Origin: Bdellovibrionota bacterium | Lineage (GTDB): Bacteria > Bdellovibrionota > FAC87 > UBA2466 | NCBI GenBank assembly: GCA_041749855.1 | Contig: JBGTAN010000040.1 | Location: 7,921-71,920, forward strand | Direction of reading: 5' to 3' | DNA length: 64,000 nt | In this document: positions 1-64,000 of the stretch, piece by piece | Position numbering within the stretch: the first letter of the stretch is position 1 | Layout of the letters: the number at the start of each line of letters is the position of its first letter | Program-made: the position numbers and the translations under genes | Notes under the pieces: generated by a model | Seen by the model: only the letters and a program-made list of their open reading frames with translations | Databases searched by the model: none | What the model was told of the DNA's origin: nothing

Positions 1-666
1 GCGATTGGCAGCAGGGGCAAGGTGCCCATCTTGGTCGGCGGCAGTTACTTTTATTTGCGCGCCCTTCAAAATGGGATGTATCCGACCGGCGGCTATGACG
101 ACGCTTTGCTGGATTCCATCACCGAAGAGTTCACCACAGAGGACTTACTCGACACCGCCAAAATGCATGAGACCTTGGCGAAAGCGGATCCGGATGCCGC
201 ACAAAGCATTCATCAAAATGACGAGTATCGACTCGTTCGAGCGGTAGCGATGGTGCGGTCGGGCAAGAAGCCGAGCACTTTGAAACCTAGCGAGGGCTTG
301 GATGCGAAGTGGGTATGGATTAAGTATGCCATGGCGGTCTCTCGCAAACGCTTGGCCACCAACATTGCGCTTCGAACGAGCCACATGCTGAAAGCAGGTC
401 TCGTCGACGAAGTCAGATCACTCATGGACAAGCATGCGGGAGCCAAACCACTGGAGAGTATTGGGTACAAAGAAGCGAGTCGCTTTCTGCGCGGCGATCT
501 GCCTGAAGGCAAGCTCGAACAGGAAATCAACGAGAACACGCGCCGGCTGGTTAAGCGGCAAATGACGTGGCTTCGCTCTGACCCCGAAGTGCGTTTTATC
601 GACTCGGGCGATCTGCCCAGGGTCGAGCTGGAGATTTCCAATTTGCGATCGGCGCTGGGAGAATAG
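1..666 (+). CDS. miaA: tRNA dimethylallyltransferase MiaA, 5' end lies upstream of window
   Basis: Frame-1 translation from nt 1 (..GKVPILVGGSYFYLRAL..) matches the conserved MiaA core; the reading frame is open to the window edge and stops at 666. Confidence 0.8.
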   Translation, partial: AIGSRGKVPILVGGSYFYLRALQNGMYPTGGYDDALLDSITEEFTTEDLLDTAKMHETLAKADPDAAQSIHQNDEYRLVRAVAMVRSGKKPSTLKPSEGLDAKWVWIKYAMAVSRKRLATNIALRTSHMLKAGLVDEVRSLMDKHAGAKPLESIGYKEASRFLRGDLPEGKLEQEINENTRRLVKRQMTWLRSDPEVRFIDSGDLPRVELEISNLRSALGE

Positions 667-667
667 C

Positions 668-1558
668 ATGCAATCTATGACGGGATTTGGCCGTGCCGAC
701 GCCACACTCGATGGCTTTCAATACAGCTTCGAAATCAAAAGCGTGAATCATCGGTACCTTGATATGCGTTTTCGCCTCCCTCCCCTGCTCTCAGCTTTGG
801 AGTCTTCCTTTGCCGAAGTGCTACGCGGCTGCGTTCAACGCGGCTCACTCGAGGTTTCCGTCCGAATCAAGGCGGCAACCTCCAAAGAGGCCATTCAAAG
901 CGGCATCCAATACCGAGTGGATCTGGGTGCAGCCCAGAGTCTCATCGAAGCCTGTCAGCTTCTTGCCACACGCTTTGGAACCACTGAGACTCCCTCCTTA
1001 GAAATGCTGGAGCGAACCGGAAAAGTCTTTCTCACCGTCGAAGAGCCCAAGGAGGCCGTGGCCTTTAGCCCAAGTTTGCGTTCCCTCTTGGAAAAGGCCT
1101 GTGAGGCCCTCTCCCAAGATCGCCTGCGCGAGGGCACCCAAACCGGAAAAGCCTTGGCCCTAATCTTGGCCGACCTAAAGGGCTTCCATCAGCAATGGAA
1201 GCAGGCAGCCGTGAATCAACCTACGCTTATCCGGGAGCGACTAATAAAGCGGGTGCAGCAGTGGAACTTATCCGCACCCGTGGATGCTCAGCGGCTCGAG
1301 ATGGAGGTGGCCCTGCTGGCAGACAAGTCAGATATCGCCGAAGAAGTGCAGCGCTTCGAGGCCCACTTGGAGGAGTTTTCCAGGCTTCTCGAGGTCCCGG
1401 GTCCGGTGGGGAGAAAACTCGACTTTTTAACCCAGGAGCTTCTTCGAGAGACCAATACTATTGCGTCCAAGGCGGATGACCTAACCCTGTCCCGGGTTGC
1501 CGTGGATGCGAAAACTGCGATCGAGAAGCTAAGGGAACAGGTGCAAAATGTCGAATAA
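668..1558 (+). CDS. yicC: YicC/YloC family stress-induced protein
   Basis: 296 aa, N-terminus MQSMTGFGRA.. typical of YicC/DUF1732; conserved position upstream of remA-gmk. Confidence 0.75.
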   Translation: MQSMTGFGRADATLDGFQYSFEIKSVNHRYLDMRFRLPPLLSALESSFAEVLRGCVQRGSLEVSVRIKAATSKEAIQSGIQYRVDLGAAQSLIEACQLLATRFGTTETPSLEMLERTGKVFLTVEEPKEAVAFSPSLRSLLEKACEALSQDRLREGTQTGKALALILADLKGFHQQWKQAAVNQPTLIRERLIKRVQQWNLSAPVDAQRLEMEVALLADKSDIAEEVQRFEAHLEEFSRLLEVPGPVGRKLDFLTQELLRETNTIASKADDLTLSRVAVDAKTAIEKLREQVQNVE

Positions 1559-1874
1559 TCAGAAGGGCTGGGATGGTGCGTCACGCCGCGGGGGCGTAAA
1601 CGTCGGTTATGGTAACTTTGTGTTCCCACAAAGGATTATTGCCATTCTGGAGTCAGGGTCCTTACCGACAAAGCGTATGCGGGACAAGAGCGTTCAGGCC
1701 AATATGTTGGTCGACGCGACTGCAGGTCGCAAAACGCGCTCTCTCATCGTGATGGACTCACAGCACGTGGTTCTTTCGGCGCTGGCGCCTCAAACGCTGA
1801 ATGACCGCCTACTCGAGGCACAGTCGAGAAATACGGCTGCACTGGAGTTGGAGGGAGGGGAAATTGTTGAATGA
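1548..1874 (+). CDS. remA: DUF370/RemA (YlzA)-like small regulator
   Basis: Core VNVGYGNFVFPQRIIAILESGSLPTKRMRDKSVQANMLVDATAGRKTRSLIVMDSQHVVLSALAPQTLNDRL aligns with B. subtilis RemA (LIDATYGRRTRAV.IMDSDHIILSAVQPETV..RL); the yloC-ylzA-gmk synteny is preserved. Confidence 0.7.
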   Translation: MSNNQKGWDGASRRGGVNVGYGNFVFPQRIIAILESGSLPTKRMRDKSVQANMLVDATAGRKTRSLIVMDSQHVVLSALAPQTLNDRLLEAQSRNTAALELEGGEIVE

Positions 1875-2460
1875 GGAGAAAGCAGGTTTGGTTACCGCAC
1901 CACAACCACGGCTGCTCATCGTGTCAGCCCCCAGCGGGGCGGGCAAGACCACGCTTTGCGAACGCCTCATTCAGGAAAACCCCCGCATCGCCTTATCGAT
2001 ATCAACGACGACCCGCCCGCAGCGCCCCTATGAAACCGAAGGAAAACACTACCACTTTGTGACGCCGCAAGCGTTTCAGGAAAAAATTGACCGAGGGGAC
2101 TTTGCCGAATGGGCAGACGTTCACGGCAAGCGCTACGGCACCGACCGTAGTGTTATCGACAGCTGCCTAAAGTCGGGCAAGCACATCCTGTTCGACATCG
2201 ATGTCCAGGGCGCGATGAACCTCAAGAAGCAGTACGCCAACCGGACTGTGCTTGTATTTATCGAGCCGCCCAGCATGGAGGTTCTCGAAGCACGCCTTCG
2301 CAACCGCAAGAGCGAGGGCTCGCAGTCTATTGAAACGCGCTTGCGCAACGCCTACAATGAGCTGCAATGGAGCACGAAGTTCGACTACCGAATAGTCAAC
2401 GACGAACTGGAAAGCGCGTACAGCCAACTCCGAGCGATAGTGGAAAGGGAGTGTCTGTGA
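1864..2460 (+). CDS. gmk: guanylate kinase
   Basis: P-loop SAPSGAGKTTL plus conserved Gmk body. The ORF opens at 1801, but the start is probably a TTG at about 1864-1868 just before the remA stop at 1874. Confidence 0.85.
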   Translation: MLNEEKAGLVTAPQPRLLIVSAPSGAGKTTLCERLIQENPRIALSISTTTRPQRPYETEGKHYHFVTPQAFQEKIDRGDFAEWADVHGKRYGTDRSVIDSCLKSGKHILFDIDVQGAMNLKKQYANRTVLVFIEPPSMEVLEARLRNRKSEGSQSIETRLRNAYNELQWSTKFDYRIVNDELESAYSQLRAIVERECL

Positions 2461-4646
2461 GCCCTAAGGCAAACCAGGCTCCCCCCGGCGAACCCAGCAT
2501 CGAAGATCTTCTGACTAGGGTCACCCGCAACCACCCGAAAGCGGATTTGGCGCTCATTCGTAAAGCGTACGAGTTCTCTCGCTCTTTGCACACGGGGCAA
2601 AAGCGATCGAGCGGCGAACCCTACATCCTCCACCCTATGGAAGTGGCGAAAATTCTCGCCGATTACAAGCTTGATACCGTGACGGTCGCCACGGGCCTTT
2701 TACACGACACGGTGGAAGATACCGTCACCACGGTCGAGGAAATTCAAAAGAATTTCGGCGCTGAAATAGCAGGTCTCGTCGACGGACTCACGAAGATCAG
2801 TAAGATCACCTTCCATACGAGCGAAGAAAAGCAGGCGGAAAATTTTCGCAAGATGATCTTGGCCATGGCGAAAGATATTCGTGTCATCTTAGTCAAACTT
2901 GCGGACCGTCTTCACAACATGCGCACGCTGCAACACTTACCTCCCGAAAAACAAGCCTTGATTGCGGCAGAGACTTTGGACATTTACGCGCCGATTGCGA
3001 ACCGATTGGGCTTAAGTGAACTCAAGCGAGAGCTCGAAGATCTCGGACTCCGGTTCACCAAACCAGAGGTCTATTACAAGCTCGTCACCAACGTCGCCAA
3101 AAAGATGAAAGAGCGCGAGTCCTACACAACCAAGGTGCAGGAGATGATAGAGGCCGCGCTCAAAGACCATGGGCAAGAACATGGCTTGGTGACTGGCCGC
3201 CCGAAACATTTTTTCAGTATCCACAAGAAAATGGAAGAAGGCGGCTTGTCTTACGATCAGGTGTACGACATCACGGGCTTTCGCGTCATCGTCACGACCA
3301 TTGAACAATGTTACGGCGCACTGGGCATCGTCCACTCTCTCTGGACACCCATTCCCGGGCGGTTCAAAGACTACATCGCCATGCCGAAAGAAAACTTCTA
3401 CCAAAGTTTGCACACAACGGTGTTCGGACCCGACGGTGAACGCATTGAGATTCAGATTCGCACGCAAGAAATGGATGAAACTGCGGAGAAAGGCATCGCC
3501 GCGCACTGGGCTTATAAAGAAGCTGGCATTTCCCCCAAAGATAAAAAGACTTTCGCTTGGTTGAATCGCCTCATGGAGTGGAACCGGGATCTTTCGGACC
3601 CCTCGGAATTTCTCGAGTCGGTGAAGCTCGACCTCTTCGCTGAAGAAGTTTACATTTTCACACCCCAGGGACAGCTTTTGTCCTTTCCCTTCGGCGCCAC
3701 ACCGCTTGATTTTGCTTACGCTATCCACACTGACTTAGGGCACCGCTGCATCGGGGCCAAAGTCGAAGGCAAGCTCGTACCGCTGAAGTACACCCTGAAG
3801 AGTGGAGATACCGTCTCCATCCTGACTTCCCCTACTCAGCGCCCCAACAAAGACTGGCTGAAGATCGTTCATACTTCGCGCGCGAAGAACAAAATCCGCC
3901 AGTACATCAAAGTGGAAGAGTTCGAGAAAAGTAAATCCCTCGGCGAGTCGATGCTTGAGCGAGAGCTTAAGAAACTTAAACTCACCGTTAAGAGTGCTAC
4001 GAAAGATGGCACACTCAGTAAAATTGCCGAGAGTTTTACGCTTAAATCTGTCGACGACCTTCTGTCGGCAGTAGGCTACGGCAAATTATCCATTGCCAAA
4101 GTCATCACCAAGATTTCCCCCAAGGTTGCTGAAACGAAGGAACCCTCCGGCCCTTTGCAACGCATGTTCGATGCGGCCAAGGGCGCGGCGAGCAGCAAGC
4201 GCACCGCCATTACCGTTAAAGGCGTAGAAGATCTGCTGGTGCGCTTTGCCCGCTGCTGCAATCCTGTTCCGGGAGATTCGGTCATTGGGTTCATCACACG
4301 CGGACGCGGCATCAGCGTCCATGCCAGAAAGTGCCCCAAGATCTTTGACTCCGATCCCCATCGGTTGGTGGACATTGAATGGGATCATTCCAAACAAGAT
4401 CGTCGCGAGGTGAAAATCCGGGTGGTCTCCGAAGATCGTCCAGGGTTGCTTGCCGACTTGTCTGAAACGATTCGGGATCAGAAGGTCAATATTGCCAAAG
4501 CCCAGATTGGGACTACGAAAGATAAGAAGGCGGTTTGCACTTTCTCTATTTCGATCACCGACCTTCCCTCCTTGCGAAAAGTCATTTCCTCCTTAGAGGG
4601 AGTCAAAGGCGTCATCTCTGTAACCCGCGTCCAACGCACCCAGTAA
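2457..4646 (+). CDS. rel: bifunctional (p)ppGpp synthetase/hydrolase (RelA/SpoT family, HD + synthetase + TGS + ACT)
   Basis: HD-domain motif (HTGQKRSSGEPYILHPMEVA) and synthetase domain. The probable GTG start at 2457 overlaps the gmk stop (GTGA); the ORF track extends it to 2367 inside gmk. Confidence 0.9.
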   Translation: MSPKANQAPPGEPSIEDLLTRVTRNHPKADLALIRKAYEFSRSLHTGQKRSSGEPYILHPMEVAKILADYKLDTVTVATGLLHDTVEDTVTTVEEIQKNFGAEIAGLVDGLTKISKITFHTSEEKQAENFRKMILAMAKDIRVILVKLADRLHNMRTLQHLPPEKQALIAAETLDIYAPIANRLGLSELKRELEDLGLRFTKPEVYYKLVTNVAKKMKERESYTTKVQEMIEAALKDHGQEHGLVTGRPKHFFSIHKKMEEGGLSYDQVYDITGFRVIVTTIEQCYGALGIVHSLWTPIPGRFKDYIAMPKENFYQSLHTTVFGPDGERIEIQIRTQEMDETAEKGIAAHWAYKEAGISPKDKKTFAWLNRLMEWNRDLSDPSEFLESVKLDLFAEEVYIFTPQGQLLSFPFGATPLDFAYAIHTDLGHRCIGAKVEGKLVPLKYTLKSGDTVSILTSPTQRPNKDWLKIVHTSRAKNKIRQYIKVEEFEKSKSLGESMLERELKKLKLTVKSATKDGTLSKIAESFTLKSVDDLLSAVGYGKLSIAKVITKISPKVAETKEPSGPLQRMFDAAKGAASSKRTAITVKGVEDLLVRFARCCNPVPGDSVIGFITRGRGISVHARKCPKIFDSDPHRLVDIEWDHSKQDRREVKIRVVSEDRPGLLADLSETIRDQKVNIAKAQIGTTKDKKAVCTFSISITDLPSLRKVISSLEGVKGVISVTRVQRTQ

Positions 4647-4716
4647 GGGCCTTCAGCTCCCCGCTTCCGGCCTTTTGCTTTTGAAGAAAACGCCCGATAA
4701 CATTAACGCTCTCACT

Positions 4717-6237
4717 ATGAACTCAAAATCACTTACCATTTGGATTCTTGTCTTGGGTTGGAGTCAAGTAGGCCAAGCTACGCTTCCCCCCGACGCTCAG
4801 GCTTTTTTGAATATGATTCCTGAGAAGGCTCTTACTCTGGATTTGGTGCTAGGGCGCGCCATCGCCAGCTCCGACAACTACCGCGCCCTGAAAGTTCAAA
4901 AAGACGCAGCAAATACCGTTCAGTTGCGCGCCGAATCATCTCTTTCTACACAGCTCACAGCGGGCTTAGAATGGCAGGACGATCGCACACAACCCCAAAT
5001 CATTTTCATGCCGAGCCGCACCCAGGGCACGAAGTACTCTTTGGGAGCTTCCACCCTGTTCACTACAGGGACGCACGTCGCGCTCTCGCTTTCTCACGGT
5101 CGCACGGAACTGACGCTTTCCGGTTCGCCCATCCCCCCCTTTACTGAGACGCGCGGCGCCCTCACGCTTTCTCAAAGCCTATGGCGAAACTTTTTGGGAG
5201 CGTCGACTAAGGCAGGACTGAAGTCTGCTGAGCAGCAGACCGTGGCGAACCAAGCGGCGTTTGAGCAAAACCGAGAAGAATGGTTTCTTCAGCTAGGAGG
5301 CTTGTACTACCAGGCCTGGGCAGCACAAGCTCGGGTAGCCGCATCCCGGAAAAACCTAGAGCGACAAGAGCGCCTCCTCAAAATCATCAATATCAAACTT
5401 AAGCGCGGGACCGCGGAAGCACCTGACCGGATTCAAGTTCTATCGGCAAAAACCAATGCGCAGCTGCAACTGGAGCAAGACGAGCAAGATCTGGGCGACT
5501 TGTGGCGCACACTGCTCACCACCCTGAAGCTTCCGGAGCAGTGGGCCAGTATCGACCCCGCCGAAATTCCGATGAAACTGGATGCTCCCATCACCCAGGC
5601 ACTGCGTGAATGTGGCAACAAGTCTACTTTGAATGCGGAGCCCAAAACGACTTCGGCGATAAGGATCGCCGATGCCATGCGGGATTCTGCACAGTTCGCG
5701 CTGGAGAAAGCAAAGTCTGACTACCAACCGTCGCTCGACCTGGGACTGTCGCTCGGAGCCAATCGCATCGACCCCAACTCCGCTGCCACTTGGGATTTTT
5801 TCAATTTGCAATACCCCCGATATGCAGCCGGCATCACCTTTCGCTATCCGATTGGCTTGACTGCCGAGAAAGCCGCTCACACTGAAGCCGTTGTGAATCA
5901 GATTCGGGCGGACGCGATGGCGCAGCAGGCGCGCGATATGGGCAAAGTCGACTGGGCAAATGGTTGCCTGACCCTACAGCGGCTCCAGCGGAGCCGGGAC
6001 TGGTTGGCTGTCGTTGCAGAGAACCAGCACAAGCGCGAAGAGCTCGAGGAAGAACGTTTTCAAATTGGGCGCGCAGGCACACTCCAAGTGATTATGGCTG
6101 GTGGGGATGCAACCCAGGCCGAGCAAATGTTGAACTTGGCGCAAACACAAGTGCGCCTAGCCGCATGGAAAGTGCTTCGCCTTACCGGTGCCCTGAACAA
6201 ATACCTCGATAATTTGGAGCGGTCCGAAAACAAATGA
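4717..6237 (+). CDS. TolC-family outer membrane efflux protein
   Basis: About 500 aa with signal peptide MNSKSLTIWILVLGWSQVGQA and an OMF-like repeat body; the stop overlaps the RND start (ATGA at 6234-6237). Confidence 0.75.
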   Translation: MNSKSLTIWILVLGWSQVGQATLPPDAQAFLNMIPEKALTLDLVLGRAIASSDNYRALKVQKDAANTVQLRAESSLSTQLTAGLEWQDDRTQPQIIFMPSRTQGTKYSLGASTLFTTGTHVALSLSHGRTELTLSGSPIPPFTETRGALTLSQSLWRNFLGASTKAGLKSAEQQTVANQAAFEQNREEWFLQLGGLYYQAWAAQARVAASRKNLERQERLLKIINIKLKRGTAEAPDRIQVLSAKTNAQLQLEQDEQDLGDLWRTLLTTLKLPEQWASIDPAEIPMKLDAPITQALRECGNKSTLNAEPKTTSAIRIADAMRDSAQFALEKAKSDYQPSLDLGLSLGANRIDPNSAATWDFFNLQYPRYAAGITFRYPIGLTAEKAAHTEAVVNQIRADAMAQQARDMGKVDWANGCLTLQRLQRSRDWLAVVAENQHKREELEEERFQIGRAGTLQVIMAGGDATQAEQMLNLAQTQVRLAAWKVLRLTGALNKYLDNLERSENK

Positions 6238-9200
6238 ACCGACTGATTGCCTTTTTCGTCGACAAACGCGTCTTCGTCGACCTGTTCACTATCTTTGTGA
6301 TCCTGGTGGGGATCGTCAGCATTATGCTGATCCGACGAGAGGTCTTTCCCAATGTCAGCTTTGAGATAGTCACCGTAACCACAGTAGTTCCAGGAGCGTC
6401 TGCGGAAGAAGTAGAAAAGCTCGTCACCAACCCCATTGAACAAGACCTTCAAGAAGTCGATGGCATCAAGAAGCTCACTTCGAAATCCGTCGAGAACATG
6501 AGTGTGATTGTCGCTCAGCTCGACCCGGACCAAACGACCGAAGCGCAAGGCAAGCAAGATATTCAAGATGTCGTGGACCGAGTGATTCTCCCCTCCTCTG
6601 CTCAAGACCCCGCGGTGCTGGCGGTCAAAAGCACTCAAACCCCCATCATTCAGGTATCTGCGAGCGGCAACCTACCAGAGATGGAACTTCGAGAGCTCGC
6701 TCGCCAGCTAGAAAAAAAGATTGAAGCGATTTCGGGAGTGGCCCGCGTTGTACATGCCGACTTGCGCGATAAGGAAATCCGGGTCGAAGCAGACCCCGCG
6801 AAACTGCGCAAGTATCGGCTTTCGCTTGAAGACATTATCCGCTCACTAAGCGGCCAAAACCAAACCATCTCGGCCGGCACTTTGGAGGTTTCGGAAAAGC
6901 AACCCGACGGACAAGAACGTCTGGTTCGAACCGTGGGCGAATTCCTCACGCTTGAGGATGTAAAAAATACGGTGATTCGAGCCAACGAGACAGCCCGATC
7001 CATCCGGGTAGGCGATGTCGCCCGCGTTTATTTCGATTTAGAAAAATCGCAGCTGCGTAGTCGTACCAATGGCCTCGCCTCTCAAGATTTAACGGTTCTA
7101 AAGAAGGCTAGTGCGGATGCCATCACGGTCGTCGATCAAGTCATTAAGACCGTGAATGAGTCCGCGCCCCTGCTTGCGAAGGGCATTTCGATTTCTTACG
7201 TGAATGACTTCTCTGAGCTGATTCGCCGCCGCCTGGGCGTTCTCTCCGGAAACCTCCTGATCGGCTTGATCCTCGTCATGATCATTCTAGGCGTAACGAT
7301 GAAATTTCGGATCGCGGCGATTGTCTCGCTTGCTATCCCGTTTTCCTTCTTGGCAACCATGATTGTCTTCCAGAACCAAGGCTTTGGGGTCAATCTCATT
7401 TCTCTTATCGGCCTGATTATTGTCTCGGGGATGCTCGTCGATAACGCGATTGTGGTAACGGACAATGCGGTCCGTCTTATGGAGGAAGGCGACTCCCCAC
7501 GTGACGCGGCTGTTAAAGGGACCCAACAAGTTTGGCCCGCCGTGACCGCTTCGGTGCTCACCACCCTGTTCGCGTTTTTGCCGATGATGTTTATGAGCGG
7601 CATCTTTGGAAAATTCGTTCGAGAAATCCCGCTCGGAGTCGTCATCGCACTGCTCTTTAGCTTAGTGGAAGCGTTCTTTATTCTTCCTTCACATATTTCT
7701 ACCTGGGTACGGATAAATCCCAACCGTGCGCCCCAAGATCAACCTGCAAAGAAGCGGCGTTTCCTTAAATTTCTCGATGGCATGTGGTCTCAAAAGGTCA
7801 TGCCTCGTTACATAAGCATCGTAGGCACGCTGGTAAAGCACCGCTATCTCACGACCGGGGCTTCGGTTTTGATTTTTGTTGGCAGCCTCCTACTCGCCAA
7901 GTTCGGCATGCGCTTTGTCCTTTTTCCACCCGATGGCGTGGAAGGCTTCTTTATTCGCTTTGAGGCTCCGAGCGGCACGAACCTGGACCAAATGCTGGAA
8001 CGAGTTAAACCCCTTGAGAAAGTGGTCAGTGCCCTGCCCAAAGATGTCCTCAAGGACTACGTTACCAATATTGGCATTCAGCAACAGGATGCAAACGACC
8101 CTGAAAGTCGTCGCGGAACCGAGTACGGGCAGTTAACCATTTACTTACAGCCCACGGAAATCCGTCGGACCCCCCTACAGGAAGTGATTGACCAATTGCG
8201 GGATCCGATCATGAAAGTACCAGGATTTTCTCGAGTCACTTTTGACCAGATACAGGGCGGGCCTCCCGTAGGTAAGCCCGTTTCCTTGAGCATCCAGTCC
8301 GAAGAATATTCCGACATCCTGCCCGCGGTGGCTAAACTAAAACAGGTCTTGGGCGGATTCGCCGGCGTGTCAGATATCACCGATAGCTACTTGCTCGGCA
8401 AAAAAGAGTTGGTGGTTAAAGTAAATGCCGCTGAAGCAGCTGCCGCAAATCTCTCCGTGCAATCCATTGGAATGGCCGTGCGAGCGGCTTTCGAAGGCGT
8501 AGAAGCCACCGCCGTGCGTGCATTGGACGAGGAAATCCAAGTCCGAGTATCCCTGCCAAAAGCCTCTCGTTCCGATGAGCAAACGGTTCGCAAACTACTC
8601 ATCCCCAATTCACAGGGCCAGCTGATTCCCCTCACTAGCGTCGCACGCATAGAGCAGGCTCAAAATCTCGCGATCTATGAACACGATGGCAGTCGACGGG
8701 AAGTCAGAGTGACTGCCGAAGTAGATGTAAATGTCGCCACCGCGGTCCAAGTGAACGCATTGCTCAAAGCGCAGATGCAGGACATTTCCAAAGAGTTTCC
8801 CAAAGTGAAAATTGGCTTTCGGGGCGAAGACGAAGACACCCAAGAGAGCCTAGCTTCTTTGGGGCGCGCGTTTGGAGTCGCCTTTCTGGCTATTTTCCTA
8901 ACGCTTGTTTTCACTTTTCAGAACCTGCTCCAGCCTTTGCTCGTCATGGTCACTATTCCGCTGGGGATTACCGCTGTGATCTTTGCTTTCTTCGTCCATG
9001 GCCGCCCTTTAAGCTTTATGGGTTTCATGGGAATTATTGCGCTAGCAGGCGTGATCGTAAACAACGCCATTGTCTTGGTGGACTTCATCAACCAAAGCCG
9101 CGCGGAAGGGATGAGCAAATACGACAGCATCATCCATTCTGCTCATAAACGCTTGCGTCCCATTCTGCTCACGACATTGACCACTGTGGTGGGACTCATG

Positions 9201-9416
9201 CCGACGGCCTACGGAATCGGCGGAACAGATCCCTTTGTTGTTCCCATCGCGCTTGCGCTGGGTTGGGGACTCACGTTTGGATCCGTCCTAGCCACCTTCG
9301 TGTTCCCCGCGGGAGTCGCGGTGTTGGATGATATTGAAGCGGGTCTTAATTGGCTGCGGGCGAAGATTTTTCCGGGCTACCGACGTAGCTTGCAGGAACA
9401 GCAGGAAAAGAAGTAA
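6234..9416 (+). CDS. RND efflux transporter permease (AcrB/CzcA family)
   Basis: 1060 aa with a typical N-terminus (MNRLIAFFVDKRVFVDLFTIFVILVGIVSIMLIRREVFPNVSFE) and 12-TM RND architecture. Confidence 0.9.
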   Translation: MNRLIAFFVDKRVFVDLFTIFVILVGIVSIMLIRREVFPNVSFEIVTVTTVVPGASAEEVEKLVTNPIEQDLQEVDGIKKLTSKSVENMSVIVAQLDPDQTTEAQGKQDIQDVVDRVILPSSAQDPAVLAVKSTQTPIIQVSASGNLPEMELRELARQLEKKIEAISGVARVVHADLRDKEIRVEADPAKLRKYRLSLEDIIRSLSGQNQTISAGTLEVSEKQPDGQERLVRTVGEFLTLEDVKNTVIRANETARSIRVGDVARVYFDLEKSQLRSRTNGLASQDLTVLKKASADAITVVDQVIKTVNESAPLLAKGISISYVNDFSELIRRRLGVLSGNLLIGLILVMIILGVTMKFRIAAIVSLAIPFSFLATMIVFQNQGFGVNLISLIGLIIVSGMLVDNAIVVTDNAVRLMEEGDSPRDAAVKGTQQVWPAVTASVLTTLFAFLPMMFMSGIFGKFVREIPLGVVIALLFSLVEAFFILPSHISTWVRINPNRAPQDQPAKKRRFLKFLDGMWSQKVMPRYISIVGTLVKHRYLTTGASVLIFVGSLLLAKFGMRFVLFPPDGVEGFFIRFEAPSGTNLDQMLERVKPLEKVVSALPKDVLKDYVTNIGIQQQDANDPESRRGTEYGQLTIYLQPTEIRRTPLQEVIDQLRDPIMKVPGFSRVTFDQIQGGPPVGKPVSLSIQSEEYSDILPAVAKLKQVLGGFAGVSDITDSYLLGKKELVVKVNAAEAAAANLSVQSIGMAVRAAFEGVEATAVRALDEEIQVRVSLPKASRSDEQTVRKLLIPNSQGQLIPLTSVARIEQAQNLAIYEHDGSRREVRVTAEVDVNVATAVQVNALLKAQMQDISKEFPKVKIGFRGEDEDTQESLASLGRAFGVAFLAIFLTLVFTFQNLLQPLLVMVTIPLGITAVIFAFFVHGRPLSFMGFMGIIALAGVIVNNAIVLVDFINQSRAEGMSKYDSIIHSAHKRLRPILLTTLTTVVGLMPTAYGIGGTDPFVVPIALALGWGLTFGSVLATFVFPAGVAVLDDIEAGLNWLRAKIFPGYRRSLQEQQEKK

Positions 9417-10341
9417 GGGCCTGGCGCAATTCGCGCGGCAAACCAAAGCGAACGTTTTCTTCACGCACACTACGGCTTTCGACATCGGCGCCGAATTTCT
9501 CCTCTAGTAGCGACACACATCCCTGAACCAAGTGTTCGGGCGCGGAAGCTCCGGCAGTAATTAAGACGGTCTCGTGCCCTTTGAACCACTCAAATTGAAT
9601 GTCCTGGGGCCCGTCTATTAAGTGCGCTGCCCTGCCCGACTCGCGCGCCAGCTCTGCCAGACGCTGACTATTGGAACTATTCGAGCTGCCCAGCACCAAT
9701 ACCATGTCCGCTTCTTGACTGAGCAACCGAACGGCTTCTTGTCTGTTCTGGGTGGCATAACAAATGTCGTCCTTGCGCGGTCCGACGATGTGCGGGAATC
9801 GATTTTTCAACGCAAGAATAATGGCGCGGGCCTCATCGACGCTCAGCGTAGTTTGGGTAAGAAACGCAAGCCGAGTGCCTGCCGGATAATCCAGAGCCGC
9901 TACGTCTTCGACCGTTTCCACTAGACGTATGGATCCTTCCACTTCCCCCATGGTGCCCACGACTTCGTCATGGCCCGCATGCCCCACTAAAACGATTTGG
10001 TAGCCTTCTTTGGCAAACTGAATGGCCTCGAGGTGGACTTTGGTGACCAGGGGACAGGTTGCATCAATGGTCTTGATTCCAGCGGCTTCGCTCTTGCGGC
10101 GAATGGCCGGGCTTACCCCGTGCGCGCTGTACATGAGATTTGCGCCTGGTGGGACTTCATCGATCGTTTCGACAAAAATAGCGCCTTTCGCGCGGAAGGC
10201 TTGTACGACCGGGCGGTTGTGCACAATTTCATGAAATACGTACAGGGGCGGTCCATAAACCGCAAGCGCCTGGTCGAGACTTTCAACGGCCATGTTGACG
10301 CCAGCGCAGAAACCTCGTGGACTAGCGAGCAGCACTTTCAT
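9346..10341 (-). CDS. ispH: 4-hydroxy-3-methylbut-2-enyl diphosphate reductase
   Basis: MKVLLASPRGFCAGVNMAVESLDQAL.. and the conserved IspH Cys/His positions; C-terminal tail extension whose 3' end overlaps the RND 3' end. Confidence 0.9.
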   Translation of the reverse strand: MKVLLASPRGFCAGVNMAVESLDQALAVYGPPLYVFHEIVHNRPVVQAFRAKGAIFVETIDEVPPGANLMYSAHGVSPAIRRKSEAAGIKTIDATCPLVTKVHLEAIQFAKEGYQIVLVGHAGHDEVVGTMGEVEGSIRLVETVEDVAALDYPAGTRLAFLTQTTLSVDEARAIILALKNRFPHIVGPRKDDICYATQNRQEAVRLLSQEADMVLVLGSSNSSNSQRLAELARESGRAAHLIDGPQDIQFEWFKGHETVLITAGASAPEHLVQGCVSLLEEKFGADVESRSVREENVRFGLPRELRQALTSFPAVPASYVGSPEKSSPAAN

Positions 10342-10370
10342 GCCGGCCATCCTACAGATAAAAATCGATT

Positions 10371-11672
10371 TTAGCGAGTCTGAGTGGCTTTAGGCTCAAG
10401 CGGAGCAACAGCCGCAATAGCGGGCGCTTCGACCGGCTTGTTTTTGGGCGCAGTGTTGCGTTGCGCAGTGAGCGATCCGGGAAGCGACAACAAGCCTGCT
10501 GCAAGCAGCTGCTTATTGTTGTTAAGCTTCATAGGCCGTGCTCCTTCCAATACGAAGGCTTTCACGCGGCGGTAATCAAAAGGGCCGCCTTGGCTTGCAA
10601 GCATTGCAGCAGCTCCCGTAACAAAGGCCGTTGCCTGAGAAGTTCCCGACATGGTCCCGAATTTTCCACCCGGTAGCGTACTTAAAATCATCAAACCGGG
10701 AGCCGCGACGTGAACCGTTTTTCCAAAATTGCTTGATGGCAGTAAGCGGTCATACTTGTTCACCGAAGCGACGCCGATGATATTGTCTAAAGGGTAGCTT
10801 GCGGGATAGTACGGACGTCGATCGTTATTGCGACCGTCGTTCCCTGCCGCCGCAATAAAGAGCACTCCGTGTTTCTGCGCTTGAGCAACAGCGACTCGCT
10901 CACTGGCTGCAGGATCTGCTCCCCCACCACTGTAGTTGATAATCTGAGCCCCGTTCGCAACCGCGTACTCAATCGCACGCACGGTATTGGCGAGGTTGTT
11001 GTACCCTGCGCCACCGTTATCGTAATACTTCAAGCCCATCAGCGATACGCCGGGGCAAACTCCAGACGCCCCTGCCGCATTTTCAGTGGCTCCTCCGATG
11101 ATACCGGCTATGTGCGTTCCATGGCCGTGCGTATCGAATGGGAGCGGCACATCGTGTACGAAGTCCCAACCCACTACGTCATCGACATAACCGTTTCCAT
11201 CATCATCAATTCCGTTGCAGCTCTTGTCGCGGCAATTCCAAGCGTAACCACGATCCGCCAATTCCTTAGTAGGAGCCCAGGGGCCAGTCTCACCTTTGTT
11301 GACCCACAAGTTGTCACGCAATTGGGGATGCGTGTAATCAATTCCCGTGTCCACTACGGCAACGACCACTTCTTTGGAGCAGGTCACTGATTGCTTGGGT
11401 TGCGCGCTAAATACATCAAAAAAACCGATGGCAGCCAGCCCCCACTCACGAGGCATGGCGCTTCCGTTTTGAAGGGTTAATGTTTTTGCTGCTCCGATAC
11501 CCTTAATGCGGTCCTGTAGTTCTTTCGGGTATTCAGGATAGTGAAGGTCTGCGATCAATTTGTTTTTGCTGTTAAGGGTAGAGAATTTGTCTTTGGGTTG
11601 GTTGGCGTACACGACGGAGCCAAACACACAGGCCACCATAAACACCCAGAATACGGATCGTAATCGTGACAT
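10371..11672 (-). CDS. secreted S8 (subtilisin-like) serine peptidase
   Basis: Catalytic triad motifs VVAVVDTGIDYTHPQL, HGHGTHIAGIIGG and SGTSQATAFVTGAAAML; signal peptide MSRLRSVFWVFMVACVFGSVVYA (start likely internal to the 475-aa ORF). Confidence 0.85.
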   Translation of the reverse strand: MSRLRSVFWVFMVACVFGSVVYANQPKDKFSTLNSKNKLIADLHYPEYPKELQDRIKGIGAAKTLTLQNGSAMPREWGLAAIGFFDVFSAQPKQSVTCSKEVVVAVVDTGIDYTHPQLRDNLWVNKGETGPWAPTKELADRGYAWNCRDKSCNGIDDDGNGYVDDVVGWDFVHDVPLPFDTHGHGTHIAGIIGGATENAAGASGVCPGVSLMGLKYYDNGGAGYNNLANTVRAIEYAVANGAQIINYSGGGADPAASERVAVAQAQKHGVLFIAAAGNDGRNNDRRPYYPASYPLDNIIGVASVNKYDRLLPSSNFGKTVHVAAPGLMILSTLPGGKFGTMSGTSQATAFVTGAAAMLASQGGPFDYRRVKAFVLEGARPMKLNNNKQLLAAGLLSLPGSLTAQRNTAPKNKPVEAPAIAAVAPLEPKATQTR

Positions 11673-11933
11673 TGGCCGCTTCTTCAACTCTCGCTCTACT
11701 CGCATGACACCCACACCCACGAAGCTAGAAAAATGCTTAAGACCCTTTCTAGAGTCTGCGGGTGTGTATTGAGCAAGCGCGATGCCAGCGCACTTCAAGT
11801 GGGGTGGGTAAAAAGGCGTGCGATATCAATAGGGGCAAGCACGCCCTCGTCTAGGTATCGACCGCGTGTTGACAAAGTACGTCACTGCCTAGCCGTAATG
11901 TGTCCTCTCTCAGAATGCAGACAGTGGGGATTT

Positions 11934-13625
11934 CTACAAGGTAAGCGCGGTGGGGTCAGGAAGGCGCAATGAAACCGCGGAAGGATCCAGTTTCCCATCA
12001 TTGCGAAGCATTTTGTAGAAAGTGAAATTACGAAGCACCAGCTTTACATAGTTCCTCGTCTCTGCCACAGGAATGAGCTCTACAAAAACATCGAGCGGCA
12101 ATCCTGGGCCACGCTTCCACCAATTCGAAGCGCGCCGCGAGCCCGCGTTGTAAGCCGCCGCCATCAACGCAGGATGCGGCATTTGCGCCTGGAGCTCATG
12201 GAGGTGGTAACTTGCAAAACGCAGATTCTCCTGGGCAAAAAACAAGGTCTTCCTACCGTAGTAGCTTTCGTAGCTCCACAGCTTTGCCAGTCGGGCACCC
12301 AGAAAAGGCATCATTTGCATCAACCCACTCGCGTTGGCTGAAGAGACAGCCCCTGGGTTGAAGGCGCTTTCTTGCCGCATAATCGCGTAGATGAAATCAG
12401 GATCTACTTTCCACTCCACGGCCATTCGGTCCACGTGGACGCGATGCGGGGTGGGGAACATCTCTTTGAGAAAATCAAATGGGACCGTGTGATATTGCGC
12501 CATCGCGAATTCAGTCACCACGGCATAAATCTTCATGGCTTCAATCTGCAACCCCGCCGCCTGGTACAAGTGGGCTGCGTAAAGCAGCGCAGGTACCTCG
12601 TTGAGACCTACCTCCTCTTTAAGAAGGGCCGTCGCCTTGGCGAGGTAGGTCGCTGCGTCCATTCGAAGACTGTGGCTTAAGCTCGTTTCCGCTTCTTTGA
12701 ACAGATCCGCAACTTCACTGCTTACCTTCAGCTGCGCTTTGAAATAGCTTGCTCTTTCCGGCAGCGCCGCTTGCATCTTTCGATTCAACCGCGCATGCGC
12801 CAGATAGTAGTAATAGCCCGGCACACCGGAGTCTGCAATCCTGGCGTAATCTTCCGTGGCAGTTTCGCCGTTGGCTTCGCGCAAGCGCGCAGACCAGTAA
12901 AGGCGTTTTATCTGATTGGGCGCTGACTCATCCGGATCGCATTGCCTATCGAAAGTAGCTTTCGCTTTGGGTGCGTCTCCCGCGCCTAAATACGTAAGGG
13001 AAATCAGAAAACCTGCTTCCGCAGTTTCGGCCTCGCAGTCATCGAGCTCCCGCATCGCGGCATACGCCTTCGCGGCGACGTCCACACTTTGCAAGTCCAA
13101 TGCGATTCGAAACTGCAGGTTGAGTGCTTTGAATTGCTCTTTCTCAGAGAGATCTTTGAACTGGGGCGAAGCGGATAGCTCTAGAGCTTTTGCCAGCGCT
13201 TCTTGATTCTCATCTTTGTTCCATAGTCGATACGCAACAAAATAGTTTTTCTTAAAACTCTCATCCTGAAACACGGCAGTGCCTACACTGCTCGGATTGC
13301 GCGAAGCGTTCTCTCGCCGAACCCCCTCCAGCTTCTCTAGCATCCGCTGGTTCTTCTCCATTCTCTCGAGGGTAGTCGAGAGCGCTGCAAAACGAGGCGT
13401 GTCTTTGGTGACCTGGCGCAATTCCAACTCGTAGAGATCCATCAGGCGGCGCCGCTCATGGGCATTGAGATCGGCGCGCCTTTCCAGCGAGGCCCGCTCA
13501 TACACATGGGACGCATTAAAATACCCCGAAGGGTCAGTGCGAAAAAACGGGGCAAACTCTCGGGTTTCGTGCTGCGTGGTGCACTGGCATAATGACAGCA
13601 ATAAAATAACCCCGAGAAACCGCAT
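11934..13625 (-). CDS. lytic transglycosylase (SLT domain, C-terminal) with N-terminal superhelical domain
   Basis: SLT motif ESAFNPGAVSSANASGLMQMMPFLGARLA...AAYNAGSRRASNW; signal/lipo-like N-terminus MRFLGVILLLSLCQC. Confidence 0.8.
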   Translation of the reverse strand: MRFLGVILLLSLCQCTTQHETREFAPFFRTDPSGYFNASHVYERASLERRADLNAHERRRLMDLYELELRQVTKDTPRFAALSTTLERMEKNQRMLEKLEGVRRENASRNPSSVGTAVFQDESFKKNYFVAYRLWNKDENQEALAKALELSASPQFKDLSEKEQFKALNLQFRIALDLQSVDVAAKAYAAMRELDDCEAETAEAGFLISLTYLGAGDAPKAKATFDRQCDPDESAPNQIKRLYWSARLREANGETATEDYARIADSGVPGYYYYLAHARLNRKMQAALPERASYFKAQLKVSSEVADLFKEAETSLSHSLRMDAATYLAKATALLKEEVGLNEVPALLYAAHLYQAAGLQIEAMKIYAVVTEFAMAQYHTVPFDFLKEMFPTPHRVHVDRMAVEWKVDPDFIYAIMRQESAFNPGAVSSANASGLMQMMPFLGARLAKLWSYESYYGRKTLFFAQENLRFASYHLHELQAQMPHPALMAAAYNAGSRRASNWWKRGPGLPLDVFVELIPVAETRNYVKLVLRNFTFYKMLRNDGKLDPSAVSLRLPDPTALTL

Positions 13626-13695
13626 GAAAACGAGTTTAACCCCCTCTTCCAACCAACAAAAGGCCCAAGGTTATTTGTCTGCTGTGGCCCGAATG

Positions 13696-13995
13696 CTCTG
13701 CTGGGTGGCTCTCTTGGGACTTACCGCTTCCAGCTGTTCGAAGAAAGAGGAAGACCCTGAAGTGGGTCGACTCAAAGCGCAACTCGATGGCTCCGTAAAG
13801 CGGATGGAAGAATTGGATATGGAAATCAAGACCTCGCGTGATGACGCAGCGACTTCGGCGGTTTTGACCGAGGAAAAGGAACTCTTAAAATCCCGGATGG
13901 AGCGCCTCAAAGAAAAACTCATTGGCGCAGGCGCGATGGAACGCGGCGCTCCAGCAGCATCCGGCGGTGGCGGCGGCGGCGGCGGACACCACTAG
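13696..13995 (+). CDS. small coiled-coil putative lipoprotein with poly-Gly/His C-terminus
   Basis: MLCWVALLGLTASSCSKKEE.. followed by heptad-like KEEL/KEKL repeats and ..ASGGGGGGGGHH; the alternative start at 13624 would overlap the slt start. Confidence 0.35.
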   Translation, partial: LCWVALLGLTASSCSKKEEDPEVGRLKAQLDGSVKRMEELDMEIKTSRDDAATSAVLTEEKELLKSRMERLKEKLIGAGAMERGAPAASGGGGGGGGHH

Positions 13996-14076
13996 GAGCT
14001 ACGCATCCTAGTGCCTATTGCCATATCAAGAGCAACTCCCTTACGGTGAGTCTGAACAATAGGAGCAGAACGAGGC

Positions 14077-14400
14077 ATGCCGAAAAAGACTGAACTGACA
14101 AACCTTCGCAAGCGACGTCACACCGACCTGCCGGCCACCATAGGACTGGTGAAAGAAGTGCGAAATGAACTTCGTTCAGAAATCAGAAGGTTGGACTCGA
14201 AGATTGGTTCGTTGGACTCGAAGATCGACTCGGTTGAGAGCACTCTGAGTGGCAAGATTCAAGAAGTGCTTGTAGCCGTCCACCGGACCCAAGCTCTCAT
14301 GGAAGAGCAGCGTGGAGAGAATCGGATTGTCCTGGATGGACTAAAGAACTTGATGGACCGGCAAGACCACCTAGAAAACGAGTTCCGAACTCGCTTCTGA
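14077..14400 (+). CDS. hypothetical coiled-coil protein
   Basis: 107 aa with internal repeat LDSKIGSLDSKIDSVESTL; no recognisable domain. Confidence 0.35.
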   Translation: MPKKTELTNLRKRRHTDLPATIGLVKEVRNELRSEIRRLDSKIGSLDSKIDSVESTLSGKIQEVLVAVHRTQALMEEQRGENRIVLDGLKNLMDRQDHLENEFRTRF

Positions 14401-14446
14401 GACTCCAGCAAGGGTTCGTTTCCTCAGGAAATGCCTGGCTCGACTA

Positions 14447-14836
14447 TTACATACGACGATGCTCTTGATAAATACAGGGCCCTGAAATCACTTCAATGCC
14501 GTAGCTACGCGCGGTCTTCTCTGCCACAGGATTTTCAGCACCCGGCTGAAGCCAGAGAATCTTTGCCCCTAGTGTCTTACATTCTTCAACGATAGCTGGA
14601 ATCGCATCGGGCGAACGAAACACATCGACGATTTCTAAGGGGGCTGCATCGGCAAGCGTCGCAACGACTTTCACGAAATCGACTTTGGGCTTACCCGGAT
14701 TCACGCCGATGACGTCATAGCCCTGTTCTACCAAGTACTTTGCAATCCAATGGCTCGGACGATCAGGATTGGCGCTAATCCCCACCACTGCGACGCGCTT
14801 ATTCTGAGTCAGAATGCTTTTGAAGTTCATACTCAA
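14447..14836 (-). CDS. CoA-binding domain protein (YccU/YneT-like)
   Basis: KRVAVVGISANPDRPSHWIAKYLVEQGYDVIGVNP.. matches the CoA-binding fold. Confidence 0.75.
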   Translation of the reverse strand: MSMNFKSILTQNKRVAVVGISANPDRPSHWIAKYLVEQGYDVIGVNPGKPKVDFVKVVATLADAAPLEIVDVFRSPDAIPAIVEECKTLGAKILWLQPGAENPVAEKTARSYGIEVISGPCIYQEHRRM

Positions 14837-14862
14837 TGTGCACCGGAGGCAACGTGATGGCT

Positions 14863-15324
14863 CTACTTAAACATCCTTTTAGTTTCATTTAGATACTCAT
14901 CGTGCTGCTCCGCATTTAGAATGTAGAACACGCTTCCACCTTTGAAAACTTGGTCGCTCGGATTGCTAACGAAATGCTCCCCGCTTTCTGCAGCCTTGTC
15001 TTTTACGAAGCTATCGATTTTGCCTTTGCATTTCACTTCAGCGTTTACGCTGCCGTATTCGCCCCCAATTGCTTTGTTGGCAACTTCGAAACCCAAATTG
15101 CCCTTGCGGCAAAGCTCATAGCCAACACGCGCAAGCATCACATCCTTTCCTTCGTTGCCGCCTCCAACAAACACGGTGTAGCTGTTCTGACCCGTCTGCT
15201 GAAAGAAACCACAACCCTCGTTTTTAACCGCACAATCTGTTGACGTGGGGCCGGGGCTTGCACAGCCCACCAAAGCCATCACTACTGAAATGCTTCCGAA
15301 TATAAACAATCGAGTTTTCTTCAT
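14863..15324 (-). CDS. hypothetical lipoprotein
   Basis: MKKTRLFIFGSISVVMALVGC with lipobox LVGC; Cys-rich mature part with no recognised domain. Confidence 0.45.
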   Translation of the reverse strand: MKKTRLFIFGSISVVMALVGCASPGPTSTDCAVKNEGCGFFQQTGQNSYTVFVGGGNEGKDVMLARVGYELCRKGNLGFEVANKAIGGEYGSVNAEVKCKGKIDSFVKDKAAESGEHFVSNPSDQVFKGGSVFYILNAEQHDEYLNETKRMFK

Positions 15325-15408
15325 ATGAGCTCGACAATAGAAGAATGTCCGCACATTGCAATTTCAAACTGAGGGGGGGGACCATGCCCCCTCGGATGGA
15401 GTAGAGCC

Positions 15409-15424
15409 CGATTATGGCGGGGCG
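15409..15424. repeat. 16-bp perfect direct repeat copy A (CCGATTATGGCGGGGC)
   Basis: Identical 16-mer at 16725-16740; both copies are followed within 9-14 nt by TCGAA(A)CC. Confidence 0.7.
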
Positions 15425-15663
15425 GGCTGAAGTCGAAACCAGGGATTTTTATTCCGAAAGAGGACGAACTGGTTCCCAAGGTGACTAAGCGGTCACATTC
15501 AATTTTATCGAGATATTTCGATTTTCTTCCGTGGAGGAAGACGATTTGCTCGTTCGGGTCATCGAACTAACTACCCGACAAATGGTGGAAAGTATTCACT
15601 TTTAAAAGATGGTACCGCTTGCTGTATTGTGGTTTCCGGGCGGATCCGCTATATGCCGTCGCC

Positions 15664-16623
15664 ATGTCGCAGATTAAGAAAGTTTTTTCGACCGTGGTCG
15701 GGATTTGTCTATTTTGCTCGAGTGCTTTCGGGATGTTGGGTCAGAGCGGTGCAGGAAAGTTAGACGATCTCACTTGTGCGTTGGAGCTCCTAGGCGCGAA
15801 CTTAAGGGGTGTGGCGGAAGATACGTCTTTCGCAACGGAACAGGAAGCACGGGAATCTACAGCGGAACTGCCGAATACCCATGGAGAATGGGTTCAATTC
15901 TCAGATGCGATTTACTCACGAGGCTCTTACAGGAGCGTTGACCTTCTGCACGGGCGCACAGTAGCGATCATTGTACGGGAGGCGAATCCTGCGGATATTC
16001 AACGACCTTATCGGCGCGTGGTGGGGCTTTTCTTATCGTCTTTGCGTCCTGGTCCGGATTTTTGGCCCGGTCAGGAAGACGGCAATGATAGCTTTGTAGT
16101 GCTAAATCGAGGGAATCTTCTTCGCATCCCAGGTCATGAAGTTATCGCGATCTATAAAAACAACGGAAAGTCGGTCGCCATTGTTCCTCAGTTAACGGGC
16201 AATCCGATAATCGATGCCGTCCCCTCAAGAGCGTTCACGCCTGCAGATTCTTCGCGCGAGGGAATTGAAAAAGCGCTTCAAGATGCTCAAAGAGCTCTGC
16301 AGTACCTTCCCCTTTTGGGCTACAAGAAACTTGTGTTCAATCCGGACGACAAACCCAAATCGGTGGACGAATTTCTAGTTGGGAGAATTCTTGCCGGAGT
16401 TTGCCAACTTCCCACCGGCGGGACTGTGATCTTCGCTGGTAAAATTACAGAAGCAAAAGCCCGTGTTACGGGCATTGGTTGGAGAGGCAAGCCCGAAACA
16501 TACAACACTCCGACCGGGTGGGGAGTGAGGGTCGCTTTGGACGGGTCCTTTGGGGCTGATCATTGGCTCGATTTCACTTGGTGCAAATCTCTTTGGATCC
16601 ACGACGGCAGCGTTGCACCGTAA
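15664..16623 (+). CDS. hypothetical secreted protein
   Basis: Signal peptide MSQIKKVFSTVVGICLFCSSAFG (the ORF opens at 15619); no recognised domain; bracketed by the 16-bp direct repeats. Confidence 0.45.
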   Translation: MSQIKKVFSTVVGICLFCSSAFGMLGQSGAGKLDDLTCALELLGANLRGVAEDTSFATEQEARESTAELPNTHGEWVQFSDAIYSRGSYRSVDLLHGRTVAIIVREANPADIQRPYRRVVGLFLSSLRPGPDFWPGQEDGNDSFVVLNRGNLLRIPGHEVIAIYKNNGKSVAIVPQLTGNPIIDAVPSRAFTPADSSREGIEKALQDAQRALQYLPLLGYKKLVFNPDDKPKSVDEFLVGRILAGVCQLPTGGTVIFAGKITEAKARVTGIGWRGKPETYNTPTGWGVRVALDGSFGADHWLDFTWCKSLWIHDGSVAP

Positions 16624-16724
16624 CCTGGTGCTACCGAATAATGTTCAACACCATGGAACCAGAGAAACCCATAGTCCTCAACGTCAGTTGAATCGTATCA
16701 ACGGCTTAGATGTGCTTTTTGGTT

Positions 16725-16740
16725 CCGATTATGGCGGGGC
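16725..16740. repeat. 16-bp perfect direct repeat copy B (CCGATTATGGCGGGGC)
   Basis: Identical to 15409-15424. Confidence 0.7.
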
Positions 16741-16862
16741 AGAGTGGACGAGTATCGAACCTTTCTTCTTCGGTCCTCGCTCCGTAAGTCGGCCTAAAGG
16801 CCCCCCAGCTCCGTTTAATCCCCCCTTGATCGTTTGTTAGCACATGTGCTAACATTCTCGCC

Positions 16863-17257
16863 TTGGAGGCCCATTTGGCTCGCCGACCTACATCTAAGCT
16901 TGTCTATCAAGGGGCTTCACTCCGTATTGAGTTTTACGTCTCTTTAACGGGGGAAACTCCGGCGGAGACCTGGCTCGAAAGCCAGACCGCAGGCAAGCAA
17001 GAGAAGTTTGCAGCATTGTTCGCTTGGATGGGCGATCAGGGCAAGATTTGGAATGAACGTAAATTTAGCACCTTACGGGCAGCGACCAGATTTTCGAGTT
17101 CAAAGCCGACGACGGGCGAGTTCTTTGTTTCTTCCTGCTCGGCAAACACCTGGTCCTGACCCACGGATTTACCAAGAAGGGCGATAAGACGCCTAAGGGT
17201 GAGATAGCTAGGGCTGAAGCGATAAAGAATGATTTTTTGATGAGGGAAAAGGCATGA
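16863..17257 (+). pseudogene. RelE/ParE-superfamily toxin of the Gp49/DUF891 (HigB-like) type, disrupted by a 1-nt frameshift near 17067
   Basis: Frame A encodes ..IEFYVSLTGETPAETWLESQ..KIWNERKF. The next frame continues (K)HLTGSDQIFEFKADDGRVLCFFLLGKHLVLTHGFTKKGDKTPKGEIARAEAIKNDFL*, the hallmark C-terminus of Gp49-like toxins. Inserting one base after AAATTT restores a single ORF; the stop overlaps the antitoxin ATG. Confidence 0.6.
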
Positions 17258-17559
17258 AAGAGAATAAAAAAACCGTTGGATGGCTCGATAAAAAATTGGC
17301 TAACCCTAAGTTCCGTAGGGCTTTTCGGGAGGAATACGAAAAGCTTTCTATTGGGGAACAGCTTTTGCGGCTGCGGCTTGAAGCAGGTATGACCCAAGCC
17401 GAGGTAGCGAAGAAGGTCGGCACCACCGCATCGGCCATTTCTCGGTATGAGAACGCAGAATATGACCGCTATGAGCTACAAACATTGCGTAAAATCGTGG
17501 AAGCCTGTGGTGGCATCCTACAAATCTCTATGACCCCAGATAAGGAAAGAGCAGCATAA
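17254..17559 (+). CDS. XRE-family HTH antitoxin (HigA-like)
   Basis: 101 aa with HTH segment LRLRLEAGMTQAEVAKKVGTTASAISRYENAE; ATGA overlap with the upstream toxin stop. Confidence 0.65.
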   Translation: MKENKKTVGWLDKKLANPKFRRAFREEYEKLSIGEQLLRLRLEAGMTQAEVAKKVGTTASAISRYENAEYDRYELQTLRKIVEACGGILQISMTPDKERAA

Positions 17560-17617
17560 TCGCAAATATCCGGATCGAGGGAGACGGTTACCAACTTTGC
17601 TTCCTATTAGGCTTGCA

Positions 17618-18181
17618 TCAAACTGGGAAATAAACCGCGCACAGCCCACGTGCCCCCGGATTTTCACAGCGATAGGTATGCTGCTTGTCGGCCCGAAATT
17701 CCAACATCTCGCCGGATTGAACTTCAAAAACTTCATCACCCACTTCAACACTCAGCTTTCCGGAAGTGACATAAAGATACTCAACCGCACTCCCGCCGTG
17801 CCCTTTAGAAGTGTGTTTCCCCTTTTTAACAAAGTGAAATGCGAAGATTTCTAGATGCCGGTTAGGCGAGCCTTCGGAGAGAAGGCGGCAAACGAAACTC
17901 TTGTCTCCGGAAACCGTTGTCCTGGCAGATTCGATGTTTGAAAGACGATAAAGACTGGGCTTGGAGCTGGGTTCGACCAATTCGCCAACTCCCATCCCCA
18001 TCCCTTTAGCGAGTTTCGATAGCACCGCAATTGTCGGTGAGGTTGCTCCGTTTTCAATTTGGTAAATCATGGAACGAGATACGTCGCTCAAAGCTGCCAT
18101 GGCATCTAAAGAGAGCCCACGGGATTTCCGGAACTTCTTAATTGTTTCAGCAATGTACAGCGCCTGGTCTTGCATGAGCAC
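17618..18181 (-). CDS. XRE-family transcriptional regulator with C-terminal cupin domain
   Basis: N-terminal HTH (RKSRGLSLDAMAALSDVSRSMIYQIENG) and a C-terminal cupin-like beta segment (HTSKGHGGSAVEYLYVTSGKLSVEV..GEMLEF). Confidence 0.7.
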   Translation of the reverse strand: MLMQDQALYIAETIKKFRKSRGLSLDAMAALSDVSRSMIYQIENGATSPTIAVLSKLAKGMGMGVGELVEPSSKPSLYRLSNIESARTTVSGDKSFVCRLLSEGSPNRHLEIFAFHFVKKGKHTSKGHGGSAVEYLYVTSGKLSVEVGDEVFEVQSGEMLEFRADKQHTYRCENPGARGLCAVYFPV

Positions 18182-18281
18182 GAAGTATATCCCATTTTGT
18201 ATATTTGCTAAATAAAATATTATCCTTGATATTAAACTTGGAAAAACCTACATTGCCTCCCTTGATGAAGGTAGGTGGCAG

Positions 18282-19202
18282 ATGGCTTTGAAAACTCAAT
18301 GGGCGGGGTTGGGATACGGGCTCGCTGCCGTCGCAGCCTACACCGCGTTTATGATTCTCACTCGGGAGGTGGTTGTTAGCGGACGGCTAGAAGCGGTGGA
18401 CCTAGTTGCCGTACGTTTTCTATTTGCTGGCCTCTTTTTCCTCGCATTGAGGCGAGTCCCTGGTGCCACCCTCTCCAATTCCTGCATCGACTGGAGAAAA
18501 GCATTGGCTTTAGCGCTCATGCTCGGCCCTCCCTACGTTTTGCTCGTATCGAGTGGACTGACTCTATCTCCAGCGCGGGACGCTGCTACTTTCATCAATG
18601 GGTCTATGGTGCTCTCGAGCGCGGCATTCGCGTTTCTTATTTTGAGAGAACGTTTCAGCGCCATCAAGTTACTCGGCCTGGGGATACTCGCCTCAGGATT
18701 GGCACTTTCAGGAGGCGTATTTGCTGCGAATTGGAATCTAAGCCCCGGCCTCGGTCTATTCATTCTTGGCGGCGTACTATGGGCTGCCTACGGAGTTTTA
18801 CTAAAGAAATGGAACCTGAGCGGGTTCCAGGCGGCTGAAGTAACGAGTATTTTGCCGCTCGTTACATTTGTACCAATCGTTTTGGTTCTGCGATGGGATC
18901 GTTGGATTGCCTATGACCTTTCGACAATCGTCTGGAACGGATTATTTCAAGGCGTACTAGTGGCGGGATTGGCTCTCATAGCATTTAGTAAGAGCGTCGA
19001 GATCTTAGGCCCTTCACGAAGTAGTCTCTTAATGCCGTTAGTTCCAATTTTTACTTTGGTGGCCGGAGCATTAATCTTGAAAGAGTCACCCGAGCTGCAT
19101 GAGACGGGAGGTACTCTGCTCGTCGTTCTTGGGATCCTATTCGGACTCGCACGCCCTTCATCTCCGGCACAGAATGCCGCAATCTCTCTCAAGAGAGCTT
19201 GA
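18282..19202 (+). CDS. DMT-superfamily (EamA-like) transporter
   Basis: 306 aa with ten predicted TM helices in two EamA-like halves; divergent from the XRE-cupin regulator. Confidence 0.7.
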   Translation: MALKTQWAGLGYGLAAVAAYTAFMILTREVVVSGRLEAVDLVAVRFLFAGLFFLALRRVPGATLSNSCIDWRKALALALMLGPPYVLLVSSGLTLSPARDAATFINGSMVLSSAAFAFLILRERFSAIKLLGLGILASGLALSGGVFAANWNLSPGLGLFILGGVLWAAYGVLLKKWNLSGFQAAEVTSILPLVTFVPIVLVLRWDRWIAYDLSTIVWNGLFQGVLVAGLALIAFSKSVEILGPSRSSLLMPLVPIFTLVAGALILKESPELHETGGTLLVVLGILFGLARPSSPAQNAAISLKRA

Positions 19203-19276
19203 TCAAACATGACTCTGTTTCATGAAGGTGAGACGGACTGGCTATTACCGTTTTTTCATTGCGATGAACAATGTGC

Positions 19277-19715
19277 TAGAACTCTTCTCGGATTGGTTCA
19301 CTATCCACAAGGTCATTGACGATCGAGGTCACCTCGTAGCGGAACCAGTCATCGAATTTCAACTCCGCAAGGTTTTTGGGCCACCAGTTGGGTTCAGTGC
19401 ACCAGGCTTCTAGATTTTTCACAAAGACCGTTGGAGACACCAGCTTTAGTAGATCCTCGAATTCATCGTCGAACCCGTATGGTGGCAGGAGGTAGACACC
19501 GGGTTCAAGGTTTACATTGGAGAGAGAGAGTAGACATGTCCGGGTTCATTGTCGGGTAATCCGTTTAGCCAGTCGAGGAATGGTTGTTTGGCCCATACTA
19601 TCAACGCACTTCGGTCCCACATGAATATCGGAGGCGAGCCAAGGTAGACAACCCTACCTGGAGTCCCCTGCTTGGACTTTGCATTCTTTTGAGTTGTCTT
19701 GGTGATCTTCTCCAT
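19277..19715 (-). pseudogene. hypothetical gene interrupted by a short insertion/duplication
   Basis: Part 1 (19512-19715) ends ..LPDNEPGHVYSLSPM*. A second frame continues ..NLEPGVYLLPPYGFDDEFEDLLKLVSPTVFVKNLEAWCTEPNWWPKNLAELKFDDWFRYEVTSIVNDLVDSEPIREEF*. The junction carries an imperfect direct repeat GTAGACA(c)CGGGTTC / GTAGACATGTCCGGGTTC. Confidence 0.4.
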
Positions 19716-19783
19716 TGGCTTTTTGGATTCGATCCACCATCAAGAGAGAAGAGGGAAACTGTGGTGCCCCAAGGACCAAGGAG

Positions 19784-19869
19784 TGGCGGAGGGTGAGAGA
19801 CTCGAACTCTCAAGTGGTTTCCCACGCCGCATTTCGAATGCGGTGCCTTACCAATTAGACTAACCCTCC
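19784..19869 (-). tRNA. tRNA-Ser (anticodon CGA)
   Basis: Hand-folded cloverleaf: acceptor GGAGGGT/ACCCTCC, D-stem GTCT/AGGC, anticodon stem CCGCA/TGCGG with loop TTCGAAA, 15-nt long variable arm (GTGG-GAAA-CCAC), T-arm GAGAG-TTCGAGT-CTCTC, discriminator G, encoded CCA. Confidence 0.9.
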
Positions 19870-19922
19870 CCTATAAATGAGGAAGACGGAGTTTCGCGTC
19901 GCAAGGTGAATTTGTAAAGCAG

Positions 19923-20486
19923 TCAGCGTGAGAGAAGCAGTAGGCGCCACGCTTTTGCCCCAGCGTCTTTATAAAGCACGAGGGTGGCCGCCCCGTAGCC
20001 CCACTTTGTCGCATTATAGATAACCGGAGCATCTGGTGACACATCGCTATTCAAGCGGTACTCAACCGCCCTTAGAAACTCCTGCCACTCGGCATCTTCA
20101 TCGAATTTCCGAGAACCCGCCAAGTACAAAATCCCACTCGCTACGGTCCGCCAGCACGCGCTACCCCAAGAGCTCTTTTTGTTGGCACGGCCCCCAATAC
20201 TGTAAAGAACCTCCGTAATAGTGCCGTAGCCCGTAAACAGTCGCCGTTCTATGGCAGGGAGTGCGGAGATTTGCCCTTCGAGTTCGGGCTTAAGCCTTTT
20301 AAGCGCCTCGCGCGCTTGCTTACGATTCTTCGCAACCGCCCTTAGGCTTTCACCGCCACATGCCACTCCTATTAGGACCTGAAGCAAGGCGAAAGAGCAG
20401 GGTTTCGCCTGTTCCTCTGCATGGGCCGTTTGAAGCAACATGGCAAATCCTGCAACAAGTGCAAGCGACTGACTGGCTTTTCGCAT
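19923..20486 (-). CDS. hypothetical secreted protein
   Basis: Signal peptide MRKASQSLALVAGFAMLLQTAHA; no recognised domain. Confidence 0.4.
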   Translation of the reverse strand: MRKASQSLALVAGFAMLLQTAHAEEQAKPCSFALLQVLIGVACGGESLRAVAKNRKQAREALKRLKPELEGQISALPAIERRLFTGYGTITEVLYSIGGRANKKSSWGSACWRTVASGILYLAGSRKFDEDAEWQEFLRAVEYRLNSDVSPDAPVIYNATKWGYGAATLVLYKDAGAKAWRLLLLSR

Positions 20487-20537
20487 GGGCGACGGATTAG
20501 CACATCCGCTGCCGTCGTTCAAACAGCCGACTTTGGC

Positions 20538-20876
20538 TTAGTAGTACAGAACAGGGTACAGCGGGCGAATGCGGTACTTGTTCAAATCGATGAAGCTTGC
20601 GCCGCCGTAACCGCCCCAACCTCGGTACCCACCGAAAGAGCCGCCATAGAGCGCTTGTCCGTTGAAATTGACCGACACAGAGAAACGACGCGATTGACGG
20701 TAGTACGGGTAGTAAGTCCGATAAGCGCCGTTCGGCTGGTAGTAAGTAAACGGTGCTGGTTCGCAATAACTCGCGGTGCAAGGCGGAAACCCACCGCTAG
20801 AATGACTGCTATGGGCTTCGGCAGATCCCGCACCCAAAGACAGTAACAACCCAAAAGCTAAAACCACGTTACGCAT
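20538..20876 (-). CDS. small secreted Gly/Tyr-rich protein
   Basis: MRNVVLAFGLLLSLGAGSAEA signal, then Tyr/Gly-rich low-complexity sequence (YYQPNGAYRTYYPYYRQ...GGYRGWGGYGG). Confidence 0.4.
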   Translation of the reverse strand: MRNVVLAFGLLLSLGAGSAEAHSSHSSGGFPPCTASYCEPAPFTYYQPNGAYRTYYPYYRQSRRFSVSVNFNGQALYGGSFGGYRGWGGYGGASFIDLNKYRIRPLYPVLYY

Positions 20877-21019
20877 AAGCGCCTCCTACGATTCACAAAC
20901 CACGAGTGGTGCATTAAAGTGCACGCTACGTGCCGTCGGCGGTAGCTTGAAGTGACAGATGTATTCTCGTAGAGCTATCTCTTAGGTTCATTCACGCGTT
21001 TAAAACCTAGGCGGGAAAG

Positions 21020-21496
21020 ATGCATTACTGGTTGATGAAAACCGAACCCGAAACCTTCTCCTTTGAAGACCTTTGCAAAGCACCCCAGCGCACCACCTGC
21101 TGGGAGGGCGTGCGAAACTATCAGGCTCGCAACCTATTGCGCGACTCAGTCAAGCTGGGAGATCGTGTTTTGATTTACCATAGCAACATCGAGATCCCCG
21201 CCATTGCCGGTGTGGCGGAAGTCGTGCGCGAGGGCTACCCCGATCCCCATGCGCTCAACCCCAAGAGTGAATACTACGATCAGAAAGCAGCCAAAAAGGG
21301 AGCGTCGCCTTGGTACATGGTCGATGTCCGCGCGATCTCCAGGTTTCAATCCCCCGTTTCACGCGATCAGCTCAAAGCAGGAAGTGCTTTCAAGAATATG
21401 ATGGTTCTCAAAAAGGGCGCGCGGCTCTCCGTGCAACCGGTCACGGCAAAAGAATTTGAAAAGATTGTCGCGCTGGGAAAAGCCGTCGCGCTATAA
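21020..21496 (+). CDS. EVE (PUA-like) domain protein
   Basis: MHYWLMKTEPETFSFEDL..WEGVRNYQARNLLRDSVKLGDRVLIYHSN matches the EVE-domain signature. Confidence 0.7.
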   Translation: MHYWLMKTEPETFSFEDLCKAPQRTTCWEGVRNYQARNLLRDSVKLGDRVLIYHSNIEIPAIAGVAEVVREGYPDPHALNPKSEYYDQKAAKKGASPWYMVDVRAISRFQSPVSRDQLKAGSAFKNMMVLKKGARLSVQPVTAKEFEKIVALGKAVAL

Positions 21497-21764
21497 AATC
21501 GCGTCGAACTTATAGACACCCGCCCAACCCAATCCACCCTGAAGTGATTGGAACCACCCCGGTTTCAACCCCTAATGAAAACCGTTCAGTCAGCGCCTAG
21601 GCGGACGACACGATAACTCCGCGAATCTTATACACTTTGGGAAAACCGCCCAGGCTGTCGACAAAAACCTTTCCAGCGCACGCACGCATTTCTGGCACGA
21701 AACTGGAACTCCTTAAAGGTAGGCGAAGAACGGATTTTCGCCTCACCTCCAAGGTTAGAAATCG

Positions 21765-22049
21765 ATGAAGCTCATACTCAGTACGTTAGCTGCTTTAGCT
21801 TTAATGATGATCTCCCAAACGGCTTACGCTTGGTCTGAATCGGTGGAAGGCGACCACCCGGACGACGCCTACTACTACGAAATCACATACAGCCAGTGCG
21901 TTTTCAAATACGAACAGTCAGAGCACTCGGACGCCGCCATTGCTTGCGTGTGCCACTTGCTTGCCAATCACGCCGTTGCTTGGCGCGACCACGGAGAATC
22001 GGCTCCTAGTGTGTCCGAATCGGAGGAGCGTCGCTGCCTGCGACGATAA
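21765..22049 (+). CDS. small secreted hypothetical protein
   Basis: Signal peptide MKLILSTLAALALMMISQTAYA; 94 aa with several Cys/His. Confidence 0.3.
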   Translation: MKLILSTLAALALMMISQTAYAWSESVEGDHPDDAYYYEITYSQCVFKYEQSEHSDAAIACVCHLLANHAVAWRDHGESAPSVSESEERRCLRR

Positions 22050-22066
22050 GCGGACTTGGGATGAAC

Positions 22067-23002
22067 TCACGACCGCGCGGCGACGCCGCGCAAACTCTGT
22101 GCGACTTCTCGAATCCAATTCAGACGTGACTCTCCTAACCGCTCCTCGAGCGGATCGAAAATCCTATCCAAATATTCAATCGCAAGCGACTTAGCGCGCA
22201 TCCCCAGCGCTTGGGATTCCGTCCAGTGCTCCAGGTACCCCGGGTCAGGAAGGCATCGTACCGCTTCTTTAAAGCGCTCATACTCTTCCGGCGAGCTCGC
22301 ATTAGCGGCAACCGCCCAGACCCAGCCAGGACGGCCATCGCGCCATTGCGGGTAGCCGCCGCCCAGCTGCGGATCGGTCTTCATCAGGGCAATGTCTTCG
22401 AACATCTGAACGACCATCCCAAACGAAGTACCAAATTCTTTAAGCAATGCGGCAGTGGGAGCGTCCGCTTCCGCCAAGGCCGCCCCCAGACTCGCAGCCA
22501 ATCCAAATAGGGCGCCCGCTTTGAGTTCCATGCAAGCCAGCGCCGTATCGAACACTTTGTCCTGCGGCAGTAGGTCGACCGTTGGCCCCACTTCCAATAC
22601 GGAGCTCAGCTCCACTCGAGACAGCGCCTCTATGCAAAGCTGATAGACCTGGACCTGCTGCGACTCCGTCAGTTTCCAGTGTGAAAGCTCGGTGAGCGGC
22701 TGAAGCGCAAGCCAACGACTCGCCTGACCGGCCTGCGGGGACATTCGAATCGCATCCACCAGCCACTCCGCCCGACGACACAGTTCCTGCTTGCGATCCG
22801 CAGGCGTTTTGCCGTGGTCTGCCACTTCAAAAGCAAAGGTGACGACTTGAGAGCAAACGTCACCCCCGCCCGCTTTAAGCAATTTGCCGATGGGCTTAAG
22901 AAGCGTTTCTTCGAGTCGCTCCGATTGCACCCCCGGCGAACTAAAACGCAGAGCGCCCAACAACCGATTTGGAGAAGGCAAAGGGTGAGAGATTTCGGAC
23001 AT
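22067..23002 (-). CDS. polyprenyl-synthetase-like (isoprenoid synthase fold) protein with degenerate Asp-rich motifs
   Basis: All-helical protein. Where the first DDxxD motif is expected it has FEVADHGKTPADRK, and at the second GTSFGMVVQMFEDIALMKTD. The ORF opens at 23086, but a start at MSEISH.. (23002) avoids overlap with the divergent gene. Confidence 0.4.
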   Translation of the reverse strand: MSEISHPLPSPNRLLGALRFSSPGVQSERLEETLLKPIGKLLKAGGGDVCSQVVTFAFEVADHGKTPADRKQELCRRAEWLVDAIRMSPQAGQASRWLALQPLTELSHWKLTESQQVQVYQLCIEALSRVELSSVLEVGPTVDLLPQDKVFDTALACMELKAGALFGLAASLGAALAEADAPTAALLKEFGTSFGMVVQMFEDIALMKTDPQLGGGYPQWRDGRPGWVWAVAANASSPEEYERFKEAVRCLPDPGYLEHWTESQALGMRAKSLAIEYLDRIFDPLEERLGESRLNWIREVAQSLRGVAARS

Positions 23003-23057
23003 CTGCGAAAGAATACGGTACCTTGACAGGACTGGCAACCGTTGCCAGAAGGCATCA

Positions 23058-25349
23058 GTGATTGCGAAAATAAAACTCTTTTTCACGTCGATTGAGCGGC
23101 CGCTGGCCCTAGCACTTGCCGTGGTCGCCCTGCTCTATCTGGTGGGATACGGCCTGTTGGGTTTTCTGCTTTCGCCCCTGGATTACAACCACCTAGCCTC
23201 CTACTACGAACTGGCGTGGCGCTTCTGGTGGGACTCTCCAGGACTCCCTCATTACAATCCGTTTTTCTGTGGGGGACGCACGCTAGGCGCCGATCCTCAG
23301 ATTCCCGTTTTTCACCCCCTTACCCTTTTAGTTCCTCTGCTAGGCCCTGTTTGGCTTTTAAAGGGGGAGATGCTCGCGCAGCTCCTGTTCGGCACATGGG
23401 CCTTGAACCGGTGGCTTGCCCGATGGGGATGTTCCGCTTCGGCCCGCGCATGGGGATTATTTCTATTCTGCGCCGGAGGCTTCACGGTTGCGCGCTTTCT
23501 GGTGGGACATGTCACCTTAGGCTTCTATGCCTTAACCCCTGTTTACTTCTGGCTCGCGTACGAGTTTGAGGACGCGTCTCGGCGCACTCAAGGATGGTAC
23601 TTGCTTGGGGCAATCGGGTTGTTTGCCTACTGTGGATTGTACAAACCGAACTTCTTTATCTATGCGCTCCCACCGCTGCTCTTCGAGGCTTGCTTGCGGG
23701 CTTATTTGTCTCGCAGCTTCCGTCCCATTTGTTTTTTCATGATCGCGGCCGCAACAAGCGGTGCGCTGTGCGCTGTTACCCTTCTGCCTTCTCAGAATTA
23801 CTTCTCGCTTTTCCCGCGCTCTCAAGACGCCGGTCCCAAAGCCGTGCCTCTTTACTCGCTGTTCGCCAATTTGGTTCTGCCGCTCAAAGCGATACCGGCC
23901 GCGTTGTACGGCAGCGCTTTCATGCAGCGCCATGAGTACAGCGTTTTTGTGGGACCCGTTGCCTTATGGTTTGCGTGGAAAGCCAGGACACGCCTTGTGC
24001 CCATCCGAGCCCAAAGCTTAGCGCTGTTTGGATTTGGGATTTTCAGTGCTTGGTTGGGAATGGGCTGGAGTGGCAACGCGCCCCTGACACCGTTTTCCTG
24101 GCTGTATGCCGCGTGGCCCGGATTCGATAGTGTCCGCGTGCCCGTGCGTTTCTGGTTTGGCGTTTACCTCACAGCGATCGTGTTTTCTGCAATGGGTTTT
24201 ACCTGGCCAGCGTCTGCGTTTAAGCGCGCGCTCCTGGTGGGGCTGGGCATCCTCCCGGTGCTGATTGCGGCAATGATCAATCTGAGTAAGCCGATACTCA
24301 ATGCCACTCAAACTCAATGGTTCCCTGCGCGACAGTACTCGAAGCCAATCGCCCAAACGCACGGGTCGCCCGACTACCCCTATGATCTCACCCGCCAGGG
24401 CCTGGGCATCATTGAGTGCGTGGAAAACCTCGATGCAGGACGCTCACCGCTTCTTCGATCAGGAGAACTGCTTTCCACGCGTTCCGATCGTCCGCTTTCA
24501 CTCGACGCCCGTTGGCTCTCTTGGAACCACATTCGCTTTTCCGGGCACTCGGGCACGGCGCAACGGCTCGCCTTTAATTTCAACCACCACCCTCAGTGGA
24601 CATCGACGTCCCCCACGGCCACCGTCGTTTCGTCTTGGGGAGAGCCGCTTACGCTGTCTGTTCCCGCTGGAAGTTTTTCTGGCGATTTAACATTTCATCA
24701 ACCCCGCGTGGCCTGGGGACTTGGCATTAGCTTAGTTACTTTGGCTGCACTCATTGGCTTCTTTTCCTGGCAGCGTAATCGTTCCGGACAGCCACGGACG
24801 ATTGGGCTCACCGGAGGAATCGGGTCGGGCAAAACAGAAGTAGGCCGGTTACTGGCTGCTAAGGGTTGGTGGGTCGTGGATCTCGACGCCGAAGGGCGCA
24901 AGCTGCTTTCGGAAAATGCTCTGCTAAGAACCCAAGTAGAACAAGCTCTGGGTACCGTCGATAGATCGGAGCTGAGAAAAGCCATCTTCGAAGATGCGGC
25001 CAAGCGGCGTACTTTGGAAAAGCTGCTGCACCCAGCCCTCATGGCCGGTTTCTGGGAGCGCGTGAAGCAGGCGCGAAAGAGCAAGGTCCCGGTGGTCGTT
25101 TGCGAAGCAGCCCTTTTGATAGAGGCGGGTTACCACACCCTTTTCGACGATCTCTGGGTAGTGACTGCACCGTTAGAGATCCGACGGCAACGCGCCAAAG
25201 CGCGTGATGGTATTTCAGATGCGCAGTTCGATGCGATGGTAAGGGCACAAACTACTGAAGAAACTAGAGTGCGGCTGGCAGATCAGGTCATCGGCAATTC
25301 AGGCTCTCTCACCGACCTGACCCACGCTATTTCTTTGATTGCAGTTTAG
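23058..25349 (+). CDS. coaE: polytopic membrane protein (GT-C-like) fused or overlapping with C-terminal dephospho-CoA kinase
   Basis: The last ~190 aa (TIGLTGGIGSGKTEVGRLLAAKGWWVVDLDAEGRKLL...) form a complete CoaE domain with P-loop. The preceding ~570 aa hold more than 12 TM helices, and no in-frame ATG/GTG lies directly before the CoaE domain. Confidence 0.65.
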   Translation: MIAKIKLFFTSIERPLALALAVVALLYLVGYGLLGFLLSPLDYNHLASYYELAWRFWWDSPGLPHYNPFFCGGRTLGADPQIPVFHPLTLLVPLLGPVWLLKGEMLAQLLFGTWALNRWLARWGCSASARAWGLFLFCAGGFTVARFLVGHVTLGFYALTPVYFWLAYEFEDASRRTQGWYLLGAIGLFAYCGLYKPNFFIYALPPLLFEACLRAYLSRSFRPICFFMIAAATSGALCAVTLLPSQNYFSLFPRSQDAGPKAVPLYSLFANLVLPLKAIPAALYGSAFMQRHEYSVFVGPVALWFAWKARTRLVPIRAQSLALFGFGIFSAWLGMGWSGNAPLTPFSWLYAAWPGFDSVRVPVRFWFGVYLTAIVFSAMGFTWPASAFKRALLVGLGILPVLIAAMINLSKPILNATQTQWFPARQYSKPIAQTHGSPDYPYDLTRQGLGIIECVENLDAGRSPLLRSGELLSTRSDRPLSLDARWLSWNHIRFSGHSGTAQRLAFNFNHHPQWTSTSPTATVVSSWGEPLTLSVPAGSFSGDLTFHQPRVAWGLGISLVTLAALIGFFSWQRNRSGQPRTIGLTGGIGSGKTEVGRLLAAKGWWVVDLDAEGRKLLSENALLRTQVEQALGTVDRSELRKAIFEDAAKRRTLEKLLHPALMAGFWERVKQARKSKVPVVVCEAALLIEAGYHTLFDDLWVVTAPLEIRRQRAKARDGISDAQFDAMVRAQTTEETRVRLADQVIGNSGSLTDLTHAISLIAV

Positions 25350-26163
25350 CCGCAAGACAAACGTTCTTCATGAGCATTGCGATGGTCATCGGGCCCACAC
25401 CGCCCGGCACGGGGGTAATCGCTCCGGCTTTGGAAGAAACAGAATCGTAGTCCACATCCCCACACAAACCTGCTTCGGTGCGATGAATGCCTACGTCAAT
25501 GACCGTTGCCCCTTCTCGAATGTGTTCTGCTTTGAGAAAGCGGGCTTTTCCCGCCGCCACCACAAGAATGTCGGCAGACGCGGTATGTGACATCAAGTCC
25601 TTCGTTTTGGTATGGCAAACGGTGACAGTTGCGTTTGCGTTCAGCAGCAACTGCGCCATGGGTCGCCCCACAATATCACTACGCCCGATCACCACGGCGC
25701 GCGCCCCCTCGATGGCTATCTGACCGTGTTTTAAGATCTCGATCACTCCAGCGGGCGTACAAGGTGAAAATCTCGGCTCGCCCAGAAAGAGCAGGCCCGC
25801 GTTCTCGGGATGCAAACCATCCACATCTTTCAGAGGATCTACTTCCTTGAGTACTTTTCTCTTATCGATATGAGCAGGCAGCGGAAGTTGCACCAAAATC
25901 CCATTCACTTCGGAATCGCGATTGAGTTTGCGAATGGCCAGTATCAAATCTTCTTCGGTTGTCGTTGCGGCGAGCTCAATCGTCTCCCCTCGCATGCCCA
26001 AGTCCAAACACTTCTTCCGCTTGGCTTTGACATAGGTTTGGGAGGCCGGGTCTTCCCCCACCAGCACCACCACCAGCTTAGGAACAATGGGAAGCAGCGA
26101 TAAATCCAGCAACAGCTTCTCATACACTGCTTCAGCGACTGCTTTTCCGCTTAAGGTCTTCAT
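25327..26163 (-). CDS. folD: bifunctional methylenetetrahydrofolate dehydrogenase/cyclohydrolase
   Basis: 278 aa, MKTLSGKAVAEAVYEKL.. and the conserved FolD body (VGEDPASQTYVKAKRK, GRSDIVGRPMA). Confidence 0.9.
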   Translation of the reverse strand: MKTLSGKAVAEAVYEKLLLDLSLLPIVPKLVVVLVGEDPASQTYVKAKRKKCLDLGMRGETIELAATTTEEDLILAIRKLNRDSEVNGILVQLPLPAHIDKRKVLKEVDPLKDVDGLHPENAGLLFLGEPRFSPCTPAGVIEILKHGQIAIEGARAVVIGRSDIVGRPMAQLLLNANATVTVCHTKTKDLMSHTASADILVVAAGKARFLKAEHIREGATVIDVGIHRTEAGLCGDVDYDSVSSKAGAITPVPGGVGPMTIAMLMKNVCLAAKLQSKK

Positions 26164-26299
26164 TTCAACGTTTCTCTTCGGGAAAACATAGACCTAAACC
26201 GTCAGGATTTCGAGGGATTTTCAGGATACCCGCTTACCATGTTGCTCTGCGGCACTTTATTGAAGACAGGGATAAGCCCGTTTGCTAACGCATTAGACG

Positions 26300-27049
26300 A
26301 TGCTCCAAATTGCGAAACTGGTCGGTCTGTTCTTTAGCCTTTCGGCTTTCGCCGCTCCACAGTTCGATGCCTCTTTACTCGCCAGTTTTGAACGCCGAAC
26401 GGACGCCGATTTCCCGCAAGAGCTACTCGGATTTGAACCGCGCGTACGTGCAGTTTTTGGGGACACTGCTTCAATTTCTTTGAGAGCTGGATTTCAGCAA
26501 CCACTGCAGCCTTATTTGACCGGGCGCATTGCGTTCGTAGAGTGTATGGGACTCTGGACCCCTCGACCGGGGCTCTGGGTGCCCGGTCTTTTCGTACAGG
26601 TTGCTGGGCCGGAGCTTCAGGACTGGCGCCGAGAGGGGATGCAACTGCGAAACGCAGGTGGCGCCTACCTGCGATGGCAGCCCAAGCAGTGGTTTTGGGC
26701 CGCAGCCGCTGCAGGGCCCTATTGGACGGCATCGACCTACTCTCACACCGCAAGTGGGGAAGCCGTCTCTGAAGCGGGCCTTCTCCAACAACTCACCCTA
26801 ACGCTCCAGCTGCAGACCCTGCGCGTTGAGGTGCTAGCTGAAGCCGTGCAGGACTATAATGGACAGTGGGCTAATGCTTTCTTCACTCAGGAGCGCATCA
26901 GCATTGCGTTGACGCATTTTTTTTCGGTGGGTGTGAGCCACCAACTCAATGTCGCTAGTCGAGATCTAGCGACAGGACAGACGCGTTCTATCGCTTTCTT
27001 TGATGGGCGAGATAGTCGCTTTGCGGGGTTCATGCAATGGCGCATCTAA
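26300..27049 (+). CDS. hypothetical secreted protein, possibly an outer-membrane beta-barrel
   Basis: Signal peptide MLQIAKLVGLFFSLSAFA; alternating hydrophobic pattern and aromatic C-terminus ..FMQWRI. Confidence 0.35.
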   Translation: MLQIAKLVGLFFSLSAFAAPQFDASLLASFERRTDADFPQELLGFEPRVRAVFGDTASISLRAGFQQPLQPYLTGRIAFVECMGLWTPRPGLWVPGLFVQVAGPELQDWRREGMQLRNAGGAYLRWQPKQWFWAAAAAGPYWTASTYSHTASGEAVSEAGLLQQLTLTLQLQTLRVEVLAEAVQDYNGQWANAFFTQERISIALTHFFSVGVSHQLNVASRDLATGQTRSIAFFDGRDSRFAGFMQWRI

Positions 27050-29907
27050 AGCCTCTTCTGACCTTGTTCCTCACGATACTCATGGGAGCTTGCGCCAAGC
27101 CTCGCCCCATGGAGCGAGTGCTACCTGAAGCCCGAAGAGTTCCCAAGGAAGCCCTTCAGGGAACTTTCATCTTTCTAAAAAGCGTCGCGGAAGTACGCTC
27201 TCCCTCGAAGAAGTACCGTTCGTACATTCCGGGAATGCACTTAGATTCCGATCGCTTGATTCAGTTCAAACAGCACGAGGATCAAGTCGATATCGTATCC
27301 ATCGATCCCGTGTTAGAGCCCGAAACAGCGGCAGCAAAGAATGTGCTTCTCGCGTCTTTTCCCGCAGATCACGTAGACGTGCAGCGCAAGCGCAATTCGA
27401 ATAATGAGTTGACCCACGAAGAAGAGGAAACAAAAACAGAGCGCCCCTGGGCACAACGGGCCTTTGTCAGATTAGACCTCACTCAAGATTCTATCGACGA
27501 ACATTCAGAAGAAATAGTGGCAAGAAGCCTCGTGATTCCGTTGGAGATGGACCTTACGCGCGGCGCACTGAACTTTGCCGTTCAGAACACACTTACTGAT
27601 GGCACGACTCTCGTTCTGCACTACAGTTTTTTGAAGTACCAGCCCTCTTCAACTTACGAGCAACGGCCTTTTTCGGCGTTCGATCAACACCGCTTCGGAT
27701 TGTACAAGACCACGACCTTTCGGTTCGATGCTTTCGACCAGATTACGGACTCGACTCGCACCGAGTTCATGAATCGCTGGGACACCACCCGTACGATTCC
27801 CTTCTACCTCTCATCGACGGTGCCGCAACACCTCAAGCCCACGATTCGACGCTTGTTCAACGAATGGGCGGAACTCCTGAAGAGTGCCGTTGGAGATGTG
27901 TCCGTGGAGCTGCATGAGAGTCGGGGACAACGGCTCGGAGACCTGCGCTTTAACACGATTCACTACGATGCGTCTGAGCATAGCGCCCACGGCGCTCTGG
28001 GCTATGCACCGTTGGTCAGTAATCCGCGCACGGGCGAGATTTTAAAAGCAGACGTCATTCTCTTTAGCAAAGTGCTTAAACGGTCTGCTTTCCAGGAACT
28101 CTTTTGGGATGCAAGCCGCGCGCGTCCTTTGGGCGACCTTCCCAAGGCAAGCGACGATCCCTATAGCGCACCCATTGCGTCGCTCACCCGCACGGCACGC
28201 GCTGATTTAGAGCATCGCCTCACCCGCCTCAATGAGGAGGTGGTTCAGCAGGTACTCACCGCTAACCGCCTGCAACAGCCTTGGCAGCTCGTCGAGGAGC
28301 GGATTTTGGGCGGGGTATTTGGTCATGAATTCGGCCATTGCCTGGGCCTTTCGCACAACCCCTTGGCCTCCGCCGATCCCGTTCACAAAAAGGTAGGGCA
28401 CACTTCGACGAGTATTATGGACTACGCCTTTCTCAATGGTCAGTCGGCACGTATTGGGCCCTACGATGCTGCGGCACTGCTCTTTGCCTACAGTCCCGAC
28501 GATTCCGTAAGACAACAGCAACTGGAACGGGGTTTTTACTATTGCTCCGACACAGAGGTTTTTTCCTCGCGCAACCCGCTATGCCAGCAATACGACAGCG
28601 CTTCCACTTTGACTGAGTTGGTGGAGAATCAGCTTGATCGGTACCTGTCCAGCTACCAGGTCAATAACCAACGGTTGGAACGCGTGGACTTTCCATCCGA
28701 CGACGCCGCCTACGAGAAGCGAGTGCTGTCCTACCTGCTTCCCATTCGCCAAGTTTACGACAACGCCCATGCGCTTCATCAAGCTTCGGCAAAACGCGAC
28801 TATGTGGCGCTATGGAGACTCGCGGGAGCACGACTCGAAAGTACTTACCCAGATTCGGAAGACATTGAAGTCACGATTCCACAAACGCCACAATTAGCTA
28901 TGGAGGGAGGCATCCCCTCTCAAAGAGCCTCGGGGTTTCAGGTGACTCTGGACCGGAGTCGACTTGACAGGGTGTTAGACGACGCCACTCGCAGTAAGGC
29001 TACCGCCGTTGAGGCCCTTCGCCGAATCGTACTAGACACCCAAAGACCCGCTTTCGACGAGACTGACCCCCTGACCAACCGAGTGACTGTGCGCGGTGTT
29101 CTCAAGGATCGCTTACTTGCGCTCACTTTATTGGCTCTTCCGATGGATCACCCTATTACGCAGGGGTCAGTGATCAGTCCCTATTCCGTCGAAGAACGTG
29201 TGGTTCCTGCGCTTTTTGCCAGCATCCTGTCAAACACGATGAAGATCCCTGACCCGGAGGAACTAGACCGGGCGTACTTCCGTATCCGTCGCTTTGAAAT
29301 GCCACTGCGCCGTTCCGCGCTGGAGCTGCTCTCAAAAAAAGTCGCTTCGGTGGATGGACATGCAGAGGCGCTTAATCTCATCCAGGTACAACCTCTGGGG
29401 CTAAAGGGCGCGCCTCGTGAAGCTTCGCTCACGCGCTCGCTCGAGACCCGGACGTTACTTCGCAATGGCTATCGAGACAGTCTTTTCGATAGACTCGTAC
29501 CTGATCAGCCGGACAACGGGCCTGAATTCCACTCGGACCGACTCACGGGCTTCCTCACCGATCTTTCTCCGTTTGATAAAACTCGCAATGATCACCCGAT
29601 GGCATTTGCCCAATTAGGCGACGACACGCTTTTGGGGGCCCCTGTGTGGCTCGAGGATGAAAAGCTTTTTACAGCCTCGGGGCTATTAATACGTAACAAT
29701 CTTAACGTGGCCGAGGATTATTTAACGACATTGACCGCCGTCATGCGCGAGGCCGGCCCCCAGCTCTTTGCCCAACCGAATGCTACGGGTTCGCGCTTTG
29801 CAGCGATGCCGCTACTCGAAGAGCAAGCCGCTCGACTACGCAACCATGTTGCCGTCGAGCAGCTCTTTTTACAGGAAATCTACTCCGCCTTTTCCCGCCG
29901 CCCCTAA
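27037..29907 (+). CDS. large zinc-dependent metalloprotease (metzincin-type HEXXHXXGXXH) lipoprotein
   Basis: HEFGHCLGLSH motif at residues ~425-435; lipoprotein-like signal MAHLKPLLTLFLTILMGAC; 956 aa. Confidence 0.65.
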   Translation: MAHLKPLLTLFLTILMGACAKPRPMERVLPEARRVPKEALQGTFIFLKSVAEVRSPSKKYRSYIPGMHLDSDRLIQFKQHEDQVDIVSIDPVLEPETAAAKNVLLASFPADHVDVQRKRNSNNELTHEEEETKTERPWAQRAFVRLDLTQDSIDEHSEEIVARSLVIPLEMDLTRGALNFAVQNTLTDGTTLVLHYSFLKYQPSSTYEQRPFSAFDQHRFGLYKTTTFRFDAFDQITDSTRTEFMNRWDTTRTIPFYLSSTVPQHLKPTIRRLFNEWAELLKSAVGDVSVELHESRGQRLGDLRFNTIHYDASEHSAHGALGYAPLVSNPRTGEILKADVILFSKVLKRSAFQELFWDASRARPLGDLPKASDDPYSAPIASLTRTARADLEHRLTRLNEEVVQQVLTANRLQQPWQLVEERILGGVFGHEFGHCLGLSHNPLASADPVHKKVGHTSTSIMDYAFLNGQSARIGPYDAAALLFAYSPDDSVRQQQLERGFYYCSDTEVFSSRNPLCQQYDSASTLTELVENQLDRYLSSYQVNNQRLERVDFPSDDAAYEKRVLSYLLPIRQVYDNAHALHQASAKRDYVALWRLAGARLESTYPDSEDIEVTIPQTPQLAMEGGIPSQRASGFQVTLDRSRLDRVLDDATRSKATAVEALRRIVLDTQRPAFDETDPLTNRVTVRGVLKDRLLALTLLALPMDHPITQGSVISPYSVEERVVPALFASILSNTMKIPDPEELDRAYFRIRRFEMPLRRSALELLSKKVASVDGHAEALNLIQVQPLGLKGAPREASLTRSLETRTLLRNGYRDSLFDRLVPDQPDNGPEFHSDRLTGFLTDLSPFDKTRNDHPMAFAQLGDDTLLGAPVWLEDEKLFTASGLLIRNNLNVAEDYLTTLTAVMREAGPQLFAQPNATGSRFAAMPLLEEQAARLRNHVAVEQLFLQEIYSAFSRRP

Positions 29908-30338
29908 ATTTCGCCGAGAACCGTTTCAGGAAAAGTAGCTGCTTCCACTTTTGGATAGGCATGCGTGATTTTGCCGCCTTCAATCACATACGCAATCCGC
30001 TTGGCGTGAGCGTCACTGGGATTTTCGCAAGCACCGTAAGCCATACCCACCGAACGCTCCGTATCGCAGAGCAGAGGAAACTCGAATCCAAACTTGCGCG
30101 CGAATGCGGTGTTCTCCGCAGCCGTGTCAAAAGACACTCCAAGAATAGCTGCTTCCTTATCTTCAAATTGCGCTTTGCGATCTCGAAATCCGCAGCCTTC
30201 TTTTGTACATCCTGGCGTGTCCGCCTTCGGATAAAACCAAAGGACCAGCTTCACTGACTTGTAATTGTCGAGGCTGTGTTCTTTGCCTTGGTGATCTTGA
30301 ACTTTAAACGCAGGGGCCTTGTCTCCGACTTTCAACAT
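29904..30338 (-). CDS. bcp: thiol peroxidase Bcp (peroxiredoxin)
   Basis: LVLWFYPKADTPGCTKEGCGFRD motif. Confidence 0.85.
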   Translation of the reverse strand: MLKVGDKAPAFKVQDHQGKEHSLDNYKSVKLVLWFYPKADTPGCTKEGCGFRDRKAQFEDKEAAILGVSFDTAAENTAFARKFGFEFPLLCDTERSVGMAYGACENPSDAHAKRIAYVIEGGKITHAYPKVEAATFPETVLGEI

Positions 30339-30350
30339 GGTCCCGACTTA

Positions 30351-30797
30351 CTATAGATCGAGGTCAGTACGCAAACCCTCTCCGAGCGAAGGCATAATCG
30401 GAAACTGGGGATGCTTGATACGGCACTCTTCGATGGCCGCCTCCAGCTCATTCACATCGAGGCACAGGATCCCCATCTTGAGTTCGCCCCATTTTTTCGC
30501 AAGTTCAATCTGTCCATCGTTGGCTTCGCCGTAGCGCATTTGCTTCGGCACCACGACGCAGGGTTTCTGCAGCCGATAGAGCATGCTGAGCATCCCTGTG
30601 CCTGCGTGTGTGACCACCAACTCGGCGTCCCGCATTTTTGCTTCGATGTCTTGCGTCGAGCCCGTTCGAAAATAAGCAAAAGGCGGCACGAAAGTTCCGC
30701 TACCTATTTGCCCGACAAAATCATACTTGCGTGCAAGCCGTGCACACGCGCGCATCAATGGATCAAAATGGCCCGTGGAAACCGTTACAAAGATCAT
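30351..30797 (-). CDS. Alg13-like glycosyltransferase C-terminal-domain subunit (PssE/Cps14G type)
   Basis: MIFVTVSTGHFDPLMRA...VVTHAGTGMLSMLYRLQKPCVVVP matches the GT28 C-terminal/Alg13 fold. Confidence 0.65.
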   Translation of the reverse strand: MIFVTVSTGHFDPLMRACARLARKYDFVGQIGSGTFVPPFAYFRTGSTQDIEAKMRDAELVVTHAGTGMLSMLYRLQKPCVVVPKQMRYGEANDGQIELAKKWGELKMGILCLDVNELEAAIEECRIKHPQFPIMPSLGEGLRTDLDL

Positions 30798-30833
30798 GAC
30801 TCCCCCTGATTGAGCCCCGAAATACGGAGCGGA

Positions 30834-31349
30834 TCACCCCGCGAAACGGGTCCCCAAAACCCATCCCGCGTAACGAGCCTTTGGCCCATACGACCCGAGC
30901 AACTCGGGCCACTGCACGTACAAAGCATGACAAATCGGGTACAAGAATTTTCCTGTAATGCTGGGAGTGACGACTTGATTCATGCACTCCACATGCACAA
31001 TGCGCCCACCGAAAAGGCGGGCCCAGAAACAAAAAGGAATCACGTCGGCTGCGCCCAATGAAATCACATGACGGGGCCGAAGCCGCAAAGCGAGTAGGAA
31101 GGCACAGAACGATGCCCAAAGGGCCTTAAATGGATTAAAGAGGCGTCGTTTTCCCCACCAGCTAAAAAGATAGGGAATCGAAAAAACCGCGGCCTCTTCG
31201 CCCAGGCGAGCAAGCTCCGGACCGGGGGTGGTGAGAATAGCCGCCGGAGTAATGCGCAACTGATCGATCAGCATACGAGCATTGTGCAAATGCCCTCCGC
31301 GATCCGTTACCACTACGACCCCCCCTGCCTGTGCGATACTCATATTCAC
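30834..31349 (-). CDS. Alg14-like glycosyltransferase membrane subunit (PssD/Cps14F type)
   Basis: 171 aa encoded immediately upstream of the Alg13-like gene; hydrophobic central segment and size typical of Alg14-like partners. Confidence 0.55.
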   Translation of the reverse strand: MNMSIAQAGGVVVVTDRGGHLHNARMLIDQLRITPAAILTTPGPELARLGEEAAVFSIPYLFSWWGKRRLFNPFKALWASFCAFLLALRLRPRHVISLGAADVIPFCFWARLFGGRIVHVECMNQVVTPSITGKFLYPICHALYVQWPELLGSYGPKARYAGWVLGTRFAG

Positions 31350-31429
31350 AAAGTAGTTTAGCAGGAATGGAAAATACGCCTATAAAGATTTACAGGCCCA
31401 TGACGCGTTACGATAAAGACACAGAAACC

Positions 31430-31840
31430 TTAGAGCTGGCGCTCGAAGTTTAGATTCGGATTGGGACCAAACCCGTTATTCAAAAAGAAAGCGTGTGCCG
31501 CTTGGTTGTAAGGTTCTGCTTGAACAGAAAGTGCGCGCGCGCCGTTGCCTCGAGCGACGTCCATGATTTTGCCCAGAATCGCCTTACCCACACCCGAACG
31601 ACGGAACGGCTCTTCGACATACAACTCGTCTATGAACACGGTAAGCCCCCCGCGTTCGACACTGTGGTAGTTCGTTAAAATGGCATACCCAATGCGTTCT
31701 TCGCCCGACTTAATGAAGTACGCAGTCGCTAGGACTTCATTACGAAGCAGGCTTTTGACGCCGTCTTCAATGTAAACCATCGCATCAAAATCTTCGTCGT
31801 GCGCGTAAAGCGCTTCCACGTATTCACGCAACAAATCCAT
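31430..31840 (-). CDS. GNAT family N-acetyltransferase
   Basis: Acetyl-CoA motif region RRSGVGKAILGKIMDVARGNGARALSVQAEPYNQAAHAFFLNNGF; the start is probably MDLLREY (31840), since the longer ORF overlaps the lon 3' end. Confidence 0.65.
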   Translation of the reverse strand: MDLLREYVEALYAHDEDFDAMVYIEDGVKSLLRNEVLATAYFIKSGEERIGYAILTNYHSVERGGLTVFIDELYVEEPFRRSGVGKAILGKIMDVARGNGARALSVQAEPYNQAAHAFFLNNGFGPNPNLNFERQL

Positions 31841-31946
31841 CTCTCCAGGGTGGACTTTAACTAGGTTCACTTCAGATTGAGTTTTCAAAACAGTTCCCTC
31901 CGCGGATGGAGAAAACCTACCGGTTTTCGAACTTTTTTGCGAGCCT

Positions 31947-34427
31947 TTAGCTCGCTGGGAAAAGGTGCTTGAAAGCACCCTTGATAGTAGAGACCTTAAT
32001 GATTCGTAAACCTTGCTTGGTTTCGGCATCTATCTTCCTCAGGTCTCGGTCGCAGTCTTTGGGGACAATCACGGTTCCGATACCGGACCGTTTGGCAGCT
32101 AGTAACTTCTCCCGGACGCCCCCCACTGGCAACACCCGTCCGCTCAGCGTAATTTCCCCCGTCATCGCAATCCCGGGCTTCACCGCACGATTACTCAGAA
32201 GGGAATAGAGGCTCGCCGCCATGGTCAGCCCCGCAGAGGGACCATCCTTGGGAGTCGCTCCCGCAGGCACATGCAGATGCAGGGTGTGCCGTTCAAAAAA
32301 TCGCTTCGGAAGGTCCAGGCTTTCAGCCGCATCTCGAACCAAGGTCGAGGCCAGGCTCGCCGATTCCTGCATCACTTTGCCGAGCGTCCCGGTCAGGACC
32401 AAGCCTCCGCGGCCCTCCACGGCAACGCTTTCCACGGTCAGCACCTCGCCCCCATAGGCAGTCCAAGCAAGTCCCGTAGCCACGCCAGGCACTTCGGGGA
32501 TGTTTTCCTCCGGATGGAAAGGGGCCGGCCCAAGAAGCTTCGCCACTTGCGCCGCCGTTTCGACGTCCGTTCTACCCTTTTTTGAGGTAGCGACTTTGTA
32601 GGCTACTTTTCTAAACACACGCGCAATCATCCGCTCCAAGTTTCGCACACCCGCTTCGCGCGCATAGTTGGAGATGAGGTGTCGAAGCGCGACATCGGAG
32701 AAACTCACTTGTTCGCTGGTGAGCGCATTTTTCTCCAGTTGTTTGGGCAACAGGTAGTTGCGCGCAATATGCACTTTCTCCGAATCGGAATAGCCACCCA
32801 ATTCGATAATCTCCATACGATCGAGCAGCGCCGCCGGAATGGTTTCCAGACTGTTCGCCGTTGTGATGAAGAACACTTCCGAGCAATCAAAGGGAATATC
32901 GAGATAGTGATCGAGAAACTCTGAGTTCTGCTCGGGATCCAGCAGCTCTAGCAGCGCAGAAGCCGGATCGCCTCCCGCTGCCCAGCCGGTAGAAATCTTG
33001 TCGATTTCATCGATGAGAAACACCGGATTCTGACTACCCACGCGCTTCAACCCTTGAATGAGTTTGCCGGGCATCGCGCCTACATAAGTACGGCGGTGTC
33101 CTTTGATCTCCGCTTCGTCACGCATACCGCCGACTGAGAATCGGAAAAACTTGCGATTCAAAGCCCGCGCGACCGACTTACCCAAACTCGTTTTGCCCGT
33201 ACCTGGAGGACCCACGAAGCACAGAATGGAACCTTCGTTACTTTTTTTTAGCTTTTTGACGGCGAGGAACTCAAGAATGCGTTCCTTCACTTCCTTCAAG
33301 CCGTAATGATCTTCATTCAACACACGCCGGGCATGCGTGAGCGTTAAATTCTCATCCGTTCGAACGCCCCAGGGTAGCTCGGTCGCCCAATCCAGGTAAT
33401 TGATTGCAACAGAAAACTCAGAGGAAGCTTCGTTTAACAGCGAAAGCTTCTCCATCTCTTCTTCAATGCGCTTTTTGGCCTCCGGCCCCAGGGTGCGCGT
33501 CTTAAGGCGTTGCTCAAATTTCTGAACCAGCTTCGCTTTATCGTCAGGCGCGCGGCCCAATTCCTTTTGAATCAATTTCAACTGTTCGTTGAGATAGAAT
33601 TCCCTTTGAGCGCCCGCTACCCGTTGATGGATGTCATCTTGAATCTGTTGCTGAACCGCTTGGACGTCTTGCTCTCGGTGCAGAAGCACCAACAAGCGAC
33701 GCAGCCGCTCACGCACCTCGTGCATGGCGAGGAGCTCCAAGTACTCACCGACGTCCCGGATAAGAATAGACGCCATAAAGTCGGCAAGCTTTCCCGGGCC
33801 GTCTATATTGACCAACGCCAATTTCACTTCTTCCGAAATGAGCGGATTGTCTTTTGAAATCTGTTTGAACTGCGAGAGCGCCGAACGAAGAAGCGCCTCA
33901 AGCTCCGTGTCCCGCTTAAACTCGTCTGACACGTACTTCACATTGCCGACGAAATAGGGCTCTGAGCTGACCAGTTTTTTGAGTTCAAATCTTTGCAGAC
34001 CCGTGAGCAAAATACTCACCTGATTGTCAGGTAGGTTGATCTTTTTCAGGACCTTCGCCGCAACGCCATAGGAATGAAAGGCACCGCGGGCCTCATCGGG
34101 AGGCTGCGCCTTCGCGCCTTCAACGGGAAGGCCCGTCATCGTAGTAGTCGGACCTGAGGCTGAATCCGTCGCCTCTTCATCGCCCGTCAAAATGACACCC
34201 AAGTAGCCTTGGCCGGCCAGTACATGCTCCACCATGCGCGAGAGCTTTCCTTCTGGAATGACCAAAGGCACGATCATGCCTGGAAACAGGGTCGATTGAT
34301 TCACCGGGAGCAGGAAAAGATTGGGGGGAAGCAAGTCACTCACGGGCACAATTCCAGCGGGTGCCGCAGGCGGTGGGGGCGTTTTCGCCCGAGTTACATC
34401 AATACCTTCATTTCCCTTTTCATACAT
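31947..34427 (-). CDS. lon: ATP-dependent Lon protease
   Basis: 826 aa with LON N-domain, AAA+ Walker A (GPPGTGKTS) and a C-terminal protease domain carrying PKDGPSAG. Confidence 0.95.
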   Translation of the reverse strand: MYEKGNEGIDVTRAKTPPPPAAPAGIVPVSDLLPPNLFLLPVNQSTLFPGMIVPLVIPEGKLSRMVEHVLAGQGYLGVILTGDEEATDSASGPTTTMTGLPVEGAKAQPPDEARGAFHSYGVAAKVLKKINLPDNQVSILLTGLQRFELKKLVSSEPYFVGNVKYVSDEFKRDTELEALLRSALSQFKQISKDNPLISEEVKLALVNIDGPGKLADFMASILIRDVGEYLELLAMHEVRERLRRLLVLLHREQDVQAVQQQIQDDIHQRVAGAQREFYLNEQLKLIQKELGRAPDDKAKLVQKFEQRLKTRTLGPEAKKRIEEEMEKLSLLNEASSEFSVAINYLDWATELPWGVRTDENLTLTHARRVLNEDHYGLKEVKERILEFLAVKKLKKSNEGSILCFVGPPGTGKTSLGKSVARALNRKFFRFSVGGMRDEAEIKGHRRTYVGAMPGKLIQGLKRVGSQNPVFLIDEIDKISTGWAAGGDPASALLELLDPEQNSEFLDHYLDIPFDCSEVFFITTANSLETIPAALLDRMEIIELGGYSDSEKVHIARNYLLPKQLEKNALTSEQVSFSDVALRHLISNYAREAGVRNLERMIARVFRKVAYKVATSKKGRTDVETAAQVAKLLGPAPFHPEENIPEVPGVATGLAWTAYGGEVLTVESVAVEGRGGLVLTGTLGKVMQESASLASTLVRDAAESLDLPKRFFERHTLHLHVPAGATPKDGPSAGLTMAASLYSLLSNRAVKPGIAMTGEITLSGRVLPVGGVREKLLAAKRSGIGTVIVPKDCDRDLRKIDAETKQGLRIIKVSTIKGAFKHLFPAS

Positions 34428-34509
34428 GTCCTAGGGATAATAGGTAGAGCCCGAGCGGAGTCAAACCGCCCGGGCGTAAATTACTTGAAATCTTTAGGGG
34501 AAACCGAGC

Positions 34510-34737
34510 TTAGCGGACGTTGCCGCCAACCGCACGACCCGAGCCTTGCGAAGTCGCACCTTGCTGCAAGAGGCAAGCATTCACGATTTCGTTGAATCGA
34601 GTAGTAGGATCAGGCTGCACAGCAACCGGAGCCGAGCTACTAACCGGGGGATTGCCCTGGCCGTGGTTCGATTTTGTTTCAGCCATTGCCGACGTGCTCA
34701 TTAGCACCACCACAACCGCACTCATCAAGAACTTCAT
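34510..34737 (-). CDS. small secreted hypothetical protein
   Basis: MKFLMSAVVVVLMSTSAMA signal followed by ~55 aa of low complexity. Confidence 0.3.
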   Translation of the reverse strand: MKFLMSAVVVVLMSTSAMAETKSNHGQGNPPVSSSAPVAVQPDPTTRFNEIVNACLLQQGATSQGSGRAVGGNVR

Positions 34738-35084
34738 AACGTCTCCTTCAACACCTACATCACCGGTCCTCATCTACACCTGAACCGGCGTCCGTGAACT
34801 CCCACAAGTGGGACGCACGAACCGACAGCGCTATAGTTTGCAAGCGATATACCAGGGTGAACACTAGGGGCGGTCAGGCACTTTAGGTGTATTACAAACT
34901 GTCTTCTGCCCGGTCGCCTCGCCCCGACAACCTGCCTTCTTGAGCTAACTTGCTGATATTGTGCCCCCGAATCTCGTGTCGACAGGAGTGACACGGGGGT
35001 GACAACGCACGCCTTTGGCGGCTCTTGACCGTCGAATCGTATTCTGCGAGTCTTCGCGGCAGCCCAATCGCAAGGAGACTACAA

Positions 35085-35672
35085 ATGGAATCATTGGTTC
35101 AGAAAAAAGCCCCCGACTTTAAAGCAACGGCACTCGTAGGACAGGACTTCAAAGAAGTGGCCTTGTCCGACTACAAGGGACAGTGGGTTTGCTTGTTCTT
35201 CTACCCACTTGATTTCACTTTTGTTTGCCCCACCGAAATTACGGCGTTCGAGGACTCTTATAGCCGCTTCAAAGAGATCGGCTGCGAAGTCTTGGCGAGT
35301 TCAGTGGATAGCCAGTTCTCCCATTTGGCCTGGTCGAAGCAAGCCCGCAAAGAAGGCGGCATCGGCAAGCTTTCTTTTCCTGTGCTCGCTGACGTTCGTA
35401 AAGAAATCGGTCGAAGCTACGGTGTGCTTCTTGAAAATGCGGGCATTACTCTGCGCGGACTTTTCATTATCAACCCGCAAGGCGTTGTCCAGTATCAGCT
35501 CGTGCACGATTTGGGCATTGGCCGCAACGTAGAGGAAGTTTTGCGCATCGTTCAGGCTCTTCAGGAAGTCACCAAAACCGGCGAAGTCTGCCCGGCCAAC
35601 TGGACTCCCGGCGCAAAGACCATGAAAGCAGACCCCACTCGGTCGAAAGAATATTTTCAGAGTCAGAGCTAA
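35085..35672 (+). CDS. ahpC: 2-Cys peroxiredoxin (AhpC/TSA family)
   Basis: FTFVCPTEI peroxidatic-Cys motif, with the resolving Cys near the C-terminus (GEVCPANW). The likely start is MESLVQKKAPDF, since the longer ORF has an implausible N-terminus. Confidence 0.85.
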   Translation: MESLVQKKAPDFKATALVGQDFKEVALSDYKGQWVCLFFYPLDFTFVCPTEITAFEDSYSRFKEIGCEVLASSVDSQFSHLAWSKQARKEGGIGKLSFPVLADVRKEIGRSYGVLLENAGITLRGLFIINPQGVVQYQLVHDLGIGRNVEEVLRIVQALQEVTKTGEVCPANWTPGAKTMKADPTRSKEYFQSQS

Positions 35673-35807
35673 GGGCGGCTAGGATTGCTGCTCCGCTCGA
35701 TTCCCTGAGAGACTCCTTGTTTTTCTCATGAGGGACTGTGCACGTGCACACCCCCTCGTATTTTCTTTATCGAAGAGGCTTCTTGCCGACCGTGCGAGAA
35801 CCTTGAC

Positions 35808-36611
35808 CTAACGTCGTCCGCGTCCGCCGCCGCCGCGGCCACCGCCGCCCGCTCCGCCGCCACCCTTTTCGAGGTTACGCACGTACTCCATGAAGTTCTC
35901 GCGGTTTTCTAGCGTTTTGTCGTAGCGTCCACGGCCGCCCCCGCCTTGGCGTCCACCGCCGCCACCCTGGCGACCTCGCGCCTGTCCGCGATCTCCCCCT
36001 CCACGATTATCGCGATTGCCACTCTTCTCAGAGTTATGGTGACTTCGCCCCTCGAGCGCACTGGTCAACAGTTCAGCAACACACTGCTCAATCGAAACGC
36101 GCTCCTGAATGCGCCGAGCTTCGAGTTTGCGATACAGGGTTTGGGAAACAGGCAATTCAATCGATGAAGGGTACTCCTTCGTGCGATGAATGGGATTGGG
36201 CACTGGTTGTCCGGCCTGACGAAGACTGGCGAGCTTTGAATGCAGCTTATCTTCTGCAAGGTAAACGGCTTCGCTGCGGACCAAGTCTAAAACCTTCAAT
36301 TCAGGAAACTCAACAAAGCTAGCGGCATACATGCCCTCTTCCCGATCGTAGTAGACCTGAAGGGTAAAGGCTTCGGTTTCGGGTTCGTCTGCCCGTTCGC
36401 GCTGAGGCCGTCTGGTTTCAGCGGGTCCTAGCTGAGCCGTTTGGCTGTCTTCTTCCAATTCGCCGGCGTACTCCACAGGGTCTATCTCCTCAGGCGGTGG
36501 CTCCGCCGGGGCTTTGCGAGCGGCTGGGCGCTCTTCGCGCCTAGGGGTGCTCGCACGTGGACTCTTACGGGCAGATTTCCCGGTTGAACCGGCTTTTTTC
36601 TCGTCACTCAC
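35808..36611 (-). CDS. hypothetical protein with HicB-like (UPF0150) segment and Arg/Gly-rich C-terminal tail
   Basis: Segment FTLQVYYDREEGMYAASFVEFPELKVLDLVRSEAV resembles the HicB/UPF0150 fold; the C-terminus is RGG/GGR-rich (GGGDRGQARGRQGGGGGRQGGGGRGR...GGGGAGGGGRGGGGRGRR). Confidence 0.35.
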   Translation of the reverse strand: MSDEKKAGSTGKSARKSPRASTPRREERPAARKAPAEPPPEEIDPVEYAGELEEDSQTAQLGPAETRRPQRERADEPETEAFTLQVYYDREEGMYAASFVEFPELKVLDLVRSEAVYLAEDKLHSKLASLRQAGQPVPNPIHRTKEYPSSIELPVSQTLYRKLEARRIQERVSIEQCVAELLTSALEGRSHHNSEKSGNRDNRGGGDRGQARGRQGGGGGRQGGGGRGRYDKTLENRENFMEYVRNLEKGGGGAGGGGRGGGGRGRR

Positions 36612-36770
36612 TTCGATTACCTCGCAACCGGGCAGAACGCCCAGGGTTGGTTGAACAGAAGATGTACGGCATCGTGGGGTGGGTTTTCAAGGAGAAACTC
36701 TAACCGGACGAATTAGGTCCAAATGCCTTGACTCCACGCTTAAACCAGCTACAAGATTGGGGAAACTTTG

Positions 36771-36795
36771 TAGTAGGACTTAAATGCTCCGAGTT
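36771..36795 (+). promoter_or_regulatory. candidate IscR type-1 box overlapping the iscR start
   Basis: TAGTAGGACTTAAATGCTCCGAGTT resembles the E. coli iscR-promoter site ATAGTTGACCAATTTACTCGGGAAT; the match is by eye only. Confidence 0.25.
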
Positions 36796-37185
36796 AACAA
36801 AAAGATGGAGTACGGCATTATTGCGCTGCTGTATTTGGATAAGCAGCAAGACAAGGCCGCAAGCGTGCGCGAGATTGCGGAAAGCTGCGGTTTGCCTGAG
36901 CCATTGCTGAGCAAAGTGATGCAGTCGATGAAGAATCGCCATCTAGTGAGCGCTGTGTACGGCAACCAAGGTGGCTATCGCTTGGGAGTGAACTTGTCGG
37001 ACATCAACCTTCTCGACCTTTCTCAGACTTTGGTGGGACCGATGCACGTGGCCGCTTGCTTGGACCCTGAGTCGAAAGAATGTCCCGCGCATTCCAAGTG
37101 CACCATCGTTGCGCCGATGACTGTGCTCAATCAGAAATTAACCGATCTTTTTCAGTCCACTTCGTTGGAGACCTTAAAAGCATGA
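36784..37185 (+). CDS. iscR: Rrf2-family Fe-S cluster regulator IscR
   Basis: [18 protein letters not shown].. Rrf2 N-terminal HTH and three clustered Cys (C..C.....C) for cluster ligation; stop overlaps the iscS start (ATGA). Confidence 0.85.
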
Positions 37186-38396
37186 AGTTGCCAATTTACA
37201 TGGATAACCATTCCACCACGCCGCTCGATCCGCGGGTACTAGACGCGATGATGCCGTATCTCACCGACCAGTTCGGAAATGCAGCAAGCCGCAGCCACGC
37301 CTTTGGCTGGCAATCCGAAGAAGCCGTAGAGAATGCCCGTAAAGCCATTGCGGATTGTATTGGCGCAAATCCGAAGGAAATTGTTTTCACAAGTGGCGCG
37401 ACGGAGAGCATCAATATCGCCATCAAAGGCGCAGCTGAGATGTACGCCGAAAAAGGCAATCACGTCATTACCGTGCAGACCGAACACAAAGCCACACTCG
37501 ATTCCGCTAAGTTTCTCGAGAAGCACGGCCACCCGGTGACCTACCTTCCCGTAGATAAATTCGGGCAAGTAAGTGTCGATGCGCTTCGAGAGGCAATCAC
37601 CGATAAAACGATTTTGATTTCCATTATGCACGCCAACAACGAAGTCGGCACACTGCAGCCCATTGCTGCAATCGGAAAGCTGGCTAAAGAAAAGGGCGTG
37701 CTGTTGCACGTGGACGCCGCACAAACCGTCGGCAAAGTGGCGATTGATGTCAATGCGCTCGGAGTGGACTTGCTTTCCATCTCGGGTCACAAGATCTACG
37801 GGCCGAAAGGCGTAGGGGCTCTTTATGTGCGTCGCGCCAATCCCCGTGTACGAGTGTCACCCATCATTCACGGTGGCGGACATGAACGCGGAATGCGCTC
37901 CGGGACTTTGAACGTACCCGGAATCGTGGGACTCGCGACCGCATTGCAAATCGCAGTAGCAGATCAGGCCAAAGATACGGAACGGGTCGGCACCCTTCGT
38001 GACCGTCTGCACAAGGGCATTTGTGCGGGCCTCGATGAAGTCTACTTGAACGGCCATCCAACGGATCGCTTGTACAACAATTTGAACTTGTCTTTTGCTT
38101 TCGTAGAAGGCGAAGCCTTGATGATGGGCCTAAAAGAAGTGGCGGTATCCTCTGGATCGGCCTGTACTTCGGCCTCTCTAGAACCCTCCTACGTCTTGAA
38201 GGCGTTGGGCGTCGGGGAAGATTTGGCACATACTTCGATTCGCTTCGGCTTAGGAAGATTTAACACCGAAGAAGAAGTCGATTTCGTCATTGATCGAGTG
38301 GTATCCACCGTTTCTCGGTTACGCGAAATGTCGCCGCTTTACGAAATGGCTAAAGAAGGCATCGATTTGAAAACGGTTCAGTGGACAGGCCACTGA
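37182..38396 (+). CDS. iscS: cysteine desulfurase IscS
   Basis: [26 protein letters not shown].., PLP-Lys region [18 protein letters not shown], active-site loop [17 protein letters not shown]. Confidence 0.95.
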
Positions 38397-38414
38397 CCAT
38401 AAAGGGAGCTGCAC

Positions 38415-38819
38415 ATGGCATACGGACCAAAGGTAATCGACCACTTCAACAATCCCCGCAACGTCGGCTCGCTCGATAAGAACGACGCAGCTGTAGGAAC
38501 GGGTATCGTAGGCGCACCCGAGTGCGGCGACGTAATGAAGCTGCAGATTAAGATCAACAGTCAAACGCAGGTCGTCGAAGACGCCCGATTTAAGACCTTC
38601 GGATGTGGCAGCGCTATCGCTAGTTCGTCGCTCGCAACCGAATGGGTGAAGGGAAAAACGGTCGACGAGGTTCTTAAGATCAAGAACACGGATATCGTCA
38701 ATGAACTCTCGCTCCCGCCGGTGAAGATTCACTGCTCGGTTTTGGCGGAAGATGCTATCCGCGCAGCGATCAGTGATTATAAGAACAAACAAGACGCGGG
38801 AGTCGTGGAGAGCGCATGA
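38415..38819 (+). CDS. iscU: Fe-S cluster scaffold IscU
   Basis: GAPECGDVMKLQIK, FKTFGCGSAIASSS and LPPVKIHCSVLAEDAI motifs. Confidence 0.95.
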   Translation: MAYGPKVIDHFNNPRNVGSLDKNDAAVGTGIVGAPECGDVMKLQIKINSQTQVVEDARFKTFGCGSAIASSSLATEWVKGKTVDEVLKIKNTDIVNELSLPPVKIHCSVLAEDAIRAAISDYKNKQDAGVVESA

Positions 38820-39139
38820 TCAACCTCACCGAAAGCGCAGTGAAGCAGGTCCTGAAATTCCGCGAAGAAGCGGGCGTTCCCGATGGCGGGTTGCGCATTG
38901 CTGTTGTTGGCGGTGGTTGCAGTGGCCTGTCCTATAAACTCGATTTTCAAAAAGACCCCGGAGAAAAAGACAAAGTCTTTGAAGTTCAGGGCGTGAAGAT
39001 ATTCATCGATCCAAAAAGTTTTCTCTATGTACGAGGCCTCACTCTAGATTATTCCGGCGGGCTTAACGGCACCGGATTCACCTTTCAGAATCCCAATGCC
39101 TCGAAGAGCTGTGGTTGTGGCACTTCGTTCGCCGTATAA
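38816..39139 (+). CDS. iscA: Fe-S cluster insertion protein IscA (HesB family)
   Basis: GGGCSGLSY...SCGCGTSF Cys motifs; ATGA overlap with iscU. Confidence 0.9.
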   Translation: MINLTESAVKQVLKFREEAGVPDGGLRIAVVGGGCSGLSYKLDFQKDPGEKDKVFEVQGVKIFIDPKSFLYVRGLTLDYSGGLNGTGFTFQNPNASKSCGCGTSFAV

Positions 39140-39752
39140 ATGTTCCGCCTGTAAGGCCGATTGGGATGTTCAATGCCCGACGTGTGCCGGCTGTGGGGTA
39201 CTCCAAGAGTTACCCACGCAGTGGAATGCGTTTGAAGTCTTGGGAATCGATCCAGCCCTGGCATTAAATTCAGACTCCCTACGGGAGCGCTTTTACGCGC
39301 TTTCGAAGCAGACTCACCCCGATCGCTTTATTACCGCCGACCCTCAAACCGCTCTTCGAGCAGCTCGATGGTCAACTGCAGTGAATCGGGCGTATCAAAC
39401 ACTTCGGGATCAGGAAGGGCGCGTGCAGGTGTTGCGATCCGCGTTTTCACTCCCTCCTTTTGCTGCGGCAAGCAAAGTCCCGATGGAACTTGCTGAAACC
39501 TATTTTGATTTGCAAGACGCGCTGACCGAACCAGGCAGCGCCGAACACCTCATTGATTTCAAGAAGCAACTGATTGAGAAGCAGGCTGGCCTAACTCACG
39601 ATTGGGAAGCTCTCGAAGCTTCTTGGTTAGAGGCACCTCATTCAGAAGCAAGAAAAGCGCTCTTGGAAAAGGCGGCAAACCAGCTCACCGTTCGCCGTTT
39701 CTTGCGCTCCATGCTCGAAGATCTCGAGAAGAAGCAAGGTATGGCATCATGA
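39096..39752 (+). CDS. hscB: co-chaperone HscB (J-domain) with N-terminal Cys4 zinc-finger-like motif
   Basis: J-like segment [35 protein letters not shown], preceded by [18 protein letters not shown]; the start is probably a GTG at about 39111-39117. Confidence 0.75.
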
Positions 39753-41590
39753 TAGTGGGAATCGATCTCGGAACTACCCATAGCCTTATTGGGCGGATTG
39801 AAGCTGGTCGGCCCCGTTTAGCTAAGGGAGAAGATGGCAGCACTTTAATTCCTTCTGTCGTGACTTTTGTTCCGGGTGAGCCAGAGCCGGTAGTCGGCAG
39901 CCAGGCCAAGGTGCTTCGCTCACAGTTTCCTGCAACTACTTTTTACAGCTCCAAGCGGTTCATTGGTTTGGGTCTATGTGATGTCGCCCGTTGGATAGAT
40001 GTCCTGCCCTTTGATTTCAGCGAGAGCAACGATCAGATCGTTCTTTTCAAAGCACAGAGCCGAACACTTACTCCAAGTGCAATCGCCGCCTATGTTTTAC
40101 GAAACCTTAAGAGTCTTGCAGAAGCGCAATTTGGTGAAACGGTGACTAAAGCCGTTGTTACCGTGCCTGCGTACTTCAACGATGCGCAACGCCAAGCGAC
40201 CAAACTGGCCGGAGAGTTGGCAAACCTTGAGATCGTACGCATCATCAACGAACCCACAGCCGCCTGCCTCGCCTATGGACTTGAAAAAAAGAACCTGGGT
40301 CACGTCGCAGTTTTTGATTTAGGGGGAGGAACTTTCGATATTTCCATCCTTCGTGCTGTGGACGGGGTATTTGAAGTACTCGCTACTCAAGGGGATACCG
40401 CTCTGGGCGGCGATGATATGGATTTGGCGATTGTTGACGCACTTCGCCCGGAACTTTGCGCGCAGTGGGGCACCCACTGGGCACGCGCCCCAGAAGCTCG
40501 CACGGCGGCGTTGACCGCAGCAGAAACCTTGAAGAAAGCGCTGACAGACTTCGAATCAGCGGAGTTCTCCCTCACTTGCGAAGGTAAAACGTTTAAACGG
40601 CAAGTCACTCGTACGCAGTTCAATCAATGGATAACGCCTTTGATGGAAAAACTTGAGGGACCTTGCTTGGGATGTCTAAAGGACTCAGGCCTCAACGCTT
40701 CGCAGATTACGGATGTGATCTTAGTGGGGGGTAGCACGCGTGTACCGCTCGTGCGAAGTCACGTTTCGTCTCTATTTGGGAGAGACCCGATTTGCACTAT
40801 CAACCCAGATGAAGTGGTCGCCTTGGGAGCAGCTGTCCAGGCTAATATCTTATCCGGCCAAGAAGGTGGAATGACGGGCGATATGTTGTTGCTCGATGTG
40901 ATACCGCTTTCGTTAGGTATTGAAACCTTGGGCGGAGTGGTCAGCAAAATCGTGCACCGCAACTCCACGATTCCCGTCTCAGCGAGCCAAACGTTCACGA
41001 CCCATGTGGACGGGCAAGTCTCGGTGGATATTCACGTGCTGCAAGGAGAACGGGAACTGGTCTCTGGAAATCGGAGTCTAGCCCGGTTTCAACTCAAAGG
41101 AATACCTCCCCTTCCGGCAGGTGTGCCTAAGATTGAAGTGGAGTTTATTATTGATGCCAATGGCATCTTAAATGTCCGTGCTATGGAACTTCGCACAGGC
41201 ACGCGCGCAGCTGTCACCGTCAACCCCACTTTTGGTCTTTCAGACGAAACCGTGGAGCAAATGCTAAGCGACGCTTTTGAATTGGCCGAATCGGACTTCA
41301 ATACCCGCTTTCTTTTAGAAGCCAGAACCGAGGCGGATGGTATTTTGCGCGCGACTCGCAAATCCCTCGAAAAAGATGCACTTACTTCCGATCTAGAGCG
41401 GTCCAAAATTCTCGCCGCCATCGGCGAACTGGAAGAGGCGATGAGTTCAGAAGACCGCCAGTTCCTGAAATCAAAAATCGAGGCTCTCAATCAGGCCACG
41501 CAGGGCCTTGCGGAAAATCTATTGAATGCTGCCGTTCGCGAGGCGCTGCAAACCAATCAGCCACCGAATCAAACCGAAGGATCTCTATGA
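39749..41590 (+). CDS. hscA: Fe-S assembly chaperone HscA (Hsp70 family)
   Basis: [15 protein letters not shown].., [16 protein letters not shown] motifs; ATGA overlap with hscB. Confidence 0.9.
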
Positions 41591-41781
41591 AGTGGACCGA
41601 TACGCGCGAAATCGCCATTGCGCTTTTTGAAGCTAACCCTGAAAGGGATCCGCTCTCTCTGAGATTTACGGACTTGCACAAGATGGTCTGCTCGCTACCG
41701 GGCTTCGAAGGCGAACCCAAAGAATCCAACGAGAAGATTCTCGAGTCCATCCAAATGCATTGGCTCGACGAACGCGATTAA
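41587..41781 (+). CDS. iscX: Fe-S assembly protein IscX (YfhJ)
   Basis: 64 aa, [34 protein letters not shown].. matches IscX; ATGA overlap with hscA. Confidence 0.7.
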
Positions 41782-41994
41782 GACACCCTACGACGGGTTT
41801 TGTTTTTCGTGGTATTCTAGAACTATCCCGAGACAATCAGCTCTGACTTCTACACCGTGCGTTATCGCATGGTTCTTCCGCATCGCATGACCCTCCTCGG
41901 GCTTTAAGTACCGACTCCACATCCTAAAAACACGCCGGCTGCGCCCACTCCCCCCGTGGAGGTTTGCGTCGCCTAACGAACAGGGGATATCCCT

Positions 41995-43998
41995 ATGCCT
42001 CGCCTTTCACTCGCAATCTTACTGACTCTGTTCCCGGTTCATACCTGCTTTGCCCTTCCCTATTACTTCAACGCAAGTGGCACCGACCAGCCACCTGGCG
42101 CCTCATTACAAACGCTTTGGGGAAAACCATCCAGCGACAGAGCGGGCGAACTACGCACCTTACGTATCAACTTGCGCTTAAGCGGAGTCGATATCACCTC
42201 CAATGGAGACGGATTCTATTCACTCCATGTCGCGGGCCTTCAGCCGCTCGGGCAGCTCGGTGCGCCCGACCTGCAGGGTGCGGGACTGCTACTCGCCATT
42301 CCCGACGGCATCGAGCCCACACTCACCATCGTTTCCCAACAAACGCGCCAATTGGATGCGATTGCGGCGCAACCCTGCCAATTTAAAGCGCGCTGCAAAC
42401 TGCCCCGCAGCCAAGTTCAATTTCATTACGATTCGGCTCTCTACGACTCGCAGAAATCCTTTCCGGAAGCGCCCGCGATGCTTGAGGAACTGGGGCAAAT
42501 GCAGAATGTGCGCTTGGTTCGCCTGGCACTCTACCCGCTTCGGATGAATATGCCCGCTCGTACCGTGGATGTGTCGACTGACCTCGAGGTAGAAGTGGCC
42601 TTCGCCGGAAAACCACTCACGCGTTTCGTGTCACAACCTTTTCGCCAGATGATGCTTCAGACGGCCTTCAATGCCGAAGACGTCGCCCCCTTCTACGCGC
42701 CGGCTCCCCAGACCGAGACGCTTCTCATCTTTGCCGCCAATAGCCTGCGCGCAGAACTCACGCCACTCGCTGAGTGGAAACGGCAGCGCGGAATGAACGT
42801 GGAACTGCTTACTTATTCGGATGTCGGCGCTTCACGCGACAAAGCGCGCAAGTATTTGCAAGACTACTACGACAAAGCCCAGAAGAAGCCGAGCTACCTA
42901 CTCATTGTCGGCAACAACTCCTCGTTCCCTGGCTTTCGCGAAAGCACCATGAGTGGATCCGCAGCGACGGACTACCCCTACTCTTTGTTGGAAGGCGGCG
43001 ACGCCCTTCCGGACATTTTTTACGGCAGACTGCTCGCTAACGATGCCTTGGAAGCGCGCACTCAAGTACGCCGATGGATAGACTACGAAAAGGCGACGAC
43101 TGACTCCGACTGGCTCGTCAAAGCCATGACTATCGCAAGCAACGAAGGCGATGATCCCTCGGATGAAGACTACGCGCGCCAAATCGAAAGGGCGCTCAAT
43201 CGCTTCACCTACAAAGACGTGGATCTGCTCTTTCAAGCAAACAGCTCCGCAACGCACTCCAACATTTGGAGTGGGCTTAAAGAGGGTCGAAGCTGGGTGG
43301 CCTATTTCGGGCATGGGACCGGAGAGGATTGGGCCTCCACCAATAAGATGTTCAATGTGAAAGACGTCGACAAAGTCGACAACGTCGGCAGACTTCCGAT
43401 TGTTATTGATGTCGCTTGTCAGAACGCCTCTTGGGTCGACATCAATCGCTGTTTCGGCAAAGCGTGGATGACACTCGATAAGAGTGGCCTGCCGGCTGGA
43501 GCCGTCGGCTACTACGGTGGGTCCGTGAATGTGAGCTGGCACGAACCTGCCGTGATGAGTGTGGGCGTTGCAAAGTACCACTTCGAAAAGCCCGTTTACT
43601 CCTTGGGGGCAGCCGTACTTGCAGGCCAGATCTACATGATTGAGCAGATGGGATTGGGAGAGAACACGAAGGACAACCTGCGGTGGTTCAATCTCTTTGG
43701 CGACCCCTCGATGCTCATCCGGACCGACAACCCACGACGCTATTCAGTCACTCAACATGTCACATTGGGTACTACGGAGTCGGAAATTCTTGTGAAGGCT
43801 TCGGACGCGATAAATGCGGGAGTGGGAGGCCTAACCGTCTCTGTCTGGGCCCCCGGAGCCAATCAACCCCTGGCCGTGGAAACCACCGACAATCGCGGAG
43901 TGGCCGTCTTGACCCTACCCGGAGTTTCCCAAATTCCTCAGGGAAGCTTACTCACCACTTCGGGTTACAATGTAGAAACCTTCCAAACGACTCTATAG
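41995..43998 (+). CDS. secreted peptidase family C25 (gingipain-like) cysteine peptidase
   Basis: Catalytic His region VAYFGHGTGEDWAST and Cys region LPIVIDVACQNASWVDI closely resemble RgpB (AYIGHGSETAWA / FDVACVNGDF); signal peptide MPRLSLAILLTLFPVHTCFA. Confidence 0.8.
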   Translation: MPRLSLAILLTLFPVHTCFALPYYFNASGTDQPPGASLQTLWGKPSSDRAGELRTLRINLRLSGVDITSNGDGFYSLHVAGLQPLGQLGAPDLQGAGLLLAIPDGIEPTLTIVSQQTRQLDAIAAQPCQFKARCKLPRSQVQFHYDSALYDSQKSFPEAPAMLEELGQMQNVRLVRLALYPLRMNMPARTVDVSTDLEVEVAFAGKPLTRFVSQPFRQMMLQTAFNAEDVAPFYAPAPQTETLLIFAANSLRAELTPLAEWKRQRGMNVELLTYSDVGASRDKARKYLQDYYDKAQKKPSYLLIVGNNSSFPGFRESTMSGSAATDYPYSLLEGGDALPDIFYGRLLANDALEARTQVRRWIDYEKATTDSDWLVKAMTIASNEGDDPSDEDYARQIERALNRFTYKDVDLLFQANSSATHSNIWSGLKEGRSWVAYFGHGTGEDWASTNKMFNVKDVDKVDNVGRLPIVIDVACQNASWVDINRCFGKAWMTLDKSGLPAGAVGYYGGSVNVSWHEPAVMSVGVAKYHFEKPVYSLGAAVLAGQIYMIEQMGLGENTKDNLRWFNLFGDPSMLIRTDNPRRYSVTQHVTLGTTESEILVKASDAINAGVGGLTVSVWAPGANQPLAVETTDNRGVAVLTLPGVSQIPQGSLLTTSGYNVETFQTTL

Positions 43999-44544
43999 AA
44001 CGGGCGGCCGCGTCGCCGGAGTGCCCGCTTTGCACTGTGCTGCCTCCAACTCAATCTTGAGGGTCCCGCTGGTGTTCGCCGTCCAGGCATCCACATACAA
44101 TTCCAGGAATCGCTGCTTTTCGGTCGTATCGAAGTCGACGACCGCTTCTCTCTCGACAAGCTGCGTCCGGTTCATCAGCCCCAATACCTCCACCGTCTGT
44201 GTCACACCGCTTGCCACTTCGGTCAGCTCCACTTGCTCTTCTATGATGGCTTGATTGCAATGCACGAGCAGCGGCTCAGTTTTGTGAAATAGGCAGTTCA
44301 GCAAAGGCCGAGTGGAGTAAGGACTCAGTCGCACGATGCGCACTTTCATCCGGTATGTCTTTCCATCGGGCGGCGCAGCTAGCAAGACACCTACGAGCGA
44401 TCCCGACTTATTAGGCTCCTCGACTTCCAGAATAAAATGATCGGCCTCTTCACGAAAAACAAAAGCCTTTCCGCAGTCGATAATAGCGTCCTGCTTGGCC
44501 AGAAGCGGCATAGCCAAAACGAATATCAAGAAACACTTTTTCAA
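43993..44544 (-). CDS. secreted hypothetical protein, paralog 1 of a tandem pair (4 conserved Cys)
   Basis: Signal MKKCFLIFVLAMPLLA. Shares the pattern C-G..F.F.EE.D.FI..V.E.N....V..L..P.D...Y.M..RI..L....P..NC.F..T..LL..C with the adjacent gene. Confidence 0.5.
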   Translation of the reverse strand: MKKCFLIFVLAMPLLAKQDAIIDCGKAFVFREEADHFILEVEEPNKSGSLVGVLLAAPPDGKTYRMKVRIVRLSPYSTRPLLNCLFHKTEPLLVHCNQAIIEEQVELTEVASGVTQTVEVLGLMNRTQLVEREAVVDFDTTEKQRFLELYVDAWTANTSGTLKIELEAAQCKAGTPATRPPVL

Positions 44545-45155
44545 TCTTGCTCCTCATCTTGCCAGCCACGAAAAAGACGTCGCGCACCAATAGACCTGGG
44601 CTCACCAAACGAGCAAACGGTCCGTTCGAAAGACAGAATGGATTTTCCTTCTCCCAAAGACGTCTTGCCATCAAACAGAACATCTACTGTCTTTCTCGTG
44701 GTGGTCTGATCCATGCTGCTCAACATCGTCCGAGAAGTTTCCGTGGCACGTACATTCAACTGAGAAATCTTCACCGCATGAACAACGCCGGTGGGCGACG
44801 TGAGCTTCATCCGCCCCACAACCGCACCCTTACTACAGTTGAACAGCAGACCATTTGTCTGGGTGAAAAAACAATTTGGCACGGGAGGTTGCCCGGCTGC
44901 CCGCGTCAGCTTGGGAATGCGAAACTCCATGGTGTACATCTGCCGATCCACGGGCGACTTCAGGTGAGAAACGAAAGAATGAGGGACGTTGCTTTCCCTC
45001 ACCGTGAAGATGAAATCGTCCACCCCTTCTTCAAACTGAAACATCGACAAATACAGACTCGAGGTATCATCACCCCCACAACGAATGGTCGGCAATGCCG
45101 CAAAGGCCTGGAAAGAAAGAAGGAATCCCAATAGAAGAAGATGCATTTTCCCCAC
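44541..45155 (-). CDS. secreted hypothetical protein, paralog 2 of the tandem pair
   Basis: Signal MGKMHLLLLGFLLSFQAFA; same conserved Cys framework; 4-nt overlap with paralog 1. Confidence 0.5.
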   Translation of the reverse strand: MGKMHLLLLGFLLSFQAFAALPTIRCGGDDTSSLYLSMFQFEEGVDDFIFTVRESNVPHSFVSHLKSPVDRQMYTMEFRIPKLTRAAGQPPVPNCFFTQTNGLLFNCSKGAVVGRMKLTSPTGVVHAVKISQLNVRATETSRTMLSSMDQTTTRKTVDVLFDGKTSLGEGKSILSFERTVCSFGEPRSIGARRLFRGWQDEEQD

Positions 45156-45199
45156 CCCTCTCCTGTGTGACCGATTTTTTCCACCAAGGCAACCGCGAA

Positions 45200-45991
45200 C
45201 TACCGAGAAGGCGCCTTCAGCTCCGATTCACTCGGGGGTTGGATGCGATAGATTACGGGACAATGCTTGCCGGTCACCCATAAGGACTTGCCATCCCAGG
45301 CCATTCCATCGATCACGGGACACGCTTCGGTATCCGGAAGGGAAACCAGACGACTGATAGCCCCTGTCTTCGGATGCACGCGAAAAAACTGCCCTTTGTG
45401 TTCGGTGAAGCTCGAGGTCCAAATTCCTTTGCCGTCCCAAGCCAGATCTTCAAGACTCCCGACCGGAGTCTCTATCTGCCGCACCAGCTTTCCATCATCT
45501 GGATTGAGAAAATAGAGTTTTTTACTGAAGTCGCCGGTGACGATCAGGTGCGTCCCGTCATTCGTTAAGCCCCAAGCATGCACTTCGGGAACACTTCCAA
45601 TCCGAGTAAACGACAGTGCCTTTCCTGCTAGCTTCCCCTTGTAAAGGCCATTGTTGGAGAAGCTGACGTTAAACAGCGAACCCTTAAACCAGGTGAGGCT
45701 CTCACTGTAATCGGTAGCCGGCGTATACTCGGCGACTACAGTGCCATCGGCAGGAGCGATTTTAAGAAGCTTCTGCGGCAAAGCGTGCCAGAGAAAGCCC
45801 TCGTGAAAGTCGAGGCCTTCCGAATAGCCGGAGTGCGGAATTTGGCCAAGAACCTTGGCGGTGAGAGGCGAAGTGACCGGGGAAACCCGACCCGCCGTGC
45901 TGGTCGCATGGACGCTACCATTCAGCAGTAGAAACATGGCCGCAATGAGCCACTTCCCATTTATGTCACTGCCAACGCCGCAATCCGTCAT
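45200..45991 (-). CDS. glutaminyl-peptide cyclotransferase (plant/bacterial beta-propeller type)
   Basis: SGYSEGLDFHEGFLWHALPQ.., ..WGLTNDGTHLIVTGDFSKKLYFLNPDDGKL.. and ..LEDLAWDGKGIWTS.. match the bacterial glutaminyl-cyclase propeller; N-terminal signal. Confidence 0.65.
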   Translation of the reverse strand: MTDCGVGSDINGKWLIAAMFLLLNGSVHATSTAGRVSPVTSPLTAKVLGQIPHSGYSEGLDFHEGFLWHALPQKLLKIAPADGTVVAEYTPATDYSESLTWFKGSLFNVSFSNNGLYKGKLAGKALSFTRIGSVPEVHAWGLTNDGTHLIVTGDFSKKLYFLNPDDGKLVRQIETPVGSLEDLAWDGKGIWTSSFTEHKGQFFRVHPKTGAISRLVSLPDTEACPVIDGMAWDGKSLWVTGKHCPVIYRIQPPSESELKAPSR

Positions 45992-46241
45992 TCGAAGCGC
46001 CTTTCCTGCCATACGCGATCCGCTAATTACTGGGTATCACACAGAGTTGCCACTTTGCCACGGTGGCACACCGCTTGCTCTTTACAGAAGTCAGGTATGG
46101 CAATCAGTACATTTTAAAAAAAAGTTTCTAACCAAGACTCACTTAGAGTCGACTAAGCAGAGACTTTCGACGGATCTATCCTGGTTTCCCCAATACCCTG
46201 AACGAGTATGCTTCCAGCTCCGTCGACGTTCGCTCTGTGCA

Positions 46242-46282
46242 GCCGGATGTGGGTTCCCCGACCCCTTCCGGCTGACTTTTTT
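46242..46282 (+). terminator. plus-strand intrinsic-terminator-like hairpin with T-run, no upstream annotated plus-strand gene
   Basis: GCCGGA-19 nt-TCCGGC stem (inner GGG/CCC) followed by TGAC-TTTTTT; in the minus orientation the A-run precedes the hairpin, so it is not a minus-strand terminator. Confidence 0.4.
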
Positions 46283-47140
46283 CTAGCGTCCGCGTTTCAA
46301 GTTCGAAAGCGCAATCAAGATTAATAAGAAAATGATCAAAGCGACGATGAGGAACTTCAGCAAGAACCACCAGTCGGTGGCTTCGGATTTCCTGCGTTGC
46401 GCTTCCTCAATCTGAAGCATCGCCTCATTCTGAGCGCGACGGGAATCTGCCCCAGAGGATTTATCCTGGCTCGTCGTCGCATCGTTTTTCGATTCCCCTT
46501 TGCGCACTTCGCGATCACCGGCTTCGCCTGAAGACTCTCCACTCCCCCCTCCGCCGCTGCCCGATCCGTAGGTCGCTCGCGAAGCGGCATCAGCCCCCTC
46601 ACCGCCGCCCTCTTTCCCCTTATTCCCATCGAAGAAGTTGGAATCCATTCCCCCTCCTTGACCAAATCCAGAGCCACCGCCCGCGCCTGCTCCGCCTCCG
46701 ACATTGCCTGCTCCGCCTACGCCACCGCGTCCTCCCACATCACCGGACCCGCCAACCCCGGCTTCGCCCTTACCGACGTTGCCACTTCCGCCTATAGCTC
46801 CGCCGCCCGCGCCGATATCGCCTGTTCCTCCCACGTTCCCCGTATTGCCAACATTACCGGAACCGCCGACCTCGCCGCCCCCCGTGCCGACATTGCCCTC
46901 CCCGTTTCCGGTATTGCCCTGCCGTTCCGCCGAGAACCAGATATTGGGAACAGGACGTTTAGGGGTTTGAGCGATAAAGTCCACCAGCTGTTGGCGGTTT
47001 CCCGACAGAGCCCCCATCATGCGATCGCCAAGGGTCGCGCGAATAATAGGAATGGCAACGGCCGCAACCACAGCGGTTACCATGAGGTAGTCCACCACCC
47101 CAGCGCCGCGGCGCCCCAACTTGAATGAAAGTGAATTCAT
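46283..47140 (-). CDS. Flp/Fap-pilin-like N-terminal domain fused to Gly-rich (GNVG-type) repeat region and C-terminal transmembrane anchor
   Basis: N-terminus ..RRGAGVVDYLMVTAVVAAVAIPII.. matches the Flp prepilin motif G/(A)TAIEYGLI..LIAVVI (D in place of E). About 180 aa of G-N-V-G/G-x-x-G repeats follow, then hydrophobic WWFLLKFLIVALIIFLLILIAL + KRGR. Confidence 0.5.
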   Translation of the reverse strand: MNSLSFKLGRRGAGVVDYLMVTAVVAAVAIPIIRATLGDRMMGALSGNRQQLVDFIAQTPKRPVPNIWFSAERQGNTGNGEGNVGTGGGEVGGSGNVGNTGNVGGTGDIGAGGGAIGGSGNVGKGEAGVGGSGDVGGRGGVGGAGNVGGGAGAGGGSGFGQGGGMDSNFFDGNKGKEGGGEGADAASRATYGSGSGGGGSGESSGEAGDREVRKGESKNDATTSQDKSSGADSRRAQNEAMLQIEEAQRRKSEATDWWFLLKFLIVALIIFLLILIALSNLKRGR

Positions 47141-47145
47141 TTTTC

Positions 47146-48549
47146 TTAAAGAGCGATTCCCAAAGCCGTGAGTAGCTTCTGCTGTATCTTACCAAACTCG
47201 CCGTTCGACATCACAACGACGACATCCCCTGGCTGGTGTTCGCGTTTGAACAAATCGACCATCTCATCGACCTCGGTGAAGCACGCCGCTTCTTTGCCAC
47301 TTCGAGCCAAGTCTTCTACTAGAGATCCTGCATCGAATCGTTGCCCCTGCGGCAGATCGCTTGCCTTGTAGGGAGAACCGACAATGACTCGGTCCGCATC
47401 TTTGAATGCAGCAGGGTATTCTTCTTGGTGCGATCCTCGGCGTGCGGTGGCAGACCGCGGTTCGAAAAAAGCCCAAAGGCGTCCCGTCGTGAAACGTTCC
47501 CGAACGGACCTTAAAGTAGCGGCCACCTCGGTGGGATGGTGCGCAAAATCATCCACCAACACGATCGGTTTTTTACACAAAATCTGTTGCCGTCGTTTCG
47601 CGCCTCGAAAGCGCTCCACCACCGTGCGTATCTTGTCTATCGACCCACCAAAATGCACCGCGGCCGCGATCCCGGAAACAATATTTAAAGCGTTATGTTC
47701 TCCAAACATCGGCGTTCGGAACCACCCTAGGTTTCGCTTCCCACACTCCAACTCGAAGCTTAAGCCTTCCGGATCCTGCTTCACCGCTGCGATGCGCCAA
47801 TGCGCGCCCGGAGTAGTTCCGAAAGTTTGAACGGGGCAGAGAGCGCCTTCAGCAACCTCGCGCACCACTTTGTCTTCGAACCGCGCAATGCACAGACCAT
47901 CGCCCGGAAGAAGAGCCACCAGCTTTTCGAACGAAGCCTGCACGTGAGCGAGATCGCGATAAATATCTGCGTGATCAAACTCAATGTTCGCCAAAACAAG
48001 ACAGTGGGGATTGTAATGAAGAAACTTGGGCCCTTTATCGAAAAAGGCCGAGTCATACTCGTCACCTTCACCGACGAAAACCTTTCCTTCGGCCTGGATG
48101 GCACAGCCACTGGGCAAATCAACCGGAACTCCGCCAATGAGATAAGAGGGGGCTAAACCTAGTTCCTGAAAGAGAAAGGCGATCCACGAAGTGGTTGTCG
48201 TCTTGCCGTGGGTACCCGCGCAGACCACACTTTTTCTATCGCCGATAACGTAGCGTCGAACCGCTTCTGGAAAAGACAAATACCGCACCCCGCTTCGAAT
48301 CCAAGCACAGGCTTCGGGATTGTCTTTGCGAACGACATTTCCAATGATCACGGTATCCGGTTTGACTCTAGATACATGCTCCGCCAAATAGCCTTCAAAC
48401 AATTTTACATTGGCTTGGGCTAGCACCGTTTTCATGGGCTCGTAGAGGGTGCCGTCACTCCCACTGAGGGAGTGTCCGCTCTTGGCCAAGGCAACAGCGA
48501 GCGTTCCCGTGCCCACCCCTCCGACACCTACAAAATGGATCTTTTCCAC
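47146..48549 (-). CDS. mpl: UDP-N-acetylmuramate:L-Ala-gamma-D-Glu-meso-DAP ligase (murein peptide ligase)
   Basis: MEKIHFVGVGGVGTGTLAVALAKSGHSLSGSD.., GTHGKTTTT and DEYDSAFFDK resemble Mpl rather than MurC in length and N-terminus. Confidence 0.8.
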   Translation of the reverse strand: MEKIHFVGVGGVGTGTLAVALAKSGHSLSGSDGTLYEPMKTVLAQANVKLFEGYLAEHVSRVKPDTVIIGNVVRKDNPEACAWIRSGVRYLSFPEAVRRYVIGDRKSVVCAGTHGKTTTTSWIAFLFQELGLAPSYLIGGVPVDLPSGCAIQAEGKVFVGEGDEYDSAFFDKGPKFLHYNPHCLVLANIEFDHADIYRDLAHVQASFEKLVALLPGDGLCIARFEDKVVREVAEGALCPVQTFGTTPGAHWRIAAVKQDPEGLSFELECGKRNLGWFRTPMFGEHNALNIVSGIAAAVHFGGSIDKIRTVVERFRGAKRRQQILCKKPIVLVDDFAHHPTEVAATLRSVRERFTTGRLWAFFEPRSATARRGSHQEEYPAAFKDADRVIVGSPYKASDLPQGQRFDAGSLVEDLARSGKEAACFTEVDEMVDLFKREHQPGDVVVVMSNGEFGKIQQKLLTALGIAL

Positions 48550-48558
48550 TCTAAGCTC

Positions 48559-49617
48559 CTACTTGTTTGCCCACTCGGCTGCTATCAAATCGTGCAGCTG
48601 CGGTCGTATGCGACGAATTCTCTCATCGAGCCGTGAGGGGTGCACGCGATTGGTCGAGAAAACGGCAATGCCCCCCGATTTCGGATCGATCCACACACTC
48701 GCCCCTGGATATCCAAGGTGGCCAAAAGAGGCGGAAGAAAACAGATTTCCCGCAGAGGAACCTTTTTCCGATTTCGTGTCCCAGCCTAAAGCCCACGAGG
48801 AACCAGAAACTCGACTCGCGCGTTTTACAAAGGTTTGTGCGGTCGCCTGGCCAAGCCACTTGGACTGCCCCTCCACTGCCGCCAACCACTCGCGTGCCCA
48901 ATAACCCAGGCCGCGTGCCGTAGCGAAAAGGCCTGCGTGGGGAGTCACCCCGCCCAGGGCACTGCTGTTTTCGTCAAAAGGCACGCCCACCAGTGGCAGG
49001 CTTGCGCGCACTTCGGTGGCTACCACTTCCGCCTTTGCCGGAAGTTTGGGATAGACCACTTCCGTCAAACCCAGGGGTTGCTGCACCCGTTCCCGGTAAC
49101 AGACACCCAGATCCTGATTCCAAATCTCTTTGATTGCCTCACCCAAAACCAAGAAGCCTAGGTCACTGTAGGAGGTGGTCGTGTCGGGCGGCGCAACCAC
49201 CCATTCTGAGGCTCGCTTTCCCAACCAGCTGCGGATACCGACTTTTGCAAAATCGGTTTCATACAACGGCAACCAATCTTTCAGTCCCGAGGCATGACAA
49301 AGAAGAGAACCCAGCTCGATTTTCCCAATGGCGTTTGATCGCCACTCCGGAATCCACTTCGCAACAGTGTCGCTTAAAGCGGCTTTGCCCTGGTCTACTG
49401 CGAGTGCGAACAAGGAACCTGTGACCACCGATTTCGTAATTGACCCGATATCGAAGTAGCTCCCGGCGTGCACAGGCACAGCCTCAGGCCAGTAGCTCGT
49501 AGACCCCCCGCTCCATTCCCGACTGGACCCGCGACACTCTGCCCAGACTTGGTAGCCCGAGAAACAGAAAACACGCCTTGATTCCTCTAGGAGCTCTTTT
49601 ATGGGGTCGTTGTGCAA
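48559..49617 (-). CDS. serine hydrolase of the beta-lactamase/PBP family
   Basis: SxxK motif GSITKSVV and overall class-C-like fold features. Confidence 0.7.
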   Translation of the reverse strand: MHNDPIKELLEESRRVFCFSGYQVWAECRGSSREWSGGSTSYWPEAVPVHAGSYFDIGSITKSVVTGSLFALAVDQGKAALSDTVAKWIPEWRSNAIGKIELGSLLCHASGLKDWLPLYETDFAKVGIRSWLGKRASEWVVAPPDTTTSYSDLGFLVLGEAIKEIWNQDLGVCYRERVQQPLGLTEVVYPKLPAKAEVVATEVRASLPLVGVPFDENSSALGGVTPHAGLFATARGLGYWAREWLAAVEGQSKWLGQATAQTFVKRASRVSGSSWALGWDTKSEKGSSAGNLFSSASFGHLGYPGASVWIDPKSGGIAVFSTNRVHPSRLDERIRRIRPQLHDLIAAEWANK

Positions 49618-49632
49618 AAGGCTTCCCTGCGT

Positions 49633-50784
49633 TTAGGGAGTGATCGCCGATACCGCAGTCACCGTCGGCAAGAGGCGGTCTCTCAACTCGAAAGCATAGA
49701 TATTACCGTAGTTACTGAGGCCGTACACCCAGCCATCTTCCGCGGAACCCGCAAAACTGGCCAGCGTCCCTGCCCCGAGTGAAACCTGGGCTCGCACTTT
49801 CCCAGTTGCTCTATCCAGGAAATAAACCGGGTCCGTACTGGTTGGGAAAATCAGGGTCTCGCCCATCAGCAGAGGCGCGGCGGAAACGCCATTTTCGAAA
49901 GGAGTTGTCCATACTGGCTGCCCACTCCCCAGATCTAGCGCATAGAACTGCTTATTGACCCCGCCAAAATAAAGTCGGTTCCCGTCCACCGCAAAACCAG
50001 AATAGCTTCCGACGGGAAACACCCATTGGGTATCTCCGCTAATTCGATCCAGACTATAAACCCGACCATCAAACGTGGCGGCGATCACCCGCTTTTCGTC
50101 TACGAACGGCGTCATGTCGATATCGTAAAATCGCTCGCGGCTTTTCAGTCGTTTTTCCCAGAGAACTTTGCCTTTTTCCGCGCCAAGCGCCACGAGGGTG
50201 CCATCCGCGAACCCCTGATACACTTCGGTCGTTCCAAAAAGCGCAGGCCCCCCGCTACCGCGTATGGTCATCTTCTCATCGCCGCGGTGCGAATAATGCC
50301 ACAGCTCTTCGCCTTTGCTTTCGCTCAACGCATAGAGATCGCCACTCGCATTGATAGCGTAAACAAAGCCCCGAGTAATAGCCGGTGGTGAAAGCCATTC
50401 CATCTGCCCTTTAAAGCGCCACGCTTCGGAACCGTCCCGCGCGTTGAGCGCAATCAGATTTCCCTGCTTATCGCCGACAATAAGCTTTGATCGACCGTAG
50501 GAAAACGCGCCTTCGACGCCCCCAGGCACCGAGGTTTCCCACAGCACAAAACCTTTGGTGCGGTGAAAGGCAACCACGCGCCCTTGCTGATCGGCTACAT
50601 AGAGAATTTCTCCCAGCAGCAAAGGACGGGTACGTTCATAAGGTCCCAGTCCAAAAACGGTGGAAGATCGCATCGGGATGACGAACGTCGGGAGTACTTC
50701 CAACGAGGGCAACGCAGACGCCGCTTGTAATGAAAGACTGGAAAGCAACCAGCCAAACGCTAAAACACCCCTCACTTTGCGCAT
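49633..50784 (-). CDS. bamB: PQQ-like beta-propeller repeat protein (BamB-like)
   Basis: Signal peptide, repeated ..G.LYALD..G...W.. blades; directly downstream of a YfgM-like gene as in the yfgM-bamB synteny. Confidence 0.6.
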   Translation of the reverse strand: MRKVRGVLAFGWLLSSLSLQAASALPSLEVLPTFVIPMRSSTVFGLGPYERTRPLLLGEILYVADQQGRVVAFHRTKGFVLWETSVPGGVEGAFSYGRSKLIVGDKQGNLIALNARDGSEAWRFKGQMEWLSPPAITRGFVYAINASGDLYALSESKGEELWHYSHRGDEKMTIRGSGGPALFGTTEVYQGFADGTLVALGAEKGKVLWEKRLKSRERFYDIDMTPFVDEKRVIAATFDGRVYSLDRISGDTQWVFPVGSYSGFAVDGNRLYFGGVNKQFYALDLGSGQPVWTTPFENGVSAAPLLMGETLIFPTSTDPVYFLDRATGKVRAQVSLGAGTLASFAGSAEDGWVYGLSNYGNIYAFELRDRLLPTVTAVSAITP

Positions 50785-51603
50785 TTAAAGCTTCTCCGAG
50801 AGCAAAGGACTGTCCATGCGCCGCAAGTAATTCTTCGCCATGCGAGCGTATTCGGTGTTGGGGAAATCGGTAGCTACAGTTTGGTAAGTCGTCTTTGCGG
50901 CAGCGACCTCTTTCTTGGCCTCCAACGCCCGTCCCGCATTGACCATGGCAAGCGCTTTGCCCTGACCTCCGCTATCCACCACTGACTGGTAAGCCTTCAG
51001 CGCTTCATCCCAATTGCCCTGAATTTCCCAGGCGTAGCCTTGGTTCAGGTTGAGCAGATCGCGTTCGGCCGGGATAAGACCTGAAAAACCAAGCGCTTTC
51101 CCATACCATTCCACCGCCTGCGCACCTGCTTGCTGCACCGTTAAAGTAGGTTCGAGGTCTTGCTTGGTCTCATCGGCGAGCTTGGCCTCCTTGCCGGTCA
51201 CTTCTTTCACCCTCAACGATCGAACTTTGCGCTGAGCCGCATCGTAGTAATGATCCGCCACCGTGACGGCTGCCATAAACGAACCTCGCTGACCCGAACT
51301 GGTCTCATAGACCTCTTTCATTTTAGCGATGCGTTCGGGGCCTTTGAGCTCATTGGCCTCGAAATACGAAGTCCAACCTTTCGCTAGACGGCTGGAAGAC
51401 CAGCTTTTATAGGCCTCATAGCCAAACCCTGCCGCTACAATGAGTACCAGCAGGATGAGCAGCGGATTGCGATTCTGCGCCAAACTCTCCAGTGCCTGCC
51501 GACCTCGGCGCACAAAGGTGTCGGGCTTCTTCAAGGCTTTTCTATCAATTTTGTCCTGGCTCATATGACTTTGGAACCTACCTGAACTCTTGAGCGCTTT
51601 CAA
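50785..51603 (-). CDS. YfgM-like membrane-anchored TPR protein
   Basis: N-terminal basic region, single TM (LLILLVLIVAAGFGY), then a helical TPR-like body; synteny with the BamB-like gene. Confidence 0.5.
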   Translation of the reverse strand: MKALKSSGRFQSHMSQDKIDRKALKKPDTFVRRGRQALESLAQNRNPLLILLVLIVAAGFGYEAYKSWSSSRLAKGWTSYFEANELKGPERIAKMKEVYETSSGQRGSFMAAVTVADHYYDAAQRKVRSLRVKEVTGKEAKLADETKQDLEPTLTVQQAGAQAVEWYGKALGFSGLIPAERDLLNLNQGYAWEIQGNWDEALKAYQSVVDSGGQGKALAMVNAGRALEAKKEVAAAKTTYQTVATDFPNTEYARMAKNYLRRMDSPLLSEKL

Positions 51604-51647
51604 AACTTACCTAGCATGATACTCTAAGAAAACTGGGGGGTTGGGAG

Positions 51648-52121
51648 ATGCGCACTTTTATCATTTTGGCGGGGATCTTCGCTTTCGCAAGATTCGCCAG
51701 CGCCAAGAATCTCGAAGGTCGAATGGGCTTTGGCGCAAGCTATATGGGTTTTAGTAACTCGACCGCGGTATCTTTGAAGTATTTCCATAGTCCTTACCTC
51801 GCCACCAACTTCCTCATCGGCTTTAATACCGAAAGCGCCACCTATGTCTTCGGGGCCAAGACCTCTCGACAAGTCCTGCTCGAAGAAAACATGAACGTCT
51901 TTCTAGGAGTGGGCGCCTTTGTCGTGAGTGACAATCGAACGCCGCCCACTGCGACCGGTGTGGAGTTTGATGCCATCGTGGGAGGAGAGTTTTTTCTCGC
52001 CGGCCTACCCAACTTGGGCCTTCAGTTTGAAGCAGGCATTGGGCTTCGCTCTTTGCGAACAACGAGCTTTCACTCGGTCGGCGGAGGATTCGCCAACGGG
52101 GCAATCCACTATTACTTTTAA
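51648..52121 (+). CDS. small outer-membrane beta-barrel protein (hypothetical)
   Basis: Signal MRTFIILAGIFAFARFASA, alternating amphipathic strands, C-terminal ..HYYF. Confidence 0.45.
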   Translation: MRTFIILAGIFAFARFASAKNLEGRMGFGASYMGFSNSTAVSLKYFHSPYLATNFLIGFNTESATYVFGAKTSRQVLLEENMNVFLGVGAFVVSDNRTPPTATGVEFDAIVGGEFFLAGLPNLGLQFEAGIGLRSLRTTSFHSVGGGFANGAIHYYF

Positions 52122-52156
52122 GACGATTTAGGATTCATCATCATCGAGGTGACGGT

Positions 52157-52876
52157 ATGACCTGGCTACGCAACCTAACTGGAATAGCCCTGATTCTTGC
52201 CAGCGTCGCAAACGCTGAAAGCACTCAACCCGAGTACCCCGGCGTAGCGGACCCCTTCGCCGATCCCGGCCAATACGAATTTGCCGACGACGAGAAGGAA
52301 GATAAAGAGTTCTTCCACCTCGGCCGATTCTTCATGATGGGACTCGACGTAGGCGCCGGTGTTTTCACGGGTGGACTGGGCGCTTCCGCAGGAGCGGGCA
52401 TGCAGTTTGGAGCACGCGTTTTATATTTCTTTGACCGCTCTATCGCATTTGAAGGACGCATTCACTATTCCAATCACCTCGACGTGACGCCCGTGAACGG
52501 ATCTTCCTACGATCTGGAAACCAATCTCATCGAAGCTGCCGTGGGCTTTCGCTATTACTTCGATACGAAAAGCGCCCCCCGCGCGATTGCGATCGCAAAT
52601 CCGTATTTGGGGTTTGGTGCCGGCCTTTACTCCCGGGACCAAATCGTAGTGCGGGCCGCAACCGGATTTCCAGAACCCGAGCCCTCTTCCAGCTTTGGTG
52701 GCAATGCCGGCGGCGGCGTTGAGTTTCTCGTGTATCGAAAACACATCTACGTCGGGCTCGACCTGCGCTACCACATGATTTTCTTCCCCGATGAGAACTT
52801 GTCCTGGAACGGCGCGGTAGGGGGCCGAGCGGGCGACTATTTCACGACTCTGTTCACCGTGACGTACAACTTTTAA
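52157..52876 (+). CDS. outer-membrane beta-barrel protein (hypothetical)
   Basis: Signal MTWLRNLTGIALILASVANA, beta-strand periodicity, C-terminal ..TVTYNF. Confidence 0.45.
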   Translation: MTWLRNLTGIALILASVANAESTQPEYPGVADPFADPGQYEFADDEKEDKEFFHLGRFFMMGLDVGAGVFTGGLGASAGAGMQFGARVLYFFDRSIAFEGRIHYSNHLDVTPVNGSSYDLETNLIEAAVGFRYYFDTKSAPRAIAIANPYLGFGAGLYSRDQIVVRAATGFPEPEPSSSFGGNAGGGVEFLVYRKHIYVGLDLRYHMIFFPDENLSWNGAVGGRAGDYFTTLFTVTYNF

Positions 52877-53861
52877 ACTGGCCTACTACGGTGTGTATTT
52901 TTTAAGGGGTTGGTGAGTTAGGTTAGTACGCCGTTGTGGTAGTTCACGTAGAGGGCAAGGTGATCTGCCAGAGCAGAGCGTTTTTTGGTGGTGCACCACG
53001 TTTTTCTAAACAGTCGATTCACATTGGCTCTGAACATGGCGGCTGTATGATTAAGACTAAATAGCGGGTCCCACTTTCCTTTTTTTAGCTCTCCTTGCCC
53101 GACCACGCAGCCCCGTCGACTTAGACTCGTCTTGTGAACTGCTTCGGGAAAACTCTTTCTCAGCGCTGGTGGGTAGGCAGGGTTTTGATCGGACTCAAAA
53201 AGAGCAGTAGGGCTTACGACTGGTTTTAAGGTGCTGAACATTTTTCGCAGCGCCAGGGGGCGGTGATCCGCACGAAGGCCATATTTCTCCAGCGCTTTTC
53301 GAGCGAGCAACCCCTTAGCAGGCATTTGAGAAACCTCGACGGCTAAAACCTTTCGGTTGAATGTAACTGCAAGACTGATACTGAGCGGTTTCATCTTCGA
53401 ATGCTCAAACGTTTCCATGTCATCAAATTGCACATGATCGATGGTTTTGGTTTGCAACGACTCTAGAAAGTGCGCGTGAAGACGCCGAGCTTGAATGCCT
53501 AGAAAGTGCAGCTTCCGGGCAACCGTTACTCGGTGAATGCCAAGTAAACGCGCAGCCCTTCGCATCGATACTCCAGACACAAGGAGCTTGCGAAGTGGCT
53601 CATTCACACGCCGCTTCTTCTGCCCAAAACAAGGATGGTGAGTGGCGTCAGACTGACACTTTCCACAGCTTCTACACTTCCATCTTCGGATAGTACGGCT
53701 GTCCGATTTCCTCAGGAAAGTACCATGGGAAACTAGGCGTCCAGATTTCAAACCATGAAGTCCACAATCACATCTGTCTTTTGCGCTGCTAGGCTGCATC
53801 ATCAGAGGATTGAGCAAGATACAGGCCTAAGATTCTTCACCCACTTTCAGGTAGGCCAGTT
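52877..53861 (-). mobile_element. IS1-family insertion sequence (single-ORF transposase) with 11-bp perfect terminal inverted repeats
   Basis: AACTGGCCTAC at 52877-52887 and its reverse complement GTAGGCCAGTT at 53851-53861. The element sits between the stop codons of two convergent genes (52876 and 53864). Confidence 0.6.
52918..53817 (-). CDS. IS1-family transposase (fused InsA-InsB-like single ORF)
   Basis: N-terminal Zn-finger + HTH resembling IS1 InsA (C.C.....C..C ... VSGVSMRRAARLLGIHRVTVARKLHFLG). C-terminal region resembles InsB (..NHTAAMFRANVNRLFRKTWCTTKKRSALADHLALYVNYHN). Confidence 0.65.
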   Translation of the reverse strand: MLNPLMMQPSSAKDRCDCGLHGLKSGRLVSHGTFLRKSDSRTIRRWKCRSCGKCQSDATHHPCFGQKKRRVNEPLRKLLVSGVSMRRAARLLGIHRVTVARKLHFLGIQARRLHAHFLESLQTKTIDHVQFDDMETFEHSKMKPLSISLAVTFNRKVLAVEVSQMPAKGLLARKALEKYGLRADHRPLALRKMFSTLKPVVSPTALFESDQNPAYPPALRKSFPEAVHKTSLSRRGCVVGQGELKKGKWDPLFSLNHTAAMFRANVNRLFRKTWCTTKKRSALADHLALYVNYHNGVLT

Positions 53862-53863
53862 TT

Positions 53864-55090
53864 TCAGTTGTAAGCGCATCGAAACCCCGTAGTGGGATCG
53901 GTTGTCAGCGGACCCAAACCCAAATCGACTTGAAATACACCCACAGGAATAGCCGTGGCATAGCCACCCCCTCGAATGATGACCCCGCCCGAAATTCCCA
54001 ACCAGCCATACCCCAATCCGCCGTACTCACCGGAGTTTTTCGAAACGTAGCTACCGAATGGGCCCCACATTTCCGGATGGTTCAAGCCAGAGGTCCAGGG
54101 TTGCTGGGAAATGTAGCCGCTGACTCCTTCAAAAGGCGGGCCCGCGGCAATATCGCCTTTCACCGACTCCCAGGCATTTCCGGCAATGTCCCAGATGGTC
54201 TCTCCGCTGGAAAGCACGTGGGTGCGCTTTTGCGTGAAATGCGCATGCGCATTGTTGGCGCAGTTCGCATTTCCCGTCCCAAAGCAAGGATCGCCATCGG
54301 TACTAGCGGCAAGCAGACCGAACGGAGCAAAGTCTGAGTGGCCGTGATTGATCCCATTTGCACCAGCGGTGGATCCATTGCTCCAGTTGAGTTGGACGCC
54401 CGCGCTTTCGGCAGTCTCGATTTCGCGAGCCACCGCCTGCCATTGCGCATTTGAGATCAGATCGAAACCAGGGCCGATATTGCGGCATCGGGTAATCGTT
54501 CCAGGAGTGCCGCCATTGTCATCGCGAGAAATAGATGCCCAGGGAAGACCTGCCATCTGCGAAACAGCGTTGCTACTACCGTCGTCTTTCATTTCATATT
54601 TCGCTACGCAAAAAGCTTCTACAACTCCCACGTCTGCGTTCGGACCCACTGCCAAATAGTTTGTGGGGCACGTGATACCAGGCACTCCCGAAGCCGTAGC
54701 CCCCGCTGTGTACTGGTAAGCACCGTTGTAGGAAAAGACTTGGTAGTGATAGGTCGCGCCATTGGTTAAAGCTGTATCGGCGGCCGTCGTCCAGGATCCT
54801 GAATACACCACCAAGTGGGTGCTACCCACCGCTTGTCCCGCGCTGTAAACCTCTCCATCGACAGGATCCCAGTGAACTTCCGAGTCCGGGTGGCGCACGA
54901 GCAAGTACCCATAGCTACCGGCCGCACTCTGCCAACTTGCGTTCAGCGCTTCCCACTGCGGATCCAGGTGCAATGGGGAGACCACAGAGGCAGCTGCCTG
55001 GCCTATGCACCCGCCGATGCACAAGCCCAGGCCGCAACCACTGGTGGAAAGAAGAAGGAAAACCCCCATCCCGGAAAGCCAAAACCTCAT
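53864..55090 (-). CDS. lipoprotein with C-terminal formylglycine-generating-enzyme (FGE/SUMF1)-like domain
   Basis: Lipoprotein signal MRFWLSGMGVFLLLSTSGCG; C-terminal ..GNAWESV..IIRGGGYATAI...TTGFRCAYN resembles FGE-sulfatase domain ends (RGGS.., GFRC). Confidence 0.55.
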   Translation of the reverse strand: MRFWLSGMGVFLLLSTSGCGLGLCIGGCIGQAAASVVSPLHLDPQWEALNASWQSAAGSYGYLLVRHPDSEVHWDPVDGEVYSAGQAVGSTHLVVYSGSWTTAADTALTNGATYHYQVFSYNGAYQYTAGATASGVPGITCPTNYLAVGPNADVGVVEAFCVAKYEMKDDGSSNAVSQMAGLPWASISRDDNGGTPGTITRCRNIGPGFDLISNAQWQAVAREIETAESAGVQLNWSNGSTAGANGINHGHSDFAPFGLLAASTDGDPCFGTGNANCANNAHAHFTQKRTHVLSSGETIWDIAGNAWESVKGDIAAGPPFEGVSGYISQQPWTSGLNHPEMWGPFGSYVSKNSGEYGGLGYGWLGISGGVIIRGGGYATAIPVGVFQVDLGLGPLTTDPTTGFRCAYN

Positions 55091-55132
55091 CAGAACCCCA
55101 AAGAGCGAGCAAGTCTCACGGCCCGAAGTATC

Positions 55133-55951
55133 TCAGGTCCCTGTCGCCAGGCTCCAGACCAGAATAAACACCGCTGCAAGAATGCGGTACCAAGCGAACA
55201 CGCTAAAGTCCGCAGCGCGCAGGTAAGTAAGCAAAAAATGGATGCTTAAAATTCCGGAAATCAAGGACGCCAGAAAACCGGCAATCAGATACGCCGAAGA
55301 GAATCCTGCAAAACCTGACTCAATCAGGTTTCTCATTTCGTAGGCCCCGGCTGCGGCAGTGATGGGTAAAGACAGCAAGAACGAGAAACGAGCCGCTGCT
55401 TCCCGATTAAAACCTAAGTATCGCCCCATCGTCATCGTCGAGCCTGAGCGCGAGACACCGGGAATCAGCGCGAACATCTGGGCAAACCCAATCAGCATCG
55501 CATCTTTCATCGTGAAGTCGTTTTGATTGCGATAGGGAGGAAAGCGCCCATCGATCCAGTACATGAGAAAACCGACTAAAGCCAAACTGATAGCAATCAC
55601 CAGCGGCGCGCGAAACGCGCCCTCAGAAAGATCATGAAACAGAAAGCCTGCCAACCCCGCTGGGATCGTAGCGCACATCAACATCCAAAACATCATGCGA
55701 TCCCGCTCAAACCCAATTTTACGTTCAAGGATGCTCAGTAGGCCTGCGCGCAAAAGCGCCATCCAATCCCCGAAAAAATAGCCAAGGACCGCGGCCATCG
55801 TTCCGAAGTGCAGAAAGACATCGAAAGAAAGTCCGGGGTCCTGCCAGCCAAAAACCCAGGGCACTAGCGCCAAATGCGCGGAACTGCTGATGGGAAGAAA
55901 CTCGGTAATACCCTGAACGAGCCCCAAAACAATGGCTTGAAAGACCGACAT
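55133..55951 (-). CDS. uppP: undecaprenyl-diphosphate phosphatase
   Basis: MSVFQAIVLGLVQGITEFLPISSSAHLAL.. canonical UppP/BacA N-terminus, 272 aa. Confidence 0.9.
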   Translation of the reverse strand: MSVFQAIVLGLVQGITEFLPISSSAHLALVPWVFGWQDPGLSFDVFLHFGTMAAVLGYFFGDWMALLRAGLLSILERKIGFERDRMMFWMLMCATIPAGLAGFLFHDLSEGAFRAPLVIAISLALVGFLMYWIDGRFPPYRNQNDFTMKDAMLIGFAQMFALIPGVSRSGSTMTMGRYLGFNREAAARFSFLLSLPITAAAGAYEMRNLIESGFAGFSSAYLIAGFLASLISGILSIHFLLTYLRAADFSVFAWYRILAAVFILVWSLATGT

Positions 55952-56030
55952 GCTGTGCCCCTAGTTGAAGCAGCCAATTTAACATAAGGGGAACAAACCA
56001 GGCACCTCCAACTTGAGCTCAGAGTCTGCC

Positions 56031-57200
56031 CTATTTTGGACTTTGCGCCTTGGCGGTCACTAAGCGCTGAACCGATTGGTAGTGATCGAGCAAACCTCGC
56101 AAAAGCCCGAGGTTGATTGCGGGAACCCGGTTGCCTCCAGCGCCTTCCATGTCGACGGCAGCAGTTAGGCTATTCAAAATCGCTTCCTCGGTGGCTTCGA
56201 TGACGCTCTTATAAACAGGATCCAAAGCGCTATCGCGGATCATTCTCACCTGGTCCGCGATATCCTTGGGCCGATGCGGTACTTCATTGGCCGTGGAAAA
56301 ACCGATGATGATCTCACCACTTCCGTGCGCACCGTAGCTCCCGGTTCGACCAATGCCCAACGCGGCTCTTCGGCAGACGCGATTCATTTGTTGGGTACTC
56401 AGCGGAAGATCCGTTCCGACCACCGCAATGATGGAGCCGTAGTTATTGACGCGACGAGAGTATTTGCCCTGAGCGATGGAGAGCAACCGCCCCACGGGGT
56501 ACCCATCCATCCGCAGGTCTTCCATGATCCCGAAGTTCGCGCACACCAGCACTCCCAAAGTGTAGTCTTTGCCACCCAAATTGAGCACACGGCTAGAGGT
56601 CCCAATACCTGCTTTGAAGTCGCAGCAGATCATTCCGGTGCCCGCACCGACGGCCCCCTCTTCCACTGGACCCGATGCAGCGTTGTCGAGCGCCGCAAAC
56701 ACATTCTGAGGCTTGATATGCAAGCCCACCGCATCATTTAGAAAGCTATCGTCGCACTCGCCAACCACCGGGATAATCACTTCCTGCTGTTCGCGAATTT
56801 CAGGATAGCGTTGAGCCATCCACTTTACGACGCTATCGCTCACGCGCCCCACCGACATGGTATTGGTGAGTGCAATGGGTGTTTCGATGAGGCCCCACTC
56901 GGAGAGCTGAGTAAACCCAGATACCTCGCCCGCGCCACTTAAGATGAATCCTCCGCTAATGAGTTTGCGGCTATAGATATCGTCGTTGGGAACGATGACG
57001 GTTACGCCTGTGCGCACCGGACCGTTGCCAGGCTTTCGTCGCCCCGATCCTTCGATCAAAGTGGTGTGTGCCACTCGCACGCCGGGAACATCCGTGATGG
57101 CGTTGAGAGGACCGGTTGGAAAATTCCCAATTCCCACACCGAGATCCCGCAGGCGGCAACGCGCCTTCGCGTCTTCCCGGTAACGTTCGAATAAATTCAT
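56031..57200 (-). CDS. P1/S58 (DmpA-type) family peptidase/aminopeptidase
   Basis: N-terminus ..LRDLGVGIGNFPTGPLNAITDVPGVRVAHTTLIEG.. and a size of ~390 aa match DmpA/BapA-type Ntn-hydrolases. Confidence 0.75.
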   Translation of the reverse strand: MNLFERYREDAKARCRLRDLGVGIGNFPTGPLNAITDVPGVRVAHTTLIEGSGRRKPGNGPVRTGVTVIVPNDDIYSRKLISGGFILSGAGEVSGFTQLSEWGLIETPIALTNTMSVGRVSDSVVKWMAQRYPEIREQQEVIIPVVGECDDSFLNDAVGLHIKPQNVFAALDNAASGPVEEGAVGAGTGMICCDFKAGIGTSSRVLNLGGKDYTLGVLVCANFGIMEDLRMDGYPVGRLLSIAQGKYSRRVNNYGSIIAVVGTDLPLSTQQMNRVCRRAALGIGRTGSYGAHGSGEIIIGFSTANEVPHRPKDIADQVRMIRDSALDPVYKSVIEATEEAILNSLTAAVDMEGAGGNRVPAINLGLLRGLLDHYQSVQRLVTAKAQSPK

Positions 57201-59296
57201 GTCTGACGCAACTTTCCAGCACTGCGCCAGCGCTGCATCGCGGGCGTCAAAATACGATTGATGAGGTTTTCGTAACTGAGTCCCGACCGCTCGGACATGA
57301 CGACTAGGTCGCTAAAGCCCGGCGTAAGTCCCGGCAAGGGATTGATCTCTAGGAAATAAATTCCGCCTTTGGAATCAATCTTAAAGTCTATTCGAGCCAC
57401 ATCCCGACATCCCAGGGACCGATAGACTTTGCGCGCAAAGGCCGCAATCTTTCTATCCATCTCCTTGCCAAGGCTCGCGGGGCACTCCAGCTGGAAGATA
57501 TTGTTCGAATCGTTCGGAAGGTTTTTCGCTTCGAACGAGTAAACCGGATACTGACCGGCATCGTGCAAAAATTTAATCTCCATCGGACCGATGAGGCGCA
57601 GCGTAGAGTTGCCCAAAACGCCAATCGTAAACTCCCGCCCCTCCACGTACTCCTCACAGAGCACAGGCTCGTGGAATCGGCCCCACAGCTCCTTAACGAG
57701 CACTTCGAGTTCCGCCTGATTCGAAACGACCGACTTTCCGCCAATCCCCTTCGACGTGCCTTCTTGATTGGGTTTCACAATCACGGGAAACGTCAGTCCG
57801 GGTTCGACCATCTTCCCGCCGGAATAAAGCCGATAGGCAGGCGTGAGCATCCCGTCCTGGCTTAAAAGCTTCTTCGTAATGGCTTTATCGAGTGTGATTG
57901 CCAAACACGTTGCGTCGCTCCCTGTGTGCTCCACACCGAGCAAATCGCAAATGGCGGGAACCTGCGCTTCTCGAGCGCGCTTATTCGAGCCTTCCGCGAT
58001 ATTGAAAACCACTTCGACATTCGCCGCTTTTAGGTTCTCGGCCAGCGTCTTATTCGCCTCAATACAAAGAATGCGTCCCACTTTCTTCTGCAAGACGGCG
58101 GCGATGGCATCGACTGTACTTTGAGAATCGAATTCGGCTTCGCGTTCGTAGTCGGGATCCCCGTGGCTCTTGCGCTTTAAGTTATAGACCAGCGCGACGC
58201 GCGGCATTTTGCTGGTAACAATGCGACGAGGGGATTTCGGGCTTTTGCCCAAGCGCTTCAAGCGAGAAAGAGCAGCGTCTAAGATCCTCAAAACCGTCTG
58301 ATCGTAGTCCAATCCGATCACTTTGGACGCTTCGAACACACCCGCACCCTGTTGGAGACTCGGCAAAGCGTTGAGTTCGAGGAAATAGATCTCCCCTTCC
58401 GGGGTGATTCTAAAATCCGCGCGTGCAAAATCCACAGCGCCCGTCACAGGAACAATGCGTTTCATCATCTCGATGAGTTGCGACCGCGTCGCGGGTTCCA
58501 GCTCCGCGGGGCAACGTACCGACACCGCATCATCATTGTGGTTTTTTAAGTCGTAGTCGTAAACATTGTCGCCGTACCCGATCTTGGGGGTGAGCACGTA
58601 TTCAATGGGTTCCAACACTCCCCCATCGCCAAGCCCCGCGATGTAGGGAACTGCAACGTCACGACCGAGAACAAATCGCTCCGCCAAAATCCCATGCGGG
58701 AAGGTCTTTAGACACTCCGCGGCGTAGGCGAGAAAAGCATCGGAGTCACGGCACACAGACCGCGAAGTAATCCCCTTACTCGATCCTTCATAGTTGGGCT
58801 TAACAAACACCGGATAGACCATGTCTGATGCGACGCTGGCCAGATCTTCTGGGCTGTTGATAAAGTACCCTTCGATGACGGGTACATTGCGAGTCGCGAC
58901 CATTTGCTTGGTCAAAAACTTATCCAGGGTCAGGAAACATCCATAGGGCCCCGAGCCGACGTATGGCAGCTGCAACTGCTCGAAAAGTGTGGGCCCTAAG
59001 CTTTCACGCCCAATGCCGTAATACCCCTCCGCGGTGTTAAAAACGATATCGGGCTTTAACTGGCAAAGCTGCTCGACCCAGTAACTTAAGCGGTCGGGCG
59101 AAGGCATCTCTAAATCAATGACTTCATGGCCAGCGCGGCTCAGAGCCCGATGGATGGCCCCGATCGTTTCGGGGGTATCAAACTCGGCCTGCTCAACGGA
59201 CTGGTCTCTTTTCAGATTATAAACAAACGCTATTTTCAATAGCCGCTCCTGGAGTAAGAAAGAGAAATGAAGCATTTTACCGACAAAGACAAACAT
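57197..59296 (-). CDS. tandem double ATP-grasp protein: two D-alanine--D-alanine-ligase-like modules in one polypeptide
   Basis: Each half ends with a Ddl-type C-terminal motif (module 1 ..GAVDFARADFRITPEGEIYFLELNALPSLQQG..; module 2 ..GCRDVARIDFKIDSKGGIYFLEINPLPGLTPGFS..). 4-nt overlap with the downstream DmpA-family gene. Confidence 0.7.
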   Translation of the reverse strand: MFVFVGKMLHFSFLLQERLLKIAFVYNLKRDQSVEQAEFDTPETIGAIHRALSRAGHEVIDLEMPSPDRLSYWVEQLCQLKPDIVFNTAEGYYGIGRESLGPTLFEQLQLPYVGSGPYGCFLTLDKFLTKQMVATRNVPVIEGYFINSPEDLASVASDMVYPVFVKPNYEGSSKGITSRSVCRDSDAFLAYAAECLKTFPHGILAERFVLGRDVAVPYIAGLGDGGVLEPIEYVLTPKIGYGDNVYDYDLKNHNDDAVSVRCPAELEPATRSQLIEMMKRIVPVTGAVDFARADFRITPEGEIYFLELNALPSLQQGAGVFEASKVIGLDYDQTVLRILDAALSRLKRLGKSPKSPRRIVTSKMPRVALVYNLKRKSHGDPDYEREAEFDSQSTVDAIAAVLQKKVGRILCIEANKTLAENLKAANVEVVFNIAEGSNKRAREAQVPAICDLLGVEHTGSDATCLAITLDKAITKKLLSQDGMLTPAYRLYSGGKMVEPGLTFPVIVKPNQEGTSKGIGGKSVVSNQAELEVLVKELWGRFHEPVLCEEYVEGREFTIGVLGNSTLRLIGPMEIKFLHDAGQYPVYSFEAKNLPNDSNNIFQLECPASLGKEMDRKIAAFARKVYRSLGCRDVARIDFKIDSKGGIYFLEINPLPGLTPGFSDLVVMSERSGLSYENLINRILTPAMQRWRSAGKLRQT

Positions 59297-59692
59297 CTTT
59301 TCATTCTCGCTAAAGGCGAGAAGCTGGTGGAGACACTCACGAGAGGTCTGGGAGAGCTAAACCTGGCAGGAGCGGTGATCTCCGGGCTAGGAGCACTTTC
59401 TCACGCGGAACTCGGCTACTACGAGCTTGCAACTCAATCCTACCTGCGAAAGACCTTCACCGATGAGTATGAGCTAATCAGTCTCACGGGCAATCTCTCC
59501 TTGAAAGACGGCGCGCCCTTTGTTCACGTCCATGCAGCGCTGGGAGACCGAGCTTTCAGTGTCTTCGGAGGCCACTTATTCGAGGCCGAGGTTGCCGTAA
59601 CGGCAGAAATTTCCGTTATTCCCTTGGCTATTGCTCCGGAAAGAGTGCTCGACCCCGCGATCGGGTTGGGTCTTATTTGCCGGCTAGGCTAA
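59267..59692 (+). CDS. PPC/DUF296-domain protein
   Basis: 141 aa; ..LVETLTRGLGELNLAGAVISGLGALSHAELGYY...APFVHVHAALGD.. resembles the PCC/DUF296 fold. Confidence 0.5.
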   Translation: MKHFTDKDKHLFILAKGEKLVETLTRGLGELNLAGAVISGLGALSHAELGYYELATQSYLRKTFTDEYELISLTGNLSLKDGAPFVHVHAALGDRAFSVFGGHLFEAEVAVTAEISVIPLAIAPERVLDPAIGLGLICRLG

Positions 59693-61034
59693 CGTTGGGA
59701 AACTTCCATTCCAGTACGAGGTCAGAACTGGGAACGGCGGGCTTTGCGCAATCGGTGAAAGCCACGTCGATGGTTTGTCCGTGGGTCATAAACCACATCT
59801 GCCGCAGACCTTCCTCATGCGCCACCACGCGGCCAAAGAGCATTCCCGGATAAAGCGGGTTCTCACAATTGCGAACTTGAATGCGCCGATAGGCTGATGA
59901 TGCCTTCGTCACCAACTCCAGCGTGGCGCGCTGCCCGTGGTGCCATTGGAACCATCCGAGCGCATGCAACCGCACTCCCACCGGCACTGCGGAAAAGAGA
60001 AGTACTACGGCAGCGAAAACCCCAACCACGTTTGGCTTGGGAAACCGTTGTTTTTGAAACGCCAGCGCCAGGAGCCAGAAGGTTCCCATCGTTAGGTACC
60101 ATCCCGGAGAAAAAAAGCCGTGCCCCACGTACACACTGAGCGACGCCGCCAGAAAAGGCAGGTACCACCCCCGCGTTTTCAAACCACTCAAGAAGGACCC
60201 GAGGGACTTCTTGTCCATCCAACGCAAAGCCAGTGTCCATACTCCCAAGGGCAACATCAAAGGAGCCGAGGAAATGCAAAGCGACCGAACGAGTTTCGCA
60301 AACGTATAGACGGGCAGGTAGCTGGGATTGACGGGCATCGCTCCCAGACGCAACACCAAATAGGCGGATCCCAGGACGATAAACGGAAGCAGCGCCAAGA
60401 GTCGCTTGCCCGGGCGCAACTGCGTGAGCCGCGGCTCGGCGAAAAGCATTGCTCCCAGAAACGCTAAGTGAAAAATCGCCGCTTCTTTGAACAAAAGCGC
60501 TGCTGCAAAGGCCGCAAGCGACACCCTCTGAAAGAATGCTTTGCCTGTGAGTCTTCCCTCCACGAAGGCCCAAGTACAAACCATCAGCAGAAAGACCTGC
60601 GGGACATTCATCAGCCCCTCGCCTACCCAGGTGAGACTGCCGAAGTGAATGGCAACCGAACTTGCGATGGCGACGCAGAACCACAACCCGCTGCGCACGT
60701 CGCCGGTCAAACGCTCGCAAATCCGCGCTCCGATTCCCAAAGTGACCAGGTAGAGCGCGACGAGTGTCGCCACCCAAAGTGCGTAGTGATAACCAAAAAG
60801 CCCGAAGAAGGCAGCGGCGAGAAACTTAAATCCCGGTCGAAAAAACCACGCAATCTCGGCACCGTCGTGAACCAGGGTTGGCCTCCATAGGTACCCCCAA
60901 CCTTCTTGGAGATAGCGAACCGAATTGCCGATGATCCACCAATCATCGTGGCGAAAAAAAACAAAAGGCAAAACCGCCGTGTAGAGCGCCGCCAAGGCGG
61001 CCAAACAGACCCACAAGCTGCGATGACTGGACAT
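59673..61034 (-). CDS. polytopic membrane protein, putative GT-C-fold glycosyltransferase
   Basis: 453 aa with at least 11 TM helices; N-terminal loop with ..FFRHDDWWIIGNSVRYLQEGWGYLWRP.. Confidence 0.45.
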   Translation of the reverse strand: MSSHRSLWVCLAALAALYTAVLPFVFFRHDDWWIIGNSVRYLQEGWGYLWRPTLVHDGAEIAWFFRPGFKFLAAAFFGLFGYHYALWVATLVALYLVTLGIGARICERLTGDVRSGLWFCVAIASSVAIHFGSLTWVGEGLMNVPQVFLLMVCTWAFVEGRLTGKAFFQRVSLAAFAAALLFKEAAIFHLAFLGAMLFAEPRLTQLRPGKRLLALLPFIVLGSAYLVLRLGAMPVNPSYLPVYTFAKLVRSLCISSAPLMLPLGVWTLALRWMDKKSLGSFLSGLKTRGWYLPFLAASLSVYVGHGFFSPGWYLTMGTFWLLALAFQKQRFPKPNVVGVFAAVVLLFSAVPVGVRLHALGWFQWHHGQRATLELVTKASSAYRRIQVRNCENPLYPGMLFGRVVAHEEGLRQMWFMTHGQTIDVAFTDCAKPAVPSSDLVLEWKFPNVSLAGK

Positions 61035-61274
61035 GGGAATAGTCTACTGTTCGCAAAGCACTTCGGCTAGTCAGGCACGAAGGGGGTGTATACACGCAGT
61101 ACACTTCCGGGGGTGTCTACACAGTAGCGCAGATTTGATCTAAATACTTGATATCGCTATCTTTTTTAGCTACCCCAGATCCATGCGCCGTCAGGTTCCC
61201 AACATCCTAGGCATTTGCGCATTGGCCCTTACGCACAACCACCCCAGGGCGCACTCTTTGCAATCTTGTGAAGC

Positions 61275-63233
61275 ATGAACATCTTGAAGAACGCTCAGCT
61301 TGTCCTCACCTTGGTAGTCGCTTTAGCGGCAACGAATTGCTCGCGCCGAATCATCAACGGCGATGGCAGAGACAACCAATCCGGCATTGAAGACTGCGTT
61401 GCGGTTACCGCCGAGATGATTCCCTTAAGTTTTTCTGGTTCGAGCATTACCCGGGGAACCGAGGTTCTTTGGCAGGTGACCGCCTCAGGTTGCGCTGCTT
61501 TCCGCCTCACCCGATCGGATGACGGCTCGATTCGTAGTTTTGCGAATAAGACCCATTTTACAAAGCGCTATACATCGGCGGCACAGCTCACTCGAGAAAC
61601 CATTCTCTTAACTCCGATTGCGGAAGATGGTTCCGCAGGTTCTGAAATGACCATTCAATCTGCTGCATTTACGGTGACAGGTAGCGGCGGCGGTGACGAT
61701 GGGGGTGATGTCAATGGTGACGATGAGGACGACACGAACGCTCCTTTGCTTTGCCGCGCGATTGCGGACTTCTCTACTCTAAATGCTCGCAAAAATGGTG
61801 CGAACTGGGATCCGGCCGCTCCTTGGGTTGGTTTCACTATCACGACGAATAAGCCGGCGTACTTGATGCCGTCAGGTGATTCGGTTGATACGACTTATTT
61901 CCCAAGCGGTATTCCTTCCGCTCAAGCTCTGACCTGGCACCGGGTAAACGGCCAGCTTCAAAAGGCGGACTTGAACGCGGTGGTATTTCGTGTGGCGCGC
62001 GCTTCCGATCCGACCGAGCAGGTCACTTGCGTCGCTCCGGTCAGCGTCAACATCGTACAGCCTCCGCCTCCGCCAGCTTTAAGCTGCAACGCATACGGCG
62101 TACCTGGATCCATTGCGGCTCCCGTGGGCGCATCGGGTAACTTACTGGCTCCGGTGAATGCAAATTTGCGCATCGATGCAAACCGTTTGACCTTTGTCAC
62201 GGGGGCTCGGCTTGCGGGCGTCCCTCACCCAGTCGCTTCTCAACCGTCTGCGAAACCGAGCCACAATCTCACGGTGGCTTTGAACACAACCGGATGGCAT
62301 GAAATTGAATTCGATATCGTCGATGGTGCGTCCGCCGGTGCCCCGGTGAGCTGCAGAGCAAACGTCTGGGTTTACGGCACTCAGCCTCCGCTCTACTGCG
62401 ATTTGCAGGGACCTGATAACATTTTCGTAGGCCAGGAAGCGGCTCTTCAACTCGTGGCCTACGGCCCTTACTACAATGGGAGCATCGACGGATTTGGCTA
62501 CGTACTGCCTGGAACGGGCAGACCTGTGGTTCAGCCCAAACCCGGATCGACGGTCACTTACGTCGGAAAAGTCGTAGGACCTCATGGAATCGGATACTGC
62601 ACCAAAACGGTAGTGGTGACTGTACCTCCGGTAAGCTGCCAGCTCATCGCTTCTGCGAGCTCGATTAACCCGGGGCAGACGGTAAAACTCAGCCTCTTGG
62701 CGCAAGGCACCTACCACGCCGCTCAAATTGACGTCCCTGGGGAAGGAACACGAAATGTTTTAAGCACGGCACTCTCAACGGATGTCACTTTGAACGATAC
62801 GGCTACTTTCACAGGTCGCTTGATTGGACCGACAGCGACGGCGATATGTACCCAAACGGTCGTCGTCAATCCGACTCTGGTGGGCGTGCATCTGGAGGAC
62901 TGGACAGATAACGACTATAACGACTCGGTTGTTTGCTTGAACGGCTACCTTAAGACCGTAGGCCAATACATCCTTTCCACGAAAACCCAGACGGTATCGG
63001 CCAATGCGTTTAAGTTTTCATCGCTGAACCATGACGTTCGGATCCGAGTCTTCGATTCCTTTGGTACCGTTCGCCAGACGATTGAGTACCAATCCTCGAG
63101 CAGACCGACTTTCAGCATCTATATGGAAAAGGACTGGAAGATTGAAGCGCTGTTTACGAGTCAGATCACTCACCGACAATACGACTCGAATCGTATACGC
63201 GTGAGCCCTTTCTGCACGACTTGGGGAAATTAG
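61275..63233 (+). CDS. large secreted lipoprotein-like protein with Ig-like repeat regions and DUF4114-like C-terminal motif
   Basis: Signal MNILKNAQLVLTLVVALAATNC; beta-rich repeats; C-terminal region carries ..LEDWTDNDYNDSVV.. reminiscent of DUF4114. Confidence 0.4.
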   Translation: MNILKNAQLVLTLVVALAATNCSRRIINGDGRDNQSGIEDCVAVTAEMIPLSFSGSSITRGTEVLWQVTASGCAAFRLTRSDDGSIRSFANKTHFTKRYTSAAQLTRETILLTPIAEDGSAGSEMTIQSAAFTVTGSGGGDDGGDVNGDDEDDTNAPLLCRAIADFSTLNARKNGANWDPAAPWVGFTITTNKPAYLMPSGDSVDTTYFPSGIPSAQALTWHRVNGQLQKADLNAVVFRVARASDPTEQVTCVAPVSVNIVQPPPPPALSCNAYGVPGSIAAPVGASGNLLAPVNANLRIDANRLTFVTGARLAGVPHPVASQPSAKPSHNLTVALNTTGWHEIEFDIVDGASAGAPVSCRANVWVYGTQPPLYCDLQGPDNIFVGQEAALQLVAYGPYYNGSIDGFGYVLPGTGRPVVQPKPGSTVTYVGKVVGPHGIGYCTKTVVVTVPPVSCQLIASASSINPGQTVKLSLLAQGTYHAAQIDVPGEGTRNVLSTALSTDVTLNDTATFTGRLIGPTATAICTQTVVVNPTLVGVHLEDWTDNDYNDSVVCLNGYLKTVGQYILSTKTQTVSANAFKFSSLNHDVRIRVFDSFGTVRQTIEYQSSSRPTFSIYMEKDWKIEALFTSQITHRQYDSNRIRVSPFCTTWGN

Positions 63234-63256
63234 GCTGAGCACGGTAGGACTCAGTT

Positions 63257-64000
63257 TCAGATGCAAGTGCTACTGCGCCCATAGCGCCGATCCATCCTAT
63301 CAGCCAGTTGAGTGAGATCGAGAACCGTTAGAAAATCCGTGCTTTCCATATAGGGATCAGCAGCGGGCATGCAAGCTACTTTGGCACCTGCCCGCAAGTA
63401 GGACCGAAACAAGGGCGGAAAAACTGAATCGGGTGGGGACGCAACTTCGACGCAATCGCGCAGGCCTTTCACTTCAGCGTGTGGGAGTGGGCGAATACGA
63501 TACTGGTCAGTGACATGTCCTTGTTTTTGGAGCGTGTTCCAGACTCCCGCGATCTCCTTAGGTTCTTGCGTTCGAATACTCGTTGAGCCAAACAAGGTCG
63601 ATGCCCCACACTGGCGGGCGTATTCGGCAATCCCTTTCCACAACAGCAACAAAGTGGCCCCCGTGCGATGCGAGGCCTCTATGCAGGCCCTGCCCAGCTC
63701 CAGCTTAGTGCCTTCTGAAGCGAGAAAATGCTCTAAGTGAAACCTCTTTCCCGCGTAGAAGTGAGATGAAAACTGCGAGCTTGTCAGGCGATAGCAACCC
63801 ACAGTTTGACCGGTGTTACGGCACACAATGACAAGCTGGTCACAAACAGCGTCAATCTCATCGATGTCGAGCCCCGAGGGCAGCGTTCGATTGCAATTCT
63901 CCAAATGAAATACTTGATGCCTAAGTTTGAGAACCGCCAAAAGTTCTGACCAGGTATTCGTAGTGCGAATGCAATAAGGGCCGGAGACCAGTTCGAGAGG
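63257..64000 (-). CDS. OlsB-like GNAT N-acyltransferase (ornithine/amino-acid N-acyltransferase family), 5' end beyond window
   Basis: ..LKLRHQVFHLENCNRTLPSGLDIDEIDAVCDQLVIV.. resembles the OlsB/N-acyl-amino-acid-synthase N-terminus. The reading frame is open from the TTG at 63938-63940 to the window edge. Confidence 0.55.
   Translation of the reverse strand, partial: PLELVSGPYCIRTTNTWSELLAVLKLRHQVFHLENCNRTLPSGLDIDEIDAVCDQLVIVCRNTGQTVGCYRLTSSQFSSHFYAGKRFHLEHFLASEGTKLELGRACIEASHRTGATLLLLWKGIAEYARQCGASTLFGSTSIRTQEPKEIAGVWNTLQKQGHVTDQYRIRPLPHAEVKGLRDCVEVASPPDSVFPPLFRSYLRAGAKVACMPAADPYMESTDFLTVLDLTQLADRMDRRYGRSSTCI

What the first reader, a model, noticed from the sequence alone, without database searches (positions are those of the whole stretch)
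41995..46012. Gingipain-like C25 peptidase followed by two tandem paralogous Cys-framework secreted proteins and a glutaminyl cyclase
A secreted C25 cysteine peptidase with RgpB-like catalytic His/Cys contexts (41995-43998) is followed convergently by two translationally coupled paralogs (43993-44544 and 44541-45155; 4-nt overlap). Both paralogs have signal peptides and an identical four-Cys framework but no recognisable domain. Next comes a beta-propeller glutaminyl-peptide cyclotransferase (45200-45991). In Porphyromonas, glutaminyl cyclase is functionally tied to gingipain/secretome maturation. Here the same enzyme sits beside a C25 peptidase in an apparently non-Bacteroidetes genome, together with an uncharacterised duplicated secreted family. 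These could be cognate inhibitors, chaperones or substrates. Together this looks like a compact, undescribed protease-maturation or protease-control module.
Basis: partly seen in the sequence, partly recalled or inferred. Interest (0 to 1): 0.62.

Follow-up and report, generated by a model that had tools for sequence, protein, structure and literature searches.

The report
Gingipain-like protease, cyclase, barrel-protein pair
A predatory-bacterium (Bdellovibrionota) genome piece carries a gingipain-like protease back-to-back with a small operon encoding a divergent glutaminyl-cyclase-like enzyme and an ancient pair of undescribed secreted barrel proteins; the genes are real, but evidence that they form one protease-control module is weak.

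Summary
All four genes exist as described. The C25 peptidase (41995-43998) has a prodomain, a catalytic domain and the RgpB-type His440/Cys475 dyad. The two small proteins are true paralogs (E 7e-18) with four conserved Cys and a 4-nt overlap. The last gene is a Pfam Glu_cyclase_2 member.

- C25-QC adjacency recurs in 26 loci of one Bdellovibrionota clade. It sits inside a larger conserved block (isc operon ... Mpl, BamB-like), the two genes are convergent, and more distant C25 loci have no QC.
- The cyclase is a type I beta-propeller, not the type II enzyme of Porphyromonas. One of its four active-site residues is changed (N155 to Glu).
- About 19 of 49 C25 orthologues have Gln at +1 after the signal peptide, against 5 of 89 background proteins. 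This hints at pyroglutamylation in relatives. The window's own C25 starts with Leu.
- The two small proteins are not a recent duplication. They are an old alpha/beta cassette, usually translationally coupled, and it also occurs in five contexts without C25 or QC.
- The family is tiny (22 representatives in 1.84 billion proteins). It has a confident lipocalin-like barrel model, no characterised relative and no resemblance to known protease inhibitors.

Function of the pair remains inferred.

The parts
41995..43998 (+). Secreted gingipain-family (C25) cysteine peptidase zymogen, 667 aa. Predicted signal peptide is res 1-20 (CFA|LPYYF), prodomain about res 63-207, catalytic domain res 244-573, followed by a C-terminal Ig-like region. 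No T9SS C-terminal sorting domain.
   Evidence: Pfam PF08126 and PF01364; RgpB 1cvr E 8.7e-38 and Kgp prodomain 5mun E 2.8e-11; about 55 orthologues of the same architecture in Bdellovibrionota-type MAGs; no Pfam or NCBIfam sorting-domain hit, only far-sub-threshold PorU-type matches.
43312..43314 (+). Codon of catalytic His440 (FGHG), equivalent to RgpB His211.
   Evidence: HMMER alignment to 1cvr; invariant in alignment A3.
43417..43419 (+). Codon of catalytic Cys475 (DVAC), equivalent to RgpB Cys244.
   Evidence: HMMER alignment to 1cvr; invariant in alignment A3.
45200..46012 (-). Divergent type I (beta-propeller) glutaminyl-cyclase-like protein with a signal-peptide-like N-terminus. It is the first gene of the minus-strand QC-alpha-beta unit. 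Active-site equivalents are E65 (papaya Q24), E104 (E69), E188 (N155, changed) and K249 (K225).
   Evidence: Pfam PF05096 at 63 bits; family profile against 3nol (2e-14), 3mbr and 2faw; residue roles from PMC5837995; invariants in 15 syntenic orthologues.
44541..45155 (-). Motifs are LPTIxC, FEEGVDDF and RIPK. It lies 51 nt downstream of the QC stop.
43993..44544 (-). Its own stop overlaps the C25 stop by 6 nt.

Best explanation
The region is a conserved stretch of a Bdellovibrionota chromosome (relatives are labelled Pseudobdellovibrionaceae or Bdellovibrionales). It holds two separate units placed tail to tail.

Unit 1 is a secreted gingipain-family zymogen: signal peptide, inhibitory-type prodomain, a catalytic domain with an intact His/Cys dyad, and an Ig-like tail without a T9SS sorting domain. 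It most likely acts as an extracytoplasmic protease of the predator. The fold and dyad are shown; the substrate and role are inferred.

Unit 2 is a minus-strand operon. Its first gene encodes a divergent type I glutaminyl-cyclase-like beta-propeller. The next two encode a translationally coupled alpha/beta pair of a previously undescribed family of secreted, disulfide-bonded, lipocalin-like barrel proteins.

The C25-QC neighbourhood is ancestral in this clade. It probably reflects a real but loose link: in many relatives the pro-peptidase begins with Gln (or Glu) after signal cleavage and is a plausible pyroglutamylation substrate. In this window the peptidase begins with Leu, so that link, if it ever existed, is not operating at that site.

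The alpha/beta pair is a self-contained cassette that has landed between QC and C25 in this sub-lineage. The conserved alpha-then-beta order and the stop/start overlaps suggest that the two proteins act together, probably as a heterodimer, in the periplasm or outside the cell. My best guess for their role is a binding or shielding protein, either a ligand carrier or a protease-protective factor. This last step is inference only.
For: C25 identity and dyad. Organism and family spread.

Synteny: the order isc-C25-(S)-QC-Grich-Mpl-Blac-BamB recurs. QC lies within 5 kb of C25 in 26 loci.

Gln at +1: about 19 of 49 C25 orthologues against 5 of 89 other predicted secreted proteins of the same loci, Fisher p about 2e-6 but not phylogenetically independent.

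QC-like: 3 of 4 active-site residues are kept.

S family:
- Only 22 representatives among 1.84 billion proteins, all 173-228 aa.
- C24, E32 and C171 are invariant; D35, C84 and C96 are nearly invariant.
- Alpha/beta pairs with the same gene order occur in L083, L085, L088/89, L092/93 and L094 without C25 or QC.
- Stop/start spacing across the alpha/beta-type junctions runs from -22 to +14 nt.
- Subfamily assignment of the window copies.
- The free-standing pairs share no neighbour family.
Against: No experiment or interaction prediction links any two of these proteins.

Gln+1 does not track QC adjacency well. Among QC-linked C25 genes the +1 residue is Q in 4, E in 5, D in 4 and something else in about 11.

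The signal-peptide sites come from a crude home-made predictor.

The QC-like clade has Glu in place of the strictly conserved N155, so cyclase activity is not assured.

Confidence: 0.55

Rival explanations
1. One reading: one dedicated protease-maturation and control module. The QC matures the C25 zymogen, and the two small proteins are its cognate periplasmic inhibitors or chaperones, analogous to staphopain and staphostatin.
For: The genes abut without intergenic space. C25-QC adjacency survives loss of both flanking blocks in L007, L008 and L015. Gln+1 is enriched in C25 orthologues. S genes vary in copy number from 0 to 3 and diverge fast, as inhibitor or immunity genes often do. One free-standing pair sits directly upstream of a trypsin-like protease. 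The fold is a compact disulfide-bonded barrel of the lipocalin type, the class staphostatins belong to (own knowledge).
Confidence: 0.15
2. Plain synteny: three unrelated kinds of secreted-protein gene lie together only because gene order is conserved in this family-level clade. There is no functional coupling between C25, QC and S.
For: The conserved block extends to the isc operon upstream and to Mpl, a beta-lactamase-like gene and a BamB-like gene downstream, which have nothing to do with proteases. C25 and QC are convergent. QC is lost in L026 while the flanks stay. C25 lacks QC in L010, L023, L029, L030 and L041, and in all loci L042-L082.
Against: Gln+1 enrichment in the C25 family in a clade with no general Q-rule. 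The C25-QC pair is kept where the flanks differ (L007, L008, L015) and in a different orientation in L025.
Confidence: 0.25
3. The functional unit is QC plus S. The barrel proteins are substrates or partners of the cyclase-like propeller, for example with N-termini cyclised for protease resistance, and C25 is a bystander.
For: Wherever S is C25-linked, it lies directly downstream of QC on the same strand. Several S proteins have Gln or Glu at the predicted +1: Gln in L083, L085 and L088 alpha; Glu in L001, L083, L088 and L092 beta.
Against: The window's own S proteins start with Ala (or Leu) and Lys. Free-standing S pairs have no QC nearby. Most QC genes of the clade have no S gene after them.
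Confidence: 0.05

Closest known systems
Gingipain R (RgpB) of Porphyromonas gingivalis, peptidase family C25
   Same: N-terminal prodomain, a caspase-like catalytic domain with an aligned His/Cys dyad and an acidic residue at the Glu152 position, and an Ig-like segment after the catalytic domain.
   Different: No T9SS C-terminal sorting domain. The host phylum is Bdellovibrionota. The aligned catalytic region is only distantly similar to RgpB (E 8.7e-38, 133 bits). Specificity is unknown. The window protein lacks the N-terminal Gln of the gingipains.
Bacteroidetes Q-rule and PgQC (type II glutaminyl cyclase acting on SPI substrates, including gingipains)
   Same: A cyclase-type gene is associated with a C25 protease, and many C25 orthologues begin with Gln after the signal peptide.
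   Different: PgQC has the unrelated type II alpha/beta-hydrolase fold and is an inner-membrane lipoprotein. It acts on about 77% of SPI substrates and is not encoded next to the gingipains (PMC7948796, PMC10653852). Here the enzyme is a type I propeller, and the background Gln+1 rate is only 5.6%.
Type I (plant/bacterial) glutaminyl cyclases: papaya QC 2faw, Xanthomonas 3mbr, Zymomonas 3nol
   Same: Full-length homology to the five-bladed propeller family. Equivalents of Q24 (as Glu, as in XcQC), E69 and K225 are conserved.
   Different: N155 is replaced by an invariant Glu (LEDLAW instead of LNELEW/Y). There is an extra conserved Cys pair (C231/C251). Matches to the solved QCs are weak (E 2e-14 at best with a family profile).
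Staphopain-staphostatin operons (a protease with a co-encoded lipocalin-like barrel inhibitor)
   Same: A small beta-barrel protein is encoded beside a cysteine protease. The general barrel class is the same.
   Different: Staphostatins are cytoplasmic, single-copy, co-transcribed downstream of their protease, and about 110 aa. The S proteins are secreted, about 160 aa mature with four Cys, paired as alpha/beta, convergent to the protease, and also found without any protease. No structural hit to staphostatin appeared.

Membership tests
Peptidase family C25 (gingipain) | Catalytic His-Cys dyad in the GHG ... DVAC context | tested here: met
   His440 and Cys475 align to RgpB His211 and Cys244 and are invariant in 15 orthologues.
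Peptidase family C25 (gingipain) | Pfam PF01364 above the curated threshold, plus the PF08126 prodomain | tested here: met
   185 bits (cut-off 23) and 42.9 bits (cut-off 22).
Peptidase family C25 (gingipain) | T9SS C-terminal sorting domain, as in the Bacteroidetes gingipains | tested here: not met
   No Pfam or NCBIfam sorting-domain hit. The PorU-type matches are far below cut-off (66.7 against 420 bits).
Peptidase family C25 (gingipain) | Arg- or Lys-specific S1 pocket (Asp163 in RgpB) | tested here: inconclusive
   The alignment around RgpB Asp163 has a 5-residue gap. An invariant 'PSD' Asp390 lies nearby.
Type I glutaminyl cyclase (PF05096) | Family HMM above the curated threshold over the full length | tested here: met
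   63 bits against 22.3, model positions 18-248 of 249. Profile hits to 3nol, 3mbr and 2faw.
Type I glutaminyl cyclase (PF05096) | Active-site residues Q24/E, E69, N155 and K225 (papaya numbering, PMC5837995) | tested here: not met
   E65, E104 and K249 are conserved, but N155 is replaced by the invariant Glu188.
Type I glutaminyl cyclase (PF05096) | Cyclase activity on N-terminal Gln | not testable with these tools
   Needs an enzyme assay.
Type II glutaminyl cyclase (PgQC / human QC type) | Alpha/beta-hydrolase, aminopeptidase-like fold with Zn ligands | tested here: not met
   Only propeller-family hits; no peptidase-like domain. PgQC is type II (PMC7948796).
Q-rule secretome (Bacteroidetes type) | Most SPI substrates have Gln at +1 | tested here: not met
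   5 of 89 (5.6%) predicted secreted non-C25 proteins in the window and related loci, using a crude predictor.
Known cysteine-protease inhibitor folds (staphostatin, chagasin, cystatin) | Structural similarity of the small proteins to these folds | tested here: not met
Lipocalin/calycin-type beta-barrels | Up-and-down antiparallel barrel with significant structural match | tested here: inconclusive
S family (undescribed; defined here) | Signal peptide, four Cys (after the signal peptide, a hairpin pair 12 residues apart, and near the C-terminus), and the F-x-x-E-x-x-D-x-[YF] motif | tested here: met
   Both window proteins carry all of these. Subfamily alpha and beta are assigned.

The most novel reading that the evidence does not exclude
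In this Bdellovibrionota clade, which has no general Q-rule, the neighbouring type I cyclase-like enzyme is a dedicated pyroglutamyl-forming enzyme for the gingipain-like zymogen. This would be convergent with the Porphyromonas arrangement but use the unrelated cyclase fold. In addition, the alpha/beta barrel pair would be a new class of heterodimeric periplasmic guard that protects the predator from its own secreted proteases (C25 here, trypsin-like in L088).
Probability: 0.1. Interest if true: 0.65.

Novelty: new variant of a known kind. Interest (0 to 1): 0.4.

Why it matters
Gingipain-type proteases are studied almost only in oral Bacteroidetes. Here the same enzyme family, without its T9SS tail, is widespread in predatory Bdellovibrionota. 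In one clade it keeps a cyclase-like gene next door, and often an N-terminal Gln, although the phylum lacks the Q-rule. That would give a simple natural system for asking what N-terminal pyroglutamate does for a C25 zymogen.

The alpha/beta barrel pair is a clean, very small, structurally confident family with no known relative. It is a tractable target for finding a new periplasmic function in predatory bacteria.

None of this is established. The safest statement is that the genes are real, that two of the three kinds are ordinary members or variants of known families, and that the third is an orphan family.

Tried and rejected
- Exact look-ups of the window's small protein found no contig on record. 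The four proteins are singletons from one 73,961-bp NCBI contig.
- The word-indexed homologue search for the pair found only the window's own proteins. Repeated with 23 sequences it returned only 3. The exhaustive HMMER search was needed.
- I looked for divergent S genes in the 0.8-3 kb gaps between C25 and QC in other loci. The gaps hold unrelated genes, including a large polytopic membrane protein, a Rieske-type gene and small lipoproteins.
- The AlphaFold-database fold library was unavailable.
With the alpha subset it confirmed only one locus.
- I looked for a conserved Arg/Lys-Gln site at the prodomain/catalytic junction that could create a cyclase substrate on autoprocessing. None is conserved.
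- I checked whether the unknown neighbours of free-standing S pairs are related to each other. They are not.
- Promoter and terminator scans gave nothing above shuffled expectation. Rfam found no RNA element in the region.


Full report
**Observation**

The plus-strand ORF 41995-43998 (667 aa) matches Pfam Propeptide_C25 (residues 63-207) and Peptidase_C25 (residues 244-573, E 2.8e-54). Against solved structures it aligns to gingipain R (1cvr, E 8.7e-38) and to the Kgp prodomain (5mun). 'FGHG' and 'DVAC' lie on the catalytic His211 and Cys244 of RgpB. His440 and Cys475 are invariant in an alignment of 15 orthologues, and the acidic residue at the RgpB Glu152 position is kept as Glu or Asp. No T9SS sorting domain is detected.

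On the minus strand, 45200-46012 matches Pfam Glu_cyclase_2 (63 bits, cut-off 22.3). 44541-45155 and 43993-44544 have no family match. The two small proteins are paralogs (BLASTP E 7e-18, 29% identity) with four aligned Cys. The sequence shows the TTGA stop/start overlap, Shine-Dalgarno-like motifs before both starts, and a 6-nt convergent overlap of the downstream paralog with the end of the C25 gene.

**Organism and spread of the peptidase**

All four proteins are singletons from one 73,961-bp NCBI contig. About 55 proteins share the C25 architecture at 38-54% identity, and those carrying an informative name are labelled Bdellovibrionales, Deltaproteobacteria or Proteobacteria MAGs. A scan of species-representative genomes returned 79 loci. 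Almost all are Bdellovibrionota (Pseudobdellovibrionaceae, Bdellovibrionaceae, Bacteriovoracaceae, Oligoflexales), with a few longer multidomain relatives in Sumerlaeota and Acidobacteriota.

**Linkage of C25 and the cyclase-like gene**

Profile searches of all ORFs in the loci find a QC-like gene within 5 kb downstream of C25, almost always convergent, in 26 loci. These are the window, L001, L003, L004, L006-L009, L011-L013, L015-L018, L020-L022, L024, L025, L027, L028, L033, L040, L084 and L086. It is absent despite at least 3 kb of flank in L010, L014, L023, L026, L029, L030, L031 and L041, and in every locus L042-L082.

The adjacency is embedded in a longer conserved order: isc operon, C25, (S), QC, a Gly-rich protein, Mpl, a beta-lactamase-like gene and a BamB-like gene. 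Much of it can therefore be explained by clade-level synteny. Modest evidence for something more comes from L007, L008 and L015, where the pair persists without either flank, and from L025, where QC is on the other strand behind an inserted gene.

**What kind of cyclase**

The literature separates two unrelated classes. P. gingivalis has the mammalian-like type II enzyme (PMC7948796). That enzyme is an inner-membrane lipoprotein acting on about 77% of signal-peptidase I substrates, and replacing the N-terminal Gln of the gingipains had only minor effects (PMC10653852, PMC5837995). The window's protein belongs to the type I propeller class.

With a profile of 15 syntenic orthologues it aligns to Zymomonas, Xanthomonas and papaya QCs (E 2e-14 to 4e-10). 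Of the four papaya active-site residues named in PMC5837995 (Q24, E69, N155, K225), three are conserved: E65 (the natural Glu variant also found in XcQC), E104 and K249. N155, strictly conserved in the Bacteroidetes orthologues, is replaced by an invariant Glu188. It is therefore a divergent QC-like clade, and its activity needs testing.

**Is the peptidase a plausible substrate?**

The N-termini of the C25 orthologues show a recurrent '(A/G)|Q-R-x-x-F' after the hydrophobic segment. A homology-anchored count gives Gln at the predicted +1 in about 19 of 49 orthologues, and Glu in 4. A crude signal-peptide predictor applied to all other ORFs of the window and loci L001-L041 gives Gln at +1 in 5 of 89, or 5.6%. 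So there is no general Q-rule here, and the C25 family is enriched (Fisher p about 2e-6, not corrected for shared ancestry).

Among QC-linked C25 genes, however, the +1 residue is Q in 4, E in 5, D in 4 and something else in about 11. The window's own protein reads CFA|LPYYF. No conserved Arg/Lys-Gln site exists at the prodomain junction. The pyroglutamylation link is a reasonable hypothesis for relatives and is not supported for this window.

**The small proteins**

The word-indexed search found only the window's own two proteins. The exhaustive HMMER search found 22 representatives among 1.84 billion, all 173-228 aa. Their alignment shows a signal peptide, 'LPTIxC', 'FEEGIDDY', 'RIPK', 'PxCxF...PLLFxC' and a C-terminal 'CxxGE..PxR'. 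C24, E32 and C171 are invariant, and D35, C84 and C96 are nearly so. None of the 23 members matches a Pfam family, and the profile matches no PDB sequence.

**Context of the small proteins**

Next to C25 and QC the family appears only in the window's nearest relatives. The copy numbers are: window 2, L001 1, L003 1, L004 (the same contig as L090) 3, L005 1, L006 1, L084 1 and L086 2. It always lies directly downstream of QC. In most C25-QC loci the QC gene abuts C25 with no room for it, and the larger gaps elsewhere hold unrelated genes.

Starting from divergent family members, I found tandem pairs with neither C25 nor QC in five contexts:
- L083.
- L085.
- L088/L089, where a trypsin-like protease follows on the same strand.
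- L092/L093.
- L094, which lies about 140 kb from the C25 locus on the same 760-kb contig as L003.

These pairs share no neighbour family. A distance tree, and subfamily HMMs built only from the free-standing pairs, show two old subfamilies. Alpha is the upstream gene and beta the downstream gene. The window's QC-side copy is alpha (114 against 46 bits) and its C25-side copy is beta (71 against 47 bits). The single C25-linked copies in relatives score as alpha, or about equally for both subfamilies in L006. Stop/start spacing across the alpha/beta-type junctions ranges from a 22-nt overlap to a 14-nt gap.

That points to joint action, probably a heterodimer, and argues against a dedicated C25 partner.

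**Verdict**

What is there is settled: a bona fide C25 zymogen, and tail to tail with it a probable operon of a divergent type I QC-like gene and an alpha/beta pair of an orphan secreted barrel family. How it works is only partly inferable.

I put about 0.55 on the picture of two separate units with a loose, lineage-dependent QC-C25 link and an independent alpha/beta cassette.

The novelty lies in a variant of the known gingipain/pyroglutamate theme in another phylum with the other cyclase fold, and in a new small protein family. Neither is shown to be a new kind of system.

Noticed in passing
window 46283-47140 (-): A 285-aa Gly-rich protein with an Flp-pilin-like N-terminus (…GAG|VVDYLMVTAVVAAVAI…) and a C-terminal transmembrane segment. 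It is conserved between the QC-like gene and Mpl in most related loci that extend far enough downstream.
   Followed up: partly
L008, L009, L011, L012, L014, L019 (C25 matches at about 5.7 kb and 7.9 kb in each; about 2.0 kb and 4.1 kb in L019): Relatives carry two tandem C25 genes. In most, the downstream (QC-proximal) copy starts with Gln or Glu after the signal peptide and the upstream copy with Asp or Arg; in L019 both start with Gln.
   Followed up: partly
L088 5457-8132 and L089 1262-3937: A free-standing alpha/beta pair lies 102 nt upstream, on the same strand, of a 502-aa trypsin-like (PF00089) protease. This is a second, different protease family next to the cassette.
   Followed up: partly
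L094 7001-8136 (same 760-kb contig as L003): One genome has both a C25-linked single alpha copy and a separate alpha/beta pair about 140 kb away.
   Followed up: yes
window 52164-52247 (-): ARAGORN calls a tRNA-Ala here, but Rfam at gathering threshold does not, and the call lies inside ORF 52157-52876(+), which encodes a predicted secreted protein. It is probably a false positive.
   Followed up: no
window 45200-46012 (-) and its orthologues: The QC-like clade has two invariant Cys (C231, C251), a likely extra disulfide, besides the N155-to-Glu change.
   Followed up: partly
L040 294-2204: This distant C25 orthologue (32% identity) still has QC 81 nt downstream. It has a lipobox-like 'LAAC' instead of a signal-peptidase I site.
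   Followed up: no
window 39602-41590 (+): The HscA ORF as listed starts at a TTG that overlaps HscB by about 150 nt. The true start is probably the Met before 'IVGIDLGTT'.
   Followed up: no

Follow-up and report, generated by a model that had tools for sequence, protein, structure and literature searches.

The open reading frame at 46283-47140 on the minus strand of the window, by which the whole analysed stretch of 64,000 nucleotides is meant, is a genuine gene that is conserved in Bdellovibrionota and specific to this lineage, and its product belongs to a previously undescribed protein family. The family combines an N-terminal helix which, judged from sequence comparison, is homologous at the profile level to the Flp/Fap pilins, a likeness that is not a compositional accident, with a long linker and a C-terminal membrane anchor. 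The recurrence of this whole architecture in about 38 cluster representatives makes it a feature beyond chance. We tentatively interpret the protein as a double-anchored inner-membrane “tethered pseudopilin” that is probably cut by a prepilin peptidase.

The ATG-initiated frame (stop codon 46283-46285) encodes 285 aa, and its N-terminus, Gly-rich tract and C-terminus are exactly as first quoted in an earlier, sequence-only reading of this DNA. Word-indexed searches for homologues returned few matches; Gly-rich words saturate the candidate lists of such searches, so that an exhaustive profile search was needed to recover the family. This search of 1.84 billion proteins produced 41 matches, 36 of them with E below 1e-10, and defined the unnamed Bdellovibrionota-specific family of about 38 cluster representatives to which the window protein belongs. 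Every named genomic relative is a Bdellovibrionota MAG, and the full-length members span 254-299 aa. In the family alignments the ends are kept and the middle is divergent, the invariant residues being G12, P31, V53, Q58, P65, W68, F69 and W257. Counts of conserved residues given below refer to 28 full-length members, and comparisons of loci to 11 fetched loci.

The protein begins with a short basic leader, aa 1-12 (MNSLSFKLGRRG; 47105..47140, minus strand, as are all features of this gene), which ends in Gly12, the predicted -1 position for a prepilin peptidase. This glycine is present in 28/28 members and is aligned by hhalign with the Gly-1 of Flp; most members carry R or K at -2. The leader is followed by a Flp-like hydrophobic helix, aa 13-38 (AGVVDYLMVTAVVAAVAIPIIRATLG; 47027..47104), delineated by hhalign, AF2 and hydropathy, with Asp at +5, Tyr at +6 and a post-helix glycine, Gly38. 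The prepilin-type motif of the window protein is RRG/AGVVDYLMVTAVVAAVAIPII, so that the class III pattern, G/XXXXEY followed by a hydrophobic stretch of ~20 residues, is found with Asp replacing Glu as a conservative change. Across the family, position +5 is D or E in 27/28 members and Gln in the remaining one, position +6 is Tyr in 26/28 and Asn in a few, and loci of the genus Bdellovibrio carry the canonical G/xxxxEY form (G/SAIVEYLM). A conserved juxtamembrane module, aa 39-75 (46916..47026; R49, V53, F55, Q58, K61, V64-P65, W68-F69, E72), comes next, and leader, helix and juxtamembrane segment (aa 1 to ~75) add up to a module that roughly equals a Flp pilin in size.

The Flp-like, class III prepilin character that the sequence-only reading had assigned to this N-terminus is upheld by profile comparison. 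When the family N-terminus was aligned with 47 pilins of PF04964, hhalign gave a probability of 92.6% (E=4.7e-7) with Gly-1, the acidic +5, Tyr +6 and the post-helix Gly all matched in register, compared with at most 2.8% for the controls (reversed, column-shuffled and C-terminal TM sequences). In the search of 1.84e9 proteins, the family profile recovered a genuine Flp protein, P0043, at E=8e-4, and the family member P0022 matches the Pfam model Flp_Fap (PF04964) at 21.8 bits and E=1.6e-4. Matching of a curated Flp profile, the check proposed earlier, did not reach threshold: the gathering threshold of Flp_Fap is 32.2 bits, about 10 bits above the best family member, and neither the window protein nor its first 78 aa matches this model even at E<=10. 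Scans against Pfam, NCBIfam and PADLOC gave no curated match for the whole protein or for the N-terminus alone. TadE (PF07811) was absent at E<=10 from the 15 N-terminal sequences and 4 full-length members scanned, the family has no match to Class_IIIsignal (PF04021), and the type IVa N-methylation models (TIGR02532, PF07963) gave no NCBIfam match at E<=1 and no Pfam match. A tblastn search of plasmids with a Flp module, intended to gather annotated Flp genes, found no match; the Flp sequences were obtained by a homologue search. The weak top matches of a PDB profile search include N-terminal helices of type IV pilins (PilE1 at E=0.035, followed by geopilin) and, in the same tier, an archaeal Lon protease; artificial Gly linkers and VAMP2 were also weakly matched in the PDB profile searches.

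Two other identities of the N-terminus were considered and rejected. An ordinary Sec signal peptide, which the sequence-only reading had named, together with a genome lacking a prepilin peptidase, as an outcome that would contradict it, is not a conserved feature, as AXA-like sites for signal peptidase I are not conserved across the family and the helix runs to residue 57. The protein is also distinct from the published flp3 of B. bacteriovorus (Bd3297), for which the supplementary primers give the start MKAQTII, the motif GLVEYLI and the end QLESDSK before the stop, compared with the family end ...LIALSNLKR.

The central part of the protein is a Gly/Pro-rich linker, predicted to be disordered, whose length, 181.8 +/- 6.4 aa, is kept across the family while its sequence diverges. 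The protein cleanly illustrates how a disordered linker can conserve its length in nature without conserving its sequence. Its first arm, aa 76-150 (46691..46915), consists of about 11 hexa/heptapeptide units of the form G-x-G-[NDE]-[VI]-G, contains 49% Gly and is predicted to be disordered, with an AF2 pLDDT of about 40. Of the GNVG repeat of ~180 aa described earlier, the Gly-rich tract is thus confirmed and the repeat length is not: the periodic G-[NDEA]-[VI]-G pattern is confined to aa 82-148, where all 10 spacings between 11 aliphatic positions are 6 or 7 (p<0.002 vs shuffles), and is followed to about aa 228 by non-periodic Gly/Ser/acidic low complexity. The periodicity of the first arm is family-wide. 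Near the middle of the linker lies the motif MDSNFF, aa 165-170 (46631..46648), about 80-100 aa from each membrane anchor; its general form is D-x-x-FF, with F169 unchanged throughout the first alignment of 8 members and FF kept in 25/28 members. The second arm, aa 171-228 (46457..46630), is of Gly/Ser/acidic low complexity and likewise predicted to be disordered, and AF2 as a whole assigns disorder to residues 77-226. At the DNA level, the earlier description as repetitive and GC-rich holds for composition, GC being 0.62-0.66 across 46400-47000 vs about 0.53-0.55 in the flanks, and has to be narrowed for repetition: only short, degenerate repeats occur, of which the longest measure 15-21 nt with 76-93% identity, and by TRF a 21-nt period is present in no more than 2-2.5 copies. 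Long exact repeats are lacking in the DNA, so that a misassembled tandem array, raised earlier as a possible flaw, is not an issue.

The C-terminal membrane anchor proposed in the sequence-only reading was recovered as the second of two TM-like segments in the hydropathy profile (aa 12-39 and aa 253-284), and the protein ends in KRGR. AF2 predicts helices at 13-57 (pLDDT 77-89), 229-253 and 257-284. The second of these is a charged amphipathic helix, aa 229-253 (SRRAQNEAMLQIEEAQRRKSEAT; 46382..46456; pLDDT about 84), and the third forms the tail anchor, aa 256-285 (46286..46375; pLDDT 94), composed of a DWW interfacial cap, the TM helix FLLKFLIVALIIFLLILIALSNL and the basic tail. The distance from DWW to the C-terminus is always 29-33 aa in the family.

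Under the tethered pseudopilin interpretation, both ends of the protein would be cytoplasmic, as suggested by the positive-inside rule, with the linker looping into the periplasm. The leader would most likely be removed after Gly12 by a prepilin peptidase, PilD in Bdellovibrio, and the freed pilin-like helix may then be able to dock into the Tad/type IV pilus assembly platform or the base of the filament. Since the tail anchor ties the helix to the inner membrane, the protein would be a tethered pseudopilin rather than a fibre subunit, acting as a regulator, plug or anchor. It counts against this interpretation that we know of no precedent for a C-terminally anchored pilin-like protein. If the combination of a Flp-type N-terminus with a built-in membrane leash is true, the pilin fold is used here in a previously unseen way, and such a tethered protein could regulate, plug or anchor a type IV filament machine. 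In a bolder version of this idea, which we consider improbable, the protein would represent a type IV filament component of a new class, a pilin subunit whose attachment to the inner membrane is permanent. The PilD-cleaved Flp-like helix would be a terminal or basal subunit of the Tad pilus, and the ~180-aa tether with its tail anchor would work as a leash that limits length or as an entropic spring, halting extension, holding the fibre in place or aiding retraction. Through co-transcription with mpl and bamB, the anchoring of the pilus would be coupled to the upkeep of the envelope.

Tad/Flp pili are essential for predation by Bdellovibrio (PMC5430801; bioRxiv 10.64898/2026.07.08.737194), the Tad pilus being essential for prey invasion. 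For the Bdellovibrio clade, a Flp complement larger and more diverse than any other known has been reported, and two inventories of it name only Flp1-4, TadE/F and TadG. A suitable peptidase is available in the clade: the lack of TadV in a genome would not be decisive against a prepilin reading here, because Bdellovibrio has no TadV (PMC5430801) and its PilD cleaves Flp1 (bioRxiv 10.64898/2026.07.08.737194). Against the tethered pseudopilin stand the absence of a match to any curated pilin model in the scans described above, the absence of tad, pil or peptidase genes from the neighbouring regions scanned, and the Gln at +5 in one member and Asn at +6 in a few.

A nearly equal rival, which we also regard as possible and rate slightly lower, is that the protein is an envelope scaffold or spacer, in which the Flp-derived segment is an uncleaved signal-anchor and the whole forms a two-anchor inner-membrane hairpin. 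Its loop of fixed length, maybe polyproline-II-like, would offer the FF motif to a partner in the periplasm, the peptidoglycan or the outer membrane, and the protein would work with a YfgM-like protein, BamB, a beta-lactamase-fold enzyme and Mpl. This reading draws on the gene neighbourhood. The gene lies immediately downstream of mpl (murein peptide ligase; 47146..48549, minus strand; TIGR01081, E=1e-98), as had been noted before, the mpl stop being 5 bp upstream of its ATG, and mpl is a probable operon partner. The gene and the yfgM-like, bamB, beta-lactamase-fold and mpl genes show tight, operon-like spacing of 0-15 bp, and the gene is probably co-transcribed with them; a promoter and terminator scan around it gave nothing informative. 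It is directly downstream of mpl in 10/11 fetched loci, that is, in all those reaching upstream, and the neighbourhood is conserved in each of these, with no pilus genes nearby. The earlier observation that the window is devoid of tad genes was reproduced: no tad, pil or prepilin-peptidase genes were detected in the scanned ORFs of the window or within +/-10 kb of the two loci with called genes. These housekeeping envelope neighbours fit an envelope role better than a pilus role. The linker, too, is in keeping with a spacer, its length being maintained while its sequence drifts and FF being placed well away from both anchors, and the aliphatic spacing of 3 or 6 in a Gly/Pro-rich sequence is compatible with an extended helix of three residues per turn. 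Such a helix is found in the TonB spacer. However, the scaffold leaves unexplained the near-invariant Gly-1 and the acidic +5 residue within a TM segment, both hallmarks of prepilin-peptidase substrates, and the protein has no similarity to TonB, TolA or known envelope-spanning families. Should it nevertheless be correct, the family would clearly show how a prepilin helix can be put to new use as the anchor of an envelope scaffold.

It is unlikely that the Flp likeness arose by convergence or coincidence; the protein would then be a generic membrane protein with two TM segments and a low-complexity loop, unrelated to pilins in evolution and mechanism. The lack of curated-model matches would agree with this, as would the facts that the similarity spans only about 40 mostly hydrophobic residues and that P0040, a polytopic-looking protein with many hydrophobic segments, also has a GxxxxEY-type segment. 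Nevertheless, the control alignments fall far below the real one, four separate landmarks match in register, and the TM segment keeps its charged residue across the family.

A pilin-like surface fibre or surface-released protein, as envisaged in the sequence-only reading together with a functional link to the neighbouring C25 protease, appears a little less likely still. In this case the DWW-TM-basic end would be a cleavable signal of the exosortase, rhombosortase or sortase type, and the C-terminus does have the three-part layout of a sorting tag (motif, TM helix, basic tail); fibre formation by the periodic Gly-rich tract is conceivable in principle. Yet no NCBIfam CTERM or sorting-domain model (PEP-CTERM, GlyGly-CTERM, MYXO-CTERM, LPXTG and similar) was matched even at E<=1, and the entire 23-residue TM sequence is conserved, not merely a short motif. 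Six-frame scans of the window and the 11 loci found one DWW-TM motif per locus, which argues against a sorting signal because a sorting system should serve several substrates. The family-invariant C-terminal TM anchor argues against a released fibre, and the repeat tract is disordered according to AF2. As for the protease, the C25 and glutaminyl cyclase genes are conserved neighbours, but the C25 gene is encoded on the other strand, with the glutaminyl cyclase gene in between, and lies in a housekeeping synteny block of roughly 25 kb, which speaks against the proposed link. The predicted mature N-terminus of C25, inspected with regard to a link between glutaminyl cyclase and C25, is not Gln. 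Lastly, the reading of the locus as an artefact, either a non-coding or misassembled GC-rich repeat or the mirror of a true antisense gene (plus-strand ORFs 46658-47128 and 46704-46970, the latter Pro-rich), is ruled out for practical purposes by family conservation, since homologues with conserved N- and C-terminal domains and length occur in many independent assemblies, long exact DNA repeats are lacking and GGN codons would be expected to give rise to such antisense ORFs as their mirror image.

Among known systems, the Flp/Fap type IVb (Tad) pilins of PF04964 resemble the family in their short leader with a terminal Gly, in the residues at +5 (acidic) and +6 (Tyr), and in a hydrophobic helix of ~20 residues that precedes a conserved Gly. 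In contrast to these pilins of 50-80 aa, the window protein has about 210 extra residues, including the second TM anchor (aa 257-284); the family mostly has Asp for Glu at +5 and DYL(M) where Flp has EYG/A-L, its scores are below the Pfam threshold, and its gene resides in a probable mpl operon and not near tad genes, although linkage to tad/cpa genes is not strictly defining for Flp, as BALO genomes carry flp genes not associated with tad loci (PMC5430801). The closest functional analogy is provided by the TadE/TadF/TadG pseudopilins, in which a pilin-like N-terminus of the prepilin-peptidase type is likewise carried by a larger, non-fibre protein; these differ in having folded periplasmic domains, in lacking a C-terminal TM anchor and in being encoded in tad loci. 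Archaeal non-pilins with class III signal peptides, such as the sugar-binding proteins of the bindosome that are processed by PibD, also combine a signal ending in [KR]-G with a non-pilin bulk, but they belong to another domain of life, have folded domains and lack a second anchor. TonB and TolA can be compared by analogy only: they share the N-terminal inner-membrane anchor, the long low-complexity Pro/Gly/charged spacer of constrained length and the envelope-related context, whereas the family has no sequence similarity to them and no C-terminal globular domain, and its C-terminus returns to the membrane. Finally, WW-capped tail-anchored proteins such as VAMP2/synaptobrevin show the same succession of a charged helix, WW, Lys and a terminal TM helix; the VAMP2 profile match is weak (E=0.039), as are the Pfam matches to Use1 and Synaptobrevin, and since VAMP2-type proteins are eukaryotic SNAREs, the likeness is architectural only and not significant.

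The ORF at 46283-47140 (minus strand, ATG start) encodes a protein of 285 aa that starts MNSLSFKLGRRG/AGVVDYLMVTAVVAAVAIPII..., continues into a Gly-rich tract and ends ...DWWFLLKFLIVALIIFLLILIALSNLKRGR, with TM-like segments at aa 12-39 and 253-284 by hydropathy. Gly accounts for 49% of aa 76-170, and within aa 82-148, built of the repeat unit G-x-G-[NDE]-[VI]-G, 11 aliphatic residues are spaced by 6 or 7, a regularity reproduced by no shuffle. The sequence-only reading had described a Gly-rich repeat of about 180 aa; its periodic part is confined to aa 82-148, and aa 171-245 are Gly/Ser/acidic low complexity lacking the 6/7 period. The GC rise noted in that reading was recovered, with values climbing to 0.62-0.66 over the Gly codons, but the repetitiveness of the DNA amounts to short, degenerate repeats, so that a collapsed or expanded tandem array, and with it the misassembly raised as a possible refutation, is no concern. 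Two plus-strand ORFs antisense to the gene (46658-47128, 156 aa; 46704-46970, 88 aa, Pro-rich) were rejected, since they are what a coding strand rich in GGN produces as its mirror image. The gene itself is genuine, its being an artefact is excluded, and it founds a narrow family.

A word-indexed homologue search returned 7 relatives of 269-293 aa, none annotated. An HMMER profile built on residues 1-78 and run exhaustively against 1.84 billion cluster representatives gave 41 matches, 36 of them below 1e-10, among which all full-length members measure 254-299 aa. The distribution is lineage-restricted: in a scan covering each species by a single genome, 9 loci were found, and all those with a specific taxon name belong to Bdellovibrionota MAGs (Pseudobdellovibrionaceae, Bdellovibrio sp. 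ZAP7 and Bdellovibrionaceae UBA2466). Where members were looked up, no functional name was attached to any of them. Alignments show two conserved parts, an N-terminal module of about 75 aa and the C-terminus, F-D-W-W-x-L-L-K-I-L-I-V...L-I-A-L-S-N-L-K-R, on either side of a highly divergent middle. The residues that never vary across 28 full-length members are G12, P31, V53, Q58, P65, W68, F69 and W257; Y18, L19, L52, F55, V64, W258, L264, I269 and I276 are nearly invariant.

The proposed Flp-prepilin-like leader is borne out by motif conservation and by profile comparison, but not by curated profiles, since Pfam (E<=10, for the N-terminus or the whole protein) and NCBIfam (E<=1) gave no match. 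The Gly at position -1 is found in 28/28 members, an acidic residue at +5 in 27 (Asp or Glu; Gln in the other) and Tyr at +6 in 26 (Asn in two); in loci from Bdellovibrio (the genus) the sequence is RRG/SAIVEYLM, with the canonical G/XXXXEY. For comparison, 120 PF04964-bearing Flp proteins were gathered and 47 aligned. Against these 47, the family N-terminus scored a probability of 92.6% (E=4.7e-7) in hhalign, with Gly-1, the acidic +5, Tyr +6 and a post-helix Leu-Gly in register. The controls, in which either alignment was reversed, columns were shuffled 30 times or the family's own C-terminal TM helix was used, reached a probability of at most 2.8% and a score of at most 16, versus a real score of 39. 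Library-wide, the family profile also found P0043 at E=8e-4, which is itself a genuine double Flp (PF04964 E=1.4e-20), and, at E=4e-7, P0040, a protein with Flp-like modules; a family member, P0022, matched Pfam Flp_Fap at E=1.6e-4, its 21.8 bits falling short of the 32.2 cut-off. A profile search of the PDB yielded weak matches only, among them type IV pilin N-terminal helices (PilE1 E=0.035, geopilin 0.24, 0.74) and archaeal Lon protease (0.13-0.19). From these results we conclude that the first 40-75 residues are a remote homologue of the Flp prepilin; the protein does not belong to the Flp family as curated.

P0040, a metagenomic protein of 418 aa from outside the window, contains a tandem row of four Flp-like modules (ESGQG-[TV]-[VI]-EY... 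together with hydrophobic helices) and matches Flp_Fap and Class_IIIsignal weakly; it may represent a poly-Flp precursor or else a polytopic protein composed of Flp units.

The two ends of the protein are joined by a linker of nearly fixed length: the WF and DWW motifs are separated by 181.8 +/- 6.4 aa (range 170-196, 28 members), while composition varies (Gly 13-35%, Pro 0-17%), and DWW lies 29-30 aa from the C-terminus in all members except two. Near the middle of the linker, 25 of the 28 carry an FF motif (D-x-x-F-F), about 81-102 aa past WF and 84-95 aa ahead of DWW. Aliphatic residues of the first arm are spaced by 6, or by 3 plus 3, throughout the family, significantly so versus shuffles (p<0.05) in about 19/28 members, whether the filler is Gly-rich, as in the window, Pro-rich or charged. 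Such a three-residue period in a Gly/Pro-rich arm would fit a polyproline-II-like extended conformation. AlphaFold2, run with the 28-sequence alignment, predicted helices at residues 13-57 (pLDDT 77-89 up to residue 50), 229-253 (about 84) and 257-284 (94), and no structure at 77-226 (about 40); a shallower 8-sequence run agrees. The family has no conserved AXA-type signal-peptidase I site. Under the positive-inside rule, the charges before TM1 (K7, R10, R11) and after TM2 (KRGR) would place both termini in the cytoplasm and the loop in the periplasm.

The genomic context is operon-like. As had been noted, the gene lies immediately downstream of mpl (47146-48549, minus strand; TIGR01081 E=1e-98, three Mur-ligase domains), whose stop is 5 bp ahead of the ATG. 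A yfgM-like TPR gene (50785-51603), bamB (49633-50784), a beta-lactamase-fold gene (48559-49617), mpl and the target gene occupy one strand with gaps of 0-15 bp, which suggests a single operon. As judged by tblastn of the window neighbours against related loci and by the called genes of two of these, L010 and L011, the conserved block comprises a fused double D-Ala-D-Ala ligase, an S58 peptidase, UppP, an OMP, the YfgM-like gene, BamB, the beta-lactamase-fold gene, Mpl, the target and glutaminyl cyclase, followed by a C25 peptidase on the opposite strand, the isc Fe-S operon and AhpC. The DnaJ-domain and Hsp70 genes adjoining C25 (39096-41590 and 37080-38396, both plus strand) were considered as chaperones of a protease module and rejected: because the block continues into the isc operon (IscS upstream; in related loci also IscR, IscU and IscA), these genes are HscB and HscA. 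Also in agreement with the sequence-only reading, no tad, cpa or pil domain was detected in the window ORFs scanned or in the related loci examined, and in six-frame motif scans each locus showed only a single Flp-like N-terminus and a single DWW-TM C-terminus, both the target's.

Several neighbours deserve mention in their own right. The glutaminyl cyclase (PF05096; 45200-46012, minus) and the gingipain-like C25 peptidase with a propeptide domain (41995-43998, plus) are conserved in most related loci, a pair that recalls Porphyromonas, where secreted proteins are pyroglutamylated by glutaminyl cyclase; the predicted mature C25 N-terminus (after ...HTCFA) is Leu, not Gln. Between them lie tandem paralogues of 183 and 204 aa (43993-44544 and 44541-45155, both minus) with hydrophobic, signal-peptide-like N-termini, a stop/start overlap of 4 bp and no Pfam or NCBIfam match; a related locus, L001, has three tblastn-matching copies (about 11900-13560), so copy number differs between genomes. 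The double ligase, a 699-aa protein with two D-Ala-D-Ala-ligase/ATP-grasp halves (57197-59296, minus), is followed at overlapping or tight spacing by the S58 (DmpA-like) peptidase (56031-57200, minus) and UppP/BacA (55133-55951, minus); this trio, which L010 and L011 share, may constitute an unusual peptidoglycan-peptide module. In a 763-aa ORF (23058-25349, plus) the dephospho-CoA kinase (CoaE) domain is limited to residues 581-752, and the first ~580 residues match no Pfam family at E<=0.001; at the same threshold, five ORFs of 267-652 aa have no Pfam match (53864-55090, 59673-61034 and 35808-36611, minus; 61275-63233 and 15619-16623, plus).

We infer function throughout, and the genomic context points to housekeeping. 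Tentatively, the protein is read as a double-anchored, inner-membrane tethered pseudopilin: prepilin peptidase would remove the leader, and the Flp-like helix could engage a type IV filament platform while staying leashed. This reading is favoured because the near-invariant Gly-1 and acidic +5 inside a TM helix are otherwise hard to explain. The same residues weigh against the main rival, a possible one, in which the helix is merely an exapted, uncleaved anchor of an envelope scaffold presenting the mid-loop FF to a periplasmic partner, although such a scaffold fits the gene neighbourhood better than does a tethered pseudopilin. Pure coincidence of the Flp likeness is unlikely, and so is a released surface fibre or sorting-tag protein.

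The known element in this unannotated, narrowly distributed family is the Flp-type prepilin N-terminus; we know of no described case in which it is followed by a fixed-length linker and then a tail anchor. Ordinary Flp proteins of Bdellovibrio have been catalogued. Avidan et al. (PMC5430801), screening BALO genomes by a position weight matrix for GXXXXEY, listed flp1 (bd0119), flp2 (bd0118), flp3 (bd3297) and flp4 (bd4000). Of these, bd3297 was considered as a family member and rejected: its primers encode an MKAQTII... start, an internal GLVEYLI and a ...QLESDSK* end, so it is an ordinary flp gene distinct from this family. Tesseur et al. (bioRxiv 10.64898/2026.07.08.737194) inventoried Flp, TadE/F, TadG and the core Tad genes. 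The available text of these two papers makes no mention of a long, C-terminally anchored Flp-like protein. According to the same text, TadV is absent from all Bdellovibrio genomes (Avidan et al.) and Flp1 is processed by the T4aP peptidase PilD without TadV (Tesseur et al.), so that the absence of TadV, taken as a refuting condition, is uninformative in this clade. The Tad machine is reported there to be essential for prey invasion (Tesseur et al.), and the family described here touches this machinery essential for bacterial predation.

Follow-up and report, generated by a model that had tools for sequence, protein, structure and literature searches.

Layout of the locus

The window, i.e. the whole 64,000-nt stretch of Bdellovibrionota DNA that was analysed, contains on its reverse strand a gene for a tandem ATP-grasp ligase (positions 57197–59239, including the TGA stop at 57197–57199) and a gene for a 389-aa self-processing aminoacyl hydrolase of family S58 (DmpA/BapA/PH0078-type, PF03576; gene and open reading frame both 56031–57200). 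The stop codon of the former and the start codon of the latter overlap by 4 nt in an ATGA at 57197–57200, which was read directly from the sequence, agrees with a preliminary description of this DNA and is expected to couple translation of the two genes. The same description reported a 699-aa double ligase, corresponding to the open reading frame 57197–59296 (reverse strand); the double ligase itself was recovered, but the length was not. On sequence grounds the most likely start is a TTG at 59239, with the Shine-Dalgarno sequence AGGAG (59246–59250, reverse strand) 6 nt upstream of it, giving a protein of 680 aa. This length agrees with those of the tandem homologues (668–704 aa), and the 699-aa frame extends a further 57 nt upstream, where it overlaps a genuine PCC-domain gene of the opposite strand (59267–59692).

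The gene uppP/bacA (55133–55951, reverse strand; Pfam BacA, E 3.9e-79) lies 79 nt downstream of the S58 gene. A scan of positions 54900–59800 gave no sigma-70-like promoter, and terminator-like sites in the same interval were no more frequent than expected by chance. The PADLOC anti-phage models had no matches among the ligase, the S58 protein, the PCC protein and the upstream membrane protein, and a reading of the locus as a defence system was rejected on this basis.

Catalytic and substrate-site residues of the two enzymes

Pfam Dala_Dala_lig_C matched two stretches of the long open reading frame (E 3.6e-67). These correspond to an N-terminal module of the ‘N-like’ type (aa 1–338; 58226–59239, reverse strand) and a C-terminal module of the ‘C-like’ type (aa 339–680; 57200–58225, reverse strand), which are 30% identical to one another and carry the signatures RADF...YFLELNALPS (273–294) and RIDF...YFLEINPLPG (616–637), respectively, in the numbering of the 680-aa protein. 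Residue conservation was scored against E. coli DdlB, allowing Ser or Thr at position 150 and Asp or Glu at position 187. The N module keeps the equivalents of K97, K144, E148, S150, E180, E187 (as Asp), K215, R255, D257, E270 and N272, and the same catalytic set is intact in the C module (K489, T495, K572, R616, D618, E631 and N633). The ATP-binding, Mg-binding and catalytic residues of DdlB are likewise kept in both modules of 18 Bdellovibrionota-type and 16 soil tandem proteins, and in 12 proteins in which a ligase is fused to an S58 domain. Judged by these residues, both modules are apparently complete, catalytically competent amide ligases, in agreement with the earlier proposal of two complete Ddl-type modules, and the alternative that one half is degenerate was rejected because the full residue set is present in each.

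In an AF2 model of the tandem protein (pLDDT 88) each module adopts the full three-domain Ddl fold, and Foldseek matched the modules to Ddl structures with a target TM of 0.82–0.86 (about 0.83) at ~25% identity. The modules are joined by a flexible linker (aa 332–342; 58214–58246, reverse strand), the sole internal segment of such length with a pLDDT below 50, and at a pTM of 0.54 their relative orientation is not fixed by the model.

When the halves were aligned to Ddl, the fold and the catalytic residues were found to agree but the substrate-pocket residues were not. In the HGxxGEDG motif H63 is replaced by Glu and E68 by Arg, invariantly in both halves (E71 and R78 in the N module, E416 and R423 in the C module). 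The N module additionally has N233 in place of Y216, S294 in place of G276, and Ala/Gly in place of S281/L282, while the C module keeps the glycine (G637). Tyr216 is the omega-loop specificity residue, which is Tyr in Ddl and His or Phe in depsipeptide ligases; at this position the N half has an Asn that is invariant among close relatives, and the C half has Asn here and mostly Gln in relatives. The pair S281/L282 constitutes the D-Ala2 carboxylate site of DdlB, and in the C half these positions are Ser-Asp in one register of the alignment and Phe-Ser in another, with S643-D644 being invariant. The substrate pocket is therefore predicted to be more acidic than that of DdlB, as a result of the replacement of H63 by Glu and the invariant Asp beside the S281 position of the C module. 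In DdlB, Glu15 binds the ammonium group of D-Ala1; here, conserved acidic residues of an AEFD motif occupy the equivalent place in the substrate-1 site.

Scored separately against NF002378 (Ddl, cut-off 243), the N and C halves reached 136.6 and 169.9 bits, and against TIGR01205 (cut-off 245.65) they reached 123.3 and 145.1, i.e. both were below the cut-off in each case; they were also far below the cut-offs of every Van ligase model. The whole tandem protein nevertheless passes the curated Ddl cut-offs, because its two sub-threshold modules add up. No match to the Ddl N-domain, PF01820, was listed for the tandem protein at E <= 0.01. The cut-offs, the absent PF01820 match and the altered substrate-site residues together indicate that the tandem ligase is not a true D-Ala-D-Ala ligase. 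A housekeeping Ddl was rejected on the basis of the sub-cut-off scores, the motifs and the genomic context, and the D-Ala/Ddl flavour of the preliminary description hardly survives these results.

The 389-aa protein matches PF03576 with an E value of 3.8e-112 and 375.2 bits (gathering cut-off 23.9) over profile positions 1–306 of 307. Its PDB matches were 2drh from P. horikoshii (5.8e-91), DmpA from O. anthropi (1b65, 2.4e-75) and BapA (3n2w, 7.6e-70), with which it shares the Pfam family, the Gly/Ser site, the Asn and the Ser-Gly-Asp/Glu motif. The self-processing site is intact: Gly255/Ser256 aligns with Gly249/Ser250 of DmpA, making Ser256 (codon 56433–56435, reverse strand) the predicted nucleophile and the new N-terminus after self-cleavage, and N222, S294-G295-E296 and E148 align with N218, S288-G289-D290 and E144 of DmpA. 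The Pfam match and this site confirm the DmpA/S58 Ntn-hydrolase identity given previously. Tyr146 of DmpA, a contributor to the oxyanion hole, is replaced by Asp150 here and by Asn in 2drh, and the subfamily of this enzyme accordingly appears to differ from DmpA proper. The closest solved relative, 2drh, was deposited merely as a ‘hypothetical D-aminopeptidase’ and is uncharacterised; the closest S58 homologues listed were near relatives only. No signal peptide is evident in the 389-aa protein. S58 enzymes remove residues from the N-terminus of peptides, with DmpA acting on N-terminal D-Ala, and S58 (DmpA/BapA) enzymes serve in biocatalysis; we know of no physiological substrate for them. The present enzyme differs from the characterised DmpA/BapA members in being coupled, or in relatives fused, to an ATP-grasp ligase, an arrangement that we did not find described for those members.

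Pairing, fusions and neighbouring genes in relatives

More than 100 full-length tandem homologues were found, some of them in complete genomes, and an assembly fusion of two ddl genes was rejected for this reason. We picked 58 tandem loci by ligase motifs alone, and the next gene encoded an S58 protein in ~55 of these, in Bdellovibrionota, Planctomycetota, Desulfoluna, Myxococcota and Bradymonadia; conservation of the ligase-DmpA pairing, which had been put forward as a point to check, thus extends across several phyla. The S58 gene was missing from three of the tandem loci, and in four other loci an S58 gene of the same subfamily had no ligase within 6 kb upstream. The 4-nt stop/start overlap recurs in five close relatives and in at least six distant ones. 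The genes around the pair are otherwise unrelated between lineages, e.g. the cassette lies amid transposase and phage genes in Desulfoluna and beside peroxidases in Planctomycetia.

In six loci a single N-like or C-like ligase is paired with S58, and there is also a large, multi-phylum family of ligase-S58 fusion proteins of ~705–720 aa (120 of the 120 matches listed were fused). The fusion proteins, e.g. P0256 of Geoalkalibacter halelectricus, have the same ligase signature (Glu at H63, Arg at E68 and Ser at G276) and an S58 domain of the same subfamily (45–49% identity), but they contain a single ligase module, covalently joined to S58. They are equally uncharacterised and their source annotations are ‘P1 family peptidase’ or ‘D-alanine--D-alanine ligase’ only. 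An AF2 model of one fusion protein (pTM 0.56) has good domain folds with no confident inter-domain packing, as in the tandem protein. S58 follows the ligase in nearly every locus and in every fusion seen. The single-ligase pairs and fusions show that the core system needs no more than one ligase step. Full-text literature searches returned no published description of the ligase-S58 pairing, which the earlier reader of the sequence had not recognised as a described pathway; the pair is widespread in bacteria and is not known to have been studied.

Several relatives have genes for polyamine or basic-amine enzymes beside the pair. A gene resembling acetylpolyamine amidohydrolases is directly 3' of the fusion gene in 10 of the 12 loci with enough DNA, and the best, full-length match of this partner is to acetylpolyamine amidohydrolases (PDB 6phr, 1.9e-63). 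In 17 Pseudobdellovibrionaceae loci an agmatinase-like gene is directly upstream, and a PotABCD-like polyamine transporter is encoded there divergently. Genes for KamA-family aminomutases sit next to the ligase gene in two loci only, one of which also has an NspC-like decarboxylase; no KamA-like gene was found in the window or in the tandem loci, and none of these polyamine-related genes is present in the window. Each polyamine-gene association is limited to one clade and may represent few evolutionary events. These neighbours hint, by genomic context, at basic-amine or polyamine substrates rather than D-amino-acid peptides. In ~7 loci of one soil clade a GshB-like ATP-grasp gene comes directly after S58, which makes a series of three ligase modules; this is explained by peptide assembly no less well than by basic-amine substrates. 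A third conserved partner across lineages was rejected, as all partners are clade-specific.

The cell-envelope link suggested by the downstream, same-strand uppP holds for the closest family and does not extend further. In that family (~30 loci at >=60% identity) uppP follows the S58 gene, in five loci with a 4-nt overlap between the S58 stop and the uppP start, and it is probably co-transcribed with the pair there and not elsewhere; UppP is absent from beside the pair in Bacteriovoracaceae, Planctomycetota, Desulfoluna, Myxococcota and the soil relatives. Mpl-like and AmpH/PBP4B-like genes are found 6–9 kb away, and the synteny of UppP, Mpl and AmpH is restricted to one family. The link is lineage-specific and uppP is outside the conserved core.

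A possible synthetase/hydrolase couple and its known counterparts

What was observed directly is the architecture, the full sets of catalytic residues, the conservation of the pairing and of the fusions, and the genes that adjoin the pair in relatives; from these we infer a reaction, a direction for the S58 enzyme and all of the substrates. The two genes would be co-translated as a self-contained enzyme module. Each ligase module would convert a carboxylate to an acyl phosphate and couple it with an amine, allowing two amide bonds per protein. Because the acidic residues of the AEFD motif stand at the place of DdlB Glu15, the acyl group probably comes from an amino acid whose amine is free, and such a donor would therefore give a product with a free N-terminal amine. 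The amine acceptor would most likely be basic (a polyamine, a diamine or a basic or beta-amino acid) and not D-alanine. The S58 enzyme would cleave itself at Gly255/Ser256, after which Ser256 could remove the N-terminal aminoacyl group from the ligase product or a closely related compound. In this way the pair would probably make and break one small compound, and we put the probability that synthetase and aminoacyl hydrolase form a self-contained couple, sharing one small conjugate with a free N-terminal amine, at roughly 0.45, i.e. a little under even. Against this, co-expressing a ligase with an enzyme that hydrolyses what the ligase makes would cost ATP to no purpose unless regulated, S58 and the tandem ligase each occur alone in the few loci mentioned above, and the AF2 models give no confident domain packing. 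More tentatively, the module in its tandem, single and fused forms could possibly make and remove a new class of compounds in which an aminoacyl (perhaps beta- or D-aminoacyl) group is attached to a polyamine or a basic amino acid; these compounds would be the physiological substrates of DmpA/BapA enzymes.

The preliminary description proposed a short-peptide assembly line, in which the modules would add amino acids in turn to give a tripeptide, or an oligopeptide with further ligases, and S58 would mature it by taking off an N-terminal residue or turn it over. Two distinct, intact ligase modules, the GshB-like gene of the soil loci, and the general knowledge that Ddl-fold enzymes join amino acids and that S58 enzymes cut N-terminal residues are consistent with this; however, one ligase with S58, separate or fused, is complete and very common, so that the core product is something other than a tripeptide. 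Nor is a racemase, or any other gene dedicated to supplying D- or beta-amino acids, conserved next to the pair; what recurs there in relatives are enzymes of polyamines or basic amines, and the D-Ala2 carboxylate residues are changed in the N module. We consider peptide assembly unlikely, and the associated role of the peptidase in self-resistance found no support.

A salvage route, in which S58 acts first on a peptide or amide, imported or endogenous, and releases an amino acid or amine that the ligases re-attach elsewhere with ATP, would avoid a futile cycle and fit the covalent fusions, and amine-freeing amidohydrolases (acetylpolyamine-amidohydrolase-like and agmatinase-like) and an uptake system adjoin the module in relatives. 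It is nevertheless improbable given that the ligase precedes S58 almost everywhere and that a peptide transporter is not conserved beside the two genes. Slightly more doubtful still is reversible protein modification, i.e. addition of an amino acid such as beta-lysine to a protein lysine or terminus in the style of RimK, LysX or EF-P and its removal by S58. ATP-grasp enzymes include protein-modifying ligases, relatives have weak TTL and RimK Pfam matches, partners of the HDAC family can be protein-lysine deacetylases, and the KamA-like genes are potential beta-lysine suppliers in their two loci; but no target-protein gene is conserved beside the pair, the HDAC-like partner is the one that best matches acetylpolyamine amidohydrolases, the nearest relatives by fold and sequence are small-molecule Ddl enzymes, and the patchy, mobile-looking distribution speaks against a core protein target. 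Wall remodelling of the VanA/VanX kind (ligases making D-Ala-D-X, S58 destroying D-Ala-D-Ala and UppP aiding lipid-carrier recycling) could draw on the Ddl and Van ligases being the best sequence and structure matches, on the action of DmpA on N-terminal D-Ala, and on the UppP coupling and the Mpl- and AmpH/PBP4B-like genes of close relatives, but is scarcely tenable in view of the sub-cut-off scores, the missing PF01820 match, the replaced H63 and E68, the lack of VanH, VanT and VanRS, the one-family synteny, the Desulfoluna and Planctomycetia contexts, and the acetylpolyamine-amidohydrolase-like partner of the fusions.

Returning to the synthetase/hydrolase couple, the ligase-S58 link, which is an operon in hundreds of genomes and a fusion in many, offers through the ligase product a direct handle on the natural substrate of S58, so that the pair could reveal what DmpA-type enzymes act on. 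The identity of that product would give Ddl-fold ligases a class of substrates new to them and would put right the systematic misannotation of these proteins (‘D-alanine--D-alanine ligase’, ‘ATP-grasp domain-containing protein’, ‘P1 family peptidase’); should the acceptor be a polyamine, bacterial polyamine metabolism would gain a new branch.

Among known systems, Ddl and Van ligases (DdlB 2dln, the DdlA/B 8ev* entries and VanA 1e4e) have the same three-domain ATP-grasp fold and identical residues for ATP, Mg and phosphoryl transfer; in contrast, the present ligase has two modules per chain and is coupled to S58, Y216 is replaced by Asn, Gln or Ser across the family, and its gene lies outside any mur/dcw cluster. 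Plant DDL likewise combines two Ddl modules within a single chain, but is not known to have an S58 partner. VanA-VanX pairs a Ddl-fold ligase with a hydrolase of a related dipeptide in one operon, a layout like that described here; VanX, however, is a zinc dipeptidase of family M15, unlike S58, and the system needs VanH and VanRS; neither the window nor any of 80 related loci had VanH/VanT, VanX (M15) or VanRS among the neighbouring genes. The glutathionylspermidine synthetase/amidase and trypanothione synthetase-amidase join an ATP-dependent amide ligase to a hydrolase of its own amide, within a single protein or operon, with a polyamine acceptor and, in trypanothione synthesis, two successive acylations. 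Their parts, a CHAP cysteine amidase and a ligase of a different ATP-grasp-like family, are not homologous to those described here; GspS synthetase and CHAP amidase domains are absent from the two proteins, in which Pfam finds Ddl-type ATP-grasp and S58 alone. The likeness is one of functional analogy only, in that ligase and hydrolase are joined (here by the operon overlap, in relatives by fusion), and the two together would control how much of one small conjugate is present, as in the case of glutathionylspermidine synthetase/amidase.

Gene layout and the start of the tandem ligase

The tandem ligase, the S58 protein and a BacA/UppP protein are encoded by three consecutive minus-strand ORFs (57197-59296, 56031-57200 and 55133-55951, respectively). 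Pfam assigned two stretches of the D-Ala-D-Ala-ligase C-terminal ATP-grasp domain to the first (E 3.6e-67), matched the second over the whole Peptidase_S58 profile (E 3.8e-112) and identified the third as BacA/UppP; the sequence ATGA at 57197-57200 is common to the ligase stop and the S58 start. These results bear out the preliminary description of a double Ddl-like ATP-grasp protein whose stop overlaps the start of a DmpA/S58 enzyme, but not its length of 699 aa. Reading from the sequence, AGGAG lies 6 nt ahead of a TTG at 59239, and the full-length homologues listed have 668-704 aa and align to ∼96-97% of the 699-aa query; we therefore conclude that the long ORF begins too early and that the ligase has 680 aa, with an N-like module (aa 1-338) followed by a C-like module (aa 339-680). 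The extra 57 nt of the long ORF overlap a genuine PCC-domain gene (PF03479, E 6e-27) on the opposite strand (59267-59692, plus strand).

The PCC-domain gene lies antisense between the ligase and a membrane-protein gene; 27 nt separate it from the TTG start, and it shares 20 nt with the 3' end of the membrane-protein gene. Its homologues with 60-65% identity are found nearby in L001 and L025 (L numbers denote loci from relatives). The membrane protein (59673-61034, minus strand) has 453 aa, is multi-pass, gave no match in Pfam, NCBIfam or PADLOC, and by eye resembles GT-C/ArnT-type glycosyltransferases. In the nearest relatives (L002-L005, also L025) its homologues (cluster 13) are encoded immediately upstream of the tandem ligase and on the ligase strand. 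Elsewhere in the window, a GNAT protein (63257-63940, minus strand) has matches to Acetyltransf_5 and to the FeeM family of N-acyl amino acid synthases, and its products may be N-acyl amino acids; two large predicted secreted or lipoproteins of 408 and 652 aa (53864-55090, minus strand; 61275-63233, plus strand) had no significant Pfam match. The 299-aa ORF at 52918-53817 (minus strand), an apparent insertion between a lipoprotein gene and OMP genes, has zinc-finger-like motifs rich in Cys as well as an HTH (weak Pfam HTH_8) and resembles IS/transposase-type proteins.

Catalytic and substrate-site residues

An alignment of E. coli DdlB (reference sequence identical to PDB 2dln) with the two halves of 18 homologues shows that neither half is degenerate: both keep K97, K144, E148, S150 (S/T), E180, E187 (D/E), K215, R255, D257, E270 and N272 (DdlB numbering), and the same set is kept in 16 tandems from soil and in 12 fusion proteins (one N-like module and S58 in a single ORF, ∼705-720 aa). 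The halves are only 30% identical to each other, which makes them old paralogues rather than a recent duplication. When predicted structures were superposed, each module matched the whole Ddl chain with a TM score of ∼0.83 at roughly 25% identity. The AlphaFold model of the tandem protein has a pLDDT of 88, with a disordered linker (residues 332-342) and a pTM of 0.54, a value so low that the relative position of the two modules is undefined. Nor is the long ORF an assembly artefact, since independent assemblies yield over 100 full-length homologues of the tandem, with identities as low as 44%; the tandem form is present on the Desulfoluna limicola chromosome and on a 3.7-Mb Bacteriovoracaceae chromosome. 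A Pirellulales contig (L067:8001-10145) carries an unfused version of the tandem, a pair of neighbouring single-ligase genes with ∼30% identity to it; the contig ends ahead of any S58 position.

The assignment to the D-Ala-D-Ala-ligase type holds for the fold and the ATP-grasp residues, but not for the substrate site. Scanned separately, the halves scored 136.6 and 169.9 bits against NF002378 (cut-off 243) and 123.3 and 145.1 against TIGR01205 (cut-off 245.65); it is only by summing the two scores that the whole protein clears the Ddl cut-offs. Pfam listed no match to the Ddl N-domain (PF01820) for the tandem ligase. At DdlB positions, the family has the invariant signature H63 to Glu and E68 to Arg, with an invariant AEFD(T/S) motif at Glu15; Y216 is replaced by Asn, Gln or Ser, G276 by Ser in N-like modules, and the S281/L282 site, which holds the D-Ala2 carboxylate in DdlB, is changed. 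Together these changes would give a more acidic pocket, and judged by its sequence the tandem protein is not strictly a D-Ala-D-Ala ligase. Homologues are named 'D-alanine--D-alanine ligase', 'ATP-grasp domain-containing protein' or 'P1 family peptidase' in the sources.

The closest solved structure to S58 is P. horikoshii 2drh (5.8e-91), deposited as a 'hypothetical D-aminopeptidase', followed by DmpA (2.4e-75) and BapA (7.6e-70). In the alignment, Gly255|Ser256, Asn222, Ser294-Gly295-Glu296 and Glu148 correspond to G249|S250, N218, S288-G289-D290 and E144 of DmpA, whereas Tyr146 of DmpA is matched by Asp150. S58 is thus predicted to be a self-processing hydrolase of N-terminal aminoacyl groups, and as no signal peptide was evident when its N-terminus was inspected it is predicted to be cytoplasmic.

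Conservation of the pairing and its neighbours

The ligase-S58 pair is kept in relatives. Among 80 loci fetched with ligase-only motifs, ∼58 were tandem loci with sufficient sequence downstream, and in ∼55 of these the ligase gene is directly followed by S58, the exceptions being L032, L059 and L061; in L030 the gene after the tandem ligase is itself a ligase-S58 fusion. A metagenome scan added ∼28 tandem+S58 loci (39-47% identity), although it was seeded in the S58 domain and so cannot be used for counting the pairing. The window's nearest likeness is in Pseudobdellovibrionaceae MAGs (86-87% identity), and carriers span Bdellovibrionota, Planctomycetota, Desulfobacterota, Myxococcota and Bradymonadia, with otherwise unrelated surroundings, e.g. 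peroxidases in a planctomycete, or a transposase and phage genes in Desulfoluna. Culturable carriers are Desulfoluna limicola, Halobacteriovorax sp. and Geoalkalibacter halelectricus.

The link is far broader than the tandem form. Single N-like (L066, L079) or C-like (L096, L101, L135, L153) ligases precede S58, and in L030, L076 and L078 one ORF encodes a single N-like ligase joined to S58. A database search with one fusion protein gave at least 120 matches; those listed are all fused, all at least 54% identical, and come from many phyla: Acidobacteriota, Desulfuromonadales (including the cultured Geoalkalibacter halelectricus), Omnitrophota, Phycisphaerae, Kiritimatiellia, Sumerlaeia, Cyanobacteriota and others. 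Gene fusion together with operon conservation across phyla strongly indicates a single process served by both activities.

UppP, previously taken as a hint of a cell-envelope role, does follow S58 in ∼30 loci at ≥60% identity, its start overlapping the S58 stop by 4 nt in L008, L010, L012, L022 and L026, and it is probably co-transcribed with the pair in the closest family. However, it is absent beside S58 in all more distant carriers examined and therefore lies outside the conserved system. A further syntenic block (47146-51603, minus strand), also found after the cassette in many Pseudobdellovibrionaceae loci, encodes a TPR protein, BamB, a beta-lactamase-family protein with weak AmpH/PBP4B-like matches and an Mpl-like murein-peptide ligase (331 bits, cut-off 388.7).

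Substrate clues and a possible make-and-break process

All substrate clues come from relatives, and the window contains none of the genes concerned. An HDAC-family gene lies directly 3' of the fusion gene in 10 of the 12 fusion loci with enough DNA; over its full length the best PDB matches of its product are acetylpolyamine amidohydrolases (APAH; 6phr, 1.9e-63; 9gkz, 3q9b, 3men). In 17 Pseudobdellovibrionaceae loci an arginase-family gene, closest to agmatinase and guanidinobutyrase but under their curated cut-offs, lies directly upstream of the pair on the same strand, adjoined by a divergent PotABCD-like transporter whose PotA is above the polyamine ABC cut-off. Genes for KamA-family radical-SAM aminomutases stand next to the ligase in L064 and L076, as does one for an NspC-like decarboxylase in L064; in L066 a PLP decarboxylase is encoded two genes upstream of the ligase. 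These neighbours point to basic amines (polyamines or basic/beta-amino acids), and a glutathione-synthetase-type ATP-grasp gene after S58 in ∼7 soil loci points to peptide assembly. Since each clue is limited to one clade, none is decisive.

Several of these loci have further features. In Legionellaceae L064 (4625-10145), an ABC exporter, the KamA-like aminomutase, a single N-like ligase (47% identity to the window's N half) and the NspC-like decarboxylase, in that order, look like a small gene cluster for the biosynthesis of a beta-amino-acid/amine conjugate; the locus lacks S58 but has a C-like ligase 5 kb off on the opposite strand. In L120 (22-2300), an HDAC-family gene (39% identity to the APAH-like partner) directly precedes and overlaps S58 with no ligase between. 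In one soil clade (L116, L122, L123, L130, L131, L144), the glutathione-synthetase-type gene (e.g. L131:8372-9418) is followed by a GAF-GGDEF gene, and a double response-regulator gene lies upstream. The window encodes a gingipain-type Peptidase_C25 with its own propeptide domain (41995-43998, plus strand); that a C25 peptidase is also found downstream of the fusion gene and APAH-like neighbour in L085 is probably a coincidence.

Our main reading, to which we give a probability of about 0.45, is that the ligase builds a product and S58 cleaves the aminoacyl group of the same product. Each module would phosphorylate a carboxylate and then couple it to an amine, the tandem protein forming two amide bonds. 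The acidic motif conserved at the donor site suggests that the donor is an amino acid whose amine is free; in that case the product would bear a free N-terminal amine, as S58 enzymes need, and S58 would remove its N-terminal aminoacyl group. That the acceptor is a polyamine or another basic amine is a more tentative proposal, less likely than the main reading. A pure tri- or oligopeptide line, with which the glutathione-synthetase-type neighbour would fit but the polyamine-related neighbours less well, seems improbable; a sequential salvage route is doubtful indeed, and reversible protein modification slightly more so. Least probable is a VanA/VanX-like cell-wall route. The cell-envelope idea has only the lineage-specific UppP synteny behind it.

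A literature search found no description of the ligase-S58 pairing, in keeping with the preliminary description, in which the arrangement was not recognised as a described pathway. Through the pair, the natural substrates of S58 enzymes can be approached by experiment. Both enzyme superfamilies are already known, and joining a ligase to a hydrolase has a precedent: in glutathionylspermidine synthetase/amidase, a ligase is fused to a hydrolase of the same amide. The ligase-S58 pair would follow the same logic, and this precedent shows that fusing a synthesising to a hydrolysing enzyme does not necessarily create a futile cycle.
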